A stretch of DNA of 64,000 bases from Chloroflexus aggregans DSM 9485. Its GTDB lineage: Bacteria > Chloroflexota > Chloroflexia > Chloroflexales > Chloroflexaceae. The number at the start of each line of letters is the position of its first letter. Positions within the stretch are counted from its first letter, which is position 1. The translations under genes and the position numbers were made by a program. The stretch covers positions 1,313,353-1,377,352 of the forward strand of contig NC_011831.1 of NCBI RefSeq assembly GCF_000021945.1, read 5' to 3'. The notes beneath the pieces are model-generated. The model saw nothing but the letters and a program-made list of their open reading frames with translations, was not told where the DNA came from and made no database searches. Shown here one piece after another: positions 1-64,000 of the stretch.

Positions 1-176
1 GGCTCCGCTTCGGCGATGCCCTGTCCCTCGAAGCAACTGCCCAACAACTCGGTTGCACTGTCTCCGCTGTCAAAGCGCTCCAACACCGGGCGATGACCCT
101 TGCCTGCAAACTGATGCGTGAGCAGCAAGAGATCATTCCCAACCCACGGCGGACGTATACCCCGCCGATGGCGTGA
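1..176 (+). CDS. RNA polymerase sigma-70 family factor, C-terminal region-4 fragment (5' end lies outside the window)
   Basis: Frame 3 translates to ...LSLEATAQQLGCTVSAVKALQHRAMTLACKLMREQ...PPMA*, a sigma-70 region-4 HTH-like pattern. Stop at about 174-176. Confidence 0.4.
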   Translation, partial: LRFGDALSLEATAQQLGCTVSAVKALQHRAMTLACKLMREQQEIIPNPRRTYTPPMA

Positions 177-191
177 ATGGGGGAAAGAGGT

Positions 192-228
192 GTTCAAAAG
201 GGATCAGCGATGCTGATCCCTTTTGAAC
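192..228. terminator. Perfect 17-bp inverted repeat (gttcaaaagggatcagc-gat-gctgatcccttttgaac); likely bidirectional terminator between the convergent sigma and csx1 genes
   Basis: Perfect stem read directly from the sequence. It lies in the 68-bp gap between the two convergent gene ends. Confidence 0.45.
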
Positions 229-243
229 ATGGACGAACACACA

Positions 244-1482
244 CTAGGATGGAAGCCGACAGGTATTTTGCAAAGACTCATATAACCGTTTTGCGCACTC
301 TTCAACCCTTTGCGCGCCCTGCGGTTGTTTCCGCTTGCCGGCGTGCATAAGATCGTTGCGCAAATCACCAAGTTGGTTATAAAGATTAATCACTTCTTTC
401 AGTGAGGGAATGGCATTGAGATCAACAGGTATCTCTGCGCCAGTACCGCCCCTCTGAGCTTGGACAGCCTCGCCAAGCATCTGTTCGACCAGTTGACGCT
501 CTGCCTTTTCCAATATATCACTCTTACCAAGTTGTACCATGACCCACGACACCAACCACTCACGAGCCAATGCCACCGCTTGAAAAACCTGACCGCGATC
601 CAGATACCAGCCAACTAAATTCAGTTCGGTTTGCAGTATGCGTAACGGATCGACTTGTTCGGTTTTACCGAGCGCAATTGGGCGAAAATTGTCAATGATC
701 TGCTGAGCTAGCGGCATAAAGGGCACTGCCAGCGTGCCGATCTCGTGTTCGACAGCGGGCAATTGTTGCATAATCTGAGCACTTGCCTGCATTGCATCAG
801 CCGGACGCACGACGCGCAGTGCCTTTGAGACTTTCGTCAGATTCTTCGCTGTTGCTTTAATTGGTGAATTGTTCCAAGCAGCCATTTCATCCTTACTAGC
901 AGTTTTTGGATCGGGCTTGCCCCGATTATGCTGCGTATGCAGCAACGTAGCCAAATCACGCGCATCGCCGAAACGCACAAACAGGTCGGCCCCGACCATC
1001 CAGTCGAGCAATTCGACAAAATTGGTCAGATCAAGCACAGGCGTGCGATGAGGAGTGACACTCTGATCACGCATTTCAAAATTACCGAAGAATACATGTT
1101 TTAGTTGAATGGACTTGACTTTGCGCAAATAGGCAGCGGCGAGGAAGGATAAGAATGGCAGCGAGCGAAAGCCGTGAGTAATATCGAACACAACCGCTGC
1201 GTTCGGTTCAATGACGTCAACCACAGCCTGAAAGATTCGCCACAGTTCAGCATCATCGCGCCCATCAGGGATGCGAACTGCTTGAATGCTCGCAGCTTGC
1301 GCACTGGCAAAATATTGATGGTAGAATTGAGCCGTCAGTTCAGTAGTAAAAACAACGAAATCCAGATCTGGAAGGTACTGAGCCAATGCTAGCCCGAAAA
1401 AGGGCGCAACATGCTCGCAACCATCTGGAAAGACATAGCATGTTTCTTGCGGTCTAGCGCCGAGGAAGGTAATGGCTTTCAT
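244..1482 (-). CDS. csx1: Csx1-family CARF-HEPN effector (DxTHG / TM1812-MJ1666 type)
   Basis: N-terminal ITFLGARPQETCYV, FDITHGFRSLP (DxTHG) and VFFGNFEM motifs typical of Csx1 CARF domains. C-terminal RNDLMH matches the HEPN Rx4-6H motif. It is the last gene of the cas operon. Confidence 0.7.
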   Translation of the reverse strand: MKAITFLGARPQETCYVFPDGCEHVAPFFGLALAQYLPDLDFVVFTTELTAQFYHQYFASAQAASIQAVRIPDGRDDAELWRIFQAVVDVIEPNAAVVFDITHGFRSLPFLSFLAAAYLRKVKSIQLKHVFFGNFEMRDQSVTPHRTPVLDLTNFVELLDWMVGADLFVRFGDARDLATLLHTQHNRGKPDPKTASKDEMAAWNNSPIKATAKNLTKVSKALRVVRPADAMQASAQIMQQLPAVEHEIGTLAVPFMPLAQQIIDNFRPIALGKTEQVDPLRILQTELNLVGWYLDRGQVFQAVALAREWLVSWVMVQLGKSDILEKAERQLVEQMLGEAVQAQRGGTGAEIPVDLNAIPSLKEVINLYNQLGDLRNDLMHAGKRKQPQGAQRVEECAKRLYESLQNTCRLPS

Positions 1483-1490
1483 CGAACACC

Positions 1491-3587
1491 CTACTCCTTC
1501 TCCTTTGTGAGTAACGGCAAACCCTGCTCATCGCCCGGCTCTTCGAGCACGAGATTAGGACCGGCATCGGCCATTTTGTTCGATTTTACCTTATTGGCCA
1601 CAAACCACTCGAAGTTCTTTCCCTCTGGGTCTGGATGAACATCGGTGCGCGGGTAATGGATGGGAAGCGGTGGAACCGGATCGCGCAGCAAGGCGAGGAG
1701 ATCGGTAATATGCGGTAATCGGTCCAATGATTGACCGTAGCATCGCTGCATCGCCTGTGCAAACGCTGCCACCCATTCACTTCGTTTGCCAACCTCAGCT
1801 CGCCGCCACCCCGATTGCTGCAATGAACAATAGCGAGTGCTGAGTTCGAGCAGATCAACCTGATCTACCGTCAACTTAACGCTGCCAAATCCGAGCGGTT
1901 TAGCATAACCGAGCCGGAAAAAGCATTTTTCTTCGCCCAAGCTTAGCGTCCATAGCAACGCACCAAGCTCAACCGGTGCCAGGTTATGAAAATCGATTGT
2001 GAACTGAAATACGTTACCCGGCACACGTACTCCGCGCACCGTGCGATTCTGATGATCGCGACGCTGTCCGGCACGCTCATATTCGAGCCGATTCAGACTA
2101 TTTCCGTGGTGACGGTAGAACTTCCGTCCACGCAACTGATTGGGTCCATCGTAGCCAATGGTGGTTGCAGAGCCTGGTCTCTTGCGCTCCTCCTCACTCC
2201 ATTCGCCGTCTTTCTTGCGCAGGTAGAAAAGCGTGGTGGTCGGTTTGGGTGAACCCAAGACGGCCAACGGCATGGGTTCGGCATATACGCCTTTGTCATC
2301 AATCAATACTGCGTGGCTAAAGCGCACCCGTCCGGCATAGGCAACGCGATCCTTGCGATCCTCGGCTGGCGTGGCGCGTACCCATCCGAATACGCGCGAA
2401 GCAATGTCTAGCCGCTCGTACTCTTCACTCGGCTTCAGGTGCTCAGGGAGCAGATCGCCGATAGAATGGCGATAGCGCAGCCGCGCCACTTTTGCCAGGG
2501 CAATATTGCGCACGGTCTTTTGATCCGGTTCCAGTTCAACGTACACCAAATTGCCCGATGCCAGCCGATCACTCTGCCCCTGGCTGTGAAAATCGTCACG
2601 TCGTTCGTGGAGTTGGGCCTGCAACACCGCGTTAAAGTCGGCTTCGCGCTCGGCATCGAAATGGACGTGCTTGGCTTTGGCCGGAGCACCTTCTTTGAAA
2701 TAAAAGAAACGCTCATTGCGTTTTGTCTCGATAGTGCGGCCGGTTATTTTCACCCACCCCTTAACCAAGGGTTTGTTGTACTTTAGTAAGCGATTTTTAT
2801 CTTGCTCACGCGCAAGTGCTTCCACCTTCTTCACACCATTCTTGGCGGTGCTCAGAACGGCATACGCCGTTTCACCACAACGCCAATCGCCGTGCAAAAC
2901 GTTCAGGTTACGGTCTTCGTGATACGCACCGATTGTCGCCTCCTCGCAGAGGGCAATGACGCCCGGTTGATCACCGTCCGGCAAACTCAGCACGATGCCG
3001 GGTTTAAACCGTTTGGACTCAATCGGGTCGATACGATACTCGAGCCGTTCCTCGCCATTGAAGACACTGAACGGTGAATTGGTCACCGTTTCAAACAAGG
3101 CACGGATCATACCGCGCAGACTCGTAGCAGGTATAGCGTCTTGACCATCATACTGGAAAAAACGGTAGTTTTTATGCTGAACTTCGCGGTTATCGGCCAG
3201 CAGAATAGTAGTCGATTGCACATCGTGGCTATCCGCAATAAAAAGAGGGGTGACCGCTTCGAGGGTGCAGGTGATACGCCCGGTCAAACCCACATACCGG
3301 TCGTGAGGCGGTGGTGGGCAACGGCCCAGCAACTGCGCATCGGGATCGGTTTCCGGTATATCGGGTGGTGGCAAATAGCGGACGAAATTGTATGGGTTGA
3401 GGAAGCGGTAGGCTTCCCGCGCCTTGGTTGACTCTTTGGCACGTGGCCACGGCACCGTCGGTGGCGATGGTTGAACCACCTGCACCGGTGTCTGATGACG
3501 ATCCCGCTTTTCGGGGCGATTGGCCTTGCCTCCGCTTTGATGCATCTGTCCACGCTTTGGTGTCTGTTTGTTTCTGTGCTTCGCCAT
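1491..3587 (-). CDS. Large RAMP-superfamily protein (Cas7/Cas5 group), paralog A, 698 aa
   Basis: Has a YRFLNPYNFVR N-terminal motif, LTGRITCTLEAVTPLFIADS (beta1-like) and a glycine-rich loop IPATSLRGMIRALFE. A C-terminal G-rich segment YAKPLGFGSVKL is present. It shares a clearly paralogous motif set with ORF 4380..6476. Confidence 0.55.
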   Translation of the reverse strand: MAKHRNKQTPKRGQMHQSGGKANRPEKRDRHQTPVQVVQPSPPTVPWPRAKESTKAREAYRFLNPYNFVRYLPPPDIPETDPDAQLLGRCPPPPHDRYVGLTGRITCTLEAVTPLFIADSHDVQSTTILLADNREVQHKNYRFFQYDGQDAIPATSLRGMIRALFETVTNSPFSVFNGEERLEYRIDPIESKRFKPGIVLSLPDGDQPGVIALCEEATIGAYHEDRNLNVLHGDWRCGETAYAVLSTAKNGVKKVEALAREQDKNRLLKYNKPLVKGWVKITGRTIETKRNERFFYFKEGAPAKAKHVHFDAEREADFNAVLQAQLHERRDDFHSQGQSDRLASGNLVYVELEPDQKTVRNIALAKVARLRYRHSIGDLLPEHLKPSEEYERLDIASRVFGWVRATPAEDRKDRVAYAGRVRFSHAVLIDDKGVYAEPMPLAVLGSPKPTTTLFYLRKKDGEWSEEERKRPGSATTIGYDGPNQLRGRKFYRHHGNSLNRLEYERAGQRRDHQNRTVRGVRVPGNVFQFTIDFHNLAPVELGALLWTLSLGEEKCFFRLGYAKPLGFGSVKLTVDQVDLLELSTRYCSLQQSGWRRAEVGKRSEWVAAFAQAMQRCYGQSLDRLPHITDLLALLRDPVPPLPIHYPRTDVHPDPEGKNFEWFVANKVKSNKMADAGPNLVLEEPGDEQGLPLLTKEKE

Positions 3588-3700
3588 CGCGACCTCATTG
3601 GATATGTGCTACGACAGGTCGTGCTTTCAGATCGTTAATCATCAGTTGAAAGATTTGGTGACACGCATCGAGAATATCCTTCGCGGTGCTCATATCCCAT

Positions 3701-3925
3701 TCATTCTCTGCCGGGATACATGGCAATATTTCGCCTTCTCTGTAATTCTTCCAACAACTGCATCAGCTCAGATGGACAGTTCAAAATCGGGATACGGAGC
3801 ACTTCTAACAAGGCGCCCCAATTCCTTCTTTGGGCCTGTTGATGAGTGACTTTAGAATAGTAGGTTCGTAATACCTCTTCAGTAGCGCGGAGCATAAACA
3901 TATGAATAACACTTTGCAGCTTCAT
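3701..3925 (-). CDS. Small hypothetical protein (74 aa) in an AT-rich insert between the RAMP paralogs
   Basis: ORF in the same frame as 3935..4330, separated from it only by a TAA and 3 codons. Local AT-rich composition differs from the flanking cas genes. Confidence 0.3.
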   Translation of the reverse strand: MKLQSVIHMFMLRATEEVLRTYYSKVTHQQAQRRNWGALLEVLRIPILNCPSELMQLLEELQRRRNIAMYPGRE

Positions 3926-3934
3926 AAACGTCGG

Positions 3935-4330
3935 TTAACTCCAGCATCTCCGTATCGACATCAAAAAACATATTGGATCACGGAGCAGATCGATGATCTG
4001 ATCCGTGCAATCCCGCAACGTTACGAACACTCTCCGCCTGTACCCCTCTTCAGACAAAACGTTACGCACATTTCTAGCGATCTGTCGTATCTTTCTGGCA
4101 TCCCTACCTAAAACATCGGAATGATGATCCTTCTCTATGCAATTCAACACCTCGTCTAAGTCAGCACTCAAAACACGCGCAGCTTGAGATAATTCGAGTT
4201 TCTCCAGGTCTTGACGGAGCATTCTTTGTCGATCAACAATGCCAGGTCGATTGGTACGAGAGGGGTAAATCGGTGTTCGGGCAGTGACATTACCCAGAAA
4301 CTCCAGGTTCAAACCAATATACATGAACAT
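3935..4330 (-). CDS. Small hypothetical protein (131 aa), predicted helical; possible Cas11-like small subunit or unrelated accessory
   Basis: Its size and position between RAMP genes resemble Cas11 (Csm2/Cmr5). No diagnostic motif was recognised, and it lies in AT-rich inserted DNA. Confidence 0.3.
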   Translation of the reverse strand: MFMYIGLNLEFLGNVTARTPIYPSRTNRPGIVDRQRMLRQDLEKLELSQAARVLSADLDEVLNCIEKDHHSDVLGRDARKIRQIARNVRNVLSEEGYRRRVFVTLRDCTDQIIDLLRDPICFLMSIRRCWS

Positions 4331-4379
4331 GACCTCCCACAGCGACAGCTCATTGGTTTTCTCTATGGAACTGCCTCAC

Positions 4380-6476
4380 TCACGGGATTATATTGCCATT
4401 TTTATCAATCAGGGGTAAACCCGCCACATCATCCTCCGCCAGTGGCAATGCGATACGCGGTCCGGGATTGTTACCGCCCCGCTTGTTGCCGACAAACCAT
4501 TCGTACTGTTTGCCATCCGGCTGCGGTTGGCGGGTCGGACGCGGATAGTGGACCGGCAGGGGAGGTGTGTCAGCCAGTAATGCCTTGAGGTCGCAGATGT
4601 TTGCCAACATCTCGAAGGCGGCGCCGAAGCGTAACTTCATTGCCTGCTTGAATTCCTTGATCCATGCATCGATTTTTTGCTGATCCTGATCGTGCCAGCC
4701 GCTACTCGTGAACGAGGCGTATCGCGCTTCAGGGTGCAGCAAGGAAATCTTCACGATGTCAATTTTCGCCGAGCCAAAACCCAGCGGTTTGGCGTAGCCG
4801 ATGCGGTGATGCCATCCTTCGATCTGCAAACTCCAGAGCAGTGCGCCAAGCTCCAGCGGCGCCAGGTTCTCGAAATCCACAGTGAACTCAAAGATGCTGC
4901 CCGCCTGCTGAACGCCACGCACCGTGCGGTTCTGATCGCTCTTCACACCGTTAACACTCCGGTATTCCTGCGGATTGAGCCGCGCGCCATGATGCCGATA
5001 GATCTTGCGCCCGCGCAGGATCTGATTCTGGTTGTTGTAATCTACTTGTCTATCGTCTTGTCCATTTTGTGGTTTGCCGGTGCGTGGACGCAAATAGAAG
5101 CGATAGGTGGTCGGCTTGGGTGTAGACAAAATAGCCAGAGTTTCATCAAACGTTCCGCCATCTTTGGTCAATACGGCATGGCTGAAGCTAACGCGCCCGG
5201 CATACGCCGTTCGTACTGACAGTTCTGGAGGATTAACGGCAGTTTCGTCACCCCACACCCACCCAAACACCCGACACGCAGGGCAGAGCGCATCGTAAGT
5301 CGCGCATTTCTTCAGGTCAGACGGGTACAGCAGATCGCCGATGGTGCGCTCGAAGCCGACACGCGGCACCGAGACGGGCACAATGAATCGCACCTTGTAT
5401 CCACTGTTGCCAACTTTGTCGAGCATGGCATAGACCAGATCACCATCTGTTAGTTTTTGGCGGCCTTCGACAATAAAACGGCTGAAGGCCGGCTCTGTGC
5501 CCTGCGGACGATTTGGATCCCGCCGTTTGCGCACCTCATCGCGGTGACGCTCTTGATAGTCGGCGATCAGTTCTTCGTACTTCTGCCGCACCGTGTCAGG
5601 CAAATCAAGCGGAGAGAGCTTCTGATTGGTGAAGAACAGTCGCTCATCGTGTTTATTCTCAATGTTCTGATTGGTAATACAGAGATACCCGCTCACCTTT
5701 AGCTGATTAGCACCGGGCTCCGGCAGTGATTGAGCCGATTTTGCCAGATGCACCACATTCCAGAACTTGAAATTGCGGCGCGGATGGATCATACGCTCGA
5801 TAATCGCGTGACACAACTCACCATGCGCAAAGCCGGTCAGCGAGAGTTTTTGACGCTGGGCGTAAGGTTTACTGAGCGACTGAGCGACCGTTTTGCTCTT
5901 CTGCAACGGATCGTACACATGCACCCATGCAGCGTACTGCGGACCGGCAGGTCGTTGGCCGGGTGTGATCGTTGTTGTTCCGGGTAACAACTCCAATTCC
6001 CACCGCGTGTTGATTTTGCGCACCCGCGCTGGAACCAGTTGCAGCGCCAGCTCTGGCAACAGGTGATAACTTAATCGCTTATCGCCGGCAAAGTGGGCAA
6101 AGCAGGAATTGGTCGCTGCTTCAAAGATGGCGCGGATTGCACCGCGCAGACTCGTACCGGGAATAGCGACCTTGTTCTCCGGATCGCGAAAGAAGCGATA
6201 GTGACGATGTATCTTGCCGTTGACGTGCTCTTCGCGCACGTTCTCACCATCCGCGACAAAGATCGGGGTGGTAGCGGTGAGCCGGCAATAGATGCGTCCG
6301 GTCAACCCTACATACCGATCATGGGGCGGCGGTGCGCAACGGCCCAGCAATCGAGCAATGTGCGCATTGCGCGTTTCCAGCGTGCGCACGAAGTTGTATG
6401 GGTTGAGAAAGCGGTATCCTTGTGCAGATGAGGTACCGCTCGATATAGACCGGCGTTGGGTTTTAGATTTGCTCAT
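4380..6476 (-). CDS. Large RAMP-superfamily protein, paralog B, 698 aa
   Basis: Has YRFLNPYNFVR, LGRCAPPPHDRYVGLTGRIYC, the G-rich loop IPGTSLRGAIRAIFEA and a C-terminal YAKPLGFGSAKI. It is the same length as paralog A, and its start overlaps the upstream gene's stop (ATGA). Confidence 0.55.
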   Translation of the reverse strand: MSKSKTQRRSISSGTSSAQGYRFLNPYNFVRTLETRNAHIARLLGRCAPPPHDRYVGLTGRIYCRLTATTPIFVADGENVREEHVNGKIHRHYRFFRDPENKVAIPGTSLRGAIRAIFEAATNSCFAHFAGDKRLSYHLLPELALQLVPARVRKINTRWELELLPGTTTITPGQRPAGPQYAAWVHVYDPLQKSKTVAQSLSKPYAQRQKLSLTGFAHGELCHAIIERMIHPRRNFKFWNVVHLAKSAQSLPEPGANQLKVSGYLCITNQNIENKHDERLFFTNQKLSPLDLPDTVRQKYEELIADYQERHRDEVRKRRDPNRPQGTEPAFSRFIVEGRQKLTDGDLVYAMLDKVGNSGYKVRFIVPVSVPRVGFERTIGDLLYPSDLKKCATYDALCPACRVFGWVWGDETAVNPPELSVRTAYAGRVSFSHAVLTKDGGTFDETLAILSTPKPTTYRFYLRPRTGKPQNGQDDRQVDYNNQNQILRGRKIYRHHGARLNPQEYRSVNGVKSDQNRTVRGVQQAGSIFEFTVDFENLAPLELGALLWSLQIEGWHHRIGYAKPLGFGSAKIDIVKISLLHPEARYASFTSSGWHDQDQQKIDAWIKEFKQAMKLRFGAAFEMLANICDLKALLADTPPLPVHYPRPTRQPQPDGKQYEWFVGNKRGGNNPGPRIALPLAEDDVAGLPLIDKNGNIIP

Positions 6477-7063
6477 TGTGTCTCCACCTTATCTGGCCTG
6501 TCACTTAATGCCCGATACCAGACAAACGCCGTGCGCCCCTGTTCGGTGTAGCGCCAGAAATGCAAGTAGACGCGACCAGTTGCATTCAGAGGATACGCCA
6601 GGATAGCTGCTGCAACCCGGTCTTCGAACCAGCGCGGCTGATGATCTTTACGCTCGCCCCATAGCATGACCGACTCCGCGTAGCGGCGAAGCTGACAGTC
6701 AGGATGTTCCTTCCAGAAGTCCCTGGCACCGAAACTCGTGAACGACACTGATGTGCCAATGTAATGCCACAACCAGCGGTTGCCATCGCGTCGCAGCGAA
6801 AGATGACCAAGCTCACCGAAGATCTCGGCACGCTCGAGGAACTCTGGCTGCGTCGGCAGATCGGCAAACTCGATATGGCTGACGTGCTCCCAGATGCGGT
6901 AGGGCATCGCCTGCCAATGCCCTTGCCACGCAGTGAGGAAGGCTTGCAGTTGATCAGGCATACACTCGCCACCCAAAATGGCTGGGCGATCTGAGTTGCT
7001 CAGATTCGCCTTCTGCATCTTTTCGTACAGTTGGGTAAAAAAGTCGTTGCTTTCGTCGCTCAT
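6473..7063 (-). CDS. Hypothetical Trp-rich protein (196 aa) embedded in the cas operon
   Basis: It has 4-nt overlaps with both neighbours, which implies translational coupling. No recognisable motif was found. Confidence 0.4.
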   Translation of the reverse strand: MSDESNDFFTQLYEKMQKANLSNSDRPAILGGECMPDQLQAFLTAWQGHWQAMPYRIWEHVSHIEFADLPTQPEFLERAEIFGELGHLSLRRDGNRWLWHYIGTSVSFTSFGARDFWKEHPDCQLRRYAESVMLWGERKDHQPRWFEDRVAAAILAYPLNATGRVYLHFWRYTEQGRTAFVWYRALSDRPDKVETQ

Positions 7064-8853
7064 GACACCCTCGCCGGATAGAGATCAGGCAACCATGTGC
7101 CGTTGATTTTATCGAAGTAGCTGTCTTTCTTCAAACCGAAGGCATGTTTATATTCCTTGACCGTCACATTGAACGCTCTGATCCAGCTCTCTACCAGTGT
7201 CCTCCAATCGTTCTCTGTTGCCGGATCAAGCATCAACGTGCGATAGACGCCGCTCATCCCGCCTTTCGATTGCAAAAGTTGCTGTTTAGCGGTAATCGCC
7301 TGCTGCGCGGCCGGCTCCTGGTTATTCGGCTCAGACAGCGGAAAATCGCTTTCGTGAATAATACCGAGAGTCACAGCACCGTCTTCGATCCTGCACTGAC
7401 CAAAACCTTTGGCAGCGCCGAAGCCAATAGTGATCAACCCATCGTGCAGATCGCGCAACACCAGCGCCAGCCAACCCAATTCCCACGGCTCTGGATTCTC
7501 AAGGAAGAGCCGCACCCGAAACTTCGGCTGCCACAGCACCACCGCGTCGAACTTGGCCGTATCGCGTCCGCCGCCGGTAAAGCGGTCGATAGCCAGAAAA
7601 TCGAGCACCTTGAGAGTGACCTTGTCGCCGACAAATGGTGCATCTTCGACGCGCAACCGACTGCCGTTCCACGGGCTGCCGAAGAGCCGGCAGGCGAGAC
7701 AGAGTTTCTCCTCTGCCCCTTTTTGCTCCAACGTATCTCGTTCAACCTTTGGTCGAGCCTTGATAAAGCTGTTACAACTTGCAACCGGGTCATCGGTCTT
7801 GGTCGTCAGCGGATTACAGGCGGGGCATGTCGCTAAGAATGACGTTTTGCGACTCTTCATATCCTTACCGTTATCCCACGCGCTGAAGGTTGCCAGAGTA
7901 CGGGCGATCCGCTCGGCCTGACTCCGCAAGGCGCCGCGCAGGCTCGAACCGGGCAACACCGGCTTAGCCCCTTGCTCATAAGCCGCGAACACCGGCGCAT
8001 GATCAAACCCGCTCCGACCGGCTTGAGCCACATCGTTGGTCAGAAAGGGACCGGTTGCGGCCAGTGTAAATTCGGCCAAAACCCATGAACGGGCAACCGG
8101 ATCATTACCTTGGTACGGTTCTACCCACGCCCGCACCTGCTGGACCTGATTGGTCAGCCATGTGCGGTCGCCGTCAGTAGTGTGCCAAGGCGGCCCGCGG
8201 TGTAAAAACTCGATCAGCACCCCTGCCTGATTCAGATCGCGCTCGATCCACTGCACCTCGTTGAGGGTAAACGCACCCAACCCCCGATTGACCCGACCAC
8301 CGATTGCGCCTCGTCCCTGTTCCCATTCGGCCAACGTCGCCGCCAATAAGGGCAGCAGTTTCGGCACATCAGGCAGTTTGGGATCGATCTCAAGCCTCAG
8401 AGTAAATACCGTCCCTGCCGGCAACACTTCGTAATCGAACTTAATCCGTTCGCGGCGCGCAGCCGCACCGGTCACCCGATCAATCCCAACGCCATCGCGG
8501 ATGGTCAGCGATGGGATCGTATCGAGCACGGCATCGTAGACCAGCACCCGGGTAGCAGTGGCGGTATCACTATCTTCCCTTGGATTCACATCGCCGAAGA
8601 GTTGACAGACGAGGCATTGACAGGCGTCGTTTGACGATTGGTTGTCAATCACTTGACACGGACTTTCCCCAAAGCGAGGCGCGAGCCGCGTGGCAATGCT
8701 GCGCAGCACACCGGCGATAGCGGTACCCGGTATGAGCAGCCGCCCCCGCACGTCACGGCGCAAGAGATCGTCGGTCGTTTCCGTATCGCTGCCCGTGCCC
8801 ACGTGAAGCGCTGTACGCAGCGTTAGATTGGCAGTGATGGCACGAAACTTCAT
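7060..8853 (-). CDS. Fusion of two Csm3/Cmr4-like Cas7 domains (Cas7-Cas7), 597 aa
   Basis: Domain 1 has LHVGTGSD, LLIPGTAIAGVLRS, a CQCLVCQLFG zinc knuckle, GIDRVTGAA and GGRVNRGLGAF. Domain 2 has LPGSSLRGALRS, CPACNP...CLACRLFGSPW, AIDRFTGGGRD and IGFGAAKGFG. Both look like complete Cas7 units. Confidence 0.7.
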   Translation of the reverse strand: MKFRAITANLTLRTALHVGTGSDTETTDDLLRRDVRGRLLIPGTAIAGVLRSIATRLAPRFGESPCQVIDNQSSNDACQCLVCQLFGDVNPREDSDTATATRVLVYDAVLDTIPSLTIRDGVGIDRVTGAAARRERIKFDYEVLPAGTVFTLRLEIDPKLPDVPKLLPLLAATLAEWEQGRGAIGGRVNRGLGAFTLNEVQWIERDLNQAGVLIEFLHRGPPWHTTDGDRTWLTNQVQQVRAWVEPYQGNDPVARSWVLAEFTLAATGPFLTNDVAQAGRSGFDHAPVFAAYEQGAKPVLPGSSLRGALRSQAERIARTLATFSAWDNGKDMKSRKTSFLATCPACNPLTTKTDDPVASCNSFIKARPKVERDTLEQKGAEEKLCLACRLFGSPWNGSRLRVEDAPFVGDKVTLKVLDFLAIDRFTGGGRDTAKFDAVVLWQPKFRVRLFLENPEPWELGWLALVLRDLHDGLITIGFGAAKGFGQCRIEDGAVTLGIIHESDFPLSEPNNQEPAAQQAITAKQQLLQSKGGMSGVYRTLMLDPATENDWRTLVESWIRAFNVTVKEYKHAFGLKKDSYFDKINGTWLPDLYPARVS

Positions 8854-8856
8854 CGG

Positions 8857-11193
8857 CTATCTCCTCTCTTCAGCCTTCTGGCGGGCAGGCGCAGCGATCC
8901 GGGCAGCCAGCATCTGCAAGCCGATCTGCAAGCCGATGCGCCATGCCAGCGGATTGTGGTCCAACTTGTGTGACTTGAGTTTATCTACCAACGCATCCAG
9001 CAGCTTATCGATCACATCCATACCGCGCTTCCCGTCAGCCGTGAAGAAATTCGGTTTGTCGCGGCCGGACAACGATTTGCCGAGGAGGTTCTCTGCATTC
9101 CCTGACCGTTGTAAATCCTGCTTGATGGCATCAACCGAGGTGTGCTGAGAAACATGTAACAGCCGAGCAATCGTCTCAAAACGCCCATCGTTGAAACAAG
9201 CGAAGGATGTTGCTTCCGCTTCGAGCTTTTCCTCCCACTCGCGGGTGAAAGCAAGCACGGCCACAAACGGGGGCGACTGCTCGGCAGACGCCATCTGCAA
9301 CGGGGTGAGATCGAGCATCGGACTGGTGATCCCTTGAAGTTGACGGTAGACCGGATGATTGAACGCAACACGACCGAAGCCCTCATTGCGGCGGAGACCG
9401 ATACCCTGCGCCTCTACCTCCCCCAGACGCTGTCGCAGGTCATCCAACGGGATTCCCTTGAAACTCAGGCGTACACTGGAACCGGCAACGATGGCAATAT
9501 CTCGCGCGCGCGGCAACCCTAACGTGGCATTGAAGGAGTCCACCGTCCGCACCGCTGAAAACGCCAGCGCCTCGCCATTCTGGTTGCAATCAATCGAGAC
9601 TGCTGCGCCATTCGGCAACTGCAACTCGCGCTTTAGCCATGCGGTATCGAACCCACGCCAGAAACGTCCCCACGGATCGACGATAATCGCATCACTCAAC
9701 AATAGCATCGTGACATGCTCCGTTGACGTGAGGCGTCCTGTGAGTGACTGCAAGCTGAACAGCGGTTCGTCGATTTTCTGAAACACGGCGCTGACTTTAC
9801 CATAGCCGCGTTGGGTGGCTTTACCGAGGTGCAGTTCGTTTACCGCTCCATTTGGTTGAAGATTGGCCATGCTCTGTAAAAGGTCCCAGACCGTTTGATC
9901 GGTACAGGTTACCTCACCGACAAAATACTGACCCGGCTCTAAAGCTACGTATCCGTACAGATCGCCGGTACGCACCCGCCCACTGTCAGGATCGATGCGA
10001 ATGTGCATTTCCACCATTGTGGACGGTTTGTGCTTGGAACGCGGCATACCACTGACTAATGAAATAAACCCTTCCAAGCTTGTTAACTGGCCGGTACGCT
10101 TACATCGCGGGCATTCCTCTGGCGCACTCGGATCGAACAGACTCCAGACTCCATGGCCTTTATCTCGGCTAGGATCGGCATGCCCCGGATGCAATTCACA
10201 CGTTAGCAGATCGCGCGGGGCAATTATAGTGGGATAACCATTAGCTTTCTGAAACACTTCTACCGGGGTCAACATCGAGAAGCGCACTGTATCACGGTAG
10301 AACAGATCGACAAAATCTTGGTATACCGACCCCTGAAGTTGCTTTCCCAGATGCTTCGCCGCACGCCACGCCAGCGCGCCGCGCAGCACACTGCCGGGAA
10401 TGATGTCGAGCGTCTCGTACTGATTACCGGCTTCGACCCGACGAGCGATCAGTAACGGTTCGTCAAGCCGCATGAGAACGCGCAAGCGATAGGTATGATG
10501 GTTGGGATAGGGGGGCAACTGAAGCGGACTGATGTTGATTGCGCCGGCAGGCAAGGCGGGTTCTGCGACTTGTTCATCTCTTAACCGCTTGGCCAATCGA
10601 TCCAGAATCGCGGTTTCCTGCGCTCGATCAACAAGATGAATCTCGCACTCACCATAGCCACGCCGCTTCCCGGCGCCAAGATTACGCAGCATACGTGCAG
10701 CGGCGACGAGCCATTCAGCCTCGCGCTGCGCATCGGCATCATCATTCTGGCACTCGGCCACGAAGCGGAAGTGCAAGCTGCCATCACCCTCCTCACGGGT
10801 GAACAGTTTATTTTTCTCGGCCCGACGTGTGCGAGGATTAACCCGCACGCGCGTTGTGATCTGCGCCGCCGTTTCGCCCGCACTCCACACGTCCGATGGC
10901 ACGAGCGGTGTCATCATACCCGCAGGTCGTGCAGAAGAGATACGCCAACGCTTTTGGCGGGCGGGCGAACCGAAGATCGTATCCACCACATGGTGATTGG
11001 ACGCGAACACTTGCAGTGTCAGCAGGTTGGTTAAACTTTCGCGCAGGAGACCGGCCAGCACCGTGCCGCGGATTACCGGTACGCCGTCGGCATCGCGGAG
11101 TAGGGCCGAGTCAACTTGCAGACCGAGACCATAACCGGCGCCGATGTGGTAATCGCTCTTGAACTCGATCTCGAATTCGAGACGGATACTCAT
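8857..11193 (-). CDS. RAMP fusion protein (778 aa): N-terminal Csm5/Cmr6-like Cas7 domain, second Cas5 (Csm4/Cmr3)-like domain, helical C-terminal extension
   Basis: Domain 1 has DYHIGAGYG, VIRGTVLAGLLRE, IFGSP and LGAGKRRGYGE. Domain 2 has IIPGSVLRGALAWR, VRFSMLTP (resembling the Csm4 'fS.a.P' motif), an ECPRCKR zinc motif and GIGLRRNEGFGRV. The last roughly 150 aa are predicted helical and could be a fused Cas11. The gene is adjacent to cas10. Confidence 0.5.
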   Translation of the reverse strand: MSIRLEFEIEFKSDYHIGAGYGLGLQVDSALLRDADGVPVIRGTVLAGLLRESLTNLLTLQVFASNHHVVDTIFGSPARQKRWRISSARPAGMMTPLVPSDVWSAGETAAQITTRVRVNPRTRRAEKNKLFTREEGDGSLHFRFVAECQNDDADAQREAEWLVAAARMLRNLGAGKRRGYGECEIHLVDRAQETAILDRLAKRLRDEQVAEPALPAGAINISPLQLPPYPNHHTYRLRVLMRLDEPLLIARRVEAGNQYETLDIIPGSVLRGALAWRAAKHLGKQLQGSVYQDFVDLFYRDTVRFSMLTPVEVFQKANGYPTIIAPRDLLTCELHPGHADPSRDKGHGVWSLFDPSAPEECPRCKRTGQLTSLEGFISLVSGMPRSKHKPSTMVEMHIRIDPDSGRVRTGDLYGYVALEPGQYFVGEVTCTDQTVWDLLQSMANLQPNGAVNELHLGKATQRGYGKVSAVFQKIDEPLFSLQSLTGRLTSTEHVTMLLLSDAIIVDPWGRFWRGFDTAWLKRELQLPNGAAVSIDCNQNGEALAFSAVRTVDSFNATLGLPRARDIAIVAGSSVRLSFKGIPLDDLRQRLGEVEAQGIGLRRNEGFGRVAFNHPVYRQLQGITSPMLDLTPLQMASAEQSPPFVAVLAFTREWEEKLEAEATSFACFNDGRFETIARLLHVSQHTSVDAIKQDLQRSGNAENLLGKSLSGRDKPNFFTADGKRGMDVIDKLLDALVDKLKSHKLDHNPLAWRIGLQIGLQMLAARIAAPARQKAEERR

Positions 11194-12818
11194 GCCTCGT
11201 CCTCCTGCGGTTCATAATCGTCGGGGTTATGACTCAACTCCTGCGCAAACTCCCAAACTTCCAGCAGATCGAGCATGCCGTGAACGACCACATCGCGGTT
11301 ATCGCGCGTGATACTGCGCCAATAGTGAGCGCCATTCCCGTCGTTCTTGGGCTTGCCCAGCACCGCAAGCGCATCGACTACCGCCGAACGTGAAGCTGCA
11401 CTCAATCGCTCCAAAATCCATTCGAGCCGATGCTGCGTCCACCGTTCTAAGTTTTGGGTACGCTGCTGCACAGGAATATCCGTCTGCACCTCGGCAAAAC
11501 AACGGCGCAATTCGGCCAGACGCTTCCGGGGAAGATCTTTCAGGGCATAGCGCTGCGCCAGCAGATGCTTGAGGTCGATCCCGCGCAGCAAGGCGTCTTT
11601 CGAGAGATCGTGCTCTGCGACCCAATACGGACGTAACGAGCGCCGGATGACCTGATCACCGTCTGCCTCGGCCATACCCGCCAACCGATTGCCCAAAATG
11701 ACCTCGAAATTGACCGCCGATAGATGCCCGTTCGTCTTGGCAGCCAGCAATTTGCTCTGGCGCTTGGCATCCTCCAGCAAAGCTTCGGCCCGGCGATGGG
11801 CCAGTGCATACGGATAGGTACGCTTGCAAATCACCACTGCTGCGGCAATCGTCGGGCGAGGCACATTGTGCAGACCTATCTTATTTACCAGCATCTGCAT
11901 ACGCTCTTCCCATTCGAGGCAGAAGCGACGGGCAATATCGAGCGCATACGACGCCGGCACAAGTGCAAAGAGATCATCACCACCGAGAATGAGCGGGAGC
12001 ATCGGCATCATCGTCGCCTGTGCCGGAACTTGCTTGCGGAACTCAATCATCGGAACGGCCAGACTCTCACTCAGCACCGTTGATAGACCTTGCGAAAGGT
12101 TCTGGAGCTGCCCCTGGTCACAATTGCCGAATAATTGACCCATACCGTTGCCGTCGGCCACCAAATAGGCTACGTAGTTTCGTTTACTCAGGTCAAAAAC
12201 GGCAATGGCATCGGCGTCTTCGGGCCAATCGGGTTCAATGTGGGCAGGAATTGCCGCTTTCTTAGCATAAGGATCGTACACTCCACCAAGGAATTCGCGC
12301 AGACCACGATCACGCTCAGTTGCTTTGATCTGACAGGTCGCACACAGATACCTGTGGCGGGAATCGTTCCTTCCCGCCAGCCGATCACGCCGTTCCGCCA
12401 ACCCCACGCCACACGACTCGCAGAATGCGACATACGGCATATGCACTTCGGCTACTACTCCCTGCCGATGACTCTTCGCCCAGCGCAACTTTGTACCGGC
12501 TTCATCATTGGCCGTGCGGAAATCACTGTTCATCGCTACAGGCTCAGCAACTGTCAGACTGCCACCCAACGCCAGCCGGTAGCGTTCAGCCAGATCGGCG
12601 CCGAAAGCAACCGCGTCATTTCGATCGTCAAAGATCACCCGAAAACTACCACCATCGTTGACCACAACCTGACCGTTGTACTGCTTCGCCAAGGTATCTT
12701 CGACGCTACGGCAGAAGCGAGTCAGCAACTGACTCGCCCCAACCACTTCGCGCAAGCGCGAAGAGCGAAAGATGAAATCCTGAATCTTATCGGCCTCGGC
12801 GGCCAAGAGGTAGGGCAT
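11190..12818 (-). CDS. cas10: Cas10 (minimal, no HD domain; cyclase GGDD intact)
   Basis: The N-terminal ADKIQDFIF motif is a palm-domain hallmark. CESCGVGLAE...RYLCATCQ is a treble-clef zinc finger. ILGGDDLFALV is the GGDD cyclase motif. At 542 aa it is too short to carry an HD nuclease domain. Confidence 0.75.
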   Translation of the reverse strand: MPYLLAAEADKIQDFIFRSSRLREVVGASQLLTRFCRSVEDTLAKQYNGQVVVNDGGSFRVIFDDRNDAVAFGADLAERYRLALGGSLTVAEPVAMNSDFRTANDEAGTKLRWAKSHRQGVVAEVHMPYVAFCESCGVGLAERRDRLAGRNDSRHRYLCATCQIKATERDRGLREFLGGVYDPYAKKAAIPAHIEPDWPEDADAIAVFDLSKRNYVAYLVADGNGMGQLFGNCDQGQLQNLSQGLSTVLSESLAVPMIEFRKQVPAQATMMPMLPLILGGDDLFALVPASYALDIARRFCLEWEERMQMLVNKIGLHNVPRPTIAAAVVICKRTYPYALAHRRAEALLEDAKRQSKLLAAKTNGHLSAVNFEVILGNRLAGMAEADGDQVIRRSLRPYWVAEHDLSKDALLRGIDLKHLLAQRYALKDLPRKRLAELRRCFAEVQTDIPVQQRTQNLERWTQHRLEWILERLSAASRSAVVDALAVLGKPKNDGNGAHYWRSITRDNRDVVVHGMLDLLEVWEFAQELSHNPDDYEPQEDEA

Positions 12819-12836
12819 AGGTGGACCTCCAATTAT

Positions 12837-14570
12837 TTATTGGCGCAGACCCGGCGGTAGGAATGTCAGATCGCATACCTCAACCAAACGCGACCACGAA
12901 GGTGCTGCGACTCGCTCTTTCCTTCCTGTAGCAACAGCAACCGTACCTGGATAGAAATACTCTAACCAGTTTTGGATAAACTCATCCACAGCAGCCTTTA
13001 CCCACTCCAACGCGGCCTCGGCAACAGAACGAGGAAGGTGCAGATGGGTATGAATGGCTTCACCGCGCAGTTTGGTGAAACCCTGATAATTCTTGTGAGA
13101 AAAATCGAGCGCTTTGCCGTTCCAATACTTACTGAGTGAAGGGCAGCCCGACGCAATTTCTACTTTTCCAATCTGTCGCAGGTCAAGCGGATCGCCTCCC
13201 ACCAATACCCCTCGCATTGCCCTAGCCCCACTGTGATCGGCGAGAAGTTTGAAACCTTTGATCTGATCGGCATTAGATAAATTACTCACTTTGCTCGTTG
13301 ACCCGCTATTGTCCTTCAGGACGAGGCTATCTTTGAGCCAGGCAATACATAGCCGCGCCTTCAAGAGAAACTCGTCCAGAGCGGCCGCCCGCAAATACGC
13401 CGAACGGTAATCTTCATTCTTCGTAATCAACCGCTCGTTCTTCGCCAGCTCATCGCTCACATACGCCAGCAGCGGTTCTGGTCGGGCAAACAGCGAATGA
13501 GTAGGGGCGGGATCGCCATGTTTCAACTTCAGATGTTCATCCAGCAACTGCTGCGCCGCAGCGGTTGCGGTCGTTGCTGCGGACACATTGGGCCAAATCG
13601 GACCTAAGACATCAATGCTCCACGGCACCACATCATCGGGCAACGGTGGATTGAAGCGATCGCGCATCTGCTTAGCAACGGCGTAATTGCCGTTTTCCCA
13701 CTCTTCATACATTCTGAGCAACTCGGCCAAACGCTGTACCTTCTCCAGATCACACGGCTCAAACAGCGACTCACCATCGGCAGTAACGTCCAGAGTTTGC
13801 GACATCGCGCCGAGGATACCACTCCCCTGACGATCGGGGCTGTGCTTCGTCCCCAACAAAACCAGTGCATTGCGGAAGCTGTAGCTTTCGTACAACCGTC
13901 GCACCTGCTCCCAGTCGCGCAGGTGGAAGGCTGCGTAGGGGTTGGCAACGGTGCCAATGCGACAGGTAAAGCCATAGGGCCGGTGCCAATCACGGTCATA
14001 CTCATCAAAATCGACATAGGTGATCGGCAGACCCGAATGAGCCGCGTAGAGAAATGCGCCCACCACCATACTCTTCTTAGCGCCGGTAATGTCTACGACG
14101 TTGGTGTAACCTGCCGGAGGTTGGGCTTCCTGTTTTTGGAACGCTTTGCAGAGAGTGCGGAAAACGTGGGTAGGCGTATCTTTGGGCAGTTCGATCAGGT
14201 CAAAACTATTGTCCGCCAAGTCGGGACGGAACTGTTCAGGGAGGGGAGCCTGCTTCAGGCTCAGCATATACTGCTTAAGCAGCGTACCATGATCGACGCC
14301 CGGCATCCCGCTATACGATGTATTCAATACCAACACCACCCGCTGCGGCTTCAACACGCAAACAACCTGCAACAACGGCTCAAACGACTCGCCGACGGTC
14401 AGCGCTAAGGTATGCACGGGCCGGTCAACACCGCGTAGCCGATCAGGTTCTTGAGCAGCTATCTTAAGTTCGCAACCCAGCAATTGCTTAATATAATCCT
14501 CATAGTCACGTTTATTCCAGTATTTGCGCGTCTGTTCCCTCAAATTGTCAACATCACACTTGCCACCCAT
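12837..14570 (-). CDS. csm6: Csm6-like CARF-HEPN protein (577 aa)
   Basis: The CARF Rossmann core is HTLALTVGESFEPLLQVVCVLKP...VVLVLNT plus VVDITGAKKSMVVG (DxTGxK type). C-terminal RGEAIH matches Rx4H HEPN. It is the first gene of the operon. Confidence 0.55.
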   Translation of the reverse strand: MGGKCDVDNLREQTRKYWNKRDYEDYIKQLLGCELKIAAQEPDRLRGVDRPVHTLALTVGESFEPLLQVVCVLKPQRVVLVLNTSYSGMPGVDHGTLLKQYMLSLKQAPLPEQFRPDLADNSFDLIELPKDTPTHVFRTLCKAFQKQEAQPPAGYTNVVDITGAKKSMVVGAFLYAAHSGLPITYVDFDEYDRDWHRPYGFTCRIGTVANPYAAFHLRDWEQVRRLYESYSFRNALVLLGTKHSPDRQGSGILGAMSQTLDVTADGESLFEPCDLEKVQRLAELLRMYEEWENGNYAVAKQMRDRFNPPLPDDVVPWSIDVLGPIWPNVSAATTATAAAQQLLDEHLKLKHGDPAPTHSLFARPEPLLAYVSDELAKNERLITKNEDYRSAYLRAAALDEFLLKARLCIAWLKDSLVLKDNSGSTSKVSNLSNADQIKGFKLLADHSGARAMRGVLVGGDPLDLRQIGKVEIASGCPSLSKYWNGKALDFSHKNYQGFTKLRGEAIHTHLHLPRSVAEAALEWVKAAVDEFIQNWLEYFYPGTVAVATGRKERVAAPSWSRLVEVCDLTFLPPGLRQ

Positions 14571-14723
14571 ACACCCCTCCCTTGTGGATAACCACTACGT
14601 ACATCGGTTGGCAGCCTGATCTGCTCTTGCAGTCTACATTACCACTACTGTCGGTGCAGCTCATCCCCACTCCTGCTGATTCTTCCTCATCACTTCTGCT
14701 GATGCGAATCGGTTGAACGGCTG

Positions 14724-15590
14724 CTACACTCCCTCAATAAACATAGCAAAATGATCGCGGATGAAGCGATAGTCGAGTGGTTCGCTGTTCGAAAGTTCCC
14801 ATGCGTTGCGGCACTCGGCCAGGATGGCGGTCTTGTGCGTGTTGACCGTGCTGAGCGAGATCGATAGACGCTCGGCGACCTGGTCGGGGCGAAAGCCCTG
14901 CGCAAAGGCACGAAGTACGTCGCGTTCGCGCGGACTGAGCCGGTCCCAGACTTGACGGCAGCGTGGATCGTCAACCGCAGTGAGTTGGCGTAGGTAAGAA
15001 GGAAGCGATGTCTGTTGGGTGAGTACCCGTAGTCCGGGGAAAAAAGCACCCCACGGCTTGAGAGGAACCGCGATGAGACGCACACCATCGGCGGGCGAGA
15101 CGTGCATCTGCGCACCGTCTTTGACTCGTGCTAGCGTCGCTTCAGGGGTGTGCATGTGCCATAAGCGGTCACTGAAATCGCCGTAGATGGAGATAACTGA
15201 GGTTACCAGTAAGGCCAGCATTCGCCGTCCACCGCTGATGCAGAGGTGCAACCGGCGGCCTTCGGTTTTGAGATTGGTGATAAGGTCGCGGATGGTGGCG
15301 AAGGCGGCATCGGCATCGGCTTCGGTACGGATGTCGTCGAGTTCAATGCCGTTGCGGGTAATCGGTACGTGTCGGAGCCGACAGCGTTGACCGGCGTAGT
15401 AGTCGTCAACGAATTCGGCTTGCAGCCTTTGCCAGGCTTGTCGGATGCGCGGATTGGCCAATGAGAGGTGCAAGATATAGACTTCGTTGATGGCTTCACC
15501 TTGGGCGAGCAGGGCGTCGAGGGCGAAGGTGATCACTTGGGGCTGACCACCAAGGGTTGCGATCAGTGTTGTCGAGTGAGATGTTGTCAT
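14724..15590 (-). CDS. Transcriptional regulator: N-terminal CARF/Csa3-like Rossmann domain plus C-terminal LuxR/GerE HTH
   Basis: Has TLIATLGGQPQVITFALDALLAQGEAINEVYILHLS (Csa3/CARF-like) and C-terminal LSPRERDVLRAFAQGF...LSISLSTVNTHKTAIL (LuxR HTH). The ORF track extends upstream to 15935, but that part reads through the promoter. The likely start is MTTSHS at about 15590, with an alternative at about 15629. Confidence 0.5.
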   Translation of the reverse strand: MTTSHSTTLIATLGGQPQVITFALDALLAQGEAINEVYILHLSLANPRIRQAWQRLQAEFVDDYYAGQRCRLRHVPITRNGIELDDIRTEADADAAFATIRDLITNLKTEGRRLHLCISGGRRMLALLVTSVISIYGDFSDRLWHMHTPEATLARVKDGAQMHVSPADGVRLIAVPLKPWGAFFPGLRVLTQQTSLPSYLRQLTAVDDPRCRQVWDRLSPRERDVLRAFAQGFRPDQVAERLSISLSTVNTHKTAILAECRNAWELSNSEPLDYRFIRDHFAMFIEGV

Positions 15591-15613
15591 AAGACTGTTT
15601 GTCAAGCGTTGTT

Positions 15614-15628
15614 TGCTATATGATAGCA
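15614..15628. promoter_or_regulatory. Inverted repeat TGCTAT-ATG-ATAGCA in the divergent promoter region; candidate operator
   Basis: Perfect 6-bp arms with a 3-bp spacer lie between the divergently transcribed CARF-HTH regulator and the P-loop/Csx3-like gene. Confidence 0.3.
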
Positions 15629-15671
15629 TGTTCACAATGTTTATCACAATATTCTGATCTCGTTTGAAGGA

Positions 15672-16829
15672 GTGAACGTTGTGGCCTCGTCGTCTACCTT
15701 TCCTGCTGTTATGATCGGTGGTCCTCCGCACAGCGGTAAGTCGGTGTTGGTGTATGCGTTGTCGCGTGCGCTGCGTGCAGCAAATACGACCCACTATGTG
15801 TTGCGGGCTTGTCCTGATGGCGAGGGCGATTGGAGCCATGAGACGCCGGAGGAGCGGGTACGGTTGTTGCGACAGAAGGGCCGGTTTAGCAGTGAATTTG
15901 TCGAGCGAGTACGCTGTGCTATTGAGCGTCGCCACTTGCCGTTGTTAGTTGATGTGGGTGGTAAGCCGACGCTTGAGCAAGAGCAGATCTTGCGCGCATG
16001 CACCCATGCGGTGTTGCTGGCAGCTACGCCAGAAGGTTTGGCCGAATGGCGCGAACGAGCCGAGCGGTGTGGGTTGATCATTATCGCCGAATTGCAGTCG
16101 GTATTGCATGACGAAGATCGGGTTGATGAAAAAACACCGGTGTTGCGCGGCGTCATTAGTAAGCTGGAGCGGCAACATCCGCCTCATGGTTTGATGGTGC
16201 AAACATTAAGCGAACGGTTACGGCATCTGTTCGCGTTCTCGCCGGAAGAGCTGAAGGAACGGCTGTTTCCAAGAGCGCCTACGGAGTTTATTGTCGATCT
16301 TGATCGACTTGCTCGCTCTGCCGGGACTACACATTGGCAGCCGTCTGATCTTTCCCGCATCTTACGTGAGATCCCGCTCACAACGTGTTCAATCTACGAG
16401 CGCGGTCCGAATTGGTTGTATGCAGCGCTGGCTTTGCACATTGCACCGGAACCGGTGTTTCTGTTTAACCCGCTCTTAGGTTGGGTTCGTCCGCCGTCAG
16501 TAGTGCCCGGCGAACAGCCATCAGACTTGCTGCAATGGAAACTGCAAACCACACCCACCTTTACGTGGATCGAAGCCAATCCTACCCAAGCCTACCTCGA
16601 CTATGACGAGATGCAGCAGTTGGTTGCACCGGCTCTCGATCCGCAGCGCGGTGTCGTGCTCAGTGGAAAGCTACCGCACTGGTTGTTGATCGGTCTTGCC
16701 CTCGCCTATCGCCAGCATCCGTGGATCGCAGTAGTGCAAGCTCAACAGTACGACAACGGTGTGGTGGTGTGGAGTCGCGATCCGCAGTACCCAATCGGGT
16801 CACTGGTGCCGCTCTCGTCTTTCCCTTAA
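15672..16829 (+). CDS. P-loop NTPase fused to two Csx3/Crn3-like (cyclic-oligoadenylate ring-nuclease-like) repeats
   Basis: N-terminal Walker A MIGGPPHSGKSVL. Two C-terminal segments (GPNWLYAALALHIAPEPVFLFNPLLGWV and GKLPHWLLIGLALAYRQHPWIAVVQAQQYDNGVVVW) resemble the Csx3 core recalled as 'LP.WL.aALAlh....vAVy.prlg.vvv'. This is recalled from memory and not profile-verified. Confidence 0.4.
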   Translation: MNVVASSSTFPAVMIGGPPHSGKSVLVYALSRALRAANTTHYVLRACPDGEGDWSHETPEERVRLLRQKGRFSSEFVERVRCAIERRHLPLLVDVGGKPTLEQEQILRACTHAVLLAATPEGLAEWRERAERCGLIIIAELQSVLHDEDRVDEKTPVLRGVISKLERQHPPHGLMVQTLSERLRHLFAFSPEELKERLFPRAPTEFIVDLDRLARSAGTTHWQPSDLSRILREIPLTTCSIYERGPNWLYAALALHIAPEPVFLFNPLLGWVRPPSVVPGEQPSDLLQWKLQTTPTFTWIEANPTQAYLDYDEMQQLVAPALDPQRGVVLSGKLPHWLLIGLALAYRQHPWIAVVQAQQYDNGVVVWSRDPQYPIGSLVPLSSFP

Positions 16830-16956
16830 CCCTGCTCATCTTAGAGACAAGATCTGTGGGGAACCGCTCCACTCTTCGCACCGGGAACAAAGCCGGGTTA
16901 CAAAGTCACGAAAAGCGAGATTAGGGGGTGAGGACTACACAGACGAGGTAGCAAGC

Positions 16957-19014
16957 TCATCCCTCAAAACAGTACACCCCAAATGCCGCCAACTGAACAA
17001 CCTCACCCACACCACGCCGCTCACGACTGTGCGGAAAGATACCGAGTAGGTCGTTGCCGAGCGGTTCGGTAACGAGCAAATGTGATGGGAGCGCACCGAA
17101 ATTAACTACTCCGGTCAGGATACGCTCACCCAGCGTGCGACGAATCGTCAACACCTCGACCGGTGCCGTGGTAAGCGTTTGATAAGTGACCGTCCCATGC
17201 CGCAACGCCGGTTCTTGCCGCCAGAGTGCGAGCAAACGCGGCAAGACGGTGCGATCGGCATGCTCCTGTCCGTTCCATATCGCCGGTGTAAGCCCGCTAA
17301 ACACCATCACCGCCCACAACGCCTGCACCAAACGCGATCCGCGTAAACCGTCGGCCAACGGGTTGCAATCGGCGGTATCATGCATCTCCAGAAAGCCGAT
17401 CCGGTAGGCTGCCGGATACAGATCGGCGTAATCGGTTTGATAGGCACACCACTCAGCCGGGGTGATCCGACGCATAGCAAGATGGATGAGCATATGATGA
17501 CTGGGGTAATCAAACCACCCGCCGGCGAATTGGGCTGAATGCGGGCCAGAGAGCGTACACAGGAGTGAAAGAGACGGACGTACAGCGATAATCTCACGCA
17601 ATGCCTGTACCATCAGCGCTGTACCAGAACTCGCCCGCAACGGTGGTCGACGGATCCAGGCCGGGGCAGCCTGGTATGGTGCGATGACCCGTAAGCCATC
17701 AAGTGCAAACCGGTCGACCTGCGCGATCACCCATTGCTGCCAGTACAACCGCCAATCGGTGCGCGTCCAGTCAAAGTGATAGCCGTTCGTGGGCAAGCCT
17801 ACACCCGGATGGCGAGCTGCTGCCGGCGCGTCGGTCGGCACACCGATGACAAATGCCCCCGAATCGTCGCGTACAAACCATTCTGGGTGTTCGCTAAGGT
17901 AGCGTGAGTCGGGCGCACAACCTTGCATCGCCACATCGAGCAATACCCGCATCCCATGCTGATGGGCGGTTTCGATCATGCGGCGAATGGCCGGCTCATC
18001 GCCACAGACCGGATCAATCCGTTCAAGATCGCCGATCAGGTGTGGACGTTCGCCAACGGTATGCCACGGCAGTATGCATAGTGTGTCAATGCCAAGGGCC
18101 TTCAGTTCGGGCAATTGTGCGGCAAGACCGGCAGCTCCGCCGTGTTGACGCAGATCGGTTACGTAGAGAATCGCATCGCGCAACCATGCCGCCGGTGGTT
18201 GTGGCAATGAGGTGCGTGCGCGGTATACGGCAAGCGCTGCCGGCCAGGATCGGTGCTGTAAGCCGATCCATTGCGTGCCCACTCTTAATCGTTGTTCAGA
18301 GCGTAACCAACCGGTAACAGCTACTTCATAAGCTAGCGAGACCGCCGTACCGTTGCCCATCACATAAGGTAACGCAGCTTCATCATCACCGATATACCAA
18401 CACAGGAATGTGAGCGGTACGTCGTTATCGTATAACGCCATTACCCCTGCCCCTTGCGTAGGCGACGGTTCAAAGGCGCTCCCACCGCGCAATCCGGGGG
18501 CAAAGAAACGGCGTGGAAGCACGTTGCGATCCTGGCCGGCTGCAATCGTTAGCGGTGTTCGTGGTCGAACGCTATTGCCCGGTGCATCGAAGGTACATCG
18601 ATTCGGATCACCAACCCGCACGTTTGGTACGATCATCCGCACGCCGTATAGGCGCAGGTCGTCACCACTCACATTCTCAATCTCGATCCAACGTTCGATC
18701 ACCTCGCCATCAATGCGGTAGTGATCGAATAGCTTGAGTGGGCCAATCCCAATAATGATCGTCATCACCGGTCGGTGTTCTTGCATGCTCAAGCGGTGCC
18801 AGATGTAGCGGGCAAATGTCTGGGCTGTGATCCAATTCGTTGCACTACCTAACGCAATGTCAATCCCGGCGATCACCGGGCCAAAGCCAAGCACATTCGG
18901 ACCATCGTGTTGTTGGAGACGCACTAATGCGCCATTCTCAGTTGACCAACCTAGCTCGTAGGCGTCGGTACGGAGAACGATCTGATCGGACTGTTCGTAG
19001 AGTTCGTAACTCAT
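16957..19014 (-). CDS. Glycoside hydrolase, alpha-amylase-family (GH13-like TIM barrel) protein
   Basis: GIDTLCILPWHTVG ... IDPVCGDEPAIRRMIETAHQHGMRVLLDVAMQG matches the GH13 beta3/beta4 pattern, but the canonical NH is replaced, so it may be divergent. Confidence 0.35.
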   Translation of the reverse strand: MSYELYEQSDQIVLRTDAYELGWSTENGALVRLQQHDGPNVLGFGPVIAGIDIALGSATNWITAQTFARYIWHRLSMQEHRPVMTIIIGIGPLKLFDHYRIDGEVIERWIEIENVSGDDLRLYGVRMIVPNVRVGDPNRCTFDAPGNSVRPRTPLTIAAGQDRNVLPRRFFAPGLRGGSAFEPSPTQGAGVMALYDNDVPLTFLCWYIGDDEAALPYVMGNGTAVSLAYEVAVTGWLRSEQRLRVGTQWIGLQHRSWPAALAVYRARTSLPQPPAAWLRDAILYVTDLRQHGGAAGLAAQLPELKALGIDTLCILPWHTVGERPHLIGDLERIDPVCGDEPAIRRMIETAHQHGMRVLLDVAMQGCAPDSRYLSEHPEWFVRDDSGAFVIGVPTDAPAAARHPGVGLPTNGYHFDWTRTDWRLYWQQWVIAQVDRFALDGLRVIAPYQAAPAWIRRPPLRASSGTALMVQALREIIAVRPSLSLLCTLSGPHSAQFAGGWFDYPSHHMLIHLAMRRITPAEWCAYQTDYADLYPAAYRIGFLEMHDTADCNPLADGLRGSRLVQALWAVMVFSGLTPAIWNGQEHADRTVLPRLLALWRQEPALRHGTVTYQTLTTAPVEVLTIRRTLGERILTGVVNFGALPSHLLVTEPLGNDLLGIFPHSRERRGVGEVVQLAAFGVYCFEG

Positions 19015-19137
19015 TCATCAACCGGAACGATCAGTAGGGTAGCGGAGATGGGTTGGTTGTCGCATCGATAGTGACTTGTACAAAACAACCAGGATACTTA
19101 AGGGCAGATTATAACACGACGCCTTTTGGTAACCGAG

Positions 19138-19962
19138 CTACGGCCCAGAGTCGGCGATCAGTTCGGCAGTTGCACGAGTGGCGAACGTCAAAATTGCCGG
19201 CGCTTCCCACCCTCTCCACAGACCATAGACGACAGCAGCACGGAAGATGTCACCGGCGCCGGTCGAGTCGGAAACCGCTTGGAAGGACGGCGTCTCTTCA
19301 TACCACGTCCCGTTGACCAACACACGCGCCGGTCGCGCACCATCGGTGACGAAGACAATCGCCCCGCGCACCTGGTGCAGCAGAACAGCGCGCTCACGTG
19401 GCTCAGAACCGAGCAAGGCGGCTGAAGTCACAATGACATCCGCCGCCTGCGCCAGCGGTTCATCCGGTGTGCCTACATCGCCGGCAACCACCAACCGTTC
19501 GTGGCGACGGGCAGCCAGGGCTACTTCGGCAGTATGCAAACCGTACCGACTGACACTGACAATGTGGCTGGCAGCAAGTGCTTGTGATGAAGGCGGTGCA
19601 GCAGCCGTCCCCTGTCGCAAAGCAATAATCGTGCGCTCACCGTCGGGAGTGATCAAGATGTGACATACCGGGGTCGTTACCGTTGCATCACGCTCAACAT
19701 GCGCATCCAAACCCAGCTCCTGCAACGTTGCCGCCACCAGATCGCCGGGCGGATCGTACCCTAGGCGGTCGCCGTAGAGGAGCGGTTGGACGCCCCAGCG
19801 CACCAATGCACGCGCCTCGTTGAGAGCATTACCACCGGTCATCCACCGGCTGCGAAGAGCGTGAACACCGCTGCCCAACGTGGGCCAGTGTGGTAACCAG
19901 ATATGAAGATCGGCACAGATTGAGCCGTAGCAAAGAATGGTAGACATCGATACGATGCTCAA
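19138..19962 (-). CDS. PfkB-family carbohydrate kinase
   Basis: Has the GGNALNEA (GG motif) and C-terminal DSTGAGDIFRAA (DTxGAGD) signatures. Confidence 0.6.
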   Translation of the reverse strand: MSIVSMSTILCYGSICADLHIWLPHWPTLGSGVHALRSRWMTGGNALNEARALVRWGVQPLLYGDRLGYDPPGDLVAATLQELGLDAHVERDATVTTPVCHILITPDGERTIIALRQGTAAAPPSSQALAASHIVSVSRYGLHTAEVALAARRHERLVVAGDVGTPDEPLAQAADVIVTSAALLGSEPRERAVLLHQVRGAIVFVTDGARPARVLVNGTWYEETPSFQAVSDSTGAGDIFRAAVVYGLWRGWEAPAILTFATRATAELIADSGP

Positions 19963-19968
19963 CAGTAC

Positions 19969-20823
19969 TTAGCGTGACCACTCACGGCAATCTACTCGAT
20001 AAGCATCGAGGTCTCGTCGTTTATGAAGCGCATTGACATTCATCTGATTGGCCGTTTCACAGAACAACTCCGGTTCGAGATGATATTCAATCACAAAAAC
20101 CGGCTTCCCGCTGCGGAGAAAAGGCTGCAACGAATCACACTCATCGTAGAAAAAACACGACTCATTCAATGCCCAATCGAAATACGGTGCTAATGCTTCG
20201 CTCTGTTCACCATCATTCTTCAGTCCAATGAACAACCCTCGTTGATGAGCTGCCGTAGCGAGCCAGATGTTGTAGCGTTGTTGATCGGCAGCAGTCAAGG
20301 AAAAGCCGGTCTCATTCACATACCCATTCACGTTATCAGGGTCGACACCGTCACACCCTTTCGCTCGCGCCAAATCAAGCCGAGCCTCCATGATGGGGGT
20401 CAACAGATCAACGCGCCGGATGTCAAGCCATCGTTCACCTGGCCAACCTGCCATTGCTGCTCCCAACACGTCCGCCGGAAACAAATGGGCATCAGAACGC
20501 CAATCCTCATACGAGCCTGCACTAAAATAGCACATCACAAACACACCGCGTTGATGTAGCAACGCAATATCCTCCGGTGACGTATCAAACAAATCGAGAT
20601 TAAATACCTCAACATCAAGATCGAGTTTCAGATCACCGGTATATTGAATCTGCCAACGCGCCTGTTGTGGTAAATCGGGTCGAGGCGTATGAGCGATTGA
20701 TGCGGAGACGGTAGGAGAAGAAGACGATGGCACGTTCATCGGCAACTGACATGCTCCGAGCAACAGAGCAACCCACCCAACGAACCACAACGAACGCAGC
20801 ACATGCATCAAACCTCTCTTCAC
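19969..20823 (-). CDS. Glycoside hydrolase family 114-like (endo-alpha-1,4-polygalactosaminidase-type) lipoprotein
   Basis: Signal/lipobox LLGAC. VMCYFSAGSYEDW ... GCDGVDPDNVNGY are GH114-like motifs. Confidence 0.5.
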   Translation of the reverse strand: MKRGLMHVLRSLWFVGWVALLLGACQLPMNVPSSSSPTVSASIAHTPRPDLPQQARWQIQYTGDLKLDLDVEVFNLDLFDTSPEDIALLHQRGVFVMCYFSAGSYEDWRSDAHLFPADVLGAAMAGWPGERWLDIRRVDLLTPIMEARLDLARAKGCDGVDPDNVNGYVNETGFSLTAADQQRYNIWLATAAHQRGLFIGLKNDGEQSEALAPYFDWALNESCFFYDECDSLQPFLRSGKPVFVIEYHLEPELFCETANQMNVNALHKRRDLDAYRVDCREWSR

Positions 20824-20906
20824 ATTACTTTAGCAATCGGCGACTGCTCACAAGCCAGGCCAGACAGGGGATGCAGTTCACATCCCCTGCCTTATCCCAT
20901 TCTCAT

Positions 20907-23381
20907 TCACGTACCGGCGGGAGCCGGCGAGGGTTGACCGCGGTTGTTGGTATGAGATCCGTTCTGGTTATTGGCCGGTGTCGGCATCCGGCTCAAGGCA
21001 ATCCGCAGCACCTCATCCATCGATGAGACCGGGATCAGGTTCAACTCACGGCGGACTTTTTCAGGTAGCTCGCTGATATCCTTCGCATTCTCTTTGGGTA
21101 AGATGAAGGTGCGAATCCCGGCGCGATGTGCTGCCAGTGTCTTCTCTTTCAGACCACCAATCGGCAACACCTTACCGCGCAGCGTAACCTCGCCGGTCAT
21201 GGCTACATCGCGGCGCACCGGTGTACCGGTGAGCGCACTGATCAGCGCCGTCGTCAGCGTAATCCCCGCCGAGGGATCATCCTTCGGTACCGCACCTTCG
21301 GGAATGTGAATGTGAATATTCGTCTCCTCAAAGGTATTGGGATCGATACCAAAATCGGCAGCCCGCGAGCGCACGTAGCTGACCGCCGTTTGCGCACTCT
21401 CCTTCATCACCTCACCAAGCTGACCGGTCAGTTGCAACTGACCTTTGCCCTTAAACGGCAACACCTCGATACTGAGAATATCGCCGCCGGCACTCGTCCA
21501 CGCTACGCCGGTTGCTACACCAACCTCGTCTTGCTCTTCGGCGATCCCGTATGTGTAGCGCTCCGGGCCAAGGTACTTGACCACGGCAGCTTCATCGATC
21601 ACAAACTTCGGCGGTAGTTCGCCGTTCGCTTCCGTCTGCTCGGCGACTTGGCGAGCCACTTTGCGGCACAAGCTGGCGATCTCACGTTCAAGACCGCGCA
21701 CACCGGCTTCGCGGGTATACTCGCGGATCAGCTTCAGAATCGCGCCCTCGGTAAACTCGATCTGATCTTCTGTCAACCCATGGAACTCACGCTGCTTGGG
21801 AATGAGGAAACCGCGGGCAATTTCCAACTTCTCGTCCTCGGTGTAACCGCCGATCTCGATGATCTCCATACGGTCGCGCAACGGTAACGGGATCGGATCG
21901 AGCTGATTAGCCGTCGCGATAAAGATCACCTTGCTCAGATCGAACGGAATTTCGAGATAGTGATCGCTGAAGGCGTTGTTTTGCTCTGGATCGAGCACCT
22001 CAAGCAGCGCCGACGTCGGATCACCGCGAAAATCCAACCCGATCTTATCCACTTCGTCGAGGATATAGACCGGACTCTTCGACTTAGCATTCTTCATCGC
22101 CTGAATGATGCGACCGGGCATAGCACCGATGTAGGTGCGACGGTGCCCACGAATTTCAGCTTCATCCCGTACACCACCCAGACTGGTGCGCACAAACTTG
22201 CGCCCCAAGGCGCGCGCAATACTGCGACCGAGGCTTGTCTTGCCGACACCGGGTGGGCCAACGAAGCAGAGAATGGGAGAACGCATCTTATCACCGGCCA
22301 GTTTGCGCACGGCTAGATATTCGAGGATACGCTCTTTTACCTTTTCCAACCCATAGTGATCGGCGTCAAGCACTTTCTGAGCCTCGGTAATGCTGATCTC
22401 GGGCAATTCCTCATCAGCCCATGGCAACGAGAGGATCCAATCGAGATAGGTGCGAATGACCCCCGACTCGGGGTTGTTCATCCCCTGCTGGGCCAACCGC
22501 TTCAACTCATGCAACGCCTGATTTTTCACGTACTCCGGCGCATCGAGTTCGTGAATCTTGCGCCGTAGTTCGTCGATCGGATCATCACCCTCTTCATCTT
22601 CACCTAGCTCGCGGCGAATAATCCGCAACTGCTCGCGCAAAAAGTACTCACGTTGGCTCTGATCGAGCACCTCTTTGGTATCTTGCTGAATCTTGACCCG
22701 CAACTTGAGGAGTTCAAGCTGTCGCGCTAACACAAGATAGACCTTGCGCAAGCGCTCAACCGGGTCGAGTGTGTTAAGAACCTCGAGCCGATCTTTAAAA
22801 TCAAACGCCGGTCCCCATGTCACAATGTCGGCTAAGTGGCCGGGACGGTCAATGCGATGGACGAACTGGACGGCCTCTTGCGGCACTTCACCAAGATGCT
22901 CGACAAACTCATCAACTTGCTGCTTGACCGTCTCCATCAAGGCTTCTACTTCCAGACCACTCACCGGCGGGTCAGTGTATGGCCGGCAGCGCACCCGGTA
23001 GAAGGGTGTGATCTGGATCGCCTCAATAATCTGCGCCCGACTCTGGCCTTCCAGAATCACGCGGGCAGTACCGTCGTTCAGTTTGGCAAACTCTTGCAAC
23101 TGAGCAATCACACCAATTGGTGGCAGATTCTGTGGTTGATTGCTCTTGTAGCCTTCAAGCTGGTGCTCGCGGACGAAGATCAACAAGACATCGCGATCTT
23201 CTTCCCACGCGCGCTCCATCGCACGGTAGGATTTCCCTTGCGGCACCTGCAATGGTATCGTCATGTGCGGCATGATGACCATCTCGCCGAGCACCACCAT
23301 TGGCAACCGACGCTCAGGCGCTTCTTGCGGTTCATCATGCTCCTCAGGCAGATCATCAAACAATGACATTGGTTCGTTCAT
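20907..23381 (-). CDS. lon: ATP-dependent Lon protease
   Basis: Lon N-domain, AAA+ Walker A GPPGVGKTS, and protease-domain PKDDPSAGIT (catalytic Ser). Confidence 0.9.
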   Translation of the reverse strand: MNEPMSLFDDLPEEHDEPQEAPERRLPMVVLGEMVIMPHMTIPLQVPQGKSYRAMERAWEEDRDVLLIFVREHQLEGYKSNQPQNLPPIGVIAQLQEFAKLNDGTARVILEGQSRAQIIEAIQITPFYRVRCRPYTDPPVSGLEVEALMETVKQQVDEFVEHLGEVPQEAVQFVHRIDRPGHLADIVTWGPAFDFKDRLEVLNTLDPVERLRKVYLVLARQLELLKLRVKIQQDTKEVLDQSQREYFLREQLRIIRRELGEDEEGDDPIDELRRKIHELDAPEYVKNQALHELKRLAQQGMNNPESGVIRTYLDWILSLPWADEELPEISITEAQKVLDADHYGLEKVKERILEYLAVRKLAGDKMRSPILCFVGPPGVGKTSLGRSIARALGRKFVRTSLGGVRDEAEIRGHRRTYIGAMPGRIIQAMKNAKSKSPVYILDEVDKIGLDFRGDPTSALLEVLDPEQNNAFSDHYLEIPFDLSKVIFIATANQLDPIPLPLRDRMEIIEIGGYTEDEKLEIARGFLIPKQREFHGLTEDQIEFTEGAILKLIREYTREAGVRGLEREIASLCRKVARQVAEQTEANGELPPKFVIDEAAVVKYLGPERYTYGIAEEQDEVGVATGVAWTSAGGDILSIEVLPFKGKGQLQLTGQLGEVMKESAQTAVSYVRSRAADFGIDPNTFEETNIHIHIPEGAVPKDDPSAGITLTTALISALTGTPVRRDVAMTGEVTLRGKVLPIGGLKEKTLAAHRAGIRTFILPKENAKDISELPEKVRRELNLIPVSSMDEVLRIALSRMPTPANNQNGSHTNNRGQPSPAPAGT

Positions 23382-23426
23382 AGTATCCTTATCTCCTACG
23401 TTTGGCGAAAACGTTATTCCTGTTGT

Positions 23427-25235
23427 TCAACCCACTGCGAGCACCGGGGCAGGATCACGGAATTGCAATTCGTAGAGACGGGCGTAGATCCCGCCACGGG
23501 TCAATAATTCACGATGGGTACCGATCTCCATCAATTCACCGGCAACGATCACGGCAATCCGGTCAGCACGTCGTATCGTGCTTAAGCGATGGGCAATAAT
23601 GATACTTGTCCGTCCCACCATCAGGCGCTCGAGCGCCTCTTGGACCAATCGCTCGCTCTCACTATCGAGTGAACTGGTCGCTTCGTCGAGGATTAAGATC
23701 CGCGGATTTTTCAAGATGGCACGGGCAATCGCGATACGCTGGCGCTGACCACCGCTAAGGCGTACCCCCCGTTCACCGACCGGGGTGTCGTAACCTTCGG
23801 GAAGCTGACAGATAAATTCATGGGCATTAGCCATCCTCGCTGCGGCTTCGATCTCCGCATCATCGGCATCGAGCCGGCCATAGCGAATGTTGTCGCGAAT
23901 ACTGCCGCTGAACAGCAGGGTTTCTTGCGGCACAATTCCGATCTGTGTACGCAGCGACTGCATCTGCACCCGGCGCACATCGTAGCCGTCGATGAGCACA
24001 CTGCCATCCTGCACATCGTAAAAGCGCGGGATGAGACTTACGATGGTGCTCTTGCCGGCACCGCTCGGCCCGACGAGCGCTACCATCTCACCCGGCTCGA
24101 TCACCAGCGAGAAATTGCGGAGCACGATTGGCGCAGTGTGACCGTTTTCGACTCGCTGATACGCGAACGATACATTGCGGAACTCAACCCGCCCTTGCAC
24201 CGGTGGCAACGGAATGGCATCAGGCGCATCGGCAACTGCCGGCTGTTGATCGAGTAGCTCGAAGACGCGCGCAACCGCACCGAGCGCCTCTTGCACCTGC
24301 CCAAACAGGCCGGCAAACGCGCCCATCGATCCGGCGACGATCCCGGCGTAGAACAGAAACGCCACCAGATTCCCCGGCGTTAACTCGCCAGTACTTACCA
24401 GATACCCACCCACGACCAACATACCGATGATCGTTGCCCACACGGCCAACGACATCGATGGCTGAAAGAGCGCACGGACCCACGCCCGCCTCATTGCCGC
24501 AGCAAACGTAGCCTCCACTGCCGTGCGAAATCGCTCAACCTCATACGGTTCGCGTCCAAACGAACGCACCACCCGCACACCGGAAACCGTTTCTTCAAGA
24601 ATACTGGTTGCATCGGCCAATCGGTCCTGTACCGTTGTCGAGATTCGCCGCAACCAGCGCCCAAAGAACACGGCAATCAAGACGAGCGTCGGTACCAAAA
24701 CCAGTGCCAACGCACTGAGTTGCCACGAGACCACGATCATCAACGCAATGGCACCGATCAATTGAATCATACCTTGCAGCAGCGTGGTCAGGTTGGTCGT
24801 CACCGTCGATTGGATCAACGTCACGTCGTTGGTAATCCGCGACGTGATTTCACCGGTACGGCGCTGCTCGAAGAACGCGAGGTCCAGCCGTTGGAGATGC
24901 TGATACGCGGCAAGACGGAGATCGGCAACGACCCGCTCACCGACGAAGGTTAGACTATAATTCTGAATCAGACCGGCAACTGTCTGCCCAACAGCCACTC
25001 CACCTAACAACACGGCAATGCGCCCAATCGGCAACGTCTGATCACCGGTGATCAGGTTGACCATCTGACCAATTGCTAATGGCATCACCAAACCCAAGGC
25101 AGCACCGATGACCATCGCCACTACCGCAACGATCATCCAGCCCCGGTATGGTCGCAGATAGCCGAGCAGGCGCGACCACTGAGCGCTTTCCGGTAGCGCA
25201 GGTGAGCGGATGAATTGCCATCGTAATCGCACCAA
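23427..25235 (-). CDS. ABC transporter, fused permease/ATP-binding exporter (MsbA-like)
   Basis: Six TM helices N-terminal, Walker A GPSGAGKST, signature LSGGQRQR, and Walker B ILILDEATS. Confidence 0.85.
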   Translation of the reverse strand: MVRLRWQFIRSPALPESAQWSRLLGYLRPYRGWMIVAVVAMVIGAALGLVMPLAIGQMVNLITGDQTLPIGRIAVLLGGVAVGQTVAGLIQNYSLTFVGERVVADLRLAAYQHLQRLDLAFFEQRRTGEITSRITNDVTLIQSTVTTNLTTLLQGMIQLIGAIALMIVVSWQLSALALVLVPTLVLIAVFFGRWLRRISTTVQDRLADATSILEETVSGVRVVRSFGREPYEVERFRTAVEATFAAAMRRAWVRALFQPSMSLAVWATIIGMLVVGGYLVSTGELTPGNLVAFLFYAGIVAGSMGAFAGLFGQVQEALGAVARVFELLDQQPAVADAPDAIPLPPVQGRVEFRNVSFAYQRVENGHTAPIVLRNFSLVIEPGEMVALVGPSGAGKSTIVSLIPRFYDVQDGSVLIDGYDVRRVQMQSLRTQIGIVPQETLLFSGSIRDNIRYGRLDADDAEIEAAARMANAHEFICQLPEGYDTPVGERGVRLSGGQRQRIAIARAILKNPRILILDEATSSLDSESERLVQEALERLMVGRTSIIIAHRLSTIRRADRIAVIVAGELMEIGTHRELLTRGGIYARLYELQFRDPAPVLAVG

Positions 25236-25284
25236 TGAATTGCTCCTCGCACGACACGGGATACCCCGCTCGTGACTCCATTGT

Positions 25285-25785
25285 TTAGGCCAGGCGTCCC
25301 GTATCGCTCCGTTCGAGCACGCGCACCATTCCGGTTAACACTCCTTCGAGCAGTTCGAGCAAACGATCGGCATCGGCTGACGACAAATGACCGAGTGCTG
25401 CATAAATTTGCTCACGCCGGGCTTGCTTGATTGCGGCAATCAATGCCAACCCCCGCGGGGTCACCTGTACCATTACCTGCCGACGATCCCGCTCGTGCCG
25501 GGTGCGCTCGACCAGTTGCTTATCGAGCAGTCGATCAACGACGCCGGTGAGTGCGGCTGCCGACTGTTGCGTCGCTTCGGCCAGGTCCGACATCTTGCAT
25601 TCACCGTTGGTTTGGGCAAGATGAAGAAGGGTATAGAACTGAGTCAGGGTCAAGTTGAAGCGTTCGTCGTCGAGCAACTGCACAAACTGGCGCTGCGCCA
25701 GCCAACTGATGCGCAGGATCATCTGCTCGATAGCATCGAGTGTTGTATGTTCGGGTAGTGTTTTGGGCTGTTCTGCTTCAGCCAT
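25285..25785 (-). CDS. MarR-family transcriptional regulator
   Basis: Winged-helix pattern LTLTQFYTLLHLAQ...MSDLAEATQQSAAALTGVVDRLLDKQLVER. The real start is MAEAEQ at about 25785. The upstream part of the ORF track is translated repeat DNA. Confidence 0.7.
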   Translation of the reverse strand: MAEAEQPKTLPEHTTLDAIEQMILRISWLAQRQFVQLLDDERFNLTLTQFYTLLHLAQTNGECKMSDLAEATQQSAAALTGVVDRLLDKQLVERTRHERDRRQVMVQVTPRGLALIAAIKQARREQIYAALGHLSSADADRLLELLEGVLTGMVRVLERSDTGRLA

Positions 25786-25877
25786 GCGATCCGTTAATCC
25801 TAGCCCATGTAGATATTCAACAATATTAAGTATATCAGAGGCAAGTAATCTTGTAAAGTCATGAGACGCAACGACGC

Positions 25878-25946
25878 TCACGCAAAGGACGTTAACGCAA
25901 AGACCGCAGAGGGCGCAAAGGCGCAAAGAGGTTAACGCAAAGGCGC
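25878..25946. repeat. Copy A of a dispersed repeat with ACGCAAAG(G/A) motifs at about 11-bp periodicity
   Basis: About 85% identical to 51243..51310. It lies in the 5' region of marR. Confidence 0.5.
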
Positions 25947-25951
25947 TATGG

Positions 25952-26080
25952 GCACCACCCGTAGGGGCACGGCGTGCCGTGCCCTCACTGACGCACAGCA
26001 CGCCACCCGTAGGGGCACGGCGTGCCGTGCCCTCACTGACGCACAGCACGCCACCCGTAGGGGCACGGCACGCTGCGTGG
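25952..26080. repeat. 48-bp tandem repeat (2.6 copies), each unit containing a 9-bp GC hairpin (gggcacggc-gt-gccgtgccc)
   Basis: Direct tandem read from the sequence, with no spacers, so it is not CRISPR-like. It lies between the histidine-kinase gene end and the marR promoter. Confidence 0.6.
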
Positions 26081-26106
26081 GAGAGAAGCGGGGATGAGGA
26101 CCACCC

Positions 26107-27168
26107 TTATGGCGCGGCAATCGGCCAGTGGAACCATGCCACGAACAGATCACCGTGGGGTCGGGCACCGACATACTGACCGGCAATCGCGGCCGCACCG
26201 TTGGGCAAGCCGTAGGCATTTGCGACCAGTTCAGCGCAAATCGCCAAGCCAAAGCCATGGCCTTGAACACCAGTGCTGTTAAAGGTGAAACCACCGCGGA
26301 ACAGGTCACTCCACTGATGCCCAAAACGTTGTTCAAGCGCAGAACGTTGCAATGTATCGATCCGATTCGCCACCACAAACCGCAAACTCGGCGATTCGCA
26401 CTCGGAGATCAGAAAGATACCGATCATCACACGGTGATCGGCGCTATGGCGAGTAGCATTATTCACCAGATTATAAAACACGCGGTCGAGGGCCGAAAAC
26501 TCCACGCAGCGGTCGGCTACCACTCCGTTGTAGCGCGCATCGACGATCACCTGGGCAGTACCATCGGGCAAGCGGTAATCGGCCTGATTCCATTTCTCGA
26601 GCAACAGATCGACGCCGTGCGCGCGTAATTCAATATCGCGCGCCGTGCGGACCGGATCGATATCCGGCAAACAGTTCCGCATAATCTTGAGATGATCGCG
26701 TGTGAGGAGATAGATCCGCTCAATATCGGCGGGCCGCACCTGTTCGACTTCGAGCAACTGAAGCTGCAATGCCAATGCCTGTAACGACCCACCACGCACG
26801 TCGTGGATCACCTGACCCAATACAGGGTCGACGTGGCTAAGCGAGATCCCGCGTAGCTCATTGATCAGATCAGACCAGCCCTTCTCGTGTAAGAACCGGC
26901 GTAAATCGGTGTAATCGAGCCGGCGCTGTTGATCAAACATAGAAAAGATCTGGAGCAGCGTATCGTACAACCGCTGAACTATCTCTTGTACCGCCGGTGG
27001 TAGTGTATTGATGCTGGCGCTGCTCCGACTACGCAAAAAAGGGTCATGGCGCAACAACGGTAAATCGCACGGTGCCAGCGCTTTAACGGCTTCGTCGCTA
27101 AGGGGAAATGCACCGGACATAAGACATCTCCAGTTTATCTGAAGAGGGAGAACACATCTCTCGTTCAC
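26107..27168 (-). CDS. Sensor histidine kinase-like protein (HATPase_c), cytoplasmic
   Basis: Has N-box NLVNNATRHS, G-box GHGFGLAICAELV, and a putative H-box HDVRGGSLQAL. Confidence 0.55.
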   Translation of the reverse strand: MNERCVLPLQINWRCLMSGAFPLSDEAVKALAPCDLPLLRHDPFLRSRSSASINTLPPAVQEIVQRLYDTLLQIFSMFDQQRRLDYTDLRRFLHEKGWSDLINELRGISLSHVDPVLGQVIHDVRGGSLQALALQLQLLEVEQVRPADIERIYLLTRDHLKIMRNCLPDIDPVRTARDIELRAHGVDLLLEKWNQADYRLPDGTAQVIVDARYNGVVADRCVEFSALDRVFYNLVNNATRHSADHRVMIGIFLISECESPSLRFVVANRIDTLQRSALEQRFGHQWSDLFRGGFTFNSTGVQGHGFGLAICAELVANAYGLPNGAAAIAGQYVGARPHGDLFVAWFHWPIAAP

Positions 27169-27274
27169 CCAAGGTGCTTCTATACTTTATTTAAACGTCA
27201 TTATAACCGATCTTTAGAATATTCGGGGAATGATATTTGTTTGATAAAAAATTTACTGTGCAAAATAGAACGAA

Positions 27275-28279
27275 TTATTCACGCAGAAAAGCGGCGCAGG
27301 CTTCGGGAATACTGGGATTGATAAAAATACCGCTCCCCATCTCAAAGCCGGCCATATACGACAGCCGTGGGACAACGGCCAGGTACCAGTGAAAATAGCC
27401 ATTCTCCGGCTCTTTGGCCGGCGTCGAGCGGAGCACCAGATTAAAATCGGGATCGTTGAGGCGATAGTAGAGGCGATAAAACACTTCCCGCACTACATCG
27501 GCCAGACCGTCAAGTTCCGTCTCATCGATATGAAAAAAACTAGCCCGATGTCTACGCGGCAAGATCCAGATGTGGAATGGGGAAGAGGCTGCGTAGAGCA
27601 CAAACGCGACAAAATCATCGTTTGCATACACCAATCGTTCGTTACTGGCCAGCTCATCGGCCAGCATTGCACAAAAGACACACTGGCCGGTATCATCAAA
27701 AAACCGACGCGCCTCCTCAATCCGATGCCGAACATCAGCCGGGACTACCGGCACAGCTATCAGTTGACTATGCGGATGCTGTAACGAGGCACCGGCCCGT
27801 TCACCGTGATTCTTAAAAATAACCACCTGCTCTACCCGCGGATCGGCACTCATTGCCCGACCACGCCGCAGATACATTTCCAGCACAGCCTTTACCTCGG
27901 CATTGGTCATTAACCCCAACGTTGTATTGTGATGGGGATGCTCGACCAGCACCTCGTGGTAACCATAGCCGCTCAGAGTGCGTCGCAGACCATCAAAACG
28001 ACGCATCACCGGCCCCTGATCGTGCAATGCCGGATACTTATTGCGAACAATGCGTAATTGCCACGGCCCGGTCGCCGGGTATCGTTCGACTTCAAGGTCA
28101 AGCTCTTCGTTACCAACACAGAAGGGACAGTGCGGATCGTGCAGTGGACGCTCGGCAGTTCGTGGTTGGTGTCGCGTCTCGGTGAATGCATTGGGACGGC
28201 GGGCACGTTCGCTGGCAATGATTACCCATTCACGGGTAGCAATATTCAGCCGTAATTCCGACATGAGGCTTTGCTCCAC
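27275..28279 (-). CDS. galT: Galactose-1-phosphate uridylyltransferase (HIT superfamily)
   Basis: Zinc motif CPFCVGNE and the active-site HPHSQLIAV (HxHxQ). Confidence 0.75.
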   Translation of the reverse strand: MEQSLMSELRLNIATREWVIIASERARRPNAFTETRHQPRTAERPLHDPHCPFCVGNEELDLEVERYPATGPWQLRIVRNKYPALHDQGPVMRRFDGLRRTLSGYGYHEVLVEHPHHNTTLGLMTNAEVKAVLEMYLRRGRAMSADPRVEQVVIFKNHGERAGASLQHPHSQLIAVPVVPADVRHRIEEARRFFDDTGQCVFCAMLADELASNERLVYANDDFVAFVLYAASSPFHIWILPRRHRASFFHIDETELDGLADVVREVFYRLYYRLNDPDFNLVLRSTPAKEPENGYFHWYLAVVPRLSYMAGFEMGSGIFINPSIPEACAAFLRE

Positions 28280-28421
28280 AGCGGACGGTTAGCCGCAGCT
28301 TTGCACTCTACGCTGTATTGTAGCCCCGATAGGGCAGATCGGCAAGTTGTGCCGGTTGACAAGTCATCCCTTAACGGAATAAACTAAACATCAGATGATA
28401 TGATCTTTTGGCGGAGCCATT

Positions 28422-29102
28422 ATGACAATCACCCGACGACGGCTGGTCGAGCAAGTTATCGAGCACTTACGACAACAAATTGCCACAGGCACTTACCCGA
28501 TCGGCAGCCGTTTACCACCGGAGCCACAACTGATGGCCCAAATTGGGGTTGGTCGCTCGACGGTGCGTGAAGCCATTCGGGCGCTAGCTCACGAAGGACT
28601 GCTCGAAGTCCGTCAAGGTGATGGTACGTATGTACGCGCCTTGGCTACTACCGAACCATTGGCAACGCGGCTCCGCCAGGCTAAAGTGCAAGAAGTGCAT
28701 GAGGTGCGGCGTGCGCTCGAGTTAGAAGTTGTTGCACTGGCCGCCGAACGACGGAATGACGAAGATCTCGCCGTGATCAGGCAGTGGTTGGCCGTCCGCT
28801 CGGCAGCTCTTGCTAACGGTGATATTGCCACCGCGCTCTCTGCCGACATCGAATTGCACTGTGCTATCGCCCGCGCTACCCATAACCCTACGCTTAGCGA
28901 TCTGTACCGTATATTCGCGGTTACCCTCCGTGATGCACTCGGTGTGCTGTGGGATGCGGCTGCACCATCGTCTACCGATCATTCCCACGCCGATCTGGTT
29001 GCTGCCATCGCAGCCGGTGACGCCGAAACTGCCGTCGCGATAACGCGCACGATTCTTGCCCGCCACGAAGCGACTATTCACATGCACACCGCAACCGGAT
29101 AA
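28422..29102 (+). CDS. GntR-family (FadR/FCD subfamily) transcriptional regulator
   Basis: N-terminal GntR HTH (LPPEPQLMAQIGVGRSTVREAIRALAHEGLL) and a C-terminal FCD-like helical domain. Confidence 0.8.
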   Translation: MTITRRRLVEQVIEHLRQQIATGTYPIGSRLPPEPQLMAQIGVGRSTVREAIRALAHEGLLEVRQGDGTYVRALATTEPLATRLRQAKVQEVHEVRRALELEVVALAAERRNDEDLAVIRQWLAVRSAALANGDIATALSADIELHCAIARATHNPTLSDLYRIFAVTLRDALGVLWDAAAPSSTDHSHADLVAAIAAGDAETAVAITRTILARHEATIHMHTATG

Positions 29103-29159
29103 TTTTTTATGTCTCTAATACATCAGATGATCTGATGTTTTGTAAAGTCTTGCGCACTG

Positions 29160-29960
29160 TTGTATTACTGTTGTATTACGCACGAAAGGTTGTTGAACGT
29201 GGAACTCTTCGATCTCGCCTTAATCTTTACCGCTGCATTGCTGGCCGGTGCATTGAACGCGATTGCCGGCGGCGGTAGCTTCTTTTCTTTTCCAGCCCTT
29301 TTAGTCGCCGGCGTGTCACCAATCGTCGCCAATGCGACAAATGCGTTGGCACTCTGGCCGGGCACGCTGGCGAGTGTCGGTGCCTACCGGCGCGAGCTGA
29401 GTGGTCAACGGAACGACATTTGGCTCTTCAGCGGGTTGAGCCTGATCGGTGGACTGCTCGGTGCGCTGTTGTTACTCGCTACCGATGAACAACGTTTTAC
29501 CGCCTTGATCCCGTACCTGTTACTCTTCGCCACCCTGATCTTTACCTTTAGCCCACAGATCACCACCGTAGCCCAACGGCTGGTCGGTCATGGCAGTCGT
29601 CAGCAACGCCTGTTGGTTACGGTTGTCTATTTTGCCATTGCCATCTACGGTGGTTTTTTTGGTGCCGGACTGGGGATTCTCACCCTCGCGGCTTTGGCCT
29701 TGCTCGGTCACGACAACATTCATCGGATGAATGCGCTGAAAACTTTGCAGGCGGCGCTCGTTAACGGGATTGCGGTGGCGACCTTCGTTGCCACCGGCTT
29801 GATCGCGTGGCTACCGGCCCTGATCATGACGATCGGCGCGATCGCCGGCGGCTATGGCGGTGCGGCGATTGCCCGCCGCATAGACGCCCGCCGGGTTCGC
29901 ACCGTGGTTGTGTGGATCAGCATCGGTTTGACGGTCTGGTTTTTTGTGCGTGCATCCTGA
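29160..29960 (+). CDS. TauE/SafE-family (DUF81) anion exporter membrane protein
   Basis: Multiple TM helices with duplicated GxGGG-like motifs (AGGGSFFSFP and GAGLGILT). The likely start is GTG at about 29198. Confidence 0.7.
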   Translation: MYYCCITHERLLNVELFDLALIFTAALLAGALNAIAGGGSFFSFPALLVAGVSPIVANATNALALWPGTLASVGAYRRELSGQRNDIWLFSGLSLIGGLLGALLLLATDEQRFTALIPYLLLFATLIFTFSPQITTVAQRLVGHGSRQQRLLVTVVYFAIAIYGGFFGAGLGILTLAALALLGHDNIHRMNALKTLQAALVNGIAVATFVATGLIAWLPALIMTIGAIAGGYGGAAIARRIDARRVRTVVVWISIGLTVWFFVRAS

Positions 29961-30075
29961 TCGCCATCGGTACGGTCGGATACTGAGTGGGTAGCGGTGC
30001 GCTCCCGCTGCCGACGGCGCCGCACCGCATCCCCGGCGGATCGCCCGGACGTGATCGGAGGTCACGCTACCGGTA
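29912..30075. repeat. Left copy of a 164-bp direct repeat flanking a 13-kb island (includes the last roughly 16 codons of the TauE gene)
   Basis: About 96% identical to 43107..43270. The mismatches are clustered in one 13-bp patch. Confidence 0.7.
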
Positions 30076-30105
30076 CGGTCATACGCACCGCGACAGCGGG
30101 CCAGC

Positions 30106-30516
30106 GTGCCCTTGCTCGCGCTCCGTGCGGCTCCGGGGCGCCACCGCGCCGGTGACGCAATGGATGTGCTCGACGACGGTGACACGAACCTCACGGTACG
30201 CACCACGCGCTTCCCCACCCATCACACCCACGGCACGGGCTGCACCTACGCGACGGCGACCACCGTCCCGCAGCCTGCTGGAGCAGGCCATACGCCGGGG
30301 CCACTCGTCTTTGCCGGGGGACCATCGCTGGCGTGCGGCCCATCGGTGCGGGGTAGAGGCCGGTGGCGCACTGCCGGCGCGCGATCAGGAGTGCGATCGA
30401 TGGGCGCGCGCCTGATCATCGGTGGATCGGGCGCGGTGCAATGGCAAGGCGAGAACGCCAAACGTCTCCATGCTCCCCACGCATCAAACACGACGCCCCC
30501 GTACCGGTCAACGTAA
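30106..30516 (+). pseudogene. thiD: Remnant of thiD (HMP/HMP-P kinase) C-terminus
   Basis: RFPTHHTHGTGCTYATATT resembles the ThiD NTHGTGCTLSAAIAA motif. The surrounding reading frame is disrupted and it sits in GC-rich non-coding-looking DNA. Confidence 0.3.
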
Positions 30517-30779
30517 TGATCGCCGCTGTGAAGGGGCAGGAATACGCCGGTAGGTCCCAATGCCCTCACGTGCAGAGGGTGGATGGGATGAACGCGCTTG
30601 CACCGCCGCACCTCTTCCGATAGCGGCTTGTGCGGTGCGGCGCGCGGAGTGGTTGCAGCGCAGCGCGCCGCGCTCCTGATCGAGCAGTCCGCGTGAATGA
30701 CCGGAAGAAAACATCTGGAACGCATTGACATCAGATAGAGAGTGACCTATAATTAGTTTGTCTACCGCGCAATGTACAA

Positions 30780-31030
30780 CGATAATACAGCAAAATTGCA
30801 TGCGAGTTTCAAGTGCGAAGGTTATCCGTCTATCAGGGCATGCGCGGGCATAGGGCATAGGTGGATGAGGGGCGGCCGAACGCGGTACGGTGCGGGATGA
30901 GACGGACGGTTTGTCTATCTAATGTGGTGCTGGCGAATATCGGCGGATGAAAGGCGGCTGAACGCGGTGCAGGGTGGGAATAGATAGACGGTTCTCCGTC
31001 TAACGTAGTACTGGCTGGGATAGGCAGAGG
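30780..31030. repeat. Degenerate tandem repeats of about 85 bp, with a recurring GGTTnTCCGTCTA(T/A)C motif in three copies
   Basis: The units ggatgaGGggcggcCgaacgcggt... and ggatgaAAggcggcTgaacgcggt... are about 75% identical. This is too degenerate and irregular to be a CRISPR array. Confidence 0.45.
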
Positions 31031-31318
31031 TGGTCAATCTACTTCATATTAGCCCGCTTCGTAGCCATTCGAGAAATAGAAGGGTGCGAATCGGTTATGA
31101 AATCATCTGACGCAAGGCGTAACATAACAATATACAATCAGCGTCTTCTGAAAATCAAAAAGTATAGGTCAGTATGCATGCTTTCAATCTGAGTTAGCGA
31201 GTTAACCAGCGCATGCATCCGACAAACTTCGCCTCGCTGCGCCCGGCTTGCCGTAGGTGATGCGTGGGTCCTTGGGCGTTATCACATTACCGTAATCCAT
31301 ACACAATCAGGCCAGGTA

Positions 31319-32683
31319 ATGAAAACGACAAAGAAATTTTTCGGTATATTCCCCAAAATATTATTCTTTCCAGTTCTGTTTGTTATTATGGCGTTGCCTC
31401 AATTGCTTTCCAAATCACCTTCGCCATTTTTCAGATCTATTAAGCAGCTTTTGGAATCACAATCTATTTTCACGATATTACTCATCGTTTTTGGAATACT
31501 ATTACTGATAGTACTGATAGCTGTAGTTGCTGTTCTGACAGATGATGAGTGGAAAGAAAACATGAAAAGAAAAGTTGACACTACCGAAGCAGTTAAACGC
31601 GAGCGAGGGGGAAACGGAATCTATACAGACCCGATACCGTTCATCTGGATATTTTCTGTCTTAACTTATGTCTATGTAGAGACAGGTAAAGAATGTGCTA
31701 TTGTGGACGGAGAGCGCATTATTGAAACGAAACAATGGATAACCAAATCTTTCTTCCACGATGCAGTTATCCGGTATGTTTTACTTGAGCCACCACCTCT
31801 AATTATGACTATCGAAAATGTTCGCACGCAAGATGATTTGTACCTCACTGCCGATATCTCTGTTACATACAGAGTTCGAGATCCACTTGCTATTATCAAG
31901 AAAGCTGACCCTCTGAAAATTCTACAAGAGCATGTTAAATCACAATGTACTAATTTAATAGGGCGACTAGACTATTACACTATCGCGGATAAAAAAGCCA
32001 AATATGAAAACGAGATATGTGCAGCTATCCAGCGAGAAAGCATATTACCACTTTTTGAGATTACCAGTGTTCATCTTGAGATGAAATTAGCGGTTGACCC
32101 GCGAAACGTTGAAAAGATTGAAGAACTGAAGAGACAGCAAAAAGAGAAGGATCTTCTGGTTGAAGATAGACAGAAAGAGCGTGATCATGCCCGTGAGATA
32201 GATAAAGCGAAAATCGGGGCAGGTTTAACCATTATTAAAGAGACGGCTGAAATTGCAAAAGGAAGATCGGAGTCCACCAAAGAATACATAGATTCTCTAG
32301 GTCCTAGGGCTATATTATCTATGATAGGAACTCCTTATCATAACTTAGAATCGGCTCCAAATCTACCTATGTTGACCGAAGCAACAGAAAGGTCGAGATA
32401 TGAACGTGAAAAGCCTGAACTCGATAATCTGCAAGAAAACGGTGTAATCAAAAACTATGAATCTCGATGGAGTAAAGATGGAAATTTCTGTGGCGTGGTG
32501 ATTGAGGTGGATGATGGACAAATTCATATTTTGTCCCCAAGCTATCCAGATATTGCCCCGACTATTCAATTCATTTCTAGATCAGGTCAAACTTATGAAT
32601 GGCCTATTGAAAAATGGAATGCTAATATGACTATCGTGCATGTTATCACAATTGCACTCAGTAAAATAAAACTTCTTCAATGA
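31319..32683 (+). CDS. SPFH/band-7 (stomatin/prohibitin/flotillin-like) membrane protein with a long C-terminal extension
   Basis: Two N-terminal TM helices. The SPFH core is TQDDLYLTADISVTYRVRDPLAIIKKADPLKILQEHVKSQCTNLIGRLDYY. AT-rich codon usage. Confidence 0.55.
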   Translation: MKTTKKFFGIFPKILFFPVLFVIMALPQLLSKSPSPFFRSIKQLLESQSIFTILLIVFGILLLIVLIAVVAVLTDDEWKENMKRKVDTTEAVKRERGGNGIYTDPIPFIWIFSVLTYVYVETGKECAIVDGERIIETKQWITKSFFHDAVIRYVLLEPPPLIMTIENVRTQDDLYLTADISVTYRVRDPLAIIKKADPLKILQEHVKSQCTNLIGRLDYYTIADKKAKYENEICAAIQRESILPLFEITSVHLEMKLAVDPRNVEKIEELKRQQKEKDLLVEDRQKERDHAREIDKAKIGAGLTIIKETAEIAKGRSESTKEYIDSLGPRAILSMIGTPYHNLESAPNLPMLTEATERSRYEREKPELDNLQENGVIKNYESRWSKDGNFCGVVIEVDDGQIHILSPSYPDIAPTIQFISRSGQTYEWPIEKWNANMTIVHVITIALSKIKLLQ

Positions 32684-32692
32684 GAGTTATTT

Positions 32693-33232
32693 ATGAATAA
32701 TCCTATTGATATAATGATCTTGATCGTCGTAGGATTGGCAACTTTTATAGGCTTTTTCAAATCACCAAGCTCTATTGTGATCGAAATGATATTACTTTAT
32801 GTAGCCGTGGTTCTAACCTTTCAGTATTTGGTGGGAATTAGTGAAATCATCTCAGGTATATTATCAGTAAACGAACGGGTAATATATATTCTAGGTACAG
32901 CGCTCATATTGGGGATCTATTATGGATTGATAAAGACTTACAACCAAATATATAAGCCAAAGCCCAAGAATGAATCAGGGAATCGCGTGTGGGTTTCTCG
33001 GATAATTAGCGGGAGCCTAGCACTGATTCACATTAGCTTTTTGCTAAGTGCGTTGTTTACAATGATTTATCCACTGGCCTTCGAATGTAGAGAAAGTCTG
33101 ACAGACATACCTTATGAACTATGCATTGCAGCAGATATACTTGAACACAGTGAAATCATGAACAGTAATGCGACAATCGAAATGCTTGACGTATATAATG
33201 CGATAATCCAATTTTGGATTCCACCGAGGTAA
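32693..33232 (+). CDS. Small integral membrane protein (about 4 TM)
   Basis: Hydrophobic segments are present. It follows the SPFH gene after a 9-bp gap. Confidence 0.45.
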   Translation: MNNPIDIMILIVVGLATFIGFFKSPSSIVIEMILLYVAVVLTFQYLVGISEIISGILSVNERVIYILGTALILGIYYGLIKTYNQIYKPKPKNESGNRVWVSRIISGSLALIHISFLLSALFTMIYPLAFECRESLTDIPYELCIAADILEHSEIMNSNATIEMLDVYNAIIQFWIPPR

Positions 33233-33245
33233 TTGGAGGGATAAC

Positions 33246-36038
33246 ATGCACTTAAGAGAACCTTACATTTTTACAATAAATGATTCTGTTGGCGCAAAAG
33301 GAGTTCATGCAATTTTTGCAGCGCGAGTTCCGTTTATCCCTAGCTTTATGACCAGTGATTTTACACGCTCTTTGTCGGGTGGTGGAAAAAGCCGGCTAGA
33401 ATTGATAACTGAACGGCAAGTCAGGTTCATTAACGATTTGCTAAATACCCGCAATATTGGTGTTGCCAATGAAAAAAACTCAGCCAATATAACTATTGAC
33501 TTGCGATATATTGCGCGACCAAATGCAGATAAGAAAAGATTTTCGAGTAACATAGATGTTGTTTTCTTAGGTAAAGCTTTTCACGAAGATGAGGCAACAG
33601 CAAAACGCCTTTGTCATCAATTGTGGCGCAAATTTATCGCGCATTTCCCTTTTGAGGACCCTTTTAACTATCCCCTGGAAGCAGTGAGCTTAGGAGGAGA
33701 CAGTCGGGAAGATATTGACAGGTGTATGGAAACCATGAGGGGATTGGTATATCCTATTCCATTTAATCAACTAGATTGCTCAAATAATCCCTTGCTAGAA
33801 ATACGGAAATATGAAGATTTTGATCCAGAACTTTCGCCAGGAGCAATTGAGGGATATTTTCCGCATCGTTTTATGCCCACATTCGATACTTCAGCCCTCG
33901 GCAGATTTTTAGAAACATTGGTACAACAACAGCAATTATGTGTTGCAAGCATCTGTCTTCGTCCTACACAGTTAACAAGGGATGAAGAAATCTTTCTAAT
34001 GGATTTATTAGCTAAAAATGAAACATATATAACTAAACTAACAGGGCGCAAAAAGCTTCACTTTGAAGAAAGATTCCAAGATGTCCGGGACACTTTTTGG
34101 CCCATTATTAACCGGCGTTATCACTTATTTCAAATCAAAATTCAGGTTTTGGGAGAAAAATACCCCCCAACCGATGTTTTAGAAGCACTTGGTTCAGAAT
34201 TGCTCGGAAATACTTACAAGCAAGAACCTCGTTTATGGGCTAAAGAACAACCTGCAACTATTAATGAGCTAAAAGTAGCCCTGTATAATTTTGAATGTCT
34301 GGAATATAAATCCTGGGGAAAACGAATATTATCTGACTCACGTGCTATACGCCTGCGTCAGTTAGTCACACCGACCGAAGCCGCAGGTGCTTTCCGCTTG
34401 CCCATACCACCTGAAAGTGGTTATTTGCCAGGTATTATTGTACGCGATGAGCCTTTTGTCATACCTCAAAGCACTGCGTCCAGTTCAGTAGAAAGTATTT
34501 CCTTAGGGGAGATTTTTCATCATGGTCAAGCTACAGGGGAAAACTTTTTTGTCCCTGTGCGTGATTTAGCTAAACACGTATTGATTGCTGGCGCAACTGG
34601 TAGTGGTAAAACAAACACCTGTTTGCATTTATTATCACAGCTCTATGCTGACTACAAAGTACCTTTTTTAGTTATGTATCCCATTGATAAATCAGACTAT
34701 CGGCTTTTGATCGGCGATCCTGCTATCAAAGATAGCCTTTTAATTTATACAGTAGGCGATGAAACTACATCACCATTTCGTTTTAATCCATTCTATGTTG
34801 CTGATAAAATTCTGCTCAAAACACATATCAGTTTATTGATGCGCTGTTTTTCAGCCGCGTTTAGTATGTGGGATCCTTTACCAGCAGTATATCGCGCCGC
34901 TTTACGACAAGTTTATCGAGCAAATGGATGGGATTTAGACCATGATACAGGAGAAACTGGGCGTATGCGCCAAGCAAAAACTCCTTGTATGTCACAATTT
35001 TACGAAGTTCTACTATCTGTGACAGAACAAATGACCGCAGGTTATGATGAAGAGGCCAAAGGGCGTGTGCGTCAATCGGCAGAGATTCGCTTACATGATT
35101 TGCTGCTAAATGCCGGAACAGTGGTTAATACCGAACAACCTGCGCCTATTGCTGATATTTTAAGATATCCTACCGTAATGGAATTGGGGCGAGTTGGCTC
35201 AACACAGGACACAGCGTTGATTATGGGTTTTTTGATAGTCTTGCTTATCGAGGAAATACAAAGCAACTATAGGAAGATATCAACCGAAGAACGTCAAAAG
35301 CCATTACGTCATGTGCTGCTTATTGAAGAAGCGCATAGATTGATGTCAGCTGTTCAAAACGCCAGTGAAGATTTAGCCAATCCGCAAGCAAAAGGGGGAG
35401 AAGATTTTGCTAATATTCTCGCAGAGGTGCGCGGATTTGGGCAGGGTATATTTATAGCTGAACAAATCCCAACGCAACTTGTAAATGGAGCTCTAGGTAA
35501 TACAAATTTGAAGATTATGCACAGATTGGAAGATCAAGATAGCTTCAAATTGTTTTGTGAAATTCTCAATCTGAATGAGCGGCAAAAAGAATATGTCCGT
35601 TCGTTAGAGCCTGGACAAGTTATAGTACGGGGACGGGATAGCCGACCGGTTTTTGTAAAGGTGGGTAATTATCTTGATCGTTTTCAAACGTCCGATGATT
35701 ATCCTCTTGTAGATGATAGTGACGAAGCGGTCAAAAAACTTATGAGTAGGGCAAACCTATCTGTGCGTATTCCTACCGCAATGCAATGGTATCCAGAAAA
35801 CGCTATATCCACGTCAACAAGTGCAGACATTTTACTAACTGATGACTCTCAACCCTTCTTGGAAACAGTGCAACAGGCCGTGGAAAGTGAAAATTGGGAA
35901 CGAGTTAGACGAGTAATTTCAGGGTGGTTGAATCCAGCAAATTCACAAAAAATTAAGGTCAAGCTGTGTGAGGAAATTGTCAGAAAATTGAATTACACAG
36001 GCACACAGGCCGAAATAATTCTTTCCCTTTTCAAATAA
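33246..36038 (+). CDS. HerA/FtsK-like (DUF87-type) P-loop ATPase, 930 aa, with an N-terminal extension of about 450 aa
   Basis: Walker A VLIAGATGSGKTN and DEAH-like Walker B HVLLIEEAHRLM. A downstream GFGQGIFIAEQ...R segment is typical of HerA/VirB4-type ATPases. Confidence 0.6.
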   Translation: MHLREPYIFTINDSVGAKGVHAIFAARVPFIPSFMTSDFTRSLSGGGKSRLELITERQVRFINDLLNTRNIGVANEKNSANITIDLRYIARPNADKKRFSSNIDVVFLGKAFHEDEATAKRLCHQLWRKFIAHFPFEDPFNYPLEAVSLGGDSREDIDRCMETMRGLVYPIPFNQLDCSNNPLLEIRKYEDFDPELSPGAIEGYFPHRFMPTFDTSALGRFLETLVQQQQLCVASICLRPTQLTRDEEIFLMDLLAKNETYITKLTGRKKLHFEERFQDVRDTFWPIINRRYHLFQIKIQVLGEKYPPTDVLEALGSELLGNTYKQEPRLWAKEQPATINELKVALYNFECLEYKSWGKRILSDSRAIRLRQLVTPTEAAGAFRLPIPPESGYLPGIIVRDEPFVIPQSTASSSVESISLGEIFHHGQATGENFFVPVRDLAKHVLIAGATGSGKTNTCLHLLSQLYADYKVPFLVMYPIDKSDYRLLIGDPAIKDSLLIYTVGDETTSPFRFNPFYVADKILLKTHISLLMRCFSAAFSMWDPLPAVYRAALRQVYRANGWDLDHDTGETGRMRQAKTPCMSQFYEVLLSVTEQMTAGYDEEAKGRVRQSAEIRLHDLLLNAGTVVNTEQPAPIADILRYPTVMELGRVGSTQDTALIMGFLIVLLIEEIQSNYRKISTEERQKPLRHVLLIEEAHRLMSAVQNASEDLANPQAKGGEDFANILAEVRGFGQGIFIAEQIPTQLVNGALGNTNLKIMHRLEDQDSFKLFCEILNLNERQKEYVRSLEPGQVIVRGRDSRPVFVKVGNYLDRFQTSDDYPLVDDSDEAVKKLMSRANLSVRIPTAMQWYPENAISTSTSADILLTDDSQPFLETVQQAVESENWERVRRVISGWLNPANSQKIKVKLCEEIVRKLNYTGTQAEIILSLFK

Positions 36039-36638
36039 GTGAGGTTTCAAATGATATCTGGACGAGTCAACAGCACACGAAACAATGCATCAAGATCGGT
36101 TCGGTCAACGAACATCAAGTCACGCTTTGGTCCATTAAGAGTAAGCACACCATCAAGTTCAACAAGGATCTCTACTCCAAGAATACCGCGAGTTTCCAGC
36201 GCGAGCAAGAAAAAAGCAACGAAATTTGCTAAAACAATGAAAGCAGGACGTACATTTCAGAAGCGGGTTAATAAAGAATTGATGAAAAGGCACGATAAAG
36301 TTTACTCTGAGGTGTATGTACAGGGTAAAAAATCACACAATGCTAGAATTGATCACCTTGTGGATAGTAAGAAACTACAGCCGTATTCCACCAAGAACTC
36401 AAGGTGGCACAAAGTACAAGCGACGACATGGAAAAAATATGTACGTGAGGCCGCCAAATACCCAGACCGGACTATTCTAACCAACAAGCCAGGGTATACC
36501 CATTTGAAAGGACGCAAGGTAGGTAAAAATCCTGTGTTAGTAATGCCGAAAAGGTACTTAAAAAAAGATACCCAAGCGCGTCTGCAAGAAATAAAAACTT
36601 ACGCTAGTAAAAGACGGGTTCGCATAGAATTACAATAG
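36039..36638 (+). CDS. Highly basic (Lys/Arg/Ser-rich) hypothetical protein; possible nucleic-acid-binding or toxin-like component
   Basis: Extreme K/R content. It is immediately downstream of the ATPase, and the probable true start is ATG at about 36051. Confidence 0.35.
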   Translation: MRFQMISGRVNSTRNNASRSVRSTNIKSRFGPLRVSTPSSSTRISTPRIPRVSSASKKKATKFAKTMKAGRTFQKRVNKELMKRHDKVYSEVYVQGKKSHNARIDHLVDSKKLQPYSTKNSRWHKVQATTWKKYVREAAKYPDRTILTNKPGYTHLKGRKVGKNPVLVMPKRYLKKDTQARLQEIKTYASKRRVRIELQ

Positions 36639-36647
36639 GAGGAAAAA

Positions 36648-37058
36648 ATGGACATCAACATTAAGGAAACTCTTACATCTTTGAAAATAGACTTCATTGA
36701 GTTAGAAAATGATGTTTATGGTCTTAGTATAGCTTCCACCGATGAAAGTAGTCGTAGTTTTCCAGTAGTACTATTTCAATGGACAGCTGGAGATGAGCAA
36801 GAATACATACGTTTGATAATCGCTCCTTTTATAGAGCGCCCAAATGAAGGTTTTGCTTTTGACCTGTTTGAACGGGTTTTAGCTATCAATGAACAATTAC
36901 CTAGGGCTAAATTCTTATTAGACAGTGATGGCGATTTGGGATTAGCATTGGATATAGATATTGAAGAATGGCGTTCGGAGAATTTAGCACGTGCGCTGGA
37001 CGTGTTGGGGTCATTTGCTGATTATTGTTACGAAGAATTAGAGTCTTTTGGCAAGTAA
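36648..37058 (+). CDS. Acidic small protein, YbjN/T3SS-chaperone-like; possible immunity or partner of the basic protein
   Basis: D/E-rich with a predicted alpha/beta pattern. It lies 9 bp after the basic-protein gene. Confidence 0.3.
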   Translation: MDINIKETLTSLKIDFIELENDVYGLSIASTDESSRSFPVVLFQWTAGDEQEYIRLIIAPFIERPNEGFAFDLFERVLAINEQLPRAKFLLDSDGDLGLALDIDIEEWRSENLARALDVLGSFADYCYEELESFGK

Positions 37059-37757
37059 TCTACGGTATACAAAGAACCATCCAACAAGCACATGCACCTG
37101 ACGCGTCTGGTGCTGCCGTCATTGACGGTGAAACGGGCATTGCGACTAGATTTTTGGCGAAAGTGTTTACCACGCACCCGCTACGCGGGTGATGCTCAGG
37201 TCATTGGGTTGCGGAAATAAGTTCTCTGCGCGATAACAAAAAGACACATTGCTCACTAAAACTAGAATGGAGGTAAAGAATGGGTGGCCTTGCGCAATTT
37301 CTCTCTGGAGTGAATTTTCGTGTCACTATACAGAAGTACTGTAAAAAGGATGGAGAATCAATGACATTACAGGCATCGTTGCCTTGCCGCAGGTCACCTG
37401 TCTTGTCGTGGTTCGTCTGGCGAGGTGCGCAGCGACTGAAGTCGACCGGGCTGGCAGGGCATGAGGCTTCTGTCGGCGGTGGGGTTGTGCCCGCGATGTC
37501 CTTGCCTGGGGTGGTGTGAGAAGGTCATGGGTGTCTGGGATGTTGCTGCCGTTGTGCTATAATTCTCAGGCGTGATCGTTATGTCACTTTGCTAATAGGA
37601 ACAGGCAGGGCTTGCGGTCGGTGGGGGCTTGCTTCCGTTCTGGGGGTTGCGGCTAACACGCGCATGCAGGCGACTACTCCGCTTTGCTCGGTCGCAGCGG
37701 CTGAAGCGCAGGCCGTTAGCCAGCGCAACGTGGTTCAAGTCAGAAAGGTGAACAAAA

Positions 37758-37982
37758 ATGCTCCAAGTAAATTTAGAAGAAGCGAAAGGTCGTTTGCCCG
37801 AATTGGTTAATGCCGTGCTAAAGGGTGAAACGGTGTTGATTGTTACAGACCTTCAGGCAATCGTCCAACTGGTGCCCGTGATCTCTTCCATGCGCCGCCA
37901 GTTTGGGAGTGCGAAAGGATTGATTGTCATGGCGGATACTTTCGATGCACCACTCCCAGACTTTAACCCGTATATGCCATGA
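37758..37982 (+). CDS. vapB: Type II antitoxin, Phd/YefM-like (VapB-type partner)
   Basis: MLQVNLEEAKGRLPELVNAVLKGETVLI is a classic antitoxin N-terminus. It overlaps the downstream PIN gene start (ATGA). Confidence 0.6.
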   Translation: MLQVNLEEAKGRLPELVNAVLKGETVLIVTDLQAIVQLVPVISSMRRQFGSAKGLIVMADTFDAPLPDFNPYMP

Positions 37983-38364
37983 AACTACCCCTTGATACAC
38001 ACGCTTTCCTGTGGTTCATCGGCGGTGATGAGCGCCTCAGTCCCAGTGCACGGGCGTTGATTGAAGACATGAGCAATGATGCTTATCTTAGCATTGCCAG
38101 TCTATGGGAGATGGCGATCAAGATCAGTCTTGACCGACTGCAATTGGCACAGCCTTTTGAGATTTTCATCCCACACCAATTAAGCCTGAATAGGATCGGG
38201 TTACCTGTATCACGATGAGCCATACCGCTAAGGTAGCTACCCTGCCCTTTCACCATCGTGACCCTTTTGACCGCTTGCTGGTGGCACAGGCCCAGGTTGA
38301 GCAAATGCCCCTTGTGAGCAGCGATGCAGTATTTGACGCATATGGCCTTATGCGTTTGTGGTGA
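37979..38364 (+). pseudogene. vapC: VapC PIN-domain toxin, frameshifted at about 38215
   Basis: The N-terminal 79 aa (LDTHAFLWFIGGDERLS...SLWEMAIKIS) end at TGA. The PIN C-terminus (LPFHHRDPFDRLLVAQAQVEQMPLVSSDAVFDAYG) continues in the -1 frame. Confidence 0.6.
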
Positions 38365-38425
38365 GTGAAAGAAAAGACAAGATGCGCTGGCTACCGATGC
38401 GTTGCACGTGTCAAGTCCCTGCACC

Positions 38426-38956
38426 TTAAGAAAGGACAATAACTGGTTGCAGAGTTGCGGAAGGCTGGCTCTGAAGTGATCCGTGTGAAAGGCAGCTATC
38501 ACTTTTTGCGACATCTCGACGGACAGCGCACTGTTGGTCCCGTTCATCGTGGAGAGACCATTGGCTCAGGGTTGATGTCGAAGATTCTGCGTGACTGCGA
38601 GATGAGCCGTGATGAGTTGGAAAAACTCCTGTAATCGCGTCATCGGTTGCAGTGGAAAGATCGAGCGGCGGTTGCCCGGGACGGCGCAGCACGGCGCGCG
38701 GCGTCTTTCCCTGACGCCGCATCGTCGCGCACCAGGCGTTCAGTTTCTCGGCAATCTTCTCGGCGAGCGCGATGGCAGCGGTCACGCCGGTCGCTACCCT
38801 GCCGATCTCGTCGATCACAACCACGACCGTCTGCCAGTCGATGTCTCTGGTGGGTTCGCGCTGAACTTCAGCGCCCGCAGCGCGGAGAAGCGCCGGTAAG
38901 GACTCACGCTCATCGTTTGGAAAGTCGAGCGTGAAACTGAGATCATGCTTCGTCAT
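38426..38956 (-). CDS. Hypothetical protein (possible mobile-element fragment), antisense or convergent to the hicA remnant
   Basis: The ORF starts at MTKHDLSFTLDF.... Its C-terminal half is low-complexity and reads through the hicA remnant, so it may be spurious or decayed. Confidence 0.15.
   Translation of the reverse strand: MTKHDLSFTLDFPNDERESLPALLRAAGAEVQREPTRDIDWQTVVVVIDEIGRVATGVTAAIALAEKIAEKLNAWCATMRRQGKTPRAVLRRPGQPPLDLSTATDDAITGVFPTHHGSSRSHAESSTSTLSQWSLHDERDQQCAVRRDVAKSDSCLSHGSLQSQPSATLQPVIVLS
38443..38634 (+). pseudogene. hicA: HicA-family toxin remnant (no start codon; preceded by in-frame TAA)
   Basis: LVAELRKAGSEVIRVKGSYHFLRHLDGQRTVGPVHRGETIGSGLMSKILRD matches the HicA fold motif (GSHH..). 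The N-terminus is truncated. Confidence 0.4.
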
Positions 38957-38974
38957 TGATGGACTCCTGCACTC

Positions 38975-39110
38975 AAATGGAAGACAAGCGTAGCATATGA
39001 CGCAGAAGTCGGCAAGGCTCAAGCGCTGTAATCAGCTCTTTGGCAGTTCAACCGTAAGACAAGTGTAGCATATGACACAGAAGTCGGCAAGGCTCAAGCG
39101 CTGATGAGCG
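38975..39110. repeat. Two direct repeats of about 50 bp (agacaagYgtagcatatgacRcagaagtcggcaaggctcaagcgctg) plus a partial third
   Basis: Read directly from the sequence; about 92% identical copies, 70 bp apart. Confidence 0.6.
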
Positions 39111-39164
39111 GAGCACATGACGCAGGAGTCGGCAAGTGTCACTGACCGTCACGTGCGTTGACCG

Positions 39165-39430
39165 AGCAGACCGCCCCCCCTGCGCGCACCCACCGAGGGG
39201 ACGGACGGTGAGATAACGTATCGGGCGCGCATCCTCGTATGGCGCACCCCGGCACATCCACCAGGGGACGGATCCGCGCGCGTGATGCCGGCCTGCCCCC
39301 AAACCTGGCGTCAGCCCTCCGGTCCTCCGCACGCGGAGGGTTCCAGGCGGATTGCCCCCGCGCGCACCCCTGGCACACCCACCGGGGACGGACCCGCGTG
39401 CGTGGCGCCGGTCGTCCTGCTCCTGCGTGC
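39165..39430. repeat. Three degenerate GC-rich repeats of about 90 bp (gcgcgcaccc..ggggacggaYSSg core)
   Basis: Recurrent motif read from the sequence. No coding frame is conserved across the copies. Confidence 0.4.
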
Positions 39431-40369
39431 CGGTTTGGGAATCACCGGGGATCACGTGGGATTACAGGGGTGCCCGTTGGTAAACTCTCCTACACAAATA
39501 GCCCAATGGTTAGCAGAAATCAGGGGACAATGTTGGATAGAATCTGGTATTCGTGTTGCATCCGTGCATTATCAGTGGGATGAACAGATTAACAAAATAT
39601 TTGCTATTACAAATAATTTTAGAAAGCCGTTACCTGATAGAGTATCTGCTATTTTAGCATTTTGGGCTTCTGAAAAAGCGGGCTAACACCGTTTGCAGCG
39701 GGCAGCGGCTCCGCCGCTGCGGGGCACGCGCCGCGAGCCGGCAAGGTAGTTTTTAGACGAAGGAGTCTTGGCCGTCACGCCGCTGCCGCTGAAGCGAACC
39801 GTTGGGTGGCGGGGTGTTGCAACTAGTCTTGGAGAACGTAAACGTAGAGAGAAGCCCACGCGGGGAACGCATCGAGGTACACAGGGGCATGGATGGAAGA
39901 ACCGGCCGTTGTTCGGCATTGACGGCGGCAGTGATGGTAACGTGCTGGTGCAGGTCAATCCCGATAAGCGGGGAGTGGATGTGTCCATCGCGACTTCCCG
40001 GTGGTACAATGGATAAGGTGCGGCTTTGGGCTGGAGGTTTAACGACCGATGCGGGCTTGGTAGGCAGGTCGTTGACCTGTCCCTACGCTCCTAAATACGC
40101 GCATCCAACGGGGAACCGTAAGAGCGAATCGGTGCTTCGCCCCAACACGGGATTGCCCTGCGTATGGTTGAAGGGCGCCCAGAGGCTACGGCAGCTTGCC
40201 CACACACTCCGTACCCTGGTGCGTTCCCGTCACTCATCACGACTAAGGATACCCTTTTTCGCGCCCAACCGCAACTATATTCTTATAACACGCGCTTCTA
40301 GCCGACAGGCTTCGTCCAGCATCCGGCTGAAGCGCTGGCCGTTAGGACGTCAGATAGGAAAGGATTGAC

Positions 40370-41253
40370 ATGAGTCATAGCGGACAGCCATTGGCAGAGG
40401 TCTTCGGTCACCTGGTCACCGATCAAACAGATACGGCGAAACGGTATCGTTCTCTTCGTCTCTGTCCCTTCAACAACAAGGTGCCGAATTGCACAAAGGA
40501 CAAAGCAAAGAATCCCCTTGGCGTGTGCAGCATCTATCATGAGAACGCGCCTGTCATTACGCGCCTGTCATTACGTGCCCCATCCGATTTCGTCAGGACT
40601 GGATCATTGCTGACCATGCCGCAGCTTTCTTTTTTGAGGAAGGAACACGGTGGACCTCTCTGACTGAAGTGCGTTTACATGATGCTTATGGCAAGTCTGC
40701 TGGAAACATTGATGTGGTTCTCGTTGCCTATGATGATAAAGGGCGGGTTATTGATTTTGGTGCTCTTGAGATCCAGGCTGTTTATATCTCCGGCAACGTC
40801 CGTGAACCATTCGAGTATTACATGGGCGATCCGCAAAACAGGGCTTCCATGGATTGGTCCGCTGAGCCGAATTACCCTCGTCCTGATTATCTCTCATCTT
40901 CTCGTAAAAGGCTCGTTCCACAACTCGTTTATAAGGGCGGAATCTTGCATAGCTGGAAAAAGAAGATTGCTGTGGCACTGAACAAGAGCTTCTTTGCTAC
41001 GCTACCCACTCTCGAACAAGTCTCAAAGAATGAGGCAGATATTGCCTGGCTCATCTACGATTTGGAGCTGCGTGAAGGGCGATACTATCTGACGAAGGTG
41101 GACGAGGTTTTTACTGAATTTGAACCCGCGCTGCTTTCTATTACAACACCATTGCCTGGAAGAGTGGAGGATTTCATCAAACTGCTTCAGGAAAAGCTCG
41201 ACGAGCAATTGGAAACTCCTCCGACAAACCAAACCATCGAGAGGCCGTTTTGA
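40370..41253 (+). pseudogene. Type II restriction endonuclease with an N-terminal Cys4 metal-binding motif (NotI-like architecture), disrupted by a 14-bp tandem duplication
   Basis: A Cys4 cluster (CPFNNKVPNC...GVCS...ITCP once repaired). gcgcctgtcattac is duplicated at about 40547-40574, shifting the frame; removing one copy yields a continuous 291-aa ORF (...ITCPIRFRQDWIIADHAAAFFFEEGTRWTSLTEVRLHDAYGK...). A PD-(D/E)xK-like IDVVLV...ALEIQAVY segment lies downstream. Confidence 0.4.
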
Positions 41254-42254
41254 CTATGTCGACACAGAGACAGCTCCCGTTATTTTCTGAGGAAATGGCT
41301 TTGCCACGCCCGGTGAATGTCGCGTCAGTTCCGCAGCGAAGTCCTTTCCGCTACCCTGGCGGAAAGACATGGTTTGTGCCCACATTCCGACGCTGGGTAG
41401 CTAGTCTGAAACGCAAGCCCCTCATACTCGTTGAACCGTTCGCCGGTGGGGGGATCATCAGCCTTACCGCCCTCTTTGAAAACTTGGTCGAAAAGGCGGT
41501 CATGGTCGAATTGGATGATGAAGTGGCAGCCGTGTGGGAAACCATCGTAAACGGTGATGCGGTGTGGCTTGCCAATCAAATCTTGACCTTCACAATGACG
41601 AGAGAAGCCGTTGAAGCGGAGCTTCAGAAAACTCCCACGACCATACGGGAAAAAGCGTTTCAGACCATTCTGAAAAACCGAACGCTTCATGGGGGAATAC
41701 TCGCTGAAGGCTCTCGCTTCATCAGATACGGAGAAAACGGAAAAGGAATCGGTTCTCGATGGTATCCGAAGACACTTGCTCAGCGACTCATCAATCTGAA
41801 TACTGTTGCACATCGGATTGATTTCCGGTGCGATGATGGCTTGAATGTGATGATGGAGTTTGCCCACCGTGAGGATGTTATCTATTTTATTGATCCTCCC
41901 TATACCGTCGGTGGCAAAAAGGCGGGCAAACGGCTGTATAAACATCATCAGCTTGATCACGAACATCTCTTTACAATTTGTGAGTCGCTCGTGGGCAATT
42001 TTCTTATGACATATGATGAAGCAGATGAAGTGAAGGAAATGGCTCGAAAGCACAGGTTTCAGATGCGTTTGATTCCGATGAAAAATACGCATCACGCCAC
42101 AATGAGAGAATTAGTCATTGGAAGAGATGTATCGTGGTTGGACGAGTTGCCTGCCATTCACGAAGCAAGAGTCGAATATCGTGGTACGACATCCGAGCAA
42201 GAAACGTCCTCCCCACGCACTCCGGCCGACCGTCCCTCATGTGCGCAATCGTAG
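41250..42254 (+). CDS. DNA adenine methyltransferase, Dam-like (D12 class)
   Basis: N-terminal FRYPGGKTW (motif I/X of the Dam family) and YFIDPPYT (motif IV, DPPY). Its start overlaps the endonuclease stop (ATGA). Confidence 0.65.
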   Translation: MTMSTQRQLPLFSEEMALPRPVNVASVPQRSPFRYPGGKTWFVPTFRRWVASLKRKPLILVEPFAGGGIISLTALFENLVEKAVMVELDDEVAAVWETIVNGDAVWLANQILTFTMTREAVEAELQKTPTTIREKAFQTILKNRTLHGGILAEGSRFIRYGENGKGIGSRWYPKTLAQRLINLNTVAHRIDFRCDDGLNVMMEFAHREDVIYFIDPPYTVGGKKAGKRLYKHHQLDHEHLFTICESLVGNFLMTYDEADEVKEMARKHRFQMRLIPMKNTHHATMRELVIGRDVSWLDELPAIHEARVEYRGTTSEQETSSPRTPADRPSCAQS

Positions 42255-43106
42255 CGGCCAGGTGCCGTGCGTCAGCACGTCCCCGTGAACGTGATGAAGG
42301 CGGGAGGGATGGATGCGCAGAAGAGAACACCTAGAAACTTCTTGACGTGGTGTATGAAGTGAACTATATGTATCACGATAATACACTGTGTAATATACAC
42401 AACTGAGATTATAGTATCTTTTGCTAGTTTAATCCCTATTTATTAAGAAGATAAGAGAAGTTCTTTTTGACTTGTGACAACACCAAAGACGCACCACTCC
42501 CACATGTCAGCGTTGTCGAGCAGTCACACCCGTGGAAGTTGATGCACTCGTTCGCCCCGGTGACCGGATTCGTGCGCTTGTATCGCTGTTTGCTTTGGAG
42601 GTGGCATCGTCTCCCTTCTCGTCGTCGTTGCCGGTCGGGGTGACGAGAATGCTCGTGTACCATATGTCCGTCTTGTGGTGCGCGTCATCGGTGGGCGTTC
42701 GACGATTGATCACGCAGTGTTATGAAACAAGAACACCAAACGCGATAGAACCAGACCACAGATCGGCAGAAAACGACAGCGAGTGATACGTCTTATCGCA
42801 AAATCTTAGAAGCAGAAGCAACGGTCTTTGTGCAGTGGGAGCGGCAGCAAAGACCTTCCACATTTTTGGAACGATAGTGTGTGATCCGGTGATGACCATC
42901 TGTTGCACGTTGCACCATCTTTACGTTCGTGCTCAGGCCATAACCTCCAAGAGTAGGTTGTAGGATGTTCTTTAGGTTCCAGTTGGGCCAATGCCGATAC
43001 CTTTGAACGCAGTGCGCAACGACGTGAAGGTGGTCTGCTTGTGTGAGACGGCAGCGAGCCACTACCGGATTACGGATTGAGGATGGCAATCGTTGCGCAA
43101 TCCCTG

Positions 43107-43270
43107 GTGGATCAGCATCGGTTTGACGGTCTGGTTTTTTGTGCGTGCATCCTGATCGCCATCGGTACGGTCGGATACTGAGTGGGTAGCGGTGCGCTCC
43201 CGCTGCCGACGGCGCCGTAACACATACCCGGCGGATCGCCCGGACGTGATCGGAGGTCACGCTACCGGTA
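43107..43270. repeat. Right copy of the 164-bp direct repeat; overlaps the 3' end (last 4 codons plus stop) of the histidine-kinase gene
   Basis: See 29912..30075. Confidence 0.7.
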
Positions 43271-44549
43271 AGGTAAACCAGAACGTCGAACCACGCCCTT
43301 CTTGGCTACTGGCCCAAATCCGGCCACCGTGCCCTTCGACCAGATGTTTGGCAATCGCCAAGCCCAAGCCGGTGCCGCCGGTATGGCGGGTACGCGCCCG
43401 GTCAACTTTGTAGAAGCGCTCGAAGATACGCCGAATATCGCGACTAGAAATGCCGATCCCGGTATCGCGCACACTGATCAAGATCCACGTACCTGCCGGA
43501 TGCGGCGGTCGATCTGTCCGCGAGGGAGGATCATCGACGGCAATATGCAATACTTGGGCGGCAACGGTGATTGTGCCACCTTCGGGGGTAAACTTAACCG
43601 CGTTGTGTAACAAATTGAGCAACACCTGCCCAATCCGATCACCGTCCATTAGCGCGGGCGGTAGATCGGACACCGGTTCGGTACAGATAGTGTGGTGTTT
43701 GCGTTCGGCTTGGGGACGGATACGCTCGATCGCCCGCTCTATCACCGGCCAGACGGCGAGCGGCTCCAGCTTCAACGAGACCCGACCCGACTCGAGACGT
43801 GATAACTCGTGCAGTTCATCAACGAGTTGGGTGACGGCATCGATCTCTTGTGCCATCTGTTCGAGCATCCGAGCAGCGATATCGGGTGGTGGGGCCGATT
43901 GCAACGTCTCAACCAACAATTTGAGCGAAGCTAACGGCGTGCGCAATTCGTGCGACACATTAGCAACCAGATCACGCCGCGCGCGCTCTAACATACTGAT
44001 TTGGGTTAAATCACGGATTGTGATCAGCGCACCGACAATATCCCGCGAAGCGGTGTATAACGGGACAAACTGCAAGTGGAGTGTGCGCCCGGTTGCCAGT
44101 GGACGGATCGTTAATTCACGTTGCTCACCATCGGTCATCGCATCGTGCGCCAATCGGTCAGCTTGATGATCGCGCACCAACGTGATCAACCCACTCCCAC
44201 GCATATCAGGCTGACCGGCCAACAAATGAATTGCTGTGTCGTTATGAAAGACGATTTGACATGCGCGATTGACGACGATGACACCGGTATCGATGGTTTG
44301 CACAAGGGCGACAAAGAGGGGCTGACAGTTGGGGAGGCCAAGCTGGAGCGATGGATCGTCCGGTGGAAGTGATGATGAGAGGGTAAGCGTCATTACCTCA
44401 TCCTGTTCCGCAACAGATGGTGCAGCAGTAGACTCTTGGTCACGGGCAACACGTAAGCGTTCAAGCTGACGCCCCCGGCGCACGGTGAAGATCAGGCTCA
44501 CCGTTAACACAACCGTCGCCACCGTCAGCGTCAATTCCAACAGGGTCAT
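43257..44549 (-). CDS. Two-component sensor histidine kinase (PhoR/BaeS-like)
   Basis: N-terminal TM, PAS-like region, H-box SHELRTPLASL, N-box LLNLLHNAVKFT, and G-boxes DTGIGIS and GGTGLGLAI. Confidence 0.85.
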   Translation of the reverse strand: MTLLELTLTVATVVLTVSLIFTVRRGRQLERLRVARDQESTAAPSVAEQDEVMTLTLSSSLPPDDPSLQLGLPNCQPLFVALVQTIDTGVIVVNRACQIVFHNDTAIHLLAGQPDMRGSGLITLVRDHQADRLAHDAMTDGEQRELTIRPLATGRTLHLQFVPLYTASRDIVGALITIRDLTQISMLERARRDLVANVSHELRTPLASLKLLVETLQSAPPPDIAARMLEQMAQEIDAVTQLVDELHELSRLESGRVSLKLEPLAVWPVIERAIERIRPQAERKHHTICTEPVSDLPPALMDGDRIGQVLLNLLHNAVKFTPEGGTITVAAQVLHIAVDDPPSRTDRPPHPAGTWILISVRDTGIGISSRDIRRIFERFYKVDRARTRHTGGTGLGLAIAKHLVEGHGGRIWASSQEGRGSTFWFTLPVA

Positions 44550-45256
44550 TGGCTTATTGTTGTCCCGTCAACCGGAGGTTCAAATCGGTACCCAACACCA
44601 CGCACCGTCTGGATATACGTTGGCTTACTGGGATCAGGTTCAATCTTCTCACGCAACCAGCGAATATGGACATCGACGGTGCGGCTATCACCGATAAAAT
44701 CCTGCCCCCATACTCGTTCGAGCAACAGATCGCGGGTCAGAGCGATGCCACGGTTGCGCATAAGACACGTCAGGAGGTCGAACTCCTTTTGCGGCAGGTT
44801 TAGTTCTTGACCATCACGCCATGCACGACGGCTACTGGCATCAACCCGGATCGAACCTGCCTCGAGGACTTCACGCACAATCGAATGCGGCTGCCGTTCA
44901 CTACGGCGCAAAATAGCCCGCACGCGCGCAAGAAACTCACCGAGGCTAAACGGTTTGCTGATGTAGTCATCGGCGCCGAGTTCGAGACCGGCAATCCGAT
45001 CAACTTCATCTTGGCGGGCGGTAAGCATGATTATCGGTACGTCACTCTCTTGGCGTAGAATCCGACAGACCGAAAATCCATCAAGGCGGGGTAGCATAAT
45101 ATCGAGCACCACGAGATCGGGCTGATCACGGCGGGCACGATCAAGCCCTTGTACGCCATCGCCGGCGATAATGACCGCATACCCTTCTCGTTCAAGATTG
45201 TAGCGTAGTGTTTCGGCCAGTGTCGTCTCGTCTTCGACAATCAAAACCGTCGCCAT
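44546..45256 (-). CDS. OmpR/PhoB-family response regulator
   Basis: Receiver domain LIVEDE...VLDIMLP plus a winged-helix C-terminus (IQTVRGVGYRF). Start chosen at MATVLIVEDE; the longer ORF-track version overlaps the tRNA. Confidence 0.85.
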   Translation of the reverse strand: MATVLIVEDETTLAETLRYNLEREGYAVIIAGDGVQGLDRARRDQPDLVVLDIMLPRLDGFSVCRILRQESDVPIIMLTARQDEVDRIAGLELGADDYISKPFSLGEFLARVRAILRRSERQPHSIVREVLEAGSIRVDASSRRAWRDGQELNLPQKEFDLLTCLMRNRGIALTRDLLLERVWGQDFIGDSRTVDVHIRWLREKIEPDPSKPTYIQTVRGVGYRFEPPVDGTTISQ

Positions 45257-45317
45257 ATCCACTCCACACATGAAGACCGCCGGTACGTAGCCGGCGGTCA
45301 CTGCCTCTCGGCGACAA

Positions 45318-45394
45318 TGGTCGGGGCGGAGGGATTTGAACCCACGACCCCCGCGTCCCAAACGCGGTGCTCTACCAGGCTGAGCCACGCCCCG
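45318..45394 (-). tRNA. tRNA-Pro (anticodon TGG)
   Basis: The reverse complement folds as a canonical cloverleaf: acceptor CGGGGCG/CGCCCCG, anticodon loop tTTGGGa, T-arm GGGTTCAAATCCC, and an encoded CCA. Confidence 0.8.
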
Positions 45395-45429
45395 ACGCCA
45401 TTAAGGTTAGCAGCAACTGGGCCATTTTG

Positions 45430-45942
45430 TCAAGCGCCATCTGTCACTTCAGGCGGAATTACAGGTGGCCCAGAGCGAGGCTGCAATTGAAGCCGGGCGC
45501 GCACGCGAGCCAGTTCTCCCACTGCCAGCCGCACCTCATTCAGCCATTCACGATGTTCGTAAGCAAAGGCGCGGGCAATGTAGGCCAACGCACTACTACG
45601 TGTATCGGCAACGCCAACCGCGACCAACAGATCAAGCAATTCACGTTCAGCGCGGCCCAACCGGGTCATCACCGGCACCGTGCGCGTCGTAAAGAGTACC
45701 TCGTGATCGGCGCTCCGCATCCCCCATGCGACCGGCACGCCGAGGTGGCGCTCGATCTCACGAGCTACCCGCATCCGGTCACGCCGTGTCTGTTCGCGCA
45801 AGAGCGGAATATCATCAAGCGGGCGGGCAATCGGTAAAATGATCACAATCTCGTCACTGTAACGCCGAATCTCGGCAGGACCGGCCCGCACCTCTGCCGG
45901 TAATCGTTGGGCGATTAAACGCTGAATCTCTTCATCATGCAT
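45430..45942 (-). CDS. Hypothetical protein
   Basis: ORF with plausible codon usage; no motif recognised. Confidence 0.35.
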   Translation of the reverse strand: MHDEEIQRLIAQRLPAEVRAGPAEIRRYSDEIVIILPIARPLDDIPLLREQTRRDRMRVAREIERHLGVPVAWGMRSADHEVLFTTRTVPVMTRLGRAERELLDLLVAVGVADTRSSALAYIARAFAYEHREWLNEVRLAVGELARVRARLQLQPRSGPPVIPPEVTDGA

Positions 45943-45967
45943 GACATTTTCCTACGACCAGAGCACC

Positions 45968-47512
45968 TTATCCGGTGTGATGTGTTACCACCCATCTTCG
46001 CATTAACCAACCGGCCACCAGTCCGATGACACACGCTGCGGCGCCAAAGAGAAAGGTTTCGCCGATCACGTTGGCGGCAATCTCCATCAGAAACCGGGCG
46101 GGGTCGGTCATTGCCAGCGGGTTATCGGCGCCGGCCCGCCGTAACACATCTTGCCGATGCACGCCCCACAATGTGAGCAACGCGACACCGACCGTCATCC
46201 CAACCAAACGCAGAGCAATCACCAATGCCGAAGCTGCCCCACGCTGGTCTCCGCCGGCAGCCGCTACAACGGTATCGGCGACCGGTGCGATCACCAAGCC
46301 GAGACCAATACCGGTTAGGGCCAATTCCAACCCCATCCGCAGATAGGTTGCCTCTGGCCCCCAGAACGTCATCAAGAGATAGCCAACGAGCGCTAAGCCT
46401 AAGCCGAGGATGGTCGGCAAGCGCGCCCCAAAGCGTGCCGTCAATAGGCCACCGGGCAATGCGGCGACAGCCATCGTCAAGGTCAATGCCGACAACATCC
46501 AACCGGCATCCCACGCTGCAATCCGCAGAATATCGCTATCGGTTGGGTGGTAAAGCAGCAGACGAGTGTTAATGTACAGTGGTACATTCGTGATCGCGAT
46601 GGCCAAGCCAAAACCAACCATCACATTGATGATACACGCCATCGCCGTATCACGGCGCGTAAACAGTTCTAAGCCGATCAACGGATCGGCGCTGCGTCGC
46701 TCGACCCAGACAAACAGTGCGAACAACATCAACGCTAATCCGACCAGCGGCCCGGCATACGGTGGAGGCCCCAACCGCTCACCGTAGAAGTCGGTCGCCC
46801 CCAACTCACTCCCGGCCGCCAAACCAACGTTCAATACCACCAGACCGGCACTCAACAACACGGTTCCCGGCCAATCGAACGAACCTACGCGCGGCGGGGT
46901 TGGTACATTTCGCAGGGCGTACCACGTCAGCCCAAGCGCCACCGCACCGATCGGGAGATTGAGCCAAAAGAGCAGCCGCCAGTCGTCGAACAGACGCATC
47001 AAGACGCCGCCGTAGAGATGACCAACCATCCAGCCGGCAGTATCGACGGCCCCGATCACACCGAGGGCAGCCGCCCGCTGCCCTACCGAAAAGAGATCGC
47101 CGACCAGTGCCATCGATACCGGTACCATCGCTCCGGCTCCAAGCGCCTGGATAACCCGGCCAACAATCAATATCGTCAAGTTGGGCGCCGCCGCCACGAC
47201 CGCCGATCCAACCAAGAAGGTAATGAGGCAGAGAAAATAGACCTTCCGCCGTCCGAATAGGTCGGACAACCGCCCCATGAAGGTAATACTGACGGTATAC
47301 GCCAACAAGTACCCACTCACCGCCCACGACGCACGGTTCAGCTCGGTATCAAGAGCGAGGCGGAGGTCGATCATCACTTTGGGCAACGCTGCACTGATCA
47401 CGGTGAGATCGACCGCACCGATAAAGATCGCGAGACAGACCAGCGCCAGTGTCAAGCGCGGGTCAACGGTACGGGTTTCAACGTTGGTCAAAGCTGGATT
47501 CTTCATGGGCAT
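45968..47512 (-). CDS. MFS transporter (14-TM drug:H+ antiporter-like)
   Basis: Repeated TM segments. Has the MFS motif GRRKVYFLCL/GPLVGG. Confidence 0.75.
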   Translation of the reverse strand: MPMKNPALTNVETRTVDPRLTLALVCLAIFIGAVDLTVISAALPKVMIDLRLALDTELNRASWAVSGYLLAYTVSITFMGRLSDLFGRRKVYFLCLITFLVGSAVVAAAPNLTILIVGRVIQALGAGAMVPVSMALVGDLFSVGQRAAALGVIGAVDTAGWMVGHLYGGVLMRLFDDWRLLFWLNLPIGAVALGLTWYALRNVPTPPRVGSFDWPGTVLLSAGLVVLNVGLAAGSELGATDFYGERLGPPPYAGPLVGLALMLFALFVWVERRSADPLIGLELFTRRDTAMACIINVMVGFGLAIAITNVPLYINTRLLLYHPTDSDILRIAAWDAGWMLSALTLTMAVAALPGGLLTARFGARLPTILGLGLALVGYLLMTFWGPEATYLRMGLELALTGIGLGLVIAPVADTVVAAAGGDQRGAASALVIALRLVGMTVGVALLTLWGVHRQDVLRRAGADNPLAMTDPARFLMEIAANVIGETFLFGAAACVIGLVAGWLMRRWVVTHHTG

Positions 47513-48225
47513 TGGATCGGTTCACGGACATCCACCGTTTTATCATAGTCACTAAACTCAAGGGTCCACGTACTGGGGTTCGTCGCATCGGTAGCGGTAT
47601 CCACCAGCACGACCCGGCTAGCCCGCATGGTCGCTTGATCGGCCCACATATCGGCGGTTACCGGCCCTACGCCGAGCAAATTCAAACTAATTGCCCGCAA
47701 GGGTTCGGCGGGTAACGTACCACGCAGATGATAATGCGGACGACCGTTGAGATCTTCAATACCCACCAGCGTCACATCGGCCAGTTTATTCGCCAGTAAC
47801 GCCTCAATGCCACTCTCCGGGGCAAACAACGTTGCCGGATCGAACGTTGAACCCGATTGCAAACACATCCATTGGCGTGTGATCGGGTTGGTCGTATACT
47901 GCTTCCCGGCTAACGAGATGGTCCTAATTTCACCGATCGCATTACCGAGCGTGATGTTGAGGATGGAGAGAACAGCATCTGGACGACGCAAATCACCTTC
48001 GATACTGTTGAGAACCGTCACCCCACCACTATCGAGTGCTACCGGCTTTCCGCTGAGGGTAATCCGAAAATGCGCACTCTGACTATTTTGCGTAGCCCGA
48101 CCGATTGCCGCCGCTAATGTGCGTGGATCGGGCGTGGGCGTTGGCGTCGGTAGAGCAGCACTACTGCTACACCCCGCCAGCCATACCACCCAACCGATGA
48201 TAAGCCATCTCCAGACCTGCTTCAT
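47503..48225 (-). CDS. Lipoprotein (LppX/LprAFG-like, DUF1396-type)
   Basis: Signal peptide with lipobox WLAGC. The start was refined to MKQVWRW. Confidence 0.45.
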   Translation of the reverse strand: MKQVWRWLIIGWVVWLAGCSSSAALPTPTPTPDPRTLAAAIGRATQNSQSAHFRITLSGKPVALDSGGVTVLNSIEGDLRRPDAVLSILNITLGNAIGEIRTISLAGKQYTTNPITRQWMCLQSGSTFDPATLFAPESGIEALLANKLADVTLVGIEDLNGRPHYHLRGTLPAEPLRAISLNLLGVGPVTADMWADQATMRASRVVLVDTATDATNPSTWTLEFSDYDKTVDVREPIQCP

Positions 48226-48288
48226 AACGCACCTGTCCATTGCGCGTGCTACCATGGTTGTAACAGTAGTATAACAGAGGTCGTCACT

Positions 48289-49212
48289 ATGAATATCGCA
48301 ATTATCGGGGCAGGTGCGTTGGGCAGCGTAATCGGTTTTCACCTTGCCGCTGTAAGTAACGTGACCCTGATTGACCCCTGGGCCGAGCATGTTCACGCGA
48401 TCAACGACGGCGGGTTACGTTGCCTGATCGATCACGAAGAACGGATCGTTACCCTCTCCGCCACAACCGATCCGAGCGGCGTCAAACCGGTTGAGGTGGC
48501 GCTGATAACTGTTAAAGCGGCTCAGACAGCGTGGGCTGCTGAGGTCGCAGCCCACGTGCTCACACCCGACGGGGTAGCGTACACGTTACAAAACGGTCTG
48601 GGCAACGCCGAAATACTCAGTGTCCGTCTTGGTAAGCAGCACGTTGGGCAGGCGGTGACTACGCTCGGTGCTACCCTCCTCGGTCCTGGCTACGTTCGGC
48701 TTGCCGGTCGCGGCCCGACAACCTTCGGCGCAACACCGGTTCTCCACCTTGCCTATGCTATCGCCGACAAGTTTCGCGCAAGCGGTTTACCTGCAGCCGT
48801 GTCAACCGATCTGATCGGGCTGGTTTGGGGCAAGTTAATTGTGAATGTCGGGATCAACGCGCTCACCGCGATTCTGCGCGTTCCCAACGGCGCATTGGCA
48901 ACAACTCCCGCTGCACGTAGCCTCGTGCGCAAGGTGGTCGAAGAAGCCGTCGCCGTGGCCCAAGCTGCCGGTGTGACACTCAGTCTTACCGATCCGGTCG
49001 CCGAAACATTGGCCGTGGCCCAAGCCACTGCCGTCAACTACTCTTCGATGCTGCAAGACGTGTTACGCGGCGCACCGACCGAAATTGATACGATCAACGG
49101 TGCAATTGTACGCGAAGGGGGACGATTGGGCGTGCCAACACCATGCAATGCGATGCTGTGTGAATTAGTCGCAGCACTCGAAGAAACGGCCCCTTTGCGG
49201 GTACAAGCATAG
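48289..49212 (+). CDS. panE: 2-dehydropantoate 2-reductase (ketopantoate reductase)
   Basis: N-terminal NAD(P) Rossmann MNIAIIGAGALGS and the ApbA C-terminal domain. Confidence 0.7.
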   Translation: MNIAIIGAGALGSVIGFHLAAVSNVTLIDPWAEHVHAINDGGLRCLIDHEERIVTLSATTDPSGVKPVEVALITVKAAQTAWAAEVAAHVLTPDGVAYTLQNGLGNAEILSVRLGKQHVGQAVTTLGATLLGPGYVRLAGRGPTTFGATPVLHLAYAIADKFRASGLPAAVSTDLIGLVWGKLIVNVGINALTAILRVPNGALATTPAARSLVRKVVEEAVAVAQAAGVTLSLTDPVAETLAVAQATAVNYSSMLQDVLRGAPTEIDTINGAIVREGGRLGVPTPCNAMLCELVAALEETAPLRVQA

Positions 49213-49215
49213 ACG

Positions 49216-49557
49216 CTACGACATTTGACGGCGAGCTATGATGGTCATGAGCGCCGCTACCATCTGCTGGGCGCGTAGGAGCAGTTCGTCCATCGCGTCT
49301 CCATCCGGGAGCAGGTAGATAGTCTCACGGAGACCACCAAGGGGAAATGCCGGATGGTGCAGGACATAGGGATCGGGACCGTCGCGGTGATACACATCGA
49401 TGGTCATCGCCTGCCCAAGTGCCTGTACAACTAAGGTTGAGAAGATCGTATACCCTTCGCGCGCTAGCCAACCCATCAGATCGGCGGCAATGTCCTCAGC
49501 GCGAGGTTCCGGTTGACGATCGTAGCGAACTATCTGAAGCACAGGATTCCCTTTCAC
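49216..49557 (-). CDS. Hypothetical protein (113 aa)
   Basis: ORF only. Confidence 0.3.
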   Translation of the reverse strand: MKGNPVLQIVRYDRQPEPRAEDIAADLMGWLAREGYTIFSTLVVQALGQAMTIDVYHRDGPDPYVLHHPAFPLGGLRETIYLLPDGDAMDELLLRAQQMVAALMTIIARRQMS

Positions 49558-50402
49558 GCGGCTCGTTCTACTGCCGAGAGAAATCGTTTGACCGCCTCTT
49601 CAAGACCGATAACACCGGCGATGACCGGCTCGTTGTAGACCGGCACAAAGTCGAATAACAACGAGTGAGCTGTTTCGAGTTCGCGGAGCATAATGTGGGC
49701 AATCGGCCCCGCATTCGGTACCATCAGATCACGAGCAGCGCGTAAGGTTGCTGCCCGATCGTAAGGTAGCCGCACGATCTGCGCCTGCCAGCCCGTGTGA
49801 CACACCATGAGACGGGCATACGCAGCTCGCCAATCACCATCAAACGGCAAGCCAACCGACCCGACATTCACTACCAGCGTTTCGCCGACCCGCCGTACAA
49901 ATGGCATATGGGTGTGTGCAGTACAAAAGACTGCGGCCCGCGGATCGATTTTGGCATGCAATTCGAGTTGGGTATGGCCTGGCAATAACCCATCGCGGTC
50001 GTGATGGATTGAAGCGTGATACGCCATGACAAGGCCATCTCGCGTCGTTACTACCTGATTGGTAGGCAAGGCTTCGATCTGCGGTAACATATCGGCTACT
50101 GCTTGATGTGTCCAGATAATCGGTCCTAGCAGAGCCTGTTTACCACCTTTCGGAGGACAACCGGCGGCTACATCACGTTCATAGGATAAGATGTACCCCT
50201 CATGATTCCCGCGTAACACGTGCCAGCCACGTTCCGCGCGCATACGCAAGGCTAACTCAAGACACGCGCGCGGCTGAGGACCACGGTTGATGATGTCGCC
50301 GGCAATGATCACGATATCGGGGTTCCATCGCTCAATATCATCAATCACCGCTTGAAAGGCGGCCAGATTGGCATGAATATCGGCGAGTACTGCAATCTTC
50401 AT
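49554..50402 (-). CDS. Calcineurin-like metallophosphoesterase
   Basis: MKIAVLADIHANL...IIAGDIINRG...GNHE motifs. The start was refined from the longer ORF-track version. Confidence 0.7.
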   Translation of the reverse strand: MKIAVLADIHANLAAFQAVIDDIERWNPDIVIIAGDIINRGPQPRACLELALRMRAERGWHVLRGNHEGYILSYERDVAAGCPPKGGKQALLGPIIWTHQAVADMLPQIEALPTNQVVTTRDGLVMAYHASIHHDRDGLLPGHTQLELHAKIDPRAAVFCTAHTHMPFVRRVGETLVVNVGSVGLPFDGDWRAAYARLMVCHTGWQAQIVRLPYDRAATLRAARDLMVPNAGPIAHIMLRELETAHSLLFDFVPVYNEPVIAGVIGLEEAVKRFLSAVERAA

Positions 50403-50582
50403 AGACGGTGCTTTATCCTTTCCCGCGAGTTTGTTGCCGTAGAATGCACCATCATAATGCACCATCATGTAGTGTACCATGCAAAGAACTGTCGCGAGAA
50501 AGAACGTTTGATACCCCAAACCATCGGTATGTGGGTGAACCGGTACGCTCCTGTCGTTGGTCGGAGGAGTACCGGTCTGGCA

Positions 50583-51240
50583 TTACGCCTTCACGATAAA
50601 CAAGACCGGGTGTACTTCGGGTTCTGCTATCGGGCTGACAACCGGTGTGTGATTGATGTACGCGGCAAGATCGGCACTGTCGAGCAATGCCGCTTGTGCC
50701 GGTGCAACACCGTTGAGGAGATAGGCACGTACCTGCGGCTGCGTAAACCCGGCCGTTCTCAACAGCCTCGCCCACTCTTCGCCCAGACCATCAGCCGGTG
50801 ATAGCGGGATGTCCGGTGGTAGTGTCTGTACTACGGTGAGCGGATGTTTGCGTAACCGTACCCAGTATTCACCGGCAGTAAGCAGAATCAGTGTTCCACG
50901 GGGATGCAGTACACGCCGCATTTCGGCTAAGGCTTGCTGTGGTTGTGAGAAGAGGGCGAGGGCTGCGATACACCAGATTACATCGATCGTCTGATCGGCA
51001 AAGGGGAGATTGATAGCATCACCAACGATCTGCGATATGCCTTGCGCAGAACCCAAGACGTTGATGTCCCGTTCGAGGCCGATGATCAACCCGTCGGGTG
51101 TACAGCATTCCCGCAACCAGTGTGTTTTGGTACCATCACCACAGCCGATGTCCAGCGCTCTCGCTACACCGCGTGGAGTGACTGCCAATAACGCATGGCG
51201 GATCAACGGTAGGTATGGTTCGTGGAGCAGTGCTATCATA
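50583..51240 (-). CDS. Class I SAM-dependent methyltransferase
   Basis: Motif I LDIGCGDG. The N-terminal part of the ORF track (FAFTFFASFAPFAVF) is translated repeat DNA. The likely start is MIALLHE at about 51240. Confidence 0.55.
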
Positions 51241-51242
51241 AT

Positions 51243-51310
51243 TAACGCAAAGGACGCTGACGCAAAGACCGCAAAGGGGGCAAAGGACGCAAAGAATGTG
51301 AACGCAAATG
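51243..51310. repeat. Copy B of the dispersed ACGCAAAG-periodic repeat, in a divergent promoter region
   Basis: About 85% identical to 25878..25946. Confidence 0.5.
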
Positions 51311-51336
51311 GATATACCGCTGTATAGGAGAAACCG

Positions 51337-52278
51337 ATGACTCCACCCATCACGATTGTCCAACTTGCTGCACTCAAAGGCCCGAATATTTATCGCCCCC
51401 AACCCGGCGTTATCTTACGAGCGAGGACTAACGATGACTACCGTGAACGACTACGTACCGCACTAAAACACGGCGCATTGGCCGTTGGTTTGATGATCGC
51501 CCACCTACACATCACCGCGCACGAGCGGCCCGATGATGTACTCCTCAGTGCCTTTTTTACCACCAACGAGCCAGACATCGGCGCTGAGCTTTGTCAATAT
51601 GTGATCGATGGTCTTAACGCTGAACTGACCGGTGATACAACGTGGGATGCTGACGAACCACTCTTCGTGCTGCGTGATCAGCGTGAAGCACAGGCGTTAC
51701 CGGTCGCTGCGCTTCAGTTGATCGCCAACGCACGCCAACGCGATATTCCAACAACCAGATTACCCGACGGTGGTTTGCTCCTTGGGCAAGGCGAACGGAG
51801 CTGGATCATTACCCGTGATGAGCTATTCGCCATCTCCGATGTGGAACCACCATGGTCACGCCTCGGTCGTATCCCGATTATCGCGATCACCGGTGAACGG
51901 TATCGTAGCCAGGCTGTTCAGGCACAGGCAGCGCGGTATGATGGCATCACCATCGATCATGCCGACCGATCTGCCGTGATACAGGCACTGGCCGATCCGG
52001 CGTGTACCACACTGGTCGTTGGTTTAGATACCGACAGCTTACTGCGCGAAGGGTTACCGTTCGATCGCTGCGATCTGGCGGTGATCACCGACCGGGCCGG
52101 TCAACGCCCGCTGCACGCCTTTGACGATGACGAGTGGTTGAAGGCGCTTGGCTTACCGATGCTGTGCAGTACGATGCCCACGCTTATCAACCTCACCGAT
52201 CCGGCACTACACCCGCTCTTGAGCTATGCACCGAACGGCGTCATCGGGTGGCAGGCGCAGGCGGAAGTGACGGAGTAG
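51337..52278 (+). CDS. Hypothetical protein with an N-terminal domain resembling the cyanophycin-synthetase N-terminal domain
   Basis: ITIVQLAALKGPNIYRPQPGVILRAR resembles the CphA N-terminal signature (..LRGPNYWS..). No ATP-grasp or Mur-ligase domains are present. Confidence 0.25.
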   Translation: MTPPITIVQLAALKGPNIYRPQPGVILRARTNDDYRERLRTALKHGALAVGLMIAHLHITAHERPDDVLLSAFFTTNEPDIGAELCQYVIDGLNAELTGDTTWDADEPLFVLRDQREAQALPVAALQLIANARQRDIPTTRLPDGGLLLGQGERSWIITRDELFAISDVEPPWSRLGRIPIIAITGERYRSQAVQAQAARYDGITIDHADRSAVIQALADPACTTLVVGLDTDSLLREGLPFDRCDLAVITDRAGQRPLHAFDDDEWLKALGLPMLCSTMPTLINLTDPALHPLLSYAPNGVIGWQAQAEVTE

Positions 52279-52331
52279 AGAGCCGCGTGGTATGCGGCTC
52301 TCACCGAGTTATCGGCCACACCCTTCGGCCC

Positions 52332-54041
52332 TTACGCCGACTCGCCATCGAAGCGGTCGGTCACTGCACCAAGGCTAGCCGACGACACCAGCCTGGCATA
52401 CTTCGCCAATACACCACGGGTATAGCGTGGCGGACGGGGTTGCCACGCAGCACGGCGTCGTGCCAACTCTTCGTCCGAGACATTGAGCTGCAAGAGACGG
52501 GCATCGGCGTCAATCGTGATACTATCACCCTCTTCGACCAGGGCAATGGTGCCACCAACCGCCGCTTCAGGGGCAACATGACCGACCACCAAGCCATACG
52601 TACCACCAGAGAAGCGTCCGTCGGTAATCAGGCCAACGCTATCGCCCAAACCGGCACCGATAATCGCCGATGTCGGAGCGAGCATTTCACGCATACCGGG
52701 ACCACCCTTCGGCCCTTCGTACCGGATCACCACGACATCGCCCGGCTTAATCTTGCCACTCAAAATCGCTTCGAGACATTCCTCTTCGGCATCGAAAACA
52801 CGGGCCGGTCCGGTAATCGAGCGCTGCTTAATACCGGTAATCTTCGCAACGCAGCCTTCTTCGGCCAGATTACCACGGAGGATGGCCAAATGTCCTTGCG
52901 GATAGAGGGGTTTATGAAAGGGGCGGATGACATCTTGATCGGCCGGCGGCTCGTCGGGTACATCGGCCAGCACCTCAGCGATTGTCTGTCCGGTAATCGT
53001 CATACAATCACCGTGGAGTAAGCCGGCATTCAACAACATCTTCATCACCTGCGGTACACCACCGACACGGTGGAGATCGGTCGCCACATAGCGGCCCGAT
53101 GGCTTGAGATCGCAGAGCACCGGTACCCGCTGGCGGATCGTCTCAAAATCATCGATGGTCAACGGTACGTTGGCAGCATAGGCAATCGCCAGCAGATGCA
53201 AAACGGCGTTGGTCGAGCCACCTAACGCCATCACTACTGCAATCGCATTCTCAAACGACTTGCGGGTCAACATCTGGCGCGCTGTGCGATTGGCGCGGAT
53301 GGCCTCAACTAACACCTCGCCGGAACGAGCTGCGCTGATCGCCTTTTCCTCGTCTTCGGCAGCCATGGTTGAAGAGCCGGGTAAACTCAAGCCCAGCGCT
53401 TCAATTGCCGACGACATCGTATTGGCAGTGTACATACCACCACACGAACCGACGCCGGGGCATGCGTGACGCTCGATTTCGAGCAACTCGTGTTCGTCGA
53501 TCCGACCGGCACTGTATTCGCCAACTGCCTCAAACACGCTGACGATGGTCAAGTCACGGCCTTTGTAATGACCGGGTTTGATAGTACCACCATAGACAAA
53601 GATGGCCGGAATGTCGAGCCGGGCCATGGCAATTAAGGCGCCGGGCATGTTCTTATCGCAGCCACCCACCGCAAGGATTCCGTCCATCCGCTGTGCGTTG
53701 ACGACCGTCTCAATCGAATCGGCAATCACCTCGCGGCTGACCAAAGAATACTTCATCCCTTCAGTCCCCATCGAGATACCATCGCTGACCGTGATCGTGC
53801 CGAAGATCTGCGGCATACCTCCTGCGGCACGAATAGCGGCTTCCGCCCGCGCTGCCAACGCCCCTAAGCCGGCGTTGCACGGTGTCAGCGTACTGTGACC
53901 GTTAGCCACTCCCACGATCGGCTTCGTAAAATCGTTGTCGCCAAACCCGACCGCGCGCAGCATTGCCCGATTGGGTGAACGCTGTGGGCCTTCGGTAATC
54001 ATACGACTACGGCGATTATCGCTCATCACGAGCCTCCTCAA
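52332..54041 (-). CDS. ilvD: Dihydroxy-acid dehydratase
   Basis: Has the [16 protein letters not shown] Fe-S cluster motif and ILVD/EDD family length. Confidence 0.9.
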
Positions 54042-54187
54042 TGCGTCTGAACCGGATACATGGCATATTGTAACGCGATTCAGATTTGGCGACGCAATAC
54101 GGTTGGGATGTTTGGTAAAAAAACCGGTAGCACCGCACAGCCGTGCGGCGCTACCGATGGGAACATCCGACGGGAGACGGCCCTCGA

Positions 54188-55528
54188 TTAATCACCAATA
54201 TTCGTTGCTTCTTCCCACAACGGCACCGGCGCTTCGCCACGGCCTACACCCCAGTAGATGAAGCCAAGGCTCCGCATCTCACGCGGGTCGTAGAGGTTGC
54301 GTCCATCGATCACTACCGGTTGGCGCATATAGCGTTTGATCCGTTGCCAGTCGAGTTGCTTAAACTCATTCCATTCGGTAACGAGCAGCAGAGCGTCGGC
54401 ATCTTTTGCGACATCGTAGGCGGTGGCGGTAAACGTTACGGTTGGCAACAACTCTTCTGCCCGTGGCATTGCGACCGGGTCGTAAGCCTTTACCCGCGCC
54501 CCTTTCTTCAGCAGTGCGTTGATAATGTCAACGCTCGGCGCTTCACGCATATCATCGGTGTTTGGCTTAAACGACAGACCCAACACACCGATCAAGCGAC
54601 CGGTCAGATCACCGAGTACCGTCTCGACTTTCTTCACAAATCGCTTCCGCGCATCGCTGTTAATATCCATCACCGCTTGCAACAGTTGCGGGTGACAACC
54701 CGCCGAAGCGGCCATATGGTACAGGGCCAGCACATCTTTCGGGAAGCAGGAGCCGCCGTAGCCAACACCCGCTTCAAGAAAATGAGGCCCGATCCGCTTA
54801 TCGGCGCCCATACCGCGCGCCACCTCTCGCACATCAGCACCCAACCGCTCGCAGATTTGAGCAATCTCGTTGATAAACGAAATACGGGTCGCCAAGAAGG
54901 CATTTGAGGCGTACTTAATCATCTCGGCGGTACGCAGATCGGTGATGATAATCGGTGCGCCAAGCGTCTCGTGCAACGCAGCTACCCGCTGTGCTGCTTC
55001 ACGATTTTTCGCCCCTAATACTATCCGGTCAGGCTTGAAAAAGTCGCTTAACGCACTGCCCTCGCGCAGAAATTCGGGGTTCGAGACGACATCAAACTTG
55101 ACATCAGGACCGGCGTGTTCGGCGATGATGTTCTCGACCATATCACCGGTACCTACGGGCACCGTACTCTTGTCGATAATGATCGAGCCGGAGCGCAGAT
55201 ACTTGCCGATACTGCGCGCAGCCGCTTTTACATACGTCAGATCGGCCGAACCATCTTCACTCATCGGCGTACCGACGGTGATAAAGATAAATTCGGCCTC
55301 AGGAATGCCGACCGCATAGTCATCGGTAAAGCGCAACCGCCCGGCGCGCATATTGCGCTCCTGTAACTCTTCCAGGCCGGGTTCATAGATCGGTGATTTG
55401 CCACTGCGCAGCAGTTCCAGCTTTTGGAGATCAATTTCGATACACGTGACCGAATGACCAAGATCGGCGAAACAAACGCCGGTCGTCAGGCCAACGTATC
55501 CGGTACCAACAACACAGATGTTTTTCAC
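54188..55528 (-). CDS. ugd: UDP-glucose 6-dehydrogenase
   Basis: N-terminal NAD Rossmann [14 protein letters not shown] and catalytic GGSCFPKD. Confidence 0.9.
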
Positions 55529-55645
55529 GATGACAACTCCTTACATGTGCGTGGATTGCAGCGGTATCCAGCGCGCTTTACTTCTTGTTGTACAGGGTAC
55601 GGTTAACATTTCGATGAATAACGCTGCTAGACCTGATGAAAAAGC

Positions 55646-56656
55646 TCAGAGCATAACCTCGATTCCCAAACCTAGTTCGGTAGCCCGTTGCAACACCAGC
55701 GCGGCGACGGCCAAATCTTGCACGGCATTGCCCACCGACTTAAACAAGGTTATCTCATCGGCAGTGGTACGCCCACTAACCGTACCGTTAACCAACTCAC
55801 CCAGCTCACCGGCGATATGGTGCTCGTCGATAAGGCCGGCAGCACGGGCCTGGATGAGGTCGCCGGCTTCGGCCCACGCTGCATGACGTTGATCGACAAA
55901 GACACGACTACGGGCCACGACTGCCGGTGGAATCTCGGCCATGTCGGGGCGGTAGGCGCCAATGGCATTGATATGGGTACCGGGCCGCACCAGATCGGCA
56001 GCAAAGAGCGGGGTTGGGCTACTCGTAGCGGTGCAAATGATGTCAGCTTCGGCCAGCGGCAGGGTTGGATTGGTCGCAATGCGCAGATCACCACGAAAGC
56101 CCTCGCCACGCAATCGCGCAGCCAATAACGTCGCCCGATCACGGGTACGATTAACAATCCAGATATTGTCAATCGTCGGACGCACCGCCAGCACGGCCAT
56201 CACCTGCGGCAACGCCTGCGCACCGGCCCCAAAGATGACCAACGTGCGCGCCTCAGGGCGCGCCAGCAGGCGGGTCGCCACCCCTGAAGCAGCCCCGGTA
56301 CGCAGTGCGGTCAGGTACGTACCATCAAGCACTGCCACCGGCCGACCGCTGGTTGGATCGAACAGGGTCACCAAGGCATAGATCGTCGGTTCGGCGCGAT
56401 ACATATTCTGGGGAAAGACCGAGACGGTCTTGAGACCAAGCGCCGGCAACTCACCACCGAGTCGGCCGGGCATGAAGAAGGTCGTTGCTGCATATGCAGG
56501 GGTTGTAATTGCCGTTCGTAGGGGAATATCAGCTTCACCACGTGCCAGTAGGCCAAACGCTTGCGCTACCGCTTCAATCGCAGAGGCCATTGGCGCGGCT
56601 TGGGCTACATCAGCCGCCGAAAGAAATCGCATGCACACCTCCTCGCTGCACCTCAT
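55646..56656 (-). CDS. Ornithine cyclodeaminase/mu-crystallin family protein
   Basis: Rossmann LVIFGAGAQA and the OCD family pattern DGTYLTALRTGAASG. Confidence 0.75.
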   Translation of the reverse strand: MRCSEEVCMRFLSAADVAQAAPMASAIEAVAQAFGLLARGEADIPLRTAITTPAYAATTFFMPGRLGGELPALGLKTVSVFPQNMYRAEPTIYALVTLFDPTSGRPVAVLDGTYLTALRTGAASGVATRLLARPEARTLVIFGAGAQALPQVMAVLAVRPTIDNIWIVNRTRDRATLLAARLRGEGFRGDLRIATNPTLPLAEADIICTATSSPTPLFAADLVRPGTHINAIGAYRPDMAEIPPAVVARSRVFVDQRHAAWAEAGDLIQARAAGLIDEHHIAGELGELVNGTVSGRTTADEITLFKSVGNAVQDLAVAALVLQRATELGLGIEVML

Positions 56657-56742
56657 GCATCACGAGCGTATCATACGACAAAACCGGCACGGTAACGATA
56701 CCATGCCGGTTCTACCGAGGTAAGATGAGCGGATGCCTACGC

Positions 56743-57954
56743 CTATGCCGATGGCTCCTGAGCCTCACTTGGCGTATCGGGTGCAGACAACGACTCATCA
56801 GCAGCAGGCAACGGCTCATCGTCGTTAATACGGCGCAACGACAACCCCATCCGCTGCCGCTGGCGGTCGAGACTAATCACCCGCGCGGTCACGATCTGAC
56901 CGGGTTGCAACACATCGCGCGGCTGTGCTTGGGGGTCGGCCGTAAGCTCGCTGGCGTGGATCAAGCCTTCCACCGCTTCTTCAACCTGCACGAACGCCCC
57001 AAAGGGTGTCACATTCGTCACCGGGCCGGTCACCAACTGACCAAGCGTGTAGCGCTGGTCAATTGTCTCCCATGGATTATCCTGCAACTGGCGGATCGAC
57101 AACCCAATCCGTTCTCGCTCCCGATCAATCTCAACGACGACCACTTTCACCTCTTGACCGGGCTGGAGCACCTCACGCGGATGATTAACCCGCTGCCAGC
57201 TCAGTTCTGAGATGTGGGCCAACCCATCGGCGCCACCCAAATCGATAAACGCGCCGAAGTTGGTAAGCTGATTGACCTTCCCGACCAACACATCGCCCGG
57301 CTGCAACTCGGTGAGCAAGCGATGCTTTTGGGCCTTGCGCCACTCTTGGGTTGCGGCCCGCTCCGAGAGCACGAGCCGGTTGCGCTCACGGTCAACCTCG
57401 ATCACCTTCAACGGAATCTCCTGGTTGATCATCTTCTGCAACGCATACTGTCGCTCATCGGCAGCGGTACGACCGTGCAACTGCGCCACTTGCGAAGCCG
57501 GCACAAAGCCACGGATGCGGTTGAACTGTACCAACAAACCGCCTTTGTTGAAACCGATCACCTTGCAGCGCGTGATGCCGCCATCGCGGAAAAGCTGCTC
57601 GGCAACTTCCCAGTCCTTCGCCACCTGCACCATCGAAAGCGAGAGGATCAGGTCACCGTCGCGGTTTTCCGGCTCTTGGACATACACCTGAACCGTATCA
57701 CCAACCTTCAGCGAATTGATAAAATCTTCGCCCATCTGGCGCAAATCTTGAGCCGGAATGATGCCTTCACGCTTGGTGCCAATCGAGACCAGAACGCCAT
57801 TCTCTTCGATGTGCATGATCAGGCCCTCGCGCAATTCACCGCGCTGCGGGCGAGCATAATCATACGCATCGAGCAACTGGGTCCAATCAAGATCTTCCTC
57901 ATTTTGCCGGGTCACAGGGTCGGGCTGGACAGACATGCTACAAAGCCTCCTCAA
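56743..57954 (-). CDS. rpsA: 30S ribosomal protein S1 (4 x S1 domain)
   Basis: Four S1 repeats (e.g. GDVLVGKVNQLTNFGAFIDLGG). The probable start is MSVQPD at about 57936. Confidence 0.8.
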   Translation of the reverse strand: MRRLCSMSVQPDPVTRQNEEDLDWTQLLDAYDYARPQRGELREGLIMHIEENGVLVSIGTKREGIIPAQDLRQMGEDFINSLKVGDTVQVYVQEPENRDGDLILSLSMVQVAKDWEVAEQLFRDGGITRCKVIGFNKGGLLVQFNRIRGFVPASQVAQLHGRTAADERQYALQKMINQEIPLKVIEVDRERNRLVLSERAATQEWRKAQKHRLLTELQPGDVLVGKVNQLTNFGAFIDLGGADGLAHISELSWQRVNHPREVLQPGQEVKVVVVEIDRERERIGLSIRQLQDNPWETIDQRYTLGQLVTGPVTNVTPFGAFVQVEEAVEGLIHASELTADPQAQPRDVLQPGQIVTARVISLDRQRQRMGLSLRRINDDEPLPAADESLSAPDTPSEAQEPSA

Positions 57955-58333
57955 AGAGATTTTTCGTTATGTCGCAACTTCCGCTTCAGGGCAAAAAGAG
58001 CGCAGCCCGCATAATGCGGTGAGATGCGAGCGACCGCGCAACATCATTTTTACGTGCAGGTTACGAGATGGGCGCGAGCCATCGGCTCCGCCGGTTGATA
58101 CGTGCTCCAAGGCCGTCGTTACCGTTCCAGTCTGTGGAGTACCCGTCGCGGAAGTCGAGACATGTTTTACAATGCCGCCAATTATAGGCGATGATGGTGA
58201 AGCTGTCAACATTTTTCACGAAGTGATCGGATGTTCATTTACGGAGATTATCTGTGGTGTGTGATTTTATTTAGAAGTTCTAACTATCTCATTCCGGCTA
58301 TAATAGCAACGAAGATGGTGAACAGGTTGTTGT

Positions 58334-59266
58334 ATGGCGTTGACATTTGTCTTCTTGGATGGAGTCGGCTTAGCGCCGGCCACCGCCGATAACCCGCTCG
58401 CGCAGGTACCTATGCCGACCATCCGGCGGCTATTGCGCGGTCCGCTCACCACCGAACAGATCGGTTTCCGCGATGAGCTGTTGCTCGCGCCACTCGATGC
58501 CTGTTTGGGAGTAGACGGCTTGCCGCAAAGTGGGACAAATCACGTTGCCCTTTTGGCCGGTGTGAACGCACCGGCGTTACACGGTCATCATCAACCTCAC
58601 TTTCCACCGGTGGCGTTGCGTCCATTATTAGCCGAGCGTTCGCTCTTCCGACGCGCCCGGTTGCAGGGCAAACGGGTCGCCTTTGTCAATGTTGTCACCA
58701 CCGGCTACTGGCAGGCGTTGGCCACCCGTCGCTTGCGTCATTCGGCCGGCGTGATCGCTGCCGAAGGCGCCGGTTTGTATCTGCGCGATTTGAACGATCT
58801 GCGCGCCGGGCAAGCGCTCAGTTGGGACATTACCGGTGAAGGGTTGGCGGCGCGCGATCCAGATGCCGCGACGATCCCACCGATCAGCCCCCAGCTCGCC
58901 GGTGAGCGATTAGCCCATTTTGCATTGGACTACGATCTCGTCTTTTTTGAATGTTTTCTGCCCGATCTCGCCGGACACGGTCGGCTCGGCCCCCACGGCG
59001 CAACGATTGCGCTGAGCCGGATTGACGGCTTATTCGAGGGTTGGCTCCGCGCTCGGCGACCCACCGACACCTTGCTTGTTACGTCAGATCATGGCAATAT
59101 CGAACAGGCGAGCAGTATGACCCACACGACGGCGCCTACGCCATTACTGGTCATCGGACCGCGCGCGGCATCGTTCCGCCACGTGCGCCGGATCGATGAG
59201 GTGGCCGACGCTGTTATGACCGCACTGGCCGACGAGCCATCTCGCGCGGGAACACCGGCCAGATAA
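58334..59266 (+). CDS. Alkaline-phosphatase-superfamily metalloenzyme (cofactor-independent PGM/phosphopentomutase-like)
   Basis: Has VTSDHGNIE (the DHGN metal-binding motif). Confidence 0.45.
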   Translation: MALTFVFLDGVGLAPATADNPLAQVPMPTIRRLLRGPLTTEQIGFRDELLLAPLDACLGVDGLPQSGTNHVALLAGVNAPALHGHHQPHFPPVALRPLLAERSLFRRARLQGKRVAFVNVVTTGYWQALATRRLRHSAGVIAAEGAGLYLRDLNDLRAGQALSWDITGEGLAARDPDAATIPPISPQLAGERLAHFALDYDLVFFECFLPDLAGHGRLGPHGATIALSRIDGLFEGWLRARRPTDTLLVTSDHGNIEQASSMTHTTAPTPLLVIGPRAASFRHVRRIDEVADAVMTALADEPSRAGTPAR

Positions 59267-59351
59267 CCTATGAGGGTTTGGATGCCGCCCGGTCAGGACC
59301 CGACCACCGTGAGGATGGCCCAGATTCGATACTAACCACAACGAGGAGTAT

Positions 59352-59828
59352 ATGTCGCGTAACATCCGAGTGTTATTTGTCTGTATGGGCAATATTTGTC
59401 GCTCACCGATGGCCGAAGCCGTGTTTCGCCATTTGGTCACCGAAGCCGGCCTTCAAGACCGTTTCGAGATCGATTCTGCCGGTACCGGCGGCTGGCATGT
59501 TGGTGAGCCGCCACATCCGGGGACGCAGCGGGTACTGGCCCGTCACCAGATTTCCACCGCCGGGATGCGGGCGCGGCAGGTACGGTCTGCCGATATTGAC
59601 CAGTTCGACTATATTTTGGTCATGGATCACGACAATCTGGCCGACCTGGCGCGTTTTCACCCCAAGGCCCGCGAACGCGCAAAGCTGTTGTTGAGTTTTG
59701 CGCCGGAATTAGGCGTTGACGAGGTACCTGATCCCTACTACAACGGTCGCTTCGATGAAGTGTATCGCTTGATCGAGACGGCGTGCCGCAATTTGTTAGC
59801 CTACATCCGCGAACGCGAGGGAGTGTGA
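59352..59828 (+). CDS. Low-molecular-weight protein tyrosine phosphatase
   Basis: P-loop VLFVCMGNICRSPMAEA (CX5R) and C-terminal DPYY. Confidence 0.85.
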   Translation: MSRNIRVLFVCMGNICRSPMAEAVFRHLVTEAGLQDRFEIDSAGTGGWHVGEPPHPGTQRVLARHQISTAGMRARQVRSADIDQFDYILVMDHDNLADLARFHPKARERAKLLLSFAPELGVDEVPDPYYNGRFDEVYRLIETACRNLLAYIREREGV

Positions 59829-60649
59829 CGCTCAATCACAAACACCAGCTCGTTGGGCAACTCGATGACACGGGGCGACCAACCTTCGGCGGCGGTCAGT
59901 GCATCCATGTAGCCGCGGTAGGTGGTCGCCATACCCACATTGCGCCCGCCTAAACTGCGGGTCGGGAACGAGACCACGAGCCTAGGAGCTTGGATAGCGC
60001 GCAGGAGATCGGCGCCGGCGCCGCGCCGTTGTTGTTCGAGCAGCGGGATCGTTTTCAAAACGAGCGCAACATCAGCCGACACCGGTGGCGGCCCCAACAT
60101 CAAATCGCAGATGGCGGCTTCGCCACGCACACCCAGCAACGGCAACGCCTCGTGCAAAAACGCGCAGAGCGCTGTATCAATATCGTAGGCCGCGTAATAA
60201 GCGTTCGGTGGCAGATGCATCCACGGCACAGCGAGGGGATGCAGTCCACACCCCAAATCGAGTACGCGCTGCGGTGGCGAATCACCGAAACAGGCCGGGT
60301 AGAGATGTTCGAGGACCGGCAATCGTTCGCGGGTCGAGGCATGGCCGGCCAACAACCGCCGACATACCGCCTTGCGCGCCATCTCATCTGCCACCTGCTG
60401 CAACTCCGCCAGCCATTGCCGATACGGCGGGCGATCTTCGGTATACGCACCGATCATCTGGTGCAAGCGGGTTTTGGTCGCTTTAATCGCTGCCTTCAAC
60501 GAGGGGTAGCGCTGGAGCGACTCACGTCCCACCCGTTCGATGACACCGACAGCGATTGAGCGATAGCTCGCACCGGCTTGTACCGCCGCCACCAACGTGG
60601 CAAGGCGGGGATCAGTTTGCTCCATGGCCGTCTTCCTCATAACGTTCAC
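59801..60649 (-). CDS. SAM-dependent methyltransferase, possibly FmrO/Rmt-type 16S rRNA m7G methyltransferase-like
   Basis: LDLGCGLHP is motif I. An N-terminal helical domain, ASTRERLP, and C-terminal VVSFPTRSLGGRNVGM are reminiscent of the ArmA/Rmt family. This is a memory-based match only. Confidence 0.35.
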   Translation of the reverse strand: MNVMRKTAMEQTDPRLATLVAAVQAGASYRSIAVGVIERVGRESLQRYPSLKAAIKATKTRLHQMIGAYTEDRPPYRQWLAELQQVADEMARKAVCRRLLAGHASTRERLPVLEHLYPACFGDSPPQRVLDLGCGLHPLAVPWMHLPPNAYYAAYDIDTALCAFLHEALPLLGVRGEAAICDLMLGPPPVSADVALVLKTIPLLEQQRRGAGADLLRAIQAPRLVVSFPTRSLGGRNVGMATTYRGYMDALTAAEGWSPRVIELPNELVFVIERHTPSRSRM

Positions 60650-61730
60650 GACGGATCAACGCCATTAATTGAGCCATAAAGTGCAAATTGTGGATCGTCG
60701 CCAACCGCAATACCAACGTCTCGCCGATTTTGTGCAGATGGTGCAAATAGCCAAGGCTATAGTGACGGCACGTAAAGCAGGTACATCCCGGCGAAATCGG
60801 GTGATCTGCCTTGATATGTTTCCGATCGGCCAGATAAACGTAGGTAAACCACTCGCCCTCTAACCGAAAACTGGGATGGTGTGGATCGGTGGTAAACGCC
60901 AACAATCGGCCCTGGCGGGCATCACGGGTTGGGAGCGCACTGTCGAACATCTCGTAGCCCATCCGCGCACAAGCGACCACATTCGCCGGATGACCGACAC
61001 CGAGCGCATGCATCGGATAGTGAGACGGAATCTGGGCGCGGGTAAATGCCAGTATCTCGTGCAACAGGTTTCCCTGCGCATCGAGCGGCCACCCGCCAAA
61101 GCCAAACCCATCAAAGCCGATTTCGAGCAACGCAGCAGCGCATTCGGCCCGGAGCCGGAGGTCGCCACCGCCCTGCACCACCGCAAACAGCAACGGCGGC
61201 GGCCCACTCGGTCGCCGTTGCGCCAATTGACGATCAAACTCGGCCCGACATCGTTTCGCCCAGCGCACCGTTCGTTCAACCGAACGACGCTGCTCGGCCG
61301 GCGGATCATCCACGTGTGTGCAATCATCGAGACAGATGACAATATCGGCTCCGTAGCTCAACTGAAGCTGAATACTCTTCTCAGGCGTCAGGTGAAATGG
61401 CCGTTCGGCACCCTCTGGCTGAAACACCAAACCCTGATCGGAGATTTTTCCCTGTTTTGGATTGCTTCGGATTAACGAATACGCCTGAAAACCACCACTG
61501 TCGGTCACGATTGGGCCATTCCACGCCGCCATCCGGTGCAACCCACCAAGCGCATGGATCGTCGAACTACCAGGGCGCTGCATCAGATGAAAGACATTCA
61601 TCACCAGCGCAGTAATCCCGGCCTCGGCGACATCACGACTATCAACGGAACGAACAGTACCAAAGGTAGCATCGGGCAAAAATACCGGTAATGTGAGCTG
61701 ACCATGATGAACGAGTAGTGTTTTTACCAT
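60612..61730 (-). CDS. tgt: Queuine tRNA-ribosyltransferase (tRNA-guanine transglycosylase)
   Basis: LPVFLPDATFGTVRS (substrate pocket) and the C-terminal Zn site CTCFTCRHYSLGYLHH. Confidence 0.9.
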   Translation of the reverse strand: MVKTLLVHHGQLTLPVFLPDATFGTVRSVDSRDVAEAGITALVMNVFHLMQRPGSSTIHALGGLHRMAAWNGPIVTDSGGFQAYSLIRSNPKQGKISDQGLVFQPEGAERPFHLTPEKSIQLQLSYGADIVICLDDCTHVDDPPAEQRRSVERTVRWAKRCRAEFDRQLAQRRPSGPPPLLFAVVQGGGDLRLRAECAAALLEIGFDGFGFGGWPLDAQGNLLHEILAFTRAQIPSHYPMHALGVGHPANVVACARMGYEMFDSALPTRDARQGRLLAFTTDPHHPSFRLEGEWFTYVYLADRKHIKADHPISPGCTCFTCRHYSLGYLHHLHKIGETLVLRLATIHNLHFMAQLMALIRRERYEEDGHGAN

Positions 61731-61949
61731 ATATTCCTAACAAAAGCGTCTCACCCTATGGTTGAAATTTGACGTATGATACTGTATACTAATGCAGAGT
61801 ATTCTGACCGTGATCCTTGTTTGCGCCGGTTTTGTCCCGCCATGTTTGTGGACCACAGTAGATAAAGAATCTACATGTATTCAGCGTTTACTACAACAAC
61901 CGGCGAAACCAAGGTATCGAGGTAAAGTAAGTTGGTTTGAGCTTACGAA

Positions 61950-62213
61950 ATGGAGCATCCAATGTCTGACATCACCAAAAACCTGCTCAATGTCGATCTA
62001 CGGCAAGGCGTCGTGCCTATCTCGAAGGCGGCATCATCACTCGCCGCGCTCATCAAGCTCTCGCAATCAACGCATCAACCGATTATCGTGACCCAAAAAG
62101 GCTATCCCGCCGGTGTCCTGATCGACGTGGAACTGTTTACGGCCTTGCGCGAACTGGCCGAACGCTACGAGGCCGAGCGCAATGGTAACAGTAACGGTAA
62201 GCACGCCGAGTAA
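61950..62213 (+). CDS. Phd/YefM-type antitoxin-like protein with no cognate toxin downstream (orphan)
   Basis: NLLNVDLRQGVVPISKAASSLAALIKLSQSTHQPIIVTQKGYPAGVLIDVELFTALRE is an antitoxin-fold pattern. Downstream is 250 bp of non-coding DNA, then the tRNA. Confidence 0.45.
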   Translation: MEHPMSDITKNLLNVDLRQGVVPISKAASSLAALIKLSQSTHQPIIVTQKGYPAGVLIDVELFTALRELAERYEAERNGNSNGKHAE

Positions 62214-62471
62214 CAGTATCGTCGGGTAAAAGACGAGGTGCGGTTCATACCGACACCATCACGCTCTCCGCGAACGTTCATCTCGGTGGCATATTACCAC
62301 ACACGAACGCAGCCGTATACGCTGGCGGCTGCGTCACATTTTTCACAATTGATCGGCGCGCCGTTTTTCGTTCCAAACACGTAAATACCTCTTCAGAACG
62401 CGGCAAATCTCTCTTCACTACATCCACTTGCACGATTCGCGAACTTGTGCTATACTCTCAGCCGAAGTCAA

Positions 62472-62546
62472 TCCCCAATAGCTCAACGGTAGAGCAGCTG
62501 ACTGTTAATCAGCGGGTTCCTGGTTCGAATCCAGGTTGGGGAGCCA
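62472..62546 (+). tRNA. tRNA-Asn (anticodon GTT)
   Basis: Cloverleaf: acceptor TCCCCAA/TTGGGGA, D-arm AGCTCAACGGTAGAGC, anticodon loop cTGTTAa, T-arm GGTTCGAATCC, and an encoded CCA. Confidence 0.8.
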
Positions 62547-62550
62547 ATCA

Positions 62551-62585
62551 ACAAACCGCCGATACCGGCGGTTTGTTTGTTTTCA
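62551..62585. terminator. Rho-independent terminator hairpin (aaaccgccgataccggcggttt + T-run) after tRNA-Asn
   Basis: 9-bp GC-rich stem followed by TTTGTTTGTTTTC. Confidence 0.6.
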
Positions 62586-62903
62586 AGAGGCTTTGCTGAG
62601 AGCAGGGCCTTTGCAATATGATACCGTTTTTGGTCTACGTATCTGATATATTGTATCTTTTTGGTAGGCATCTGCCGTCAATGTTGACCAAAAATGACGA
62701 TGTGGTCACAGAACTGATCACGCAATCGGTATAATAAACTCTGTTGTACAATCAGCGTGGTGGTTGCGGTGGAATTCACAACGGAGCGATGGCCTGAACA
62801 TCGGCGTGTCTGCGCCTGCCGGCGGATTGGCTGCCACCGGCGCATCGTGCGCGGAGCCACGTGATTGGCAGTCCGGCCGTACAGACAACGGAATACGTGA
62901 GGC

Positions 62904-63374
62904 ATGGTGGAACCCGTGACAGATCAGGTGCTGCGAGCAATTGATCAGGCTCGCGCACGCTACTACCGCTTGATCGTGATTGTGGGGCCGGCGGGAAGTG
63001 GGAAGACAGCCGCGTTGCAGGCGGTTTCGGCATTGACCTCGGCACCGATTATCAACGTCAATCTTGAGTTGTCGCGCCAATTGCTGACCCTGACCGAACG
63101 CCAACGAGCGATCCAACTCTCACGCATCGTGGGCGACATCGTGAAGAAAACGGCAGACGAACTGGTTTTGCTCGATAATACCGAGATTCTTTTTGATGTC
63201 CATCTGCACGTGGATCCGTTGCGTCTGCTCCAGGGATTGGCGCGCAACCGGACGGTCGTGGCGACCTGGAACGGTACCGTCGGGCCGAACGGGCTGACCT
63301 ACGCCGTTCCGGGTCATCCCGAATACCGCCGGTATCCTACCGGCGACCTCGTTATCGTGGAGGCGAAACCGTGA
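62904..63374 (+). CDS. brxF: Small P-loop protein, BrxF-like (BREX type 3 family)
   Basis: 156 aa with Walker A GPAGSGKT and a Walker B-like VLLDNTEILF. Its size and architecture match BrxF, and it overlaps the start of a downstream methyltransferase (GTGA). Confidence 0.4.
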   Translation: MVEPVTDQVLRAIDQARARYYRLIVIVGPAGSGKTAALQAVSALTSAPIINVNLELSRQLLTLTERQRAIQLSRIVGDIVKKTADELVLLDNTEILFDVHLHVDPLRLLQGLARNRTVVATWNGTVGPNGLTYAVPGHPEYRRYPTGDLVIVEAKP

Positions 63375-64000
63375 ACGACGATACACCGATGTTCGATATG
63401 GAAGAGCAGACCACACCGCACGCTCCGGTGGAATGCCTGGGGATGACCTTTGATAACGATGATGCGCGGCGCGTATTCTTTCTCGACCGCTTGCGCGCCG
63501 CCCTTGAGGAACTGCACGCCAGGCTCGGTGGTGTCCCCTTCACGACCGTGGCCGATGCCGTGGAACGGATGAAGTCGCTCACGCACTGGCCGATGGGTGA
63601 TGATGAACGGCTCCGCGAACTGGCCGAACAGATGCGCAAAGCCCACCGCTCGGCGCCCGCCACCGACCTGCTCCGGCTCTGGAAGGATGCGGTCGGCTTT
63701 CCGCACGGGAAGATCGAGGATATTCTAAACCTCTCCGATCCGCCGTATTACACGGCATGCCCCAACCCGTTCATTGGCGATTTCATCCGCTCCTACGGCA
63801 AACCCTACGACCCGCAGACCGACGACTACCGGCGGGAGCCGTTTGCGGCGGACGTGAGCGAAGGCAAGAACGACCCCATTTACAACGCGCACTCCTACCA
63901 TACCAAGGTGCCGCACAAGGCCATCATGCGGTACATCCTCCATTACACCGAACCGGGGGATGTTGTCTTTGACGGCTTCTGTGGCACGGGGATGACCGGC
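63371..64000 (+). CDS. DNA methyltransferase N-terminal part (PglX-like?), continues beyond the window
   Basis: A continuous open frame runs from GTG 63371 to the window end and is not in the ORF track because it has no stop. It ends with HYTEPGDVVFDGFCGTGMTG (SAM-binding motif I, FxGxG). Confidence 0.5.
   Translation, partial: MNDDTPMFDMEEQTTPHAPVECLGMTFDNDDARRVFFLDRLRAALEELHARLGGVPFTTVADAVERMKSLTHWPMGDDERLRELAEQMRKAHRSAPATDLLRLWKDAVGFPHGKIEDILNLSDPPYYTACPNPFIGDFIRSYGKPYDPQTDDYRREPFAADVSEGKNDPIYNAHSYHTKVPHKAIMRYILHYTEPGDVVFDGFCGTGMTG

Follow-up and report, generated by a model that had tools for sequence, protein, structure and literature searches.

We re-examine a CRISPR-associated gene cassette of Chloroflexus aggregans DSM 9485, contained in a 64-kb stretch of the genome (hereafter, the window), and find that it is very probably a CRISPR-Cas system of type III-Dv, a variant of subtype III-D, that serves both interference and signalling. 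Its architecture has already been described and is not new. The sole unusual trait at the top level is that one backbone protein, a Cas7 with a large insertion (“Cas7-insertion”), is present twice. The two novelties of the locus are small: this tandem second paralogue, which we see in Chloroflexota only, and a decayed HEPN gene that lies between the two copies.

The original prediction for this DNA, made from the sequence by eye, was of a type III effector locus with RAMP fusions and CARF-HEPN ancillary proteins, and the profile and PDB matches agree with it. It had further proposed a new, condensed architecture, which does not stand, since the locus matches III-Dv gene for gene (PDB 8S9T chains; PMC11026444). 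The position that it assigned to the locus, between type III systems with several subunits and III-E, is correct but not novel, III-Dv having been published as exactly such an intermediate (Schwartz et al. 2024, PMC11026444).

Gene content and limits of the locus

Nine intact co-directional ORFs (412, 698, 131, 698, 196, 597, 778 and 542/577 aa) occupy the minus strand between positions 244 and 14570 of the window, with an extra ORF of 74 aa at 3701-3925 (Table 1). The eleven co-directional genes first counted are a roughly right number, because the ORFs of 131 and 74 aa both derive from a single decayed gene. Three ATGA start/stop overlaps, a feature also noted earlier, are present at 11190-11193, 7060-7063 and 6473-6476. 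The genes assigned to 244-14570 are real, but the upstream end was set too short: the locus extends to 16829 and takes in two further CRISPR-associated genes, a CARF-HTH regulator and an AAA-Csx3 gene, the latter divergent from the remaining locus. The open frame of the regulator reaches 15935, with a homologue-based start near 15590-15629; its orthologue in Roseiflexus castenholzii has 292 aa. AAA-Csx3 is a known type III accessory family (PMC6546367), and Csx3 is a cOA-binding/ring-nuclease-type domain.

CARF-HEPN proteins stand at both ends of 244-14570, and PADLOC and NCBIfam agree with their prediction as a Csm6-like protein and Csx1. The former carries an R-x4-H motif (RGEAIH, residues 502-507) and the latter the HEPN motif RNDLMH at residue 375; in our survey, 36 of the 52 loci with a full core have a homologue of the Csm6-like protein upstream of Cas10. 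A promoter and terminator scan of the locus gave nothing above chance, and the hairpin that closes it went unflagged by the terminator scan. The encoded proteins are exact matches to the C. aggregans DSM 9485 entries ACL23979-ACL23993. Current NCBI protein names for the cassette already include these family names.

Table 1. Features of the locus, listed from its upstream end (window coordinates).
Feature	Position	Strand	Evidence
AAA ATPase-Csx3 fusion	15672..16829	+	Pfam Cas_csx3 7e-17 and AAA_16; PADLOC C3a67 “AAA-Csx3” 2.5e-205, full length
CARF (Cas_NE0113) and LuxR/GerE HTH regulator	14724..15629	-	Pfam PF09623 3.6e-49 over residues 131-318; GerE 1.3e-10
Csm6-like CARF-HEPN RNase, 577 aa	12837..14570	-	PADLOC CARF1--CARF_HEPN 7.3e-226, full length
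Cas10, HD-less	11190..12818	-	PF22335 2.2e-15; PADLOC Cas10/Cas10d up to 1.3e-56; PDB 8s9t_C 3.5e-11
Cas7-Cas5(Csx10)-Cas11 fusion, 778 aa	8857..11193	-	RAMP; Csx10 TIGR02674; PDB 8s9t_A
Cas7-2x, 597 aa	7060..8853	-	RAMP; Csx7 TIGR02581; PADLOC Cas7_IIId; PDB 8s9t_D
Csx19, 196 aa	6473..7063	-	TIGR03984 1e-11, 44.8 bits (cut-off 35); PADLOC Csx19 4e-99
Cas7-insertion paralogue A, 698 aa	4380..6476	-	TIGR03986 1.1e-160; PDB 8s9t_E 2.3e-83
Decayed HEPN-motif gene remnant	3701..4330	-	ORFs of 131 and 74 aa, one frame
Cas7-insertion paralogue B, 698 aa	1491..3587	-	TIGR03986 1.2e-157
Csx1 (CARF2-HEPN) RNase, 412 aa	244..1482	-	TIGR02221 4e-29; DxTHG motif 5.5e-12; PADLOC CARF2--CARF_HEPN 2.3e-104
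Inverted repeat (hairpin) closing the locus	190..235	.	Direct sequence reading
End of convergent gene, sigma-70 region 4	3-173	+	Pfam Sigma70_r4 4.4e-06

Correspondence with the Synechocystis complex

The core genes follow the order cas10, cas7-5-11, cas7-2x, csx19, cas7-insertion, which, when ORF coordinates are set against the paper, equals the published operon of Synechocystis sp. PCC 6803, including the flanking Csm6 and Csx1. Four of the five core subunits match the corresponding chains of the Synechocystis III-Dv complex (PDB 8S9T/8S9U/8S9V/8S9X). The fifth, a 196-aa protein originally listed as unknown, is identified as Csx19 by profiles, scoring above the cut-off of the NCBIfam model (TIGR03984) and matching in PADLOC; phmmer gave no direct match between it and the PDB Csx19 chain. 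Csx19 is a core III-D/III-Dv subunit, seated between Cas5 and Cas10 (PMC11026444). The subunits share little sequence with their Synechocystis counterparts: identity is ~20% in the fusion protein and higher in Cas7-insertion (E 2e-83). Function is therefore assigned here via homology.

Cas10 begins directly in its first palm domain; an N-terminal HD domain is absent, and Pfam gave no HD match. Its palm2 carries GGDD at residues 279-282, within a stretch (LILGGDDL) that aligns to the Synechocystis GGDD, and ADGNG is likewise conserved in the alignment with 8s9t_C; together with PF22335, this bears out the HD-less Cas10 with GGDD of the original prediction. The 778-aa fusion has a RAMP match over residues 8-184 (1.4e-28), a Csx10 match over residues 241-619 (TIGR02674, 6.8e-24, although at 84.8 against a trusted cut-off of 177) and a match to PDB 8s9t_A (8e-20). 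An AlphaFold2 model of the fusion (pLDDT 78.5) superposes on chain A of 8s9x/8s9t from end to end, helical C-terminal domain included (Foldseek E 1e-31, TM 0.62), in line with the Cas7-like, Cas5-like and helical-tail arrangement expected for it. Cas7-2x, correctly recognised as a Cas7-Cas7 fusion, shows RAMP matches in two stretches (2.1e-44), exceeds the cut-off for Csx7 (TIGR02581, 2.6e-46), and matches PADLOC Cas7_IIId (1.3e-116) and PDB 8s9t_D (3.6e-19).

Profile-HMM searches, the check suggested at the outset, find RAMP domains in the 778-aa, the 597-aa and both 698-aa proteins. The two 698-aa proteins are indeed paralogous RAMPs (TIGR03986), but counting them among the fusions was mistaken: since each is a single Cas7 domain with a large insertion, the locus holds two fusion proteins (778 and 597 aa) and not four giant ones.

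In Synechocystis, three Cas7 aspartates were shown to be necessary for the three target-RNA cuts, and palm residues are needed for cOA-dependent activation of Csx1 (PMC11026444). Residue D28 of the fusion aligns with catalytic D26, and D28 and D284 of Cas7-2x align with catalytic D33 and D246, so the idea of a purely cOA-signalling system is not supported: all three aspartates are conserved in the alignments, and their Synechocystis counterparts have been shown to cleave target RNA.

The cassette thus combines an HD-less Cas10 bearing GGDD, a Cas7-Cas5(Csx10)-Cas11 arrangement in one polypeptide, a Cas7-2x with a predicted catalytic aspartate in each Cas7 domain, a core Csx19 and a terminal Cas7 with a large insertion (TIGR03986), all in the III-Dv operon order. 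It shares with Synechocystis the five core genes and their order, the HD-less GGDD Cas10, the three Cas7 aspartates, Csm6 and Csx1. It differs in having a second, divergent Cas7-insertion gene, in having a CARF-HTH regulator and AAA-Csx3 in addition, and in lacking cas6, adaptation genes and an array beside the operon. Type III-D1 (Saccharolobus solfataricus, PDB 8BMW) belongs to the same subtype III-D and has a related Cas7 (8bmw_H match), but its backbone is built of separate Cas7 paralogues, not fusions.

Source of crRNAs and a decayed gene

Tandem Repeats Finder, a repeat search, a k-mer spacing scan and Rfam found no CRISPR array in the 64-kb window, and searches found no Cas6, Cas1 or RT homologue there, confirming the earlier statement that array, cas6 and cas1/cas2 are all missing from the window. 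The single array candidate, a set of three imperfect 56-nt repeats at 38973-39148, was rejected, as the repeats are unevenly spaced (75 and 45 nt) and lack spacers. The original prediction had set a catalogued subtype with the same genes and an array and cas6 just alongside against its own reading; the gene-for-gene match was found, whereas the 243 bp beyond csx1 are free of any array and contain the hairpin together with the terminal part of a sigma-factor gene in convergent orientation. A Cas6 search with a query from a related two-copy locus returned no C. aggregans-named protein among the 120 matches listed. The literature does record CRISPR repeats in the C. aggregans genome, taken from CRISPRdb (PMC5017753).

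With neither array, cas6 nor adaptation genes in the cassette, its crRNAs would have to come processed in trans from arrays elsewhere in the genome, the presumed route for most type III loci. An array and Cas6 are not required in cis for type III, and the lack of array, cas6 and cas1 is usual for type III loci: according to the 2025 classification most of them rely on trans-supplied Cas6. Of the 41 related loci for which 5 kb or more of DNA downstream was covered, 14 have an array nearby. In one related locus with both paralogues (L015), cas6, RT, cas1 and a 30-repeat array adjoin the cassette.

Together, the two short ORFs (131 and 74 aa) represent one decayed gene of ~280 aa, broken into two pieces in the same frame, as alignment with intact homologues of 256-282 aa shows (L015, L018, L042, L049, L073, L078). 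Here the gene has acquired an in-frame stop, lost ~40 central residues and its C-terminal end, and changed RNxAMH to RNIAMY. Two intact homologues have weak HEPN/DUF4145 Pfam matches. We considered the two ORFs as remnants of cas6 and rejected this, the intact homologues being small HEPN-motif proteins without a Cas6 signal.

Relatives, transfer and alternative readings

The same core order occurs in 52 of the 74 other genomes surveyed (GTDB loci). The closest comparison is the locus of R. castenholzii DSM 13941 (CP000804.1 4,269,315-4,291,645), which has the same genes in the same order at all 12 positions and 90-96% DNA identity to the window from 797 to 14978. There, a type I module (Cas3 and others) adjoins, the Cas7-2x and Csx19 genes each have a 75-bp internal duplication, and less DNA separates the two Cas7-insertion genes. 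Between the two genomes, dS is 0.06-0.17 for most genes, and dN/dS is 0.17-0.46 across the run of eight genes that starts with the CARF-HEPN gene and ends with csx1. A Roseiflexus locus reportedly served as the III-D exemplar in the CRISPR classification papers of 2015 and 2020.

That the locus represents a new type III subtype or architecture between the multi-subunit systems and III-E, as first suggested, is very improbable. Two fusion proteins beside two large Cas7-insertion proteins, a window without array, cas6 or cas1/cas2, and a second Cas7-insertion gene that Synechocystis lacks might all suggest novelty, but each core gene matches a published III-Dv subunit in the same order, the intermediate position is itself the published description of III-Dv, the arrangement recurs in dozens of genomes, and the genome is public, with family names already in its NCBI records. 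Nor is the locus III-E, since Cas10 and a Cas5 domain are present. Cas7-11/gRAMP is a single protein without Cas10, Cas5 or Csx19, partnered by the Csx29 protease and not by cOA; its C-terminal part is homologous to the insertion-bearing Cas7 here (NF041225 ~1e-50; PDB matches), with scores of 98-181 bits against the cut-off of 700 for that III-E Cas7-11 model. Type III-D2 (Cas7x3, Cas7-5, Cas10 and CorA; Mitsuda et al. 2026, PMC13294483, PDB 9WXH) resembles the locus in its fused Cas7 domains, its Cas10 without HD and its related TIGR03986-type Cas7. However, it has three Cas7 domains in one protein, its published complex is without Csx19, and it has one cleavage site on its target (PMC13294483), whereas in this locus csx19 separates the genes for Cas7-2x and Cas7-insertion, which are distinct. 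III-D2 also signals to CorA through SAM-AMP and SAM-AMP2, and such a near relative with an HD-less Cas10 could suggest that Cas10 makes SAM-AMP-type messengers here too, in place of cOA. We consider this highly unlikely: the locus has no CorA effector, each of the four accessory proteins belongs to a CARF or Csx3 class, GGDD is present where the inactivating III-D2 mutant D347A/E348A suggests a D-E pair (PMC13294483), and ATP alone was supplied in the assay in which the orthologous Synechocystis complex activated Csx1.

A cassette acquired without array or processing enzyme might instead be an orphan in the course of losing function, and the 64 kb without array, cas6 or adaptation module, the HEPN pseudogene between the Cas7-insertion genes and the seemingly recent transfer, judged from the DNA identity and dS to Roseiflexus, all fit such a history. 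We regard it as unlikely. The ten other genes are intact with conserved catalytic motifs, the dN/dS values of the eight genes argue against decay, the array-less layout is also kept in Chloroflexus sp. KM4338-03 and R. castenholzii, and array-less type III loci are the norm in the 2025 classification.

Two Cas7-insertion genes in tandem

Paralogues A and B are 39% identical (BLASTP 2e-133), and both far exceed the TIGR03986 cut-off of 161 bits (537 for A, 527 for B); the match of A to 8s9t_E spans residues 18-681. In a tree, A groups with single-copy Cas7-insertion genes from other phyla, and B forms a separate clade with the B copies of other Chloroflexota. The tandem pair is kept in at least 17 loci, all of them from Chloroflexota. 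Both copies are under purifying selection, with a dN/dS of 0.43 for B against its R. castenholzii orthologue. More than one Cas7-insertion subunit found no mention in the literature searched.

Paralogue B most likely serves as a top subunit of the backbone, either in place of A or in addition to it. In one scenario A and B stack together, which would make a backbone of five Cas7 units, lengthen the crRNA and perhaps add a fourth register; in the other they are alternative caps, giving two isoforms of the complex with different insertion domains. Whether the tandem divergent pair amounts to an undescribed sub-variant of III-Dv is a more tentative matter, and we think it possible but doubtful.

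Predicted mode of action

By analogy with the Synechocystis orthologue, Cas10, Csx19, Cas7-Cas5-Cas11, Cas7-2x and one Cas7-insertion, in one copy each, would assemble on a single crRNA. The complex would bind a complementary transcript and make three cuts six nucleotides apart, using D28 of Cas7-Cas5-Cas11 and D28 and D284 of Cas7-2x, and on a non-self target the GGDD-bearing palm of Cas10 would make cyclic oligoadenylate; the biochemistry behind both the cuts spaced by 6 nt and the cOA synthesis triggered by a target comes from the Synechocystis orthologue only. No DNA cleavage is expected from Cas10, as its HD domain is absent. The accessory genes suggest that cOA may activate the two CARF-HEPN RNases, Csm6-like and Csx1, that the CARF-HTH regulator may sense it, and that AAA-Csx3 may bind or degrade it.

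Conclusions

Little is at stake in the assignment itself, as structures and a mechanism are already published for this class of system and the copy described here belongs to a reference genome. The locus illustrates well how a full III-Dv cassette, interference plus signalling, appears to have been transferred between two hot-spring Chloroflexota genera without its array and adaptation genes. Its second Cas7-insertion paralogue poses a small, testable question, that of length or cap variation in a type III complex of otherwise fixed stoichiometry.

Assignment of the cassette to type III-Dv

ORF calling finds ten ORFs on the minus strand at 244-14570, nine of them intact and one a small additional ORF, with ATGA overlaps at three gene junctions and a GGAGG-like motif 5' of most starts; on these grounds, the genes reported in the original prediction are real. 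Its boundary at 14570 does not stand, as two CRISPR-associated genes sit further upstream, both from families (CARF-HTH and AAA-Csx3) already known as type III accessories (PMC6546367). Downstream of csx1 is a hairpin (~190-235), followed by the 3' end of a gene that runs convergently and encodes a sigma-70 region 4 domain. Only 243 bp separate csx1 from the window edge.

Genes of the cassette in transcription order, followed by the two genes upstream of it
Length	Position	Strand	Identity
577 aa	12837-14570	(-)	CARF-HEPN (profile search)
542 aa	11190-12818	(-)	Cas10 (PF22335; PADLOC Cas10/Cas10d)
778 aa	8857-11193	(-)	N-terminal RAMP/Cas7 domain, then Csx10 (profile search)
597 aa	7060-8853	(-)	Two Cas7 domains; Csx7 above cut-off
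196 aa	6473-7063	(-)	Csx19 (TIGR03984 above cut-off; PADLOC 4e-99)
698 aa	4380-6476	(-)	TIGR03986 family, Cas7-insertion A
131 aa	3935-4330	(-)	Piece of decayed HEPN-type gene
74 aa	3701-3925	(-)	Piece of decayed HEPN-type gene
698 aa	1491-3587	(-)	TIGR03986 family, Cas7-insertion B
412 aa	244-1482	(-)	CARF-HEPN, csx1
	14724 to ~15629	(-)	CARF (Cas_NE0113) + LuxR-type HTH regulator, upstream part of locus
	15672-16829	divergent from cassette	AAA-Csx3 fusion (PADLOC C3a67, 2.5e-205)

The earlier domain reading largely holds: profile searches recovered the RAMP/Cas7, Cas5-like (Csx10), Cas10 and CARF-HEPN assignments, and one exception is the 196-aa protein, which had been called unknown and is identified as Csx19 by both searches in the table. 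The two 698-aa proteins score 537 and 527 bits to TIGR03986, against a cut-off of 161. In a PDB search, four of the five core proteins match a single entry set (8S9T/U/V/X), the type III-Dv complex of Synechocystis sp. PCC 6803, in chains that the depositors themselves named Cas7-Cas5-Cas11 (778-aa protein, 8e-20), Cas10 (542-aa protein, 3.5e-11), Cas7-2x (597-aa protein, 3.6e-19) and TIGR03986 RAMP (TIGR03986 protein, 2.3e-83); Csx19 gave no direct phmmer match to the PDB. Modelled with AlphaFold2 (mean pLDDT 78.5), the 778-aa protein superposes at full length on chain A of these entries (Foldseek E-value 1e-31, TM-score 0.62). Csx10 is the Cas5 form of III-D, and in the model the C-terminal helical third corresponds to the Cas11 domain.

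The Synechocystis operon runs cas10, cas7-cas5-cas11, cas7-2x, csx19, cas7-insertion (Schwartz et al., Nat Commun 2024, PMC11026444), and the window locus repeats all five, in this order. Because its cas7-2x and cas7-insertion are separate genes flanking csx19 and CorA is absent, unlike in III-D2, we assign it to III-Dv rather than III-D2. The locus is thus a published type III-Dv system in a known genome; by sequence look-up its proteins match Chloroflexus aggregans DSM 9485 entries ACL23979-ACL23993 exactly, and among the current NCBI names of these are already "TIGR03986 family type III CRISPR-associated RAMP protein" and "Cas10/Cmr2 second palm domain-containing protein". The claim of a new condensed architecture therefore falls, as III-Dv has been published with these core genes in this order. 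Nor is a position between multi-subunit type III and single-protein III-E new, since the III-Dv complex has already been described as such an intermediate (PMC11026444), and the series III-D1, III-Dv, III-D2, III-E is laid out in a 2026 paper on III-D2 (PMC13294483).

Predicted activities and a decayed gene

The cleavage aspartates of the Synechocystis complex are D26 of Cas7-Cas5-Cas11 and D33 and D246 of Cas7-2x (PMC11026444); in our alignment, they are matched by D28 of the 778-aa protein and by D28 and D284 of the 597-aa protein. LILGGDDL of the window Cas10 aligns with the Synechocystis GGDD, and the N-terminus of this Cas10 is directly the first palm domain, so that an HD domain is lacking. 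An R-x4-H motif is present in each CARF-HEPN protein: RGEAIH (residue 502) in the 577-aa one and RNDLMH (residue 375) in the 412-aa one. On meeting cognate target RNA, the Synechocystis complex makes cOA, which activates Csx1 (PMC11026444). By homology, the window complex would both cleave target RNA and signal through cOA; with the cleavage aspartates aligned, "purely cOA-signalling" is not the description that fits best.

The 131-aa and 74-aa ORFs (3701-4330, minus strand) are what is left of a ~280-aa gene encoding an RNxAMH (HEPN-type) motif. Six other III-Dv loci of our survey (L015, L018, L042, L049, L073 and L078) have an intact counterpart after the Cas7-insertion gene. The window copy has an in-frame stop, an internal deletion, tyrosine for the motif histidine and a truncated end. 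This small family, for which neither Pfam nor PADLOC gives a strong match, could be a III-Dv accessory not yet described.

Relatives, arrays and Cas6

We surveyed 74 loci from GTDB species representatives. All five core genes occur in the same order in 52, from Chloroflexota, Acidobacteriota, Clostridia, Desulfobacterota and Asgard archaea, and 36 of these have a homologue of the 577-aa CARF-HEPN upstream. An array lies nearby in 14 of the 41 loci with at least 5 kb of downstream sequence; in Ca. Caldilinea saccharophila (L015), Cas6, a reverse transcriptase, Cas1 and an array of 30 repeats come after the cassette. In Synechocystis, genes for Csm6 and Csx1 lie close to the III-Dv operon, with an array, cas6 and adaptation genes downstream of it (PMC11026444). 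Given the arrays near relatives' cassettes, the array-less C. aggregans copy is a local feature and not a property of the system. Most type III loci apparently use Cas6 in trans (2025 classification), and one paper reports that CRISPRdb lists CRISPR repeats for the C. aggregans genome (PMC5017753).

Two repeats in the window are not CRISPR arrays: three imperfect intergenic 56-nt direct repeats (38973-39148) and a perfect 48-bp tandem repeat of 2.4 copies (25955-26069), the latter at the 5' end of a MarR-type ORF (25285-26049).

Probable recent movement between genera

Roseiflexus castenholzii DSM 13941 (L079, CP000804.1) shares the layout at all 12 positions. Window 797-14978 matches it at 90-96% DNA identity, the similarity ending within csx1 and within the CARF-HTH gene; dS is 0.06-0.17 for most genes and dN/dS 0.17-0.46 (eight genes compared). 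For the Lon protease encoded next to the cassette, the named members of the 90%-identity cluster are only Chloroflexus or unclassified Chloroflexi, whereas the clusters of Cas10 and Cas7-insertion B include Roseiflexus proteins, which points to a recent move of the cassette between the two genera, by transfer or replacement.

The R. castenholzii locus also contains a ~181-bp tandem repeat of at least 7 units (21156-22331), starting ~370 bp past csx1, and, in each of its Cas7-2x and Csx19 genes (13413-13524 and 14417-14531), a 75-bp in-frame tandem duplication that the window lacks.

Other features of the window

A low-GC island at 31300-37100 (+) (39-46%, against ~55-57% in the flanks) holds genes for an SPFH/Band 7 protein, a small protein whose sole Pfam match falls below the cut-off, a 930-aa P-loop ATPase of HerA/FtsK type (PADLOC mad8/HerA matches) and a YbjN-like protein. 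The island may be a module for defence or membrane stress that was acquired horizontally. At 40669-42251 (+), the gene for a NotI-like restriction endonuclease (PF12183, 6.7e-47) comes immediately before one for a D12-class N6-adenine methyltransferase; the two probably form a type II restriction-modification pair. Near the window end, a full-length BrxF (62904-63371 (+), PADLOC 9.4e-91) may belong to a BREX system that runs on past it.

A second Cas7-insertion gene

Two Cas7-insertion genes are present in 17 of the 74 surveyed loci, all 17 from Chloroflexota. A neighbour-joining tree places the B copies in a separate clade that also takes in loci with a B-type gene only (e.g., C. islandicus, L007), and the A copies cluster with the single-copy genes of other phyla. 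The window paralogues share the conserved family motifs, and it is mainly the insertion region that sets them apart.

Beyond Chloroflexus, many homologues of Cas7-insertion have an N-terminal cold-shock domain (PF00313), which may be the counterpart of the 112 N-terminal residues that form an unresolved domain in the Synechocystis subunit; in its place, window paralogue B has a ~55-residue basic N-terminal extension, probably disordered.

A and B may both sit in one complex, or they may be alternatives. This conserved tandem Cas7-insertion pair is the one point at which the locus may go beyond known III-Dv.

Follow-up and report, generated by a model that had tools for sequence, protein, structure and literature searches.

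The type III-Dv system of Synechocystis sp. PCC 6803 (CRISPR2) has been studied both in solved structures (8S9T-8S9X) and in vitro (Schwartz et al. 2024, PMC11026444; Ding et al. 2022, PMC9676260). Its complex makes cyclic oligoadenylate (cOA) and activates its cA4-specific Csx1, and mutations in the Cas10 palm abolish this activity; SyCsx1 responds to cA4 but not to cA6. Two evolutionary neighbours, type III-D2 (Cas7x3, Cas7-5, Cas10 and CorA) and type III-E (Cas7-11), likewise have fused Cas7 domains and a Cas7 with a large insertion. However, III-D2 has a triple Cas7 fusion, a CorA effector, a SAM-AMP messenger and no Csx19, and III-E is without any Cas10. Here, a region of Chloroflexus aggregans DSM 9485 was compared with these systems, and it very probably encodes a type III-Dv CRISPR-Cas module for interference and signalling, with an HD-less Cas10, most likely cA4 as messenger, and two predicted RNases. 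Its features are collected in Table 1, in coordinates of the window, which is the whole 64,000-nt stretch of DNA that was analysed. Neither CorA nor a single-protein effector is present. As in Synechocystis, the effector is encoded by five genes (Cas10, Cas7-Cas5-Cas11, Cas7-2x, Csx19 and Cas7-insertion), the Cas10 (542 aa versus 575 aa) has GGDD and no functional HD, a DxTHG Csx1 CARF-HEPN RNase is an accessory, and the same genome also encodes another CARF protein and a Csx3 homologue. Four of the five subunits match the Synechocystis chains 8s9t A, C, D and E in the PDB, which are the top match for three of them, and the same gene order was found in 50 related loci. The C. aggregans locus is an unexceptional representative of a type that has already been characterised. 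The first-pass annotation of this DNA did not recognise the type III-Dv architecture.

Table 1. Features of the type III-Dv region of C. aggregans DSM 9485 (positions in the window)
Feature	Position	Strand	Evidence
Terminator-like perfect 18-nt inverted repeat, 3-nt loop	191-229		Sequence
Predicted Csx1-type CARF2-HEPN RNase, 412 aa	244-1482	-	PADLOC CARF2--CARF_HEPN, E 2e-104, full length
Cas7-insertion paralog B, 698 aa	1491-3587	-	TIGR03986, E 1e-157
Decayed gene of a small HEPN-motif protein (~270 aa)	3588-4379	-	Three-frame translation; intact relatives
Cas7-insertion paralog A (TIGR03986 family), 698 aa	4380-6476	-	TIGR03986, E 1e-160; 8s9t_E, E 2e-83
Csx19, III-D-specific subunit, 196 aa	6473-7063	-	NCBIfam TIGR03984; PADLOC
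Cas7-2x, two fused Cas7 (Csx7/Csm3-like) domains, 597 aa	7060-8853	-	Pfam; PADLOC; 8s9t_D
Cas7-Cas5(Csx10)-Cas11 fusion, 778 aa	8857-11193	-	RAMP and Csx10 profile matches; phmmer to 8s9t_A
Cas10 without HD domain, 542 aa	11190-12818	-	ORF list; profile matches; alignment of homologues
Predicted Csm6-type CARF1-HEPN RNase, 577 aa	12837-14570	-	PADLOC CARF1--CARF_HEPN, E 7e-226, full length
CARF7 (Cas_NE0113/Csx14-like) domain with LuxR-type HTH	14724-15629	-	Pfam; NCBIfam
AAA ATPase-Csx3 fusion, predicted Crn3-type cA4 ring nuclease	15672-16829	+	PADLOC; Pfam

Protein identity to the Synechocystis system is low, and phmmer aligns just the palm-2 region of Cas10. The 778-aa fusion matches 8s9t_A ('Cas7-Cas5-Cas11') over residues 5-621 (phmmer, E 8e-20), and its last ~160 aa, the Cas11 part, have no sequence alignment to the solved chain; its predicted catalytic aspartate D28 is conserved and pairs with D26 of the Synechocystis subunit. 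Cas7-2x contains two RAMP stretches (Pfam, E 2e-44), matches PADLOC Cas7_IIId over its full length (E 1e-116), and matches 8s9t_D ('Cas7-2x') with an E value of 3.6e-19, behind Cas7-11-type proteins. Csx19 and the Cas7-insertion proteins score above the NCBIfam cut-offs (for Csx19, 44.8 bits against 35, with PADLOC Csx19 at E 4e-99), and the search of Csx19 against the PDB by sequence returned no match. The Cas7-insertion proteins also match Cas7-11 profiles and structures. In contrast to that of Synechocystis, the C. aggregans locus carries Cas7-insertion as two paralogs, along with a decayed small HEPN gene, an adjacent CARF7-LuxR regulator and an adjacent AAA-Csx3 fusion. Paralog B is 39% identical to paralog A in pairwise alignment, with a basic N-terminal extension and without the Cys cluster of A; the order A then B is kept in 15 related loci, and the presence of both is at odds with the model complex, whose stoichiometry is 1:1:1:1:1. 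Between the paralogs, and like them missed by the first-pass annotation, lies the decayed gene, which is interrupted by an in-frame stop, has lost an internal segment and reads RNIAMY where RNEAMH would be expected. Positions 3713-4372 are 44% identical to an intact protein of a related locus (tblastn), and a 131-aa ORF (3935-4330) is the N-terminal remnant; the family is rare, and its intact member has a weak Pfam HEPN match (E 0.011).

The Cas10 was predicted by the first-pass annotation to open directly with a palm motif, followed by a zinc finger and GGDD, leaving no space for an HD nuclease, and each of these elements was located exactly in the 542-aa ORF. Palm 1 runs from residue 3 and contains ADKIQDFIF (residues 9-17; 12768-12794), the zinc finger is formed by CESC (residues 133-136) and CATC (residues 159-162; together 12333-12422), and palm 2 carries ADGNGMG (residues 221-227) and GGDD (residues 279-282; 11973-11984). 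The protein matches the Cas10 profile over its full length (PADLOC, E 1e-56). Since the stop codon of the Csm6-type gene (12837-12839) lies 18 nt from the Cas10 ATG, with a GGAGG Shine-Dalgarno (SD) sequence inside this gap, an N-terminal extension is impossible. Furthermore, 22 aligned homologues share the start M-x-YLLAAEADKIQ, homologues among the 120 matches listed are 462-576 aa long, and the N-terminus of the best solved relative, the Synechocystis III-Dv Cas10 (8s9t_C, profile E 5e-23; residue 20), pairs with residue 4. This comparison revealed no cryptic HD domain, and no HD family match was obtained for any operon protein in Pfam and NCBIfam profile searches; the one HD dipeptide, at residues 403-404, belongs to the C-terminal part of Cas10 and is not conserved among homologues. 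The cyclase motifs are intact, as the first-pass annotation had stated: the zinc-finger cysteines (C133, C136, C159 and C162), ADGNG and LPLILGGDD are invariant in the aligned homologues. An HD domain is present in just 3% of III-D Cas10s in a type III survey, and the HD-less Cas10 is the norm in the III-Dv family and in subtype III-D rather than a peculiarity of this locus.

The two CARF-HEPN proteins flanking the effector genes are differently built, as first proposed, with confident models and the folds of Csm6 and Csx1, respectively. The 577-aa protein has CARF motif I (G60/S62), motif II DITGAKK (residues 160-166; DITGAK, 160-165) and the HEPN motif RGEAIH (residues 502-507; 13050-13067), and D160/T162/G163/K165 and R502/H507 are invariant across 26 family members. 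The top match of its AlphaFold2 model (pLDDT 89.6) is Thermus thermophilus Csm6 (TtCsm6; TTHB152; 5FSH, 8JBB, 8JH1) over the full length (E 5e-11). The best sequence match is also TtCsm6, at a marginal similarity (profile E 1e-3, in the CARF region alone). Both proteins combine CARF and HEPN domains with G-x-S, D-x-T-x-x-x-K, the YVD tyrosine and R-x4-H; however, identity is ~15%, and the 577-aa protein is ~115 aa longer, carries a helical extension at its N-terminus and an insertion ahead of the HEPN catalytic helix, and goes with a III-Dv module, whereas TtCsm6 goes with another system. Its gene has a strong SD sequence (GGGAGG) and immediately precedes cas10 in 46 of the 48 assessable related loci. 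The 412-aa protein carries DITHG (residues 100-104; 1171-1185) and RNDLMH (residues 375-380; 343-360), with DxTHG and R375/N376/D377/H380 invariant in 24 family members, and it matches TIGR02221 (102 bits, cut-off 76) besides a DxTHG domain (NCBIfam). The top fold matches of its AlphaFold2 model (pLDDT 83) are Marinitoga Csx1-Crn2 with cA4 (8Y6Z/8Y7G; E 4.5e-14) and Sulfolobus islandicus Csx1 (6QZT). It shares the DxTHG CARF and RNxxxH HEPN of the Csx1 family, including SyCsx1, all characterised members of which are cA4-activated RNases; it differs in having no Crn2 fusion, is 13-17% identical to the solved structures and is known from sequence and model. The Csx1-type gene is an add-on seen solely in the Chloroflexus/Roseiflexus clade. 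Given full-length profile matches for these two proteins and for Cas10, the motifs, as read from sequence, are not chance occurrences.

The first-pass annotation had offered dual second-messenger specificities or layered responses as explanations for two such RNases, and a layered cA4 response is the more likely, because both RNases have cA4-activated enzymes as their nearest characterised relatives, a Csx3-type fusion is adjacent, and multi-effector loci nearly always share a signal. According to a survey covering 1113 type III loci, it is common for one locus to encode several CARF effectors, which then nearly always respond to a single signal, typically cA4; effectors with different signals almost never co-occur, mixed-signal loci being very rare, and a cA6-type Csm6 never stands alongside a cA4 effector. 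It is therefore unlikely that the two RNases sense different cOAs from one and the same Cas10, for instance with Csx1 responding to cA4 and the Csm6-type protein to cA6, an arrangement that would provide two signalling channels, beyond silencing by a single viral ring nuclease. The proteins do come from separate CARF clades (CARF1 and CARF2), and the cA6-activated Enterococcus italicus Csm6 is the runner-up fold match of the 577-aa model, significant (E 1.7e-5) but weaker than that of cA4-specific TtCsm6. Cas10 enzymes usually yield rings of several sizes in vitro, and unusual specificities are known, as in Csm6-2, a CARF-HEPN protein of III-D loci that responds to cA5. However, the TtCsm6 residues that contact cA4 are mostly conserved, with G58/S60, T133/K137 and Y161 matched by G60/S62, T162/K166 and Y185. 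In addition, Csx3 is a ring nuclease that has been found to degrade cA4, and the AAA-Csx3 fusion accompanies a Csm6-like gene in 15 loci, five of which show no Csx1 within 2.6-3.2 kb downstream.

A messenger other than cOA, such as SAM-AMP, is highly improbable. SAM-AMP and SAM-AMP2 are products of the III-D2 complex, and III-D2 is evolutionarily close to III-Dv; however, the catalytic pair targeted by mutation in the III-D2 Cas10 is D347/E348, whereas the C. aggregans Cas10 carries GGDD, as does the Synechocystis enzyme that makes cOA. CorA, which marks such systems, has no match among the operon proteins, and every sensor at the locus is a cOA-binding CARF or Csx3 protein.

The AAA-Csx3 fusion, transcribed divergently from the operon in the same layout in 15 related loci, matches PADLOC 'AAA-Csx3' over its full length (E 2.5e-205), Pfam Cas_csx3 (residues 306-379, E 7e-17) and AAA_16. 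The CARF7-HTH protein matches Pfam Cas_NE0113 (residues 131-318, E 3.6e-49), GerE (residues 332-372, E 1.3e-10), NCBIfam Csx14 and, weakly, Crn1, and is predicted to be a cOA-responsive regulator and possibly a ring nuclease too. Its mechanical ORF reaches 15935 and overlaps the Csx3 gene, and relatives align from residue ~104-123 on; the start is either M103 (15629) or M116 (15590). With these two candidate off-switches already present, it is improbable that the locus divides labour such that one CARF protein, most plausibly the Csm6-type, mainly degrades cOA and Csx1 is the real effector RNase. TtCsm6 is cA4-activated and self-limiting, its CARF domain being itself a Crn1-type ring nuclease, and the 577-aa protein retains the motif I/II residues of this domain; however, N164, which is important for cA4 cleavage, is matched by Phe188. 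The Synechocystis III-Dv 'Csm6' showed no cleavage of RNA in vitro; it broke down cOA and dampened SyCsx1, but it is a CARF7-RelE protein encoded at the operon end, not a CARF1-HEPN protein immediately upstream of cas10, and the analogy is therefore one of name alone. Moreover, the invariance of R502/H507 throughout the 577-aa family argues for RNase activity under selection, and the Csm6-like protein is the sole CARF-HEPN protein seen in most related loci, where it must be the effector.

By homology to the Synechocystis complex, Cas10, Cas7-Cas5-Cas11, Cas7-2x, Csx19 and Cas7-insertion, one copy each, would assemble on a crRNA. Binding of a complementary foreign transcript would lead to cutting of this RNA by the Cas7 aspartates and would also activate both Cas10 palm domains. 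Since Cas10 has no HD nuclease, the system would act solely via bound RNA and cOA, most likely cA4. The latter is expected to bind the CARF domains of the Csm6-type and Csx1-type HEPN RNases, which would then cut RNA non-specifically, and AAA-Csx3 and CARF7-HTH probably clear cA4 and/or regulate transcription, as off-switch and feedback.

Unlike in Synechocystis, cas6, adaptation genes and an array do not adjoin the operon, and no CRISPR array, cas6, cas1 or cas2 was found within the 64-kb window, an absence that the first-pass annotation did not note. Type III modules are commonly served by crRNAs of arrays elsewhere in the genome, and an array outside the window would supply them here. A clear array is present within the fetched flanks of just two of the 50 related loci; a nearby array is thus not the rule in this clade. 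Both points speak against taking the missing genes as the mark of an orphan, a non-functional or decaying remnant gained by horizontal transfer and left without crRNAs, a reading that is very unlikely. Cas10 shares 96% identity with its Roseiflexus castenholzii counterpart, indicating recent transfer, and the pseudogene within the operon shows relaxed selection on parts of the locus; however, the other ten genes are all intact, and their catalytic and ligand-binding motifs are invariant.

The tight spacing of the genes also argues against such a remnant: operon genes overlap, as at the start of the 778-aa fusion gene and the cas10 stop (ATGA), or are 3-18 nt apart, with the Csx1-type gene starting 8 nt past the stop of Cas7-insertion B, and an SD-like sequence precedes each. 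The operon ends with the Csx1-type gene, as first described, while its proposed start at the Csm6-type gene is probably wrong, given the CARF7-LuxR-HTH gene 153 nt upstream on the same strand. The inverted repeat, passed over by a terminator scan because it lacks the required T-run, lies between the convergent ends of csx1 and a sigma-factor-like gene and marks the operon end.

The 542-aa Cas10 (table) had been proposed in the first-pass annotation to lack an HD nuclease domain while keeping an intact cyclase motif, with a palm motif at its very start followed by a zinc finger and GGDD. The order of these motifs was confirmed and their exact positions were determined; palm 1 begins at residue 3. 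The stop codon of the preceding gene lies 18 nt 5' of the Cas10 ATG, with a GGAGG ribosome-binding site inside the gap; thus, a mis-called start cannot conceal an N-terminal HD domain. Among 5.8 billion proteins searched, 544 were related to Cas10, and the lengths of the 120 listed range from 462 to 576 aa. We then aligned 23 Cas10 sequences (45-96% identity). All of them share the N-terminus M-x-YLLAAEADKIQ, and C133/C136/C159/C162, ADGNG and LPLILGGDD (G279 G280 D281 D282) are invariant, so the family alignment set as the check on HD absence showed no HD domain and a GGDD region that is conserved rather than degenerate. Furthermore, the Pfam Cas10-Cmr2_palm2 profile matched residues 215-355 (E 2e-15), whereas the same profile region lies at 606-756 in the HD-containing Cmr2 of P. 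furiosus. Pfam and NCBIfam profile scans found no HD family match in any operon protein, and the single HD dipeptide of Cas10 (403-404) is in the C-terminal region and is not conserved. A cryptic or separately encoded HD domain was therefore rejected on the ORF boundary, the family-wide N-terminus and the profile scans. Taken together, the missing N-terminal HD domain, the intact GGDD palm 2 and the zinc finger agree with a Cas10 of subtype III-D. SAM-AMP signalling as in III-D2 was discarded because the Cas10 motif is GGDD and there is no CorA; Pfam, NCBIfam and PADLOC gave no match to a CorA-type membrane effector among the operon proteins.

Genes of the C. aggregans operon in minus-strand order, preceded by the divergent AAA-Csx3 gene (window positions)
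Feature	Position	Strand	Length	Remarks
AAA-Csx3 fusion	15672-16829	+		upstream of operon, transcribed divergently
CARF7(NE0113)-LuxR HTH	14724-15935 (mechanical ORF)	-		probably the first operon gene; start uncertain
Csm6-type CARF1-HEPN	12837-14570	-	577 aa	DITGAK 160-165, RGEAIH 502-507
Cas10	11190-12818	-	542 aa	ADKIQDFIF 9-17; CESC 133-136; CATC 159-162; ADGNGMG 221-227; GGDD 279-282
Cas7-Cas5(Csx10)-Cas11 fusion	8857-11193	-	778 aa	directly after cas10
Cas7-2x	7060-8853	-	597 aa	two RAMP/Csx7 stretches
Csx19	6473-7063	-	196 aa	TIGR03984 above cut-off; PADLOC Csx19 E 4e-99
Cas7-insertion A	4380-6476	-	698 aa	TIGR03986 E 1e-160; 8s9t_E E 2e-83
Decayed small HEPN gene	3588-4379	-		pseudogene: in-frame stop, deletion, His-to-Tyr in motif
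Cas7-insertion B	1491-3587	-	698 aa	TIGR03986 E 1e-157
Csx1-type CARF2-HEPN	244-1482	-	412 aa	last operon gene; DITHG 100-104, RNDLMH 375-380

The PDB relative of Cas10 by sequence was 8s9t_C, a chain from the Synechocystis sp. PCC 6803 complex of type III-Dv. The 778-aa fusion aligned over residues 5-621 with 8s9t_A, 'Cas7-Cas5-Cas11' (E 8e-20); Pfam and NCBIfam place a RAMP domain at its N-terminus and Csx10 at residues 241-619, and catalytic D26 of the Synechocystis protein aligned with D28. A Cas11 tail of about 160 aa is present by length and gave no sequence alignment to 8s9t_A. Cas7-2x matched 8s9t_D (E 3.6e-19), ranking below Cas7-11-type proteins, and Csx19 had no PDB match by sequence. 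The locus thus encodes cas10 followed by the cas7-cas5(csx10)-cas11 fusion, a double Cas7 fusion, Csx19 and a Cas7 with a large insertion in two copies, and these sequence features identify it as an interference module of type III-Dv. The five counterparts in Synechocystis assemble into a 332-kDa complex in which each subunit is single-copy, target RNA is cut by three Cas7 aspartates, and Cas10 carries a large truncation at the position of the HD nuclease of type III-A Cas10; target RNA elicits cyclic oligoadenylate (cOA) synthesis and Csx1 activation, which are lost in palm mutants (PMC11026444, PMC9676260). By analogy with this homologue, the C. aggregans Cas10 would synthesize cOA in a target-RNA-dependent manner. 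The Synechocystis work has already settled structure, RNA cleavage and cOA signalling for this system, to which the locus adds a Chloroflexota example. Exact protein matches were ACL23986 for Cas10, ACL23987 for the 577-aa protein, ACL23978 for Csx1, ACL23979 for one of the Cas7 paralogs and ACL23993 for the Lon protease.

The solved Synechocystis complex contains one fixed copy of the Cas7-insertion subunit, whereas the C. aggregans locus encodes two paralogs. They share only 39% identity; B carries a basic N-terminal extension of about 45 aa, and a Cys cluster in A (KKCATYDALCPACRVFGW) is absent from B, which has SEEYERLDIASRVFGW there. These paralogs might cap two alternative III-Dv complexes that differ in seed or target recognition, and their recurrence in other loci (see below) raises a question of stoichiometry beyond the single solved structure.

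The operon was also said to begin with a Csm6-type and to end with a Csx1-type CARF-HEPN protein, and both identifications hold. In the 577-aa protein, DITGAK and RGEAIH stand at residues 160-165 and 502-507 and are invariant in the family. Although Pfam gave no match, the PADLOC profile CARF1--CARF_HEPN matched end to end (E 7e-226). In the AlphaFold2 model, for which 26 homologues were used (pLDDT 89.6), the invariant R502 and H507 lie on a helix near the C-terminus. The best fold matches, at full length, were the apo, A2>p-bound and cA4-bound structures of Thermus thermophilus Csm6 (TtCsm6; E 5e-11), followed by E. italicus Csm6 (EiCsm6, E 1.7e-5) and then by CARF-only matches to Cam1, Can2 and Crn1. 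TtCsm6 was also the only sequence-level relative in the structure search, in which EiCsm6 gave no match. The cA6-activated Csm6 of the S. thermophilus / E. italicus type is therefore not its closest match, EiCsm6 being weaker than TtCsm6.

For the 412-aa protein, TIGR02221 scored 102.1 bits (cut-off 76.25) and TIGR02549, the DxTHG family, 45.4 bits (cut-off 21). D100/T102/H103/G104 and R375 N376 D377 H380 are invariant in 24 family sequences. A model with a pLDDT of 83 gave as its best full-length fold matches the Marinitoga Csx1-Crn2 with cA4 (E 4.5e-14) and S. islandicus Csx1, both of which are cA4 enzymes. These results demonstrate that the catalytic motifs of the 577-aa and 412-aa proteins are intact and that the two are true CARF-HEPN proteins; by sequence and by predicted fold, both point to cA4.

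To compare the cA4 site of the 577-aa protein with that of TtCsm6, published TtCsm6 residues were carried over by HMM alignment. G58/T59/S60 of CARF motif I correspond to G60/E61/S62 (assigned by eye, after the first strand), T133/G135/K137 of motif II, where K137 is essential for cA4 binding, to T162/A164/K166, and Y161 and N164, which act in cA4 cleavage, to Y185 and F188. Family members show no variation at G60, S62, T162, K165 and Y185 and almost none at K166; the N164 position alone is not conserved. Residue 188 is a nearly invariant Phe across the family. The N164A variant of TtCsm6 still binds cA4 but no longer cleaves it, and its RNase activity is prolonged. Because Phe sits at this position, one may speculate that the 577-aa protein does not limit itself, or that it is a poor ring nuclease relying on separate off-switches. 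That cA4 is its activator is inferred from its nearest relatives and the locus context.

Related loci were collected by a pattern scan with one genome per species, which gave 53 loci, C. aggregans and R. castenholzii themselves not being among them. A Cas10 relative at 35-85% identity occurs in 50 of the 53, mostly in Chloroflexota with some Bacillota and other phyla. When the window proteins were mapped onto these loci, a Csm6-like gene was found directly upstream of cas10 in 46 of the 48 assessable loci, whereas a Csx1-like gene ends the operon in only 5 of 43, all Chloroflexus/Roseiflexus relatives. What is conserved alongside the HD-less Cas10 is thus CARF1-HEPN, and Csx1 is a lineage-specific addition. 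This 'Csm6' is biochemically uncharacterised, yet it is a near-obligatory operon-internal partner in the clade, and the Synechocystis model system is without it. The idea that the 577-aa protein acts mainly as an off-switch is improbable given that its HEPN site is invariant and that most relatives show no CARF-HEPN protein besides its counterpart. Two Cas7-insertion genes, A then B, are present in at least 15 of 43 loci (many contigs end early), and the divergent AAA-Csx3 / CARF7-HTH pair in 15. Five loci have AAA-Csx3 alongside the Csm6-like gene with no Csx1 within 2.6-3.2 kb downstream, which suggests cA4 as the signal for the Csm6-like protein, provided that the Csx3 fusion degrades cA4 like characterised Csx3.

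This bears on the alternatives offered by the first-pass annotation for having two effectors, namely dual second messengers (for example cA4 and cA6) or layered responses. With two RNases tuned to different ring sizes from one HD-less Cas10, this would be a type III locus in which two signals occur naturally and which could withstand a lone viral ring nuclease. All available indicators speak against this reading, which we regard as unlikely and as the weaker half of that proposal: the nearest relatives of both RNases point to cA4, and across 1113 surveyed type III loci, different-signal effectors almost never occurred together and cA6-type Csm6 never with a cA4 effector. In the same survey, cA4 far outnumbered the other signals, Csx1 occurred with other effectors in 31% of Csx1 loci, and an HD domain was present in only 3% of Cas10 proteins from III-D. 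An HD-less, cyclase-intact Cas10 with more than one CARF effector is thus expected rather than anomalous, and both traits are documented norms. In Synechocystis, cA4 activates SyCsx1 but cA6 does not, and SyCsm6, the second CARF protein, is a CARF7-RelE that degrades cOA.

Under the single-signal reading, a crRNA presumably derived from an array outside the window would lead the complex of five subunits to a foreign transcript, which the Cas7 aspartates, by homology, would cleave. The palm pair of Cas10 would then make cOA, which homology and context suggest is most likely cA4, and cA4 would activate both HEPN RNases, with AAA-Csx3 and CARF7-HTH removing the signal, adjusting transcription, or both. 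Without an HD domain, the DNase arm of Cas10 would be absent and immunity would depend on signalling. With two RNases, AAA-Csx3 and CARF7-HTH, the locus has four proteins that bind or degrade cOA, and it offers a compact natural case for asking why effectors of the same signal are stacked together with off-switches.

No CRISPR array was found in the 64-kb window by Tandem Repeats Finder, direct-repeat families, a spaced k-mer scan or Rfam CRISPR-DR families, and no cas6, cas1 or cas2 was detected there, including among 39 further ORFs compared with PADLOC as a pseudo-alignment, which gave no Cas match. Array, cas6 and adaptation genes do not define the effector module, and a clear array lies within the fetched flanks of only two related loci (L046 and L032). 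The missing array, together with the one pseudogene in the operon, could mean that the module is an inactive relic, but ten genes are intact and motif-perfect, making this very unlikely. A 131-aa ORF between the Cas7-insertion genes was considered as a cas6 remnant and rejected, since its intact relatives are about 270 aa long and carry a HEPN RNxxxH motif. These relatives carry a C-terminal RNEAMH HEPN motif, have no CARF domain and directly follow the Cas7-insertion gene in several III-Dv loci. The intact copies are located in the related loci L009 (12303-13106), L011 (10808-11614), L015 (18797-19603) and L045 (18857-19663), and the gene is frameshifted in L002. The family is rare, with 12 clusters among 1.8 billion representatives. 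We consider the paired Cas7-insertion paralogs, this decayed HEPN gene and the CARF1-HEPN partner most worth a second look; none was part of the initial finding.

Genes of the operon overlap by 4 nt or are separated by 3-18 nt, with an SD-like sequence at each gene, and a perfect 18-nt hairpin (191-229) lies 3' of csx1. Promoter and terminator scans of the window gave 12 and 20 candidates versus shuffled expectations of 9.8 and 17.8, that is, no excess. As called mechanically, the ORF of the CARF7-HTH gene runs about 260 nt into the 5' end of the divergent AAA-Csx3 gene. Its true start is probably M103 or M116, because the CARF domain begins only at residue ~124, and the two divergent genes would then be just 42-81 nt apart. 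Just past csx1 is the end of a sigma-factor-like gene (1-175, plus strand), and the sole other contig with the exact Csx1 sequence stops 86 bp past the end of csx1.

Identity to Roseiflexus castenholzii is 96% for Cas10 and 93% for the Csm6-type protein, and Cas7-insertion B falls in the same 90% cluster. For the nearby Lon protease (20907-23381), the named members listed in the 90% cluster are only Chloroflexus. The near-identity of the module proteins next to a Lon cluster of this composition suggests that the III-Dv module was recently transferred horizontally between Chloroflexus and Roseiflexus.

Elsewhere in the window, a low-GC island (31319-37058, plus strand; 39-46% GC versus ~55% elsewhere) encodes a 454-aa SPFH/Band-7 protein, a 179-aa protein, a 930-aa HerA/FtsK-like ATPase (PADLOC mad8 E 3e-15, HerA E 8e-12) and two small ORFs, and it may represent a defence or membrane-stress module gained by horizontal transfer. 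A DNA methyltransferase gene (41250-42254, plus strand) is PD-Lambda-5_B / type II MTase-like (E 3e-37), and one of the 39 pooled ORFs, from the 25-64 kb region, gave a strong BrxF-like match (E 9e-91). In addition, a perfect 48-nt tandem repeat of 2.4 copies (25955-26069) lies at the 5' end of ORF 25285-26049, and a 168-nt direct repeat with 97% identity occurs at 29912-30079 and 43107-43274, 13 kb apart.

Follow-up and report, generated by a model that had tools for sequence, protein, structure and literature searches.

A CARF-LuxR/GerE protein upstream of a type III-D CRISPR-Cas operon in Chloroflexus aggregans: a probable signal-sensing DNA-binding protein and its candidate operators

Described CARF regulators and the present locus

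A prediction made in 2014 was that CARF-HTH proteins, the NE0113 family among them, couple transcription to nucleotide signals. According to a 2022 review, Csa3 is the sole non-nuclease CARF effector to have been characterised experimentally (PMC9704534). The Csa3 proteins of the Sulfolobales (Csa3a and Csa3b) are transcription factors of archaeal type I-A loci, in which a CARF sensor that binds cA4 is followed by a winged helix-turn-helix (wHTH). Binding of Csa3 to DNA in vitro is nevertheless independent of cA4 (PMC8699464, PMC8844856). The 'large' Crn1 ring nucleases Sis0811 and Sso1393 join a CARF7-type domain to an HTH at the C-terminus, and their cA4 turnover was considered by the authors to be perhaps coupled to gene regulation (PMC8643638). 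Cleavage of cA4 by these two HTH-bearing enzymes needs a Ser and a Lys, while Lys and Arg weigh more in cleavage by the short Crn1 enzymes (both PMC8643638, PMC9638899); the catalytic Lys of Crn1 is K106 or K168/K169 (PMC9638899, PMC8643638). The NarL/FixJ-LuxR activators (NarL, DosR, LuxR) have a phospho-receiver or autoinducer-binding domain as sensor, and act as dimers on palindromic sites, placed near -43 with a second site upstream. NarL activates from a site at -43.5, and also from a tandem pair at -44.5 and -77.5 (PMC10853779).

The regulator gene considered here (REG, a name used also for its product) lies in a 64,000-nucleotide stretch of Chloroflexus aggregans DSM 9485, referred to below as the window, and encodes a probable signal-sensing DNA-binding protein. 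As in Csa3, a CARF sensor precedes a DNA-binding domain, and the protein belongs to a CRISPR locus in which candidate palindromic sites accompany a promoter. It differs from Csa3 in its CARF family (Cas_NE0113/CARF7), in having a four-helix GerE/LuxR domain rather than a winged helix, in being bacterial (Chloroflexota) and placed before type III operons, and in a sharply defined tandem candidate operator at activator positions. Where Sis0811 and Sso1393 have the catalytic Ser and Lys, REG has Gln and Arg; its HTH belongs to the LuxR type instead of wHTH, and a candidate cognate operator can be identified. The DNA-binding domain and the register of the recognition helix are those of the NarL/FixJ-LuxR activators, with a CARF domain as the sensor. 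The divergent neighbour of REG belongs to the AAA-Csx3 family described by Shah et al. (2018), who list it as a type III accessory family (cluster 67, example Caur_2269). No description of the CARF-LuxR fusion or of its operator was found in the literature searched, the CARF classification of Makarova et al. (2020) lying outside that scope.

The regulator and its neighbours

The regulator gene and its domains are as follows.

14724..15590, minus strand: REG gene, 288 aa, CARF (Cas_NE0113) plus LuxR/GerE HTH (Pfam, NCBIfam, homologue alignment)
15021..15572, minus strand: CARF domain, REG residues 7-190 (PF09623, AlphaFold2 fold, Foldseek, Sso2081 profile alignment)
14799..14966, minus strand: GerE/LuxR-type helix-turn-helix, REG residues 209-264 (PF00196, alignment to NarL, RcsB and VraR)
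14820-14852, minus strand: recognition helix, REG residues 247-257 (alignment to LuxR-type DNA-binding domains)

The stop codon occupies 14724-14726 on the minus strand, and three in-frame starts are available (ATG 15629, TTG 15605 and ATG 15590). GenBank takes ATG 15629, giving 301 aa. The database entry that is 100% identical to REG is this 301-aa annotation ('transcriptional regulator, LuxR family', C. aggregans DSM 9485), which is why an exact-protein look-up with the 288-aa form gave no match. The most likely start is ATG 15590 (288 aa), because the N-termini of homologues lie 8-12 residues ahead of the conserved ATLGGQPQ motif, the start ATG of an 85% identical homologue (locus L001) aligns to ATG 15590, and ATG 15629 overlaps the TG of the probable REG -10 element and would be upstream of the REG transcription start, which is predicted near 15613.

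An earlier note on this DNA, made from the sequence alone, had read the protein as a CARF-like Rossmann N-terminus joined to a LuxR/GerE HTH, and this reading is borne out. A profile search for the CARF domain matched PF09623 (Cas_NE0113) to residues 16-203, with an E-value of 1.5e-49 and a score of 169 bits (cut-off 23), and the match spans positions 1-202 of the 208 in the profile; PF00196 (GerE/LuxR) matched residues 217-257 with an E-value of 8.6e-11 and 41.7 bits against a cut-off of 23.5. The AlphaFold2 model, a monomer built on 119 homologues (mean pLDDT 87), has a Rossmann-like domain (7-190) that is joined to a helical HTH domain by a linker of low confidence (195-206). Foldseek comparison with the PDB placed the Crn1-type ring nucleases Sis0455 and Sso2081 on top, followed by Csa3 with cA4 (6wxq), the CARF domain of Cad1, and Csm6, all with a probability of 1.00 and target-normalised TM scores of 0.62-0.69. 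Pfam, AlphaFold2 and Foldseek thus all identify a CARF domain, and not the unrelated receiver or other Rossmann fold that the note had named as the outcome that would count against it. REG belongs to the CARF superfamily and, within it, to the Cas_NE0113/CARF7 group; its CARF7 placing is based on Pfam Cas_NE0113, which is CARF7 in literature naming, and on statements in the cited papers. The suggested kinship with Csa3 holds for the architecture and fails for the family: the Csa3 model TIGR01884 scored 15.8 bits against a cut-off of 60.2, and where Csa3 has a winged helix, the C-terminal domain here is of GerE/LuxR type (Pfam, AlphaFold2). Matches to the Csx14 model TIGR03642 (54.8 bits, cut-off 90.35), to TIGR02584 (NCBIfam) and to the NCBIfam Crn1 equivalog NF040581 (17 bits, cut-off 125) were also below their cut-offs. 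Many relatives of REG carry the JGI label Csx14, and close relatives are named 'CRISPR-associated ring nuclease' by NCBI.

Two conserved ligand-pocket motifs of the CARF domain, LGGQPQ (residues 13-18) in the loop that follows strand 1 and SGGRR (119-123) behind strand 4, pair with LGTSPG and TGGRK of Sso2081 in a profile alignment of the CARF half. T10 and S11 of Sso2081 are replaced by Gly and Gln, and SGGRR is the counterpart of the TGGRK that holds R105 and K106. Among 119 sequences, G120, G121 and R123 are invariant and R122 nearly so. This basic pocket motif argues that the CARF domain would bind cyclic oligoadenylate (cOA). The catalytic residues of Crn1 are absent, the Ser (S11/S12) being a near-invariant Gln and the Lys of GGRK an invariant Arg; because of these two changes, ring-nuclease activity of REG appears more doubtful than likely.

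The DNA-binding domain of the model comprises four helices (209-217, 220-230, 235-242 and 246-264). Foldseek matched the C-terminus to StyR, LiaR, VraR, RcsB and FixJ, and the PDB matches of the HTH include the DNA-binding domains of VraR, NarL and RcsB. Within the recognition helix, T248, V249, H252, K253 and T254 are near-invariant, and S247, N250 and T251 are variable. The three variable positions align with K179/K182/N183 of DosR and K188/V189 of NarL, which are base-contacting residues.

The genes on either side of REG are these.

12837..14570, minus strand: 577-aa CARF protein, first gene of the operon (motif DITGAKKS, weak TIGR02710 match)
244..12818, minus strand: remainder of the type III-D operon, with Cas10, Csx10, fused Csx7, Csx19, two TIGR03986 RAMPs and a TM1812/DxTHG CARF protein
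15681..16829, plus strand: AAA/P-loop + Csx3 (Crn3-type) fusion gene, divergent from REG (PF09620, E-value 7.3e-17; AAA_16)

The position given earlier to the regulator, directly upstream of a cas operon and beside a divergent P-loop/Csx3-like gene, is correct: REG lies 153 nt upstream of the operon on the same strand, and the divergent gene encodes a P-loop/AAA_16 domain fused to Csx3. The operon is of type III-D. Its Csx19 scored 44.8 bits with TIGR03984 (cut-off 35), and its Csx10 matched TIGR02674 with an E-value of 6.8e-24, under the cut-off of that model. Cas10 (11190-12818, 542 aa) has a palm2 domain with an intact GGDD and is without an HD domain. No Pfam family matched the 577-aa CARF protein or the small ORFs at 3588-4379; homologues of the former in other loci have Card1-like CARF and endonuclease domains. 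The AAA-Csx3 ORF opens at 15672, and its GTG at 15681 is preceded by the ribosome-binding site GAAGGAG. Housekeeping genes lie to the right of 16957, and there is no CRISPR array in the 64-kb window. Judged from sequence, the locus is equipped for cOA signalling: its Cas10 retains GGDD, and it encodes other CARF proteins as well as a Csx3 ring-nuclease domain.

When genomes were scanned, one for each species, 205 loci with REG relatives emerged, and 80 were kept, nearly all from Chloroflexota. AAA-Csx3 was the close divergent neighbour of REG in 74 of these 80, a near-obligate pairing of which no description was found in the literature searched. The cas genes downstream vary among loci: the first ORF after REG, callable in 53 loci, was Cas10 of Csm1/Cmr2 type in 18, a TIGR02710 or Card1-like CARF protein in seven, Cmr1 in three and Cas6 in one, so that REG and its boxes head type III effector operons of several subtypes. 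Locus L008 has cas genes 83-85% identical to those of the window, with REG at 70% and AAA-Csx3 at 57%, and locus L001 has the opposite pattern; this contrast suggests that REG and AAA-Csx3 behave as a module.

Candidate operators and promoters

The elements discussed in this section are listed below.

14686..14703, minus strand: box A, proposed REG operator, reads ATCAGCAGAAGTGATGAG, centre at about -65 of the cas promoter
14663..14680, minus strand: box B, proposed REG operator, reads ATCAGCAGGAGTGGGGAT, centre at about -42.5 of the cas promoter
14636..14644, minus strand: predicted extended -10 of the cas promoter, TGGTAATGT, hexamer 14636-14641, without a good -35
15614..15628: TGCTAT-ATG-ATAGCA palindrome, TGCTATATGATAGCA, present, at chance level and not kept as a palindrome
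15620..15649, minus strand: probable REG promoter, -35 TTGTGA at 15649..15644, 18-nt spacer, extended -10 TGCTATCAT at 15628..15620

Two related 18-bp elements follow the REG stop codon directly in most loci, with the consensus ATCAG-N8-CTGAT and with starts 22-23 bp apart (23 bp in the window). A position weight matrix (PWM) was built from 41 loci and trained on the same region on which it was later tested; with it, boxes A and B scored 18.0 and 15.4 bits and were the top two matches in the 64 kb, the next scoring 11.6. Matches of at least 14 bits numbered 66 in the 701 kb of related loci, and 58 of them lay no more than 150 nt after the REG stop; compared with random segments, 56 of 73 loci reached p<=0.05 in this region. 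In the window, box B is weakly palindromic and the right halves of both boxes are poor. A repeat finder also reported boxes A and B as a direct repeat.

The distance from the boxes to the cas promoter is conserved. Of 40 loci, 38 have a TAnnnT hexamer that starts 21-22 nt past box B, and 21 have TGnTAnnnT at 18-19 nt. The -35 position is taken up by the last bases of box B and lacks a good -35 hexamer. With the hexamer taken as -12 to -7, the box centres fall at -42.5 and -65, and transcription of the cas operon is predicted to start near 14629; this start and both promoters are based on consensus, with sigma-70-type rules assumed for Chloroflexota. By analogy, the boxes lie where an activator of the cas operon would sit. 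The box pair is likely the better candidate for the REG operator than the palindrome proposed in the earlier note.

Half-site sequence tracks the state of S247/N250/T251 across loci, as follows.

Helix LSTVN: half-site ATCAG(CAG)
Helix LKTVD: half-site ATCAGAG-N4-CTCTGAT
Helix VKTVHA: half-site ATTGGAA-N4-TTCCAA
Helix VRTVHA: half-site ATTGTAA-N4-TTACAAG

A crude 2x2 test of helix against half-site gave p = 1.6e-4 without phylogenetic correction, and since the classes follow clades the number of independent events is small, perhaps three or four switches.

The palindrome itself, which had been taken as the operator of the divergent promoter region, is present as a perfect repeat; an operator role for it found no support. 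When the 90-nt REG/Csx3 intergenic region is shuffled with its dinucleotides preserved, 24% of the shuffles contain a perfect inverted repeat (arms of at least 6 bp, spacer of up to 10), as do 19% of 90-nt segments taken from the 64 kb. Such repeats are found in 19 of 75 homologous intergenic regions, with sequences that are all unrelated, and the window holds no second copy of TGCTAT-ATG-ATAGCA. Only the left arm is conserved across homologous loci, as a TGCTAYNAT block kept in nine relatives (L001-L005, L011, L012, L017 and L018); the right arm retains four of six bases in the nearest relatives (AGAGCG or AAAGCG) and is unrelated further out. On the minus strand the left arm reads as the extended -10 of the probable REG promoter, which was found by a consensus scan. 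The palindrome was set aside as an operator because of its chance-level frequency in shuffles, the missing second copy, this identity of its left arm and the lack of conservation of its right arm, and we conclude that it is probably a by-product of the promoter element. A search for a shared element was negative: k-mers from the REG/Csx3 intergenic regions of 75 loci returned only words derived from ribosome-binding sites or coding sequence. The near-palindrome ATCAGAATATTGTGAT at 15643-15658 was rejected as a box, having a spacing of N6 against N8 and being unconserved. A PWM scan of the same intergenic regions gave no enrichment of the box motif (3 of 74 loci at p<=0.05). The regulatory link drawn in the earlier note therefore persists for the effector operon, with its conserved operator-promoter architecture, and is without support for the divergent AAA-Csx3 gene.

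A proposed circuit and its alternatives

It is somewhat favoured here that REG is a dimeric cOA-sensing transcription factor acting on the boxes, most likely as an activator of the type III operon. The analysis establishes the domains, the fold, the conserved arrangement of boxes and promoter and the co-variation of the boxes with the recognition helix; from these we infer DNA binding by REG, the identity of its ligand, activation over repression and the feedback logic. The CARF domain would sense cOA, most likely cA4, made by the Cas10 of the same locus, and the LuxR/GerE HTH would bind both 18-bp palindromic boxes after the REG stop codon. With centres at about -42.5 and -65, a -10 that is often extended and no usable -35, the promoter has what would be a NarL- or LuxR-type activator geometry, and it would drive the type III effector operon, here beginning with the CARF effector and then Cas10. 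Recognition of target RNA would lead to cOA, and cOA-bound REG would raise expression of the effector operon, amounting to positive feedback. Removal of the signal may be carried out by the divergent AAA-Csx3 protein and possibly also by REG itself.

Repression from the same boxes is a serious alternative, albeit one given a clearly smaller share of belief and held to be rather unlikely. REG bound at the -35 position would repress the cas operon and may block read-through from REG, and cOA would release it, a mechanism that has been put forward for the control of type I-A interference genes by Csa3b. Such a role would suit the overlap of box B with the -35 position, the weak likeness of its right half CTGAT to TTGAC, the frequent repression of CRISPR loci until infection and the description of Csa3 as a repressor (PMC6546367). 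However, the cas promoters are without a -35, the box centres fit known LuxR/NarL activator positions, and the -10 or the start site is the commoner location for a repressor. It is improbable that REG serves chiefly as a Crn1-type ring nuclease degrading cA4, with an HTH that has a structural part or tunes catalysis, an idea raised earlier for the Sis0811 wHTH. The naming of close relatives by NCBI, the ring nucleases Sis0455 and Sso2081 as closest solved folds, the retained GGRR motif and the presence within Cas_NE0113/CARF7 of Crn1 enzymes with a C-terminal HTH (PMC9638899, PMC8643638) all point towards an enzyme. Against it stand the near-invariant Gln in place of the essential Ser (S11/S12), the Arg in place of Lys and the score of 17 bits with a Crn1 model whose cut-off is 125; a purely enzymatic role would moreover leave unexplained a near-invariant recognition helix whose clade-specific base-contact residues track the boxes. 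The two roles are not mutually exclusive and can coexist, and REG is possibly a combined sensor and slow ring nuclease.

The remaining explanations concern the DNA elements. Control of REG and/or AAA-Csx3 through the TGCTAT-N3-ATAGCA palindrome is very unlikely: the repeat is perfect, coincides in part with the -10 of the probable REG promoter and keeps four of its six right-arm bases in the nearest relatives, but it stands at chance level, is unrelated in sequence to the conserved boxes and loses its right arm in distant loci despite the conserved recognition helix, and these intergenic regions show no enrichment of the box motif. It is scarcely credible that the boxes work at the RNA level, as hairpins in the REG 3' UTR that would end transcription, stabilise the transcript or mark it for processing. 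A short hairpin could form from each box, and on the sense strand half-site mismatches of G-T type outnumber A-C by 39 to 14; other, non-pairing mismatches are, however, far commoner (114), no U-tract follows the boxes, and Rfam gave no RNA family in or near them, only one sub-threshold chance match. Neither the fixed distance to the -10 nor the co-variation with HTH residues would be expected of an RNA element.

Extending the activator reading beyond this locus is more tentative. The relatives may form a Chloroflexota family of cOA-switched, NarL-like class II activators with a 247/250/251 half-site code, switching on type III effector operons after target detection and travelling with AAA-Csx3 as a portable two-gene cassette, a proposal held at somewhat less than even confidence. 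If true, type III CRISPR expression would be wired to its own second messenger in a self-amplifying, self-resetting immune circuit, and ligand control of a CARF transcription factor could for the first time, with REG, be measured on a clean operator and promoter. The family would offer a simpler test system, with a sigma-70-type promoter, two 18-bp sites, natural specificity variants and a direct type III target. Ring-nuclease censuses with length cut-offs, of which one set its limit at 250 aa (PMC12409355), would overlook REG-like proteins.

Predicted promoter architecture and probable start of the regulator gene

The regulator gene REG (CARF domain and LuxR/GerE HTH) is transcribed divergently from AAA-Csx3, a P-loop/AAA_16 and Csx3 fusion gene, and the region between them contains the following elements:

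15599-15604, plus strand: TTGTCA, 19 nt upstream of TGATAGCAT
15621-15629, plus strand: TGATAGCAT, an extended -10-like element
15632-15653: direct repeat TCACAATGTT / TCACAATATT, overlapping the near-palindrome ATCACAATATTCTGAT
15643-15658: near-palindrome ATCACAATATTCTGAT, 7/8 per arm, just upstream of the REG -35 element

The predicted promoters of REG and AAA-Csx3 may lie back-to-back with overlapping -10 hexamers, and a shared -10 region of this kind would account for conservation of ATGCTA beyond the needs of a single strand. The near-palindrome ATCACAATATTCTGAT is similar to the REG box, but with a spacer of 6 nt rather than 8 nt, and it was not seen in the other loci.

In the database annotation REG starts at ATG 15629 and encodes 301 aa. 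Since this codon overlaps the probable extended -10 element of REG, and the annotated protein reaches beyond the N-termini of its homologues, a start at ATG 15590 (288 aa) fits better.

The divergent pair in related loci

The divergent pairing of REG with AAA-Csx3 (window 14724-16829) recurs in 74 of the 80 related loci. How far the pair has diverged does not track the divergence of the cas genes downstream. In L008, for example, identity with the window is approximately 85% for the cas genes, 70% for REG and 57% for AAA-Csx3. Conservation of the pair, together with its divergence independently of the cas genes, suggests that REG and AAA-Csx3 constitute a mobile regulatory cassette.

In the clade with an ATTGTAA box (L038, L046 and L079), a conserved block, TATGATACCATAGAAAGGGGGCGAGGAC, is present upstream of box A, the candidate REG operator nearer the gene. 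In two of these loci, L046 and L079, this entire block sits beyond an inserted segment, at 200-300 nt past the REG stop codon. In L022, L024 and L026 the HTH recognition helix reads ATVHSHKT and AAA-Csx3 is ~4.4 kb distant; clear boxes were not found in these three loci, and their downstream ORFs were without a match to the cas proteins of the window.

Cas operon genes and repeats in the window

The first operon gene (12837-14570) encodes a 577-aa protein with the CARF motif VVDITGAKKS; the protein was without a Pfam family, and its homologues in other loci match Card1 CARF and Card1-like endonuclease domains. A tandem duplication of ~3 kb comprises the two TIGR03986 RAMP paralogues, which are separated by an AT-rich gap of ~790 nt (3588-4379) containing small minus-strand ORFs of 131 and 74 aa, neither of which matched a family.

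Elsewhere, a 48-nt unit (CCACCCGTAGGGGCACGGCGTGCCGTGCCCTCACTGACGCACAGCACG) is perfectly duplicated in tandem (two copies, 25955-26050) at the 5' end of a MarR-like ORF (25285-26049). A 168-nt repeat pair (29912-30079 and 43107-43274) shows 97% identity across 13 kb of separation, and a 56-nt repeat occurs three times at 38973-39148, with spacings of 75 and 45 nt and copies 66-91% identical to the reference copy.

Follow-up and report, generated by a model that had tools for sequence, protein, structure and literature searches.

What occupies the 13 kb between the convergent tauE and histidine-kinase (HK) genes of Chloroflexus aggregans DSM 9485, and how did it come to lie between two copies of one sequence? 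In the 64-kb stretch of DNA analysed here (the window), a first-pass annotation had described a genomic island bounded by 164-bp direct repeats of about 96% identity. That repeat exists and extends a little further: its copies, DR-L and DR-R, are 168 nt long, 13,027 bp apart and identical at 163 positions (97%), with no difference in their opening 111 nt and mismatches at 30023, 30025, 30027, 30031 and 30076 (positions of the left copy). The pair is the longest repeat of the window. It is not a common dispersed element, as none was found elsewhere in the sequences within reach and a 24-nt core occurs at only two sites in the window with up to three mismatches tolerated (chance expectation 0). 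DR-L includes the 3′-most 49 nt of tauE, that is its final 16 codons with the stop. The terminal 18 nt of DR-R are the true last five codons and stop of the HK gene (stop codon 43257–43259), which bears out the overlap noted earlier. The HK product is identical to C. aggregans ACL24009.1. The start codon of tauE is uncertain, and its ORF opens at 29160.

The comparison with related genomes proposed in that annotation showed tauE and HK directly adjacent in ten distinct Chloroflexus loci without the block, eight from GTDB genomes and two from separate metagenome contigs. The gene order at these empty sites is galT-gntR-tauE, then HK-RR-orf170-MFS, with 10–110 bp between tauE and HK; tauE orthologues adjoining HK are 84–96% identical. 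The closest such locus, L009 (96% amino acid identity), has a single copy of the repeat (L009:10714-10881). Since tauE and HK adjoin one another and L009 carries one repeat copy, the 13-kb block is, on sequence comparison, an insertion relative to related genomes.

All the contents previously listed for the block (thiD remnant, tandem repeats, AT-rich cassette, vapBC, hicA remnant and a restriction-modification (RM) pair) were found (Table 1), and several cargo genes are inactivated, in agreement with the proposed partial decay. A 1-bp deletion near 38205 splits the PIN domain of vapC; the related contig L011 has the base and reads through. The NotI-like gene is broken by a 14-bp tandem duplication (40545–40572), and removal of one copy restores a 289-aa ORF. 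The AT-rich module has 39.7% GC compared with about 56–58% in the flanks. Upstream of it, the stretch from 30350 to 31197 gave no Pfam or Rfam match and no similarity to any fetched locus. A promoter scan predicted a perfect sigma-70 consensus promoter there (30725–30753, + strand, 12/12 match), aimed into the array, and two direct repeats of 55 nt follow (30857–30911 and 30939–30993).

Table 1. Features of the island and its flanking genes, in window positions.
Feature	Position	Strand	Evidence or remark
tauE (sulfite-exporter family), left flank	29199–29960	+	Pfam TauE 4.5e-40
Left repeat DR-L	29912–30079		tauE 3′ end 29912–29960, 101-nt spacer, 18-nt copy of HK 3′ end 30062–30079
GC-rich (72%) filler	30080–30349	+	same segment in L011 between repeat and integron-integrase pseudogene
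thiD (phosphomethylpyrimidine kinase) fragment	~30151–30264	+	Phos_pyr_kin 2.2e-5, profile positions 171–208 of 246
Stretch at the intI/attI position of L011	30350–31197		predicted promoter, 55-nt repeats
attC-like site C0, degenerate (R′ box CTTGGGC vs GTTGGGC)	31198–31280	+	model R1: 22.2 bits, E ~0.004
AT-rich five-gene module	31319–37058	+	Pfam
SPFH/Band-7 protein	31319–32683	+	Pfam
Small membrane protein	32693–33232	+	
HerA/FtsK-like P-loop ATPase, 930 aa	33246–36038	+	Pfam
199-aa protein without recognised family	36039–36638	+	
YbjN-like protein	36648–37058	+	Pfam
orf79, small, 3′ of AT-rich module	37280–37519	+	
Predicted attC site C1 (R″ GGCTAAC ... R′ GTTAGCC)	37651–37721	+	alignment with R. 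castenholzii sites, canonical fold
vapB	37758–37982	+	upstream of vapC pseudogene
vapC pseudogene	37979–38367	+	PIN 1.4e-5 on N-terminal part; C-terminal part in other frame
hicA toxin fragment, start codon absent, in-frame stop	38432–38634	+	HicA_toxin 1.8e-7
GC-rich segment, then short AT-rich piece	38642–39680		three 56-nt repeats 38973–39148, other repeats
Predicted attC site C2, 127 nt, long variable loop (R″ GGCTAAC, R′ GTTGGGT)	39681–39807	+	end motifs, arm pairing
Cassette C2–C3, 475 bp, no recognisable gene	39808–40282	+	no Pfam or PADLOC match
Predicted attC site C3 (R″ TTATAAC ... R′ GTTAGGA), 22 nt upstream of NotI-like gene	40283–40347	+	alignment, fold, model R1
NotI-like restriction endonuclease pseudogene	40370–41253	+	Pfam NotI 6.7e-47 and 5e-5 on two pieces
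D12-class DNA methyltransferase, intact	41250–42254	+	Pfam MethyltransfD12 9.4e-11
Island tail, no recognisable gene	42255–43106		no Pfam match
Right repeat DR-R	43107–43274		49-nt copy of tauE 3′ end, spacer, genuine HK 3′ end
PAS/HisKA/HATPase sensor histidine kinase (HK), right flank	43257–44549	−	Pfam

The earlier reading did not recognise an integron cassette array in the block. Three sites of Roseiflexus castenholzii, each of which lies behind a cassette ORF beside an annotated integron integrase, can be aligned with C1 and C3. The RNAalifold consensus has the canonical R″/R′ stem and an L″/L′ stem with one extrahelical base; over eight aligned attC sites 90.4% of cells are paired, with compensatory changes at eight pairs, compared with 27–39% in slid controls. 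C2 has GGCTAACAC at its 5′ end and GCTGAAGCG..CCGTT at its 3′ end in common with C1, and its arm duplex (−36.3 kcal/mol) is more stable than those of shuffled sequences (−21.7 ± 3.8 kcal/mol, none of 300 as good). Sites were also scored with a home-made covariance model, R1, distinct from that of IntegronFinder and built from five sequences only, two of them from the window, so that its E-values are rough. R1 gave 79.4 bits to C1, itself a member of the building set, and did not recover C2. It matched C0, directly upstream of the AT-rich gene cluster, independently but weakly, and gave 72.9 bits to the orthologue of C3 in the related locus L025. In L011 it independently found an attC right after hsdS, overlapping the hsdS stop codon (34.8 bits, E 4e-6); such contact with a stop codon is seen in the window only in a weak, non-significant match at the methylase stop (42211–42276, 14.4 bits, E 0.3). 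C1–C3, together with the degenerate C0, are thus predicted recombination sites of the attC family found in the R. castenholzii integron. The unit between C1 and C2 holds several gene remnants. That between C0 and C1 is 6.4 kb long with six ORFs, far above the typical cassette size, which counts against an integron.

An integrase was found next to the repeat in L011. In this contig the same repeat and thiD fragment (L011:805-1077, 90% nucleotide identity to window 30080–30349) are joined to an integron-integrase gene broken by frameshifts, together with an attI region and a cassette ended by an attC. With its frameshifts corrected, the pseudogene reaches 267.6 bits against TIGR02249 ‘integron integrase’, for which the cut-off is 265, and its best homologues carry that name. 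L011:1156-2153 is 81–95% identical in DNA to the intI/attI region of R. castenholzii; the attI region (~1950–2150) resembles the R. castenholzii attI and has no similar sequence in the window. Homology between L011 and the window stops at 38432, the exact first base of the hicA fragment. A tblastn search of the whole 64-kb window with four IntI proteins and the L011 pseudo-protein, a search for integrase fragments that had been suggested with the original description, gave no significant match. Pfam scans of the called ORFs and of six-frame translations of four unassigned stretches revealed no domain of an integrase, a transposase or any other recombinase, and the absence of an integrase from the island thus stands. 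The window therefore lacks the intI, and the attI and Pc promoter beside it, of a complete integron. Because it has neither intI nor attI, the link to an integron rests on L011, a single 6-kb metagenome contig binned ‘Anaerolineae’ in which a mis-join across the repeat is possible.

The island is not unique to DSM 9485, as L025 and L026, two other genomes of the same clade, contain a related mosaic island that shares its right junction. Homology to these begins at window position 38642, with 81–94% identity. In both, the conceptual translation of the C2–C3 cassette is 94% identical and the methyltransferase is full-length and 94% identical; the NotI-like gene is dead in both as well, through different frameshifts. 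The island tail is common to L025 over its final 168 bp and to L026 from 42428 onward. As the right end and right junction are common to these two genomes, the insertion is old and mosaic. The left part of the island in L025 and L026 holds oppositely oriented CHAT/NB-ARC genes; these do not resemble cassettes and count against the integron reading.

The attC sites and the integrase/attI junction of L011 make a decayed integron array the best reading of the island. We consider that the block is probably a chromosomal array without its integrase (CALIN-like) and an old insertion between tauE and HK. Its cassettes, namely toxin–antitoxin pairs, the NotI-like RM pair and the 6-kb AT-rich SPFH/HerA-like module, would have been gained singly, by IntI at attI. 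Later deletion of intI and attI in DSM 9485 would have left the array frozen and decaying. The first-pass annotation had suggested successive insertions at an att-like site. Addition of pieces fits these data; given the attC array and the integrase pseudogene in a relative, the site was most likely attI or attC inside the element, and not the 168-bp repeat.

Neither the insertion of a whole integron nor a 168-bp duplication is known of IntI, so the origin of the repeats is inferred from few informative bases. The platform may have entered by a single (Campbell-type) crossover of incoming DNA bearing its own tauE-end/spacer/HK-end segment, which would duplicate that segment into the 168-bp repeats; gene conversion since then would keep the copies nearly identical. 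At two of the five positions that differ between DR-L and DR-R (alignment columns 116 and 167), DR-L agrees with L011 and with none of the four native copies; at column 118 it again agrees with L011 and the native copies are split, and none of the five positions contradicts the pattern. DR-R of L025 and L026 differs by 6–16% from that of the window over the 111-nt stretch in which the two window repeats are identical.

The direction of change could be the reverse of the one assumed so far. The clade of C. aggregans may have had the island or a precursor from its origin, and genomes of the L009 type would have lost it by homologous recombination between the repeats, with the 100-nt spacer of L009 as a scar; we give this history some credence, short of an even chance. 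The left junction of DR-R is the same in the window, L025 and L026, so the insertion would predate their split. In more distant Chloroflexus the spacer is absent and the tauE and HK stops lie about 10 bp apart, whereas island-free L009 has the spacer. The segments of L011 follow one another as island right end, repeat and island left end, the product expected of repeat-by-repeat recombination. The single copy in L009 could equally be the scar of island loss. However, gain after the split from L009 fits equally well as long as no strain phylogeny is at hand, and the spacer could predate the insertion. Early presence bears on the direction of change only and is compatible with an integron array.

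Islands integrated by phage-type enzymes characteristically combine empty sites in relatives with direct repeats placed at gene 3′ ends. The block is like them in both respects, its repeats restoring the 3′ ends of the flanking genes, and in its deviating GC content. A phage-type tyrosine or serine recombinase could have integrated a circular element, the repeats being attL and attR, with the integrase since lost and the attC-like sites mere passengers. The segment order in L011 is also that expected of an attP or circular junction, and a 16-nt motif, CGCYAYCGGTACGGTC, present directly past the tauE stop and at the right repeat edge, could be a core site used twice. Several chance pairs in that repeat list are, however, at least as good as this one, and neither the ORFs nor the six-frame scans contain such a recombinase or a fragment of one. 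The only integrase found at the repeat/thiD junction in any relative is the integron integrase. Genes of phages, plasmids or conjugation are absent from the island, and its DNA resembled none of 50,697 phage and 72,556 plasmid records; it differs from integrase-type islands further in lacking an excisionase and in a 168-nt repeat that spans a whole intergenic region and both gene ends. We regard this origin as unlikely.

Less credible still is a block with no integron at all, a defence island brought in by illegitimate or homology-facilitated recombination, whose attC-like elements are ordinary REP-like intergenic palindromes of Chloroflexales. The single-strand folding energies of C1 and C2 are not better than those of shuffles, there are only three or four sites, and other GC-rich repeats lie near the island (25955–26069). 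Against this, the sites match the intI-adjacent sites of R. castenholzii and L011 in sequence and paired architecture, keep the AAC...GTT end rule and are co-oriented with the genes, all of them and almost all island genes lying on the + strand. Elsewhere in the window (51 kb) and across the empty-site loci, model R1 made no match at E<0.05.

Nothing beyond the general possibility speaks for an artefact of assembly or duplication, which can practically be dismissed: the repeat is carried by the finished C. aggregans genome, its copies differ at five positions, its right junction is common to two other genomes, and in independent Logan assemblies of SRR253098 and SRR9436135 the contigs end precisely at the edges of the repeat, leaving the island interior as a separate 13,091-bp contig. 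A composite transposon or IS-mediated insertion was also rejected: the window has no inverted repeat of at least 40 nt and no transposase domain, and the duplication is 168 nt long.

As a decayed integron array, the island is a clear if rather ordinary representative of an element type already known. The chromosomal integron of R. castenholzii DSM 13941 (CP000804) has attC sites of the same family (consensus ..CCCAACACGCGCATCCAGCCGAC...GCGGCTGATGCGC..CCGTTGGGC) and likewise contains toxin–antitoxin cassettes, whereas its intI ORF, annotated ‘integron integrase’, stands in another genomic context; no long flanking direct repeat was noticed there in an unsystematic search. Chromosomal integrons of Xanthomonas occupy a fixed locus, often have a decayed intI and vary in array content between strains. 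They thus resemble the island as sedentary integrons at one conserved site, in a different phylum; no target-site duplication is known to have been reported for them.

CALIN is the term of Cury et al. (2016; PMC4889954) for attC sites that cluster with no integron integrase; loss of intI is one route to it that they propose, and they found intI pseudogenes near 15 of 279 CALIN elements. The island shares with these elements a minimum of two attC sites in one orientation less than 4 kb apart (C1, C2 and C3, with gaps of 1.96 and 0.48 kb), no intI nearby and cassettes of unknown or defence type. It differs in that the array is bracketed by a 168-bp target duplication, only a relative shows the intI pseudogene, and one inter-attC interval measures 6.4 kb. 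RM, toxin–antitoxin and candidate defence cassettes also occur in integrons that act as defence islands (‘Mobile Integrons Encode Phage Defense Systems’, 10.1101/2024.07.02.601719), whereas the defence genes of the island are mostly dead and its SPFH/HerA-like module does not as a whole correspond to any PADLOC system, with weak mad8/HerA matches to the ATPase only. Elsewhere the ATPase family is found in E1/E2/JAB operons, where it adjoins a Band_7 gene (with a YbjN gene in locus L021).

The block between tauE and the convergent histidine-kinase (HK) gene is an insertion relative to the related Chloroflexus loci. A TauE scan of species-representative genomes yielded eight of these (L003-L010), and a metagenome scan contributed three others, including one duplicate of a genome locus. 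All carry galT, gntR and tauE, then the HK gene, a response-regulator gene, orf170 and an MFS transporter gene, with tauE and the HK gene convergent and separated by 10-110 bp. The alignment of the window to the closest relative, L009 (96% amino-acid identity), runs to 30079 and picks up again at 43107. The first-pass annotation had proposed looking in relatives for tauE-HK adjacency with a single repeat copy, and this is the arrangement of L009, where the 168 nt are single-copy (L009:10714-10881). The spacer is wholly absent from more distant species, and the single copy in L009 may represent either a naive site or the scar of a loss. A tRNA-Pro(TGG) gene (45318-45394, minus strand), upstream of the response-regulator gene and 2 kb beyond the right end of the island, is present with the same flanks in the empty-site genomes and so is not the target of integration.

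The left and right repeat copies, DR-L and DR-R, form a gapless 168-nt alignment with five mismatches, every one within the final 57 nt, and enclose an interior of 13,027 bp. Each copy consists of the final 16 codons and stop of tauE, a 101-nt spacer and 18 nt of the HK 3′ end. The genuine tauE (Pfam TauE, 4.5e-40) ends in the left copy, and the genuine HK gene (HisKA/HATPase_c) in the right one. The bounding direct repeats had been annotated as 164 bp long, with the second copy overlapping the HK stop; they are slightly longer, and the overlap stands, as DR-R supplies the real HK 3′ end. In independent Logan assemblies the contigs end precisely at the repeat edges, and the island interior forms a contig of its own, 13,091 bp long. 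The duplication is therefore not an assembly artefact. No further long repeat of this kind was found in the window, a 24-nt repeat core with three mismatches allowed matched only the two known places in the window, and a 37-nt repeat pattern had no match in metagenome or viral collections. The idea that the spacer is a structured recombination site was dropped because a single strand of the 168-nt repeat has no significant fold (z = 0.27), and the DNA to the right of DR-L, which weakly resembles the 3′ coding part of the HK gene, showed no such similarity at the protein level. A 16-nt motif, CGCYAYCGGTACGGTC, directly follows the tauE stop and recurs at the HK stop (29962-29977 and 30065-30080, also 43157-43172 and 43260-43275), so that the spacer is bracketed by a short repeat resembling the HK 3′ end; the pair may be left over from a previous insertion there, or be due to chance. 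Exact-protein look-ups of tauE (with two start choices) and of the methylase gave no match, probably because non-ATG starts are translated differently.

Features of the island and its boundaries, in window coordinates
Feature	Position	Strand	Remarks
DR-L	29912-30079		left repeat copy
thiD fragment			38 residues; in GC-rich stretch right of DR-L
TTGACA-17-TATAAT promoter	30725-30753	+	perfect, 12/12 sigma-70 consensus; points into cassette array
Two 55-nt direct repeats	30857-30993		downstream of promoter
C0	31198-31280	+	degenerate attC-like site just upstream of AT-rich cluster
AT-rich cluster	31319-37058		5.7 kb, 39.7% GC: SPFH (Band_7), small membrane protein, HerA/FtsK-like ATPase, unknown protein, YbjN-like
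C1	37651-37721	+	attC site
vapB, then vapC			vapC split by 1-bp deletion relative to metagenome contig L011
hicA fragment			after vapC; in-frame stop
Repeat-rich, GC-rich stretch			followed by 475-bp unit without recognisable gene
C2	39681-39807	+	attC site with long loop
C3	40283-40347	+	attC site
NotI-like endonuclease pseudogene	40370-41253		split by 14-bp tandem duplication
D12-class methyltransferase			intact; followed by 850-bp tail
DR-R	43107-43274		right repeat copy

The contents attributed to the island in the first-pass annotation (a thiD remnant, tandem repeats, an AT-rich cassette, vapBC, a hicA remnant and a restriction-modification pair) were all recovered, and its description as partly decayed applies to vapC, hicA and the NotI-like gene. 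Removal of one duplication copy from the last of these restored a 289-aa ORF. The reported lack of an integrase also held: neither the ORFs nor the unassigned stretches, translated in all six frames, showed an integrase, transposase or other recombinase domain. No Rfam family and no phage or plasmid similarity was found. The stretch with the promoter and the 55-nt repeats contains no gene, has no Rfam match and resembles none of the fetched loci; it could be a replacement for a lost Pc promoter. Three 56-nt repeats and, at 39242-39411, a set of 50-nt repeats lie in the GC-rich segment 38642-39420, which is kept in three genomes and has no family match; the 56-nt repeats are upstream of a possible ORF on the minus strand (about 38640-38960).

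A frameshifted integron-integrase gene was found beside the same repeat and thiD fragment in L011 (QEXW01000089.1), a 6,084-bp contig of a hot-spring MAG that was recovered by the TauE genome scan and has no empty site. In this contig a vapC 3′ end (94% identical to window 38151-38432) and 260 bp of further sequence are followed by a longer tauE 3′ fragment, the repeat and the thiD fragment (89-90% identical to window 29814-30349), and then by a long minus-strand reading frame containing a Phage_int_SAM_4 domain (3e-25), with a catalytic-domain piece in another frame. When joined, the frames give 264 residues scoring 267.6 bits on the TIGR02249 'integron integrase' model (cut-off 265), and include the IntI-specific stretch that separates the catalytic boxes. 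The best database relatives are named integron integrase, that of Roseiflexus castenholzii among them, and L011:1156-2153 is 81-95% identical at the DNA level to the R. castenholzii intI/attI region. The order in L011 is island right end, repeat, island left end, and could be either the product of repeat-by-repeat recombination, as a circle or a tandem duplication, or a mis-join by the assembler.

Each of the R. castenholzii cassette ORFs upstream of intI (a PemK pair and a DUF2442 gene) has a GCCCAAC...GTTGGGC site, 66-75 nt long, after it, and C1 and C3 align with these sites over their full length. The RNAalifold consensus is predicted to form a textbook attC fold, with a 9-bp R''/R' stem, an unpaired spacer, a 12-bp L''/L' stem carrying one extrahelical base, and a variable loop. 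A covariance model, R1, built from five sites (C1, C3 and those of R. castenholzii) found independently the degenerate site C0 (22 bits, E about 0.004) and a site overlapping the hsdS stop in L011 (34.8 bits, E 4e-6). Over the other 51 kb of the window and in the empty-site loci it gave no match below E=0.05. In an alignment of eight sites 90.4% of cells were paired, with eight pairs showing compensatory changes, as against 27-39% pairing in a slid-partner control; the alignment was fitted to R1 and is hence favoured by it. C2, a long site misaligned by MAFFT, was excluded from R1 and is afterwards missed by it. Both of its end motifs are common to C1, and its arms pair at -36.3 kcal/mol, compared with -21.7 +/- 3.8 in shuffles. 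The single-strand folds of C1 and C2 were no better than shuffles, so the support for attC comes instead from homology, covariation and arm pairing. A strict YYYAAC/GTTRRR attC finder missed the real sites and returned only chance matches in coding regions. The + strand carries all the attC sites and nearly every gene, as would be expected if intI formerly occupied its L011 position.

The differences between the repeat copies bear on how the duplication arose. At alignment columns 116 and 167 the left copy has the base of L011, whose repeat adjoins the thiD fragment, while the right one has the native base of L009 and of L025 and L026 (GCA_017880035.1 and GCA_026003795.1), two genomes of the clade that share the island right end. 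Column 118 likewise groups the left copy with L011, but L025 and L026 carry the same base there, and the other two differing positions are uninformative. This pattern is what would be left by a single crossover between the resident copy and an incoming, slightly different copy borne beside the thiD fragment, and we infer such an origin from a very small number of informative sites. Random mutation after a fresh duplication would not predict such a pattern. The first 111 nt of the repeat (29912-30022 and 43107-43217) are identical within the genome, whereas over the same stretch the window's right-hand copy differs by 6-16% from its orthologues in L025 and L026, which points to gene conversion between the copies.

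L025 and L026 are 81-97% identical in DNA to window 38642-43106, with some sequence between the methylase stop and the tail missing or replaced, and the junction of island tail and right repeat is the same as in the window. Left of the equivalent of 38642, in the stretch covered, they carry CHAT and NB-ARC/TPR genes instead, and the hicA fragment is flanked by two breakpoints, at 38432 (relative to L011) and 38642 (relative to L025 and L026). The NotI-like gene (L025 14357-15228; L026 13161-14033) has a different lesion in each of the three genomes (the 14-bp tandem duplication, one frameshift, two frameshifts), and the adjacent methyltransferase is full-length and 94% identical in L025 and L026. 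It appears that the toxic half of a restriction-modification pair has been lost repeatedly. On these comparisons the island is old and mosaic. An extra 1.46 kb in L025, with a degraded Fic gene, is no evidence for a recent cassette insertion because its edges have no clean attC. The CHAT protease and NB-ARC/TPR (STAND NTPase) genes (L025 16842-20262; L026 15196-19406) encode typical conflict-system proteins; they contain internal repeats with a 120-bp period and are oriented opposite to the cassettes.

The 930-aa ATPase of the AT-rich module, which like the HK is identical to a protein of C. aggregans MD-66/DSM 9485, belongs to a widespread, unnamed family. The core of Band_7 and an about 930-aa HerA/FtsK-like ATPase recurs in Oscillochloris trichoides and another genome (L020 6604-10811; L021 6699-11677), with a YbjN-like gene added in L021. 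Around it lie genes for ThiF (E1-like), E2-CBASS, RWD and Prok-JAB, as in systems of ubiquitin-like conjugation or of conflict. The module in the window is free-standing and is accompanied by a small membrane protein. PADLOC found no complete known defence system in the module, only weak HerA/mad8 matches. The association of the ATPase family with Band_7 in E1/E2/JAB operons suggests a possible role in a conflict system.

Integrons and clusters of attC sites lacking an integron integrase (CALINs) are already on record in Chloroflexi, and defence-encoding integron cassettes have been described; the element thus belongs to a known kind. Its co-oriented sites C1, C2 and C3, less than 4 kb apart and with no intI nearby, fit the CALIN definition of Cury et al. 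2016, and the block is best read as a decayed, CALIN-like array. Its less usual features, compared with known integrons and CALINs, are the long target duplication around the whole integron and the 6.4-kb C0-C1 interval. Among the papers searched, none links C. aggregans to integrons. What had been an anonymous 'island without integrase' becomes a datable example of integron decay in Chloroflexota, recorded in an empty site, three mosaic occupied sites, a relative still with an integrase pseudogene, and the same restriction gene independently inactivated in three strains with the methylase surviving. A target duplication kept homogeneous by gene conversion hints that ordinary homologous recombination can shift or remove sedentary integrons en bloc. 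This has a bearing on how CALINs originate and does not overturn current views.

A bolder reading, which we regard as quite improbable, is that the whole integron is a transposon-free mobile unit and, separately, that the 6.4-kb SPFH/HerA-like/YbjN module is an unusually large cassette and an undescribed defence module. The integron, platform and array together, would have captured its chromosomal target (tauE end, spacer and HK end) and would carry a copy of it; recombination over this homology of 168 bp or more would switch the integron between the integrated state and a circular or tandem one. The latter would be represented by the L011 junction, in which the island left end carries intI, and the defence module would be related to bacterial E1/E2/JAB operons. 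If true, 'sedentary' integrons could in this way pass en bloc from strain to strain.

Two further repeats in the window are unrelated to the island. A perfect 48-nt tandem repeat is present in 2.4 copies at 25955-26069, and a dispersed ACGCAAAGG-type repeat lies on either side of the locus (25880-25921 and 51245-51295) and is expanded in L025 (3134-3318). Segments 3076-3339 and 6106-6357, about 3 kb apart, are 71-81% identical and are probably paralogous genes.
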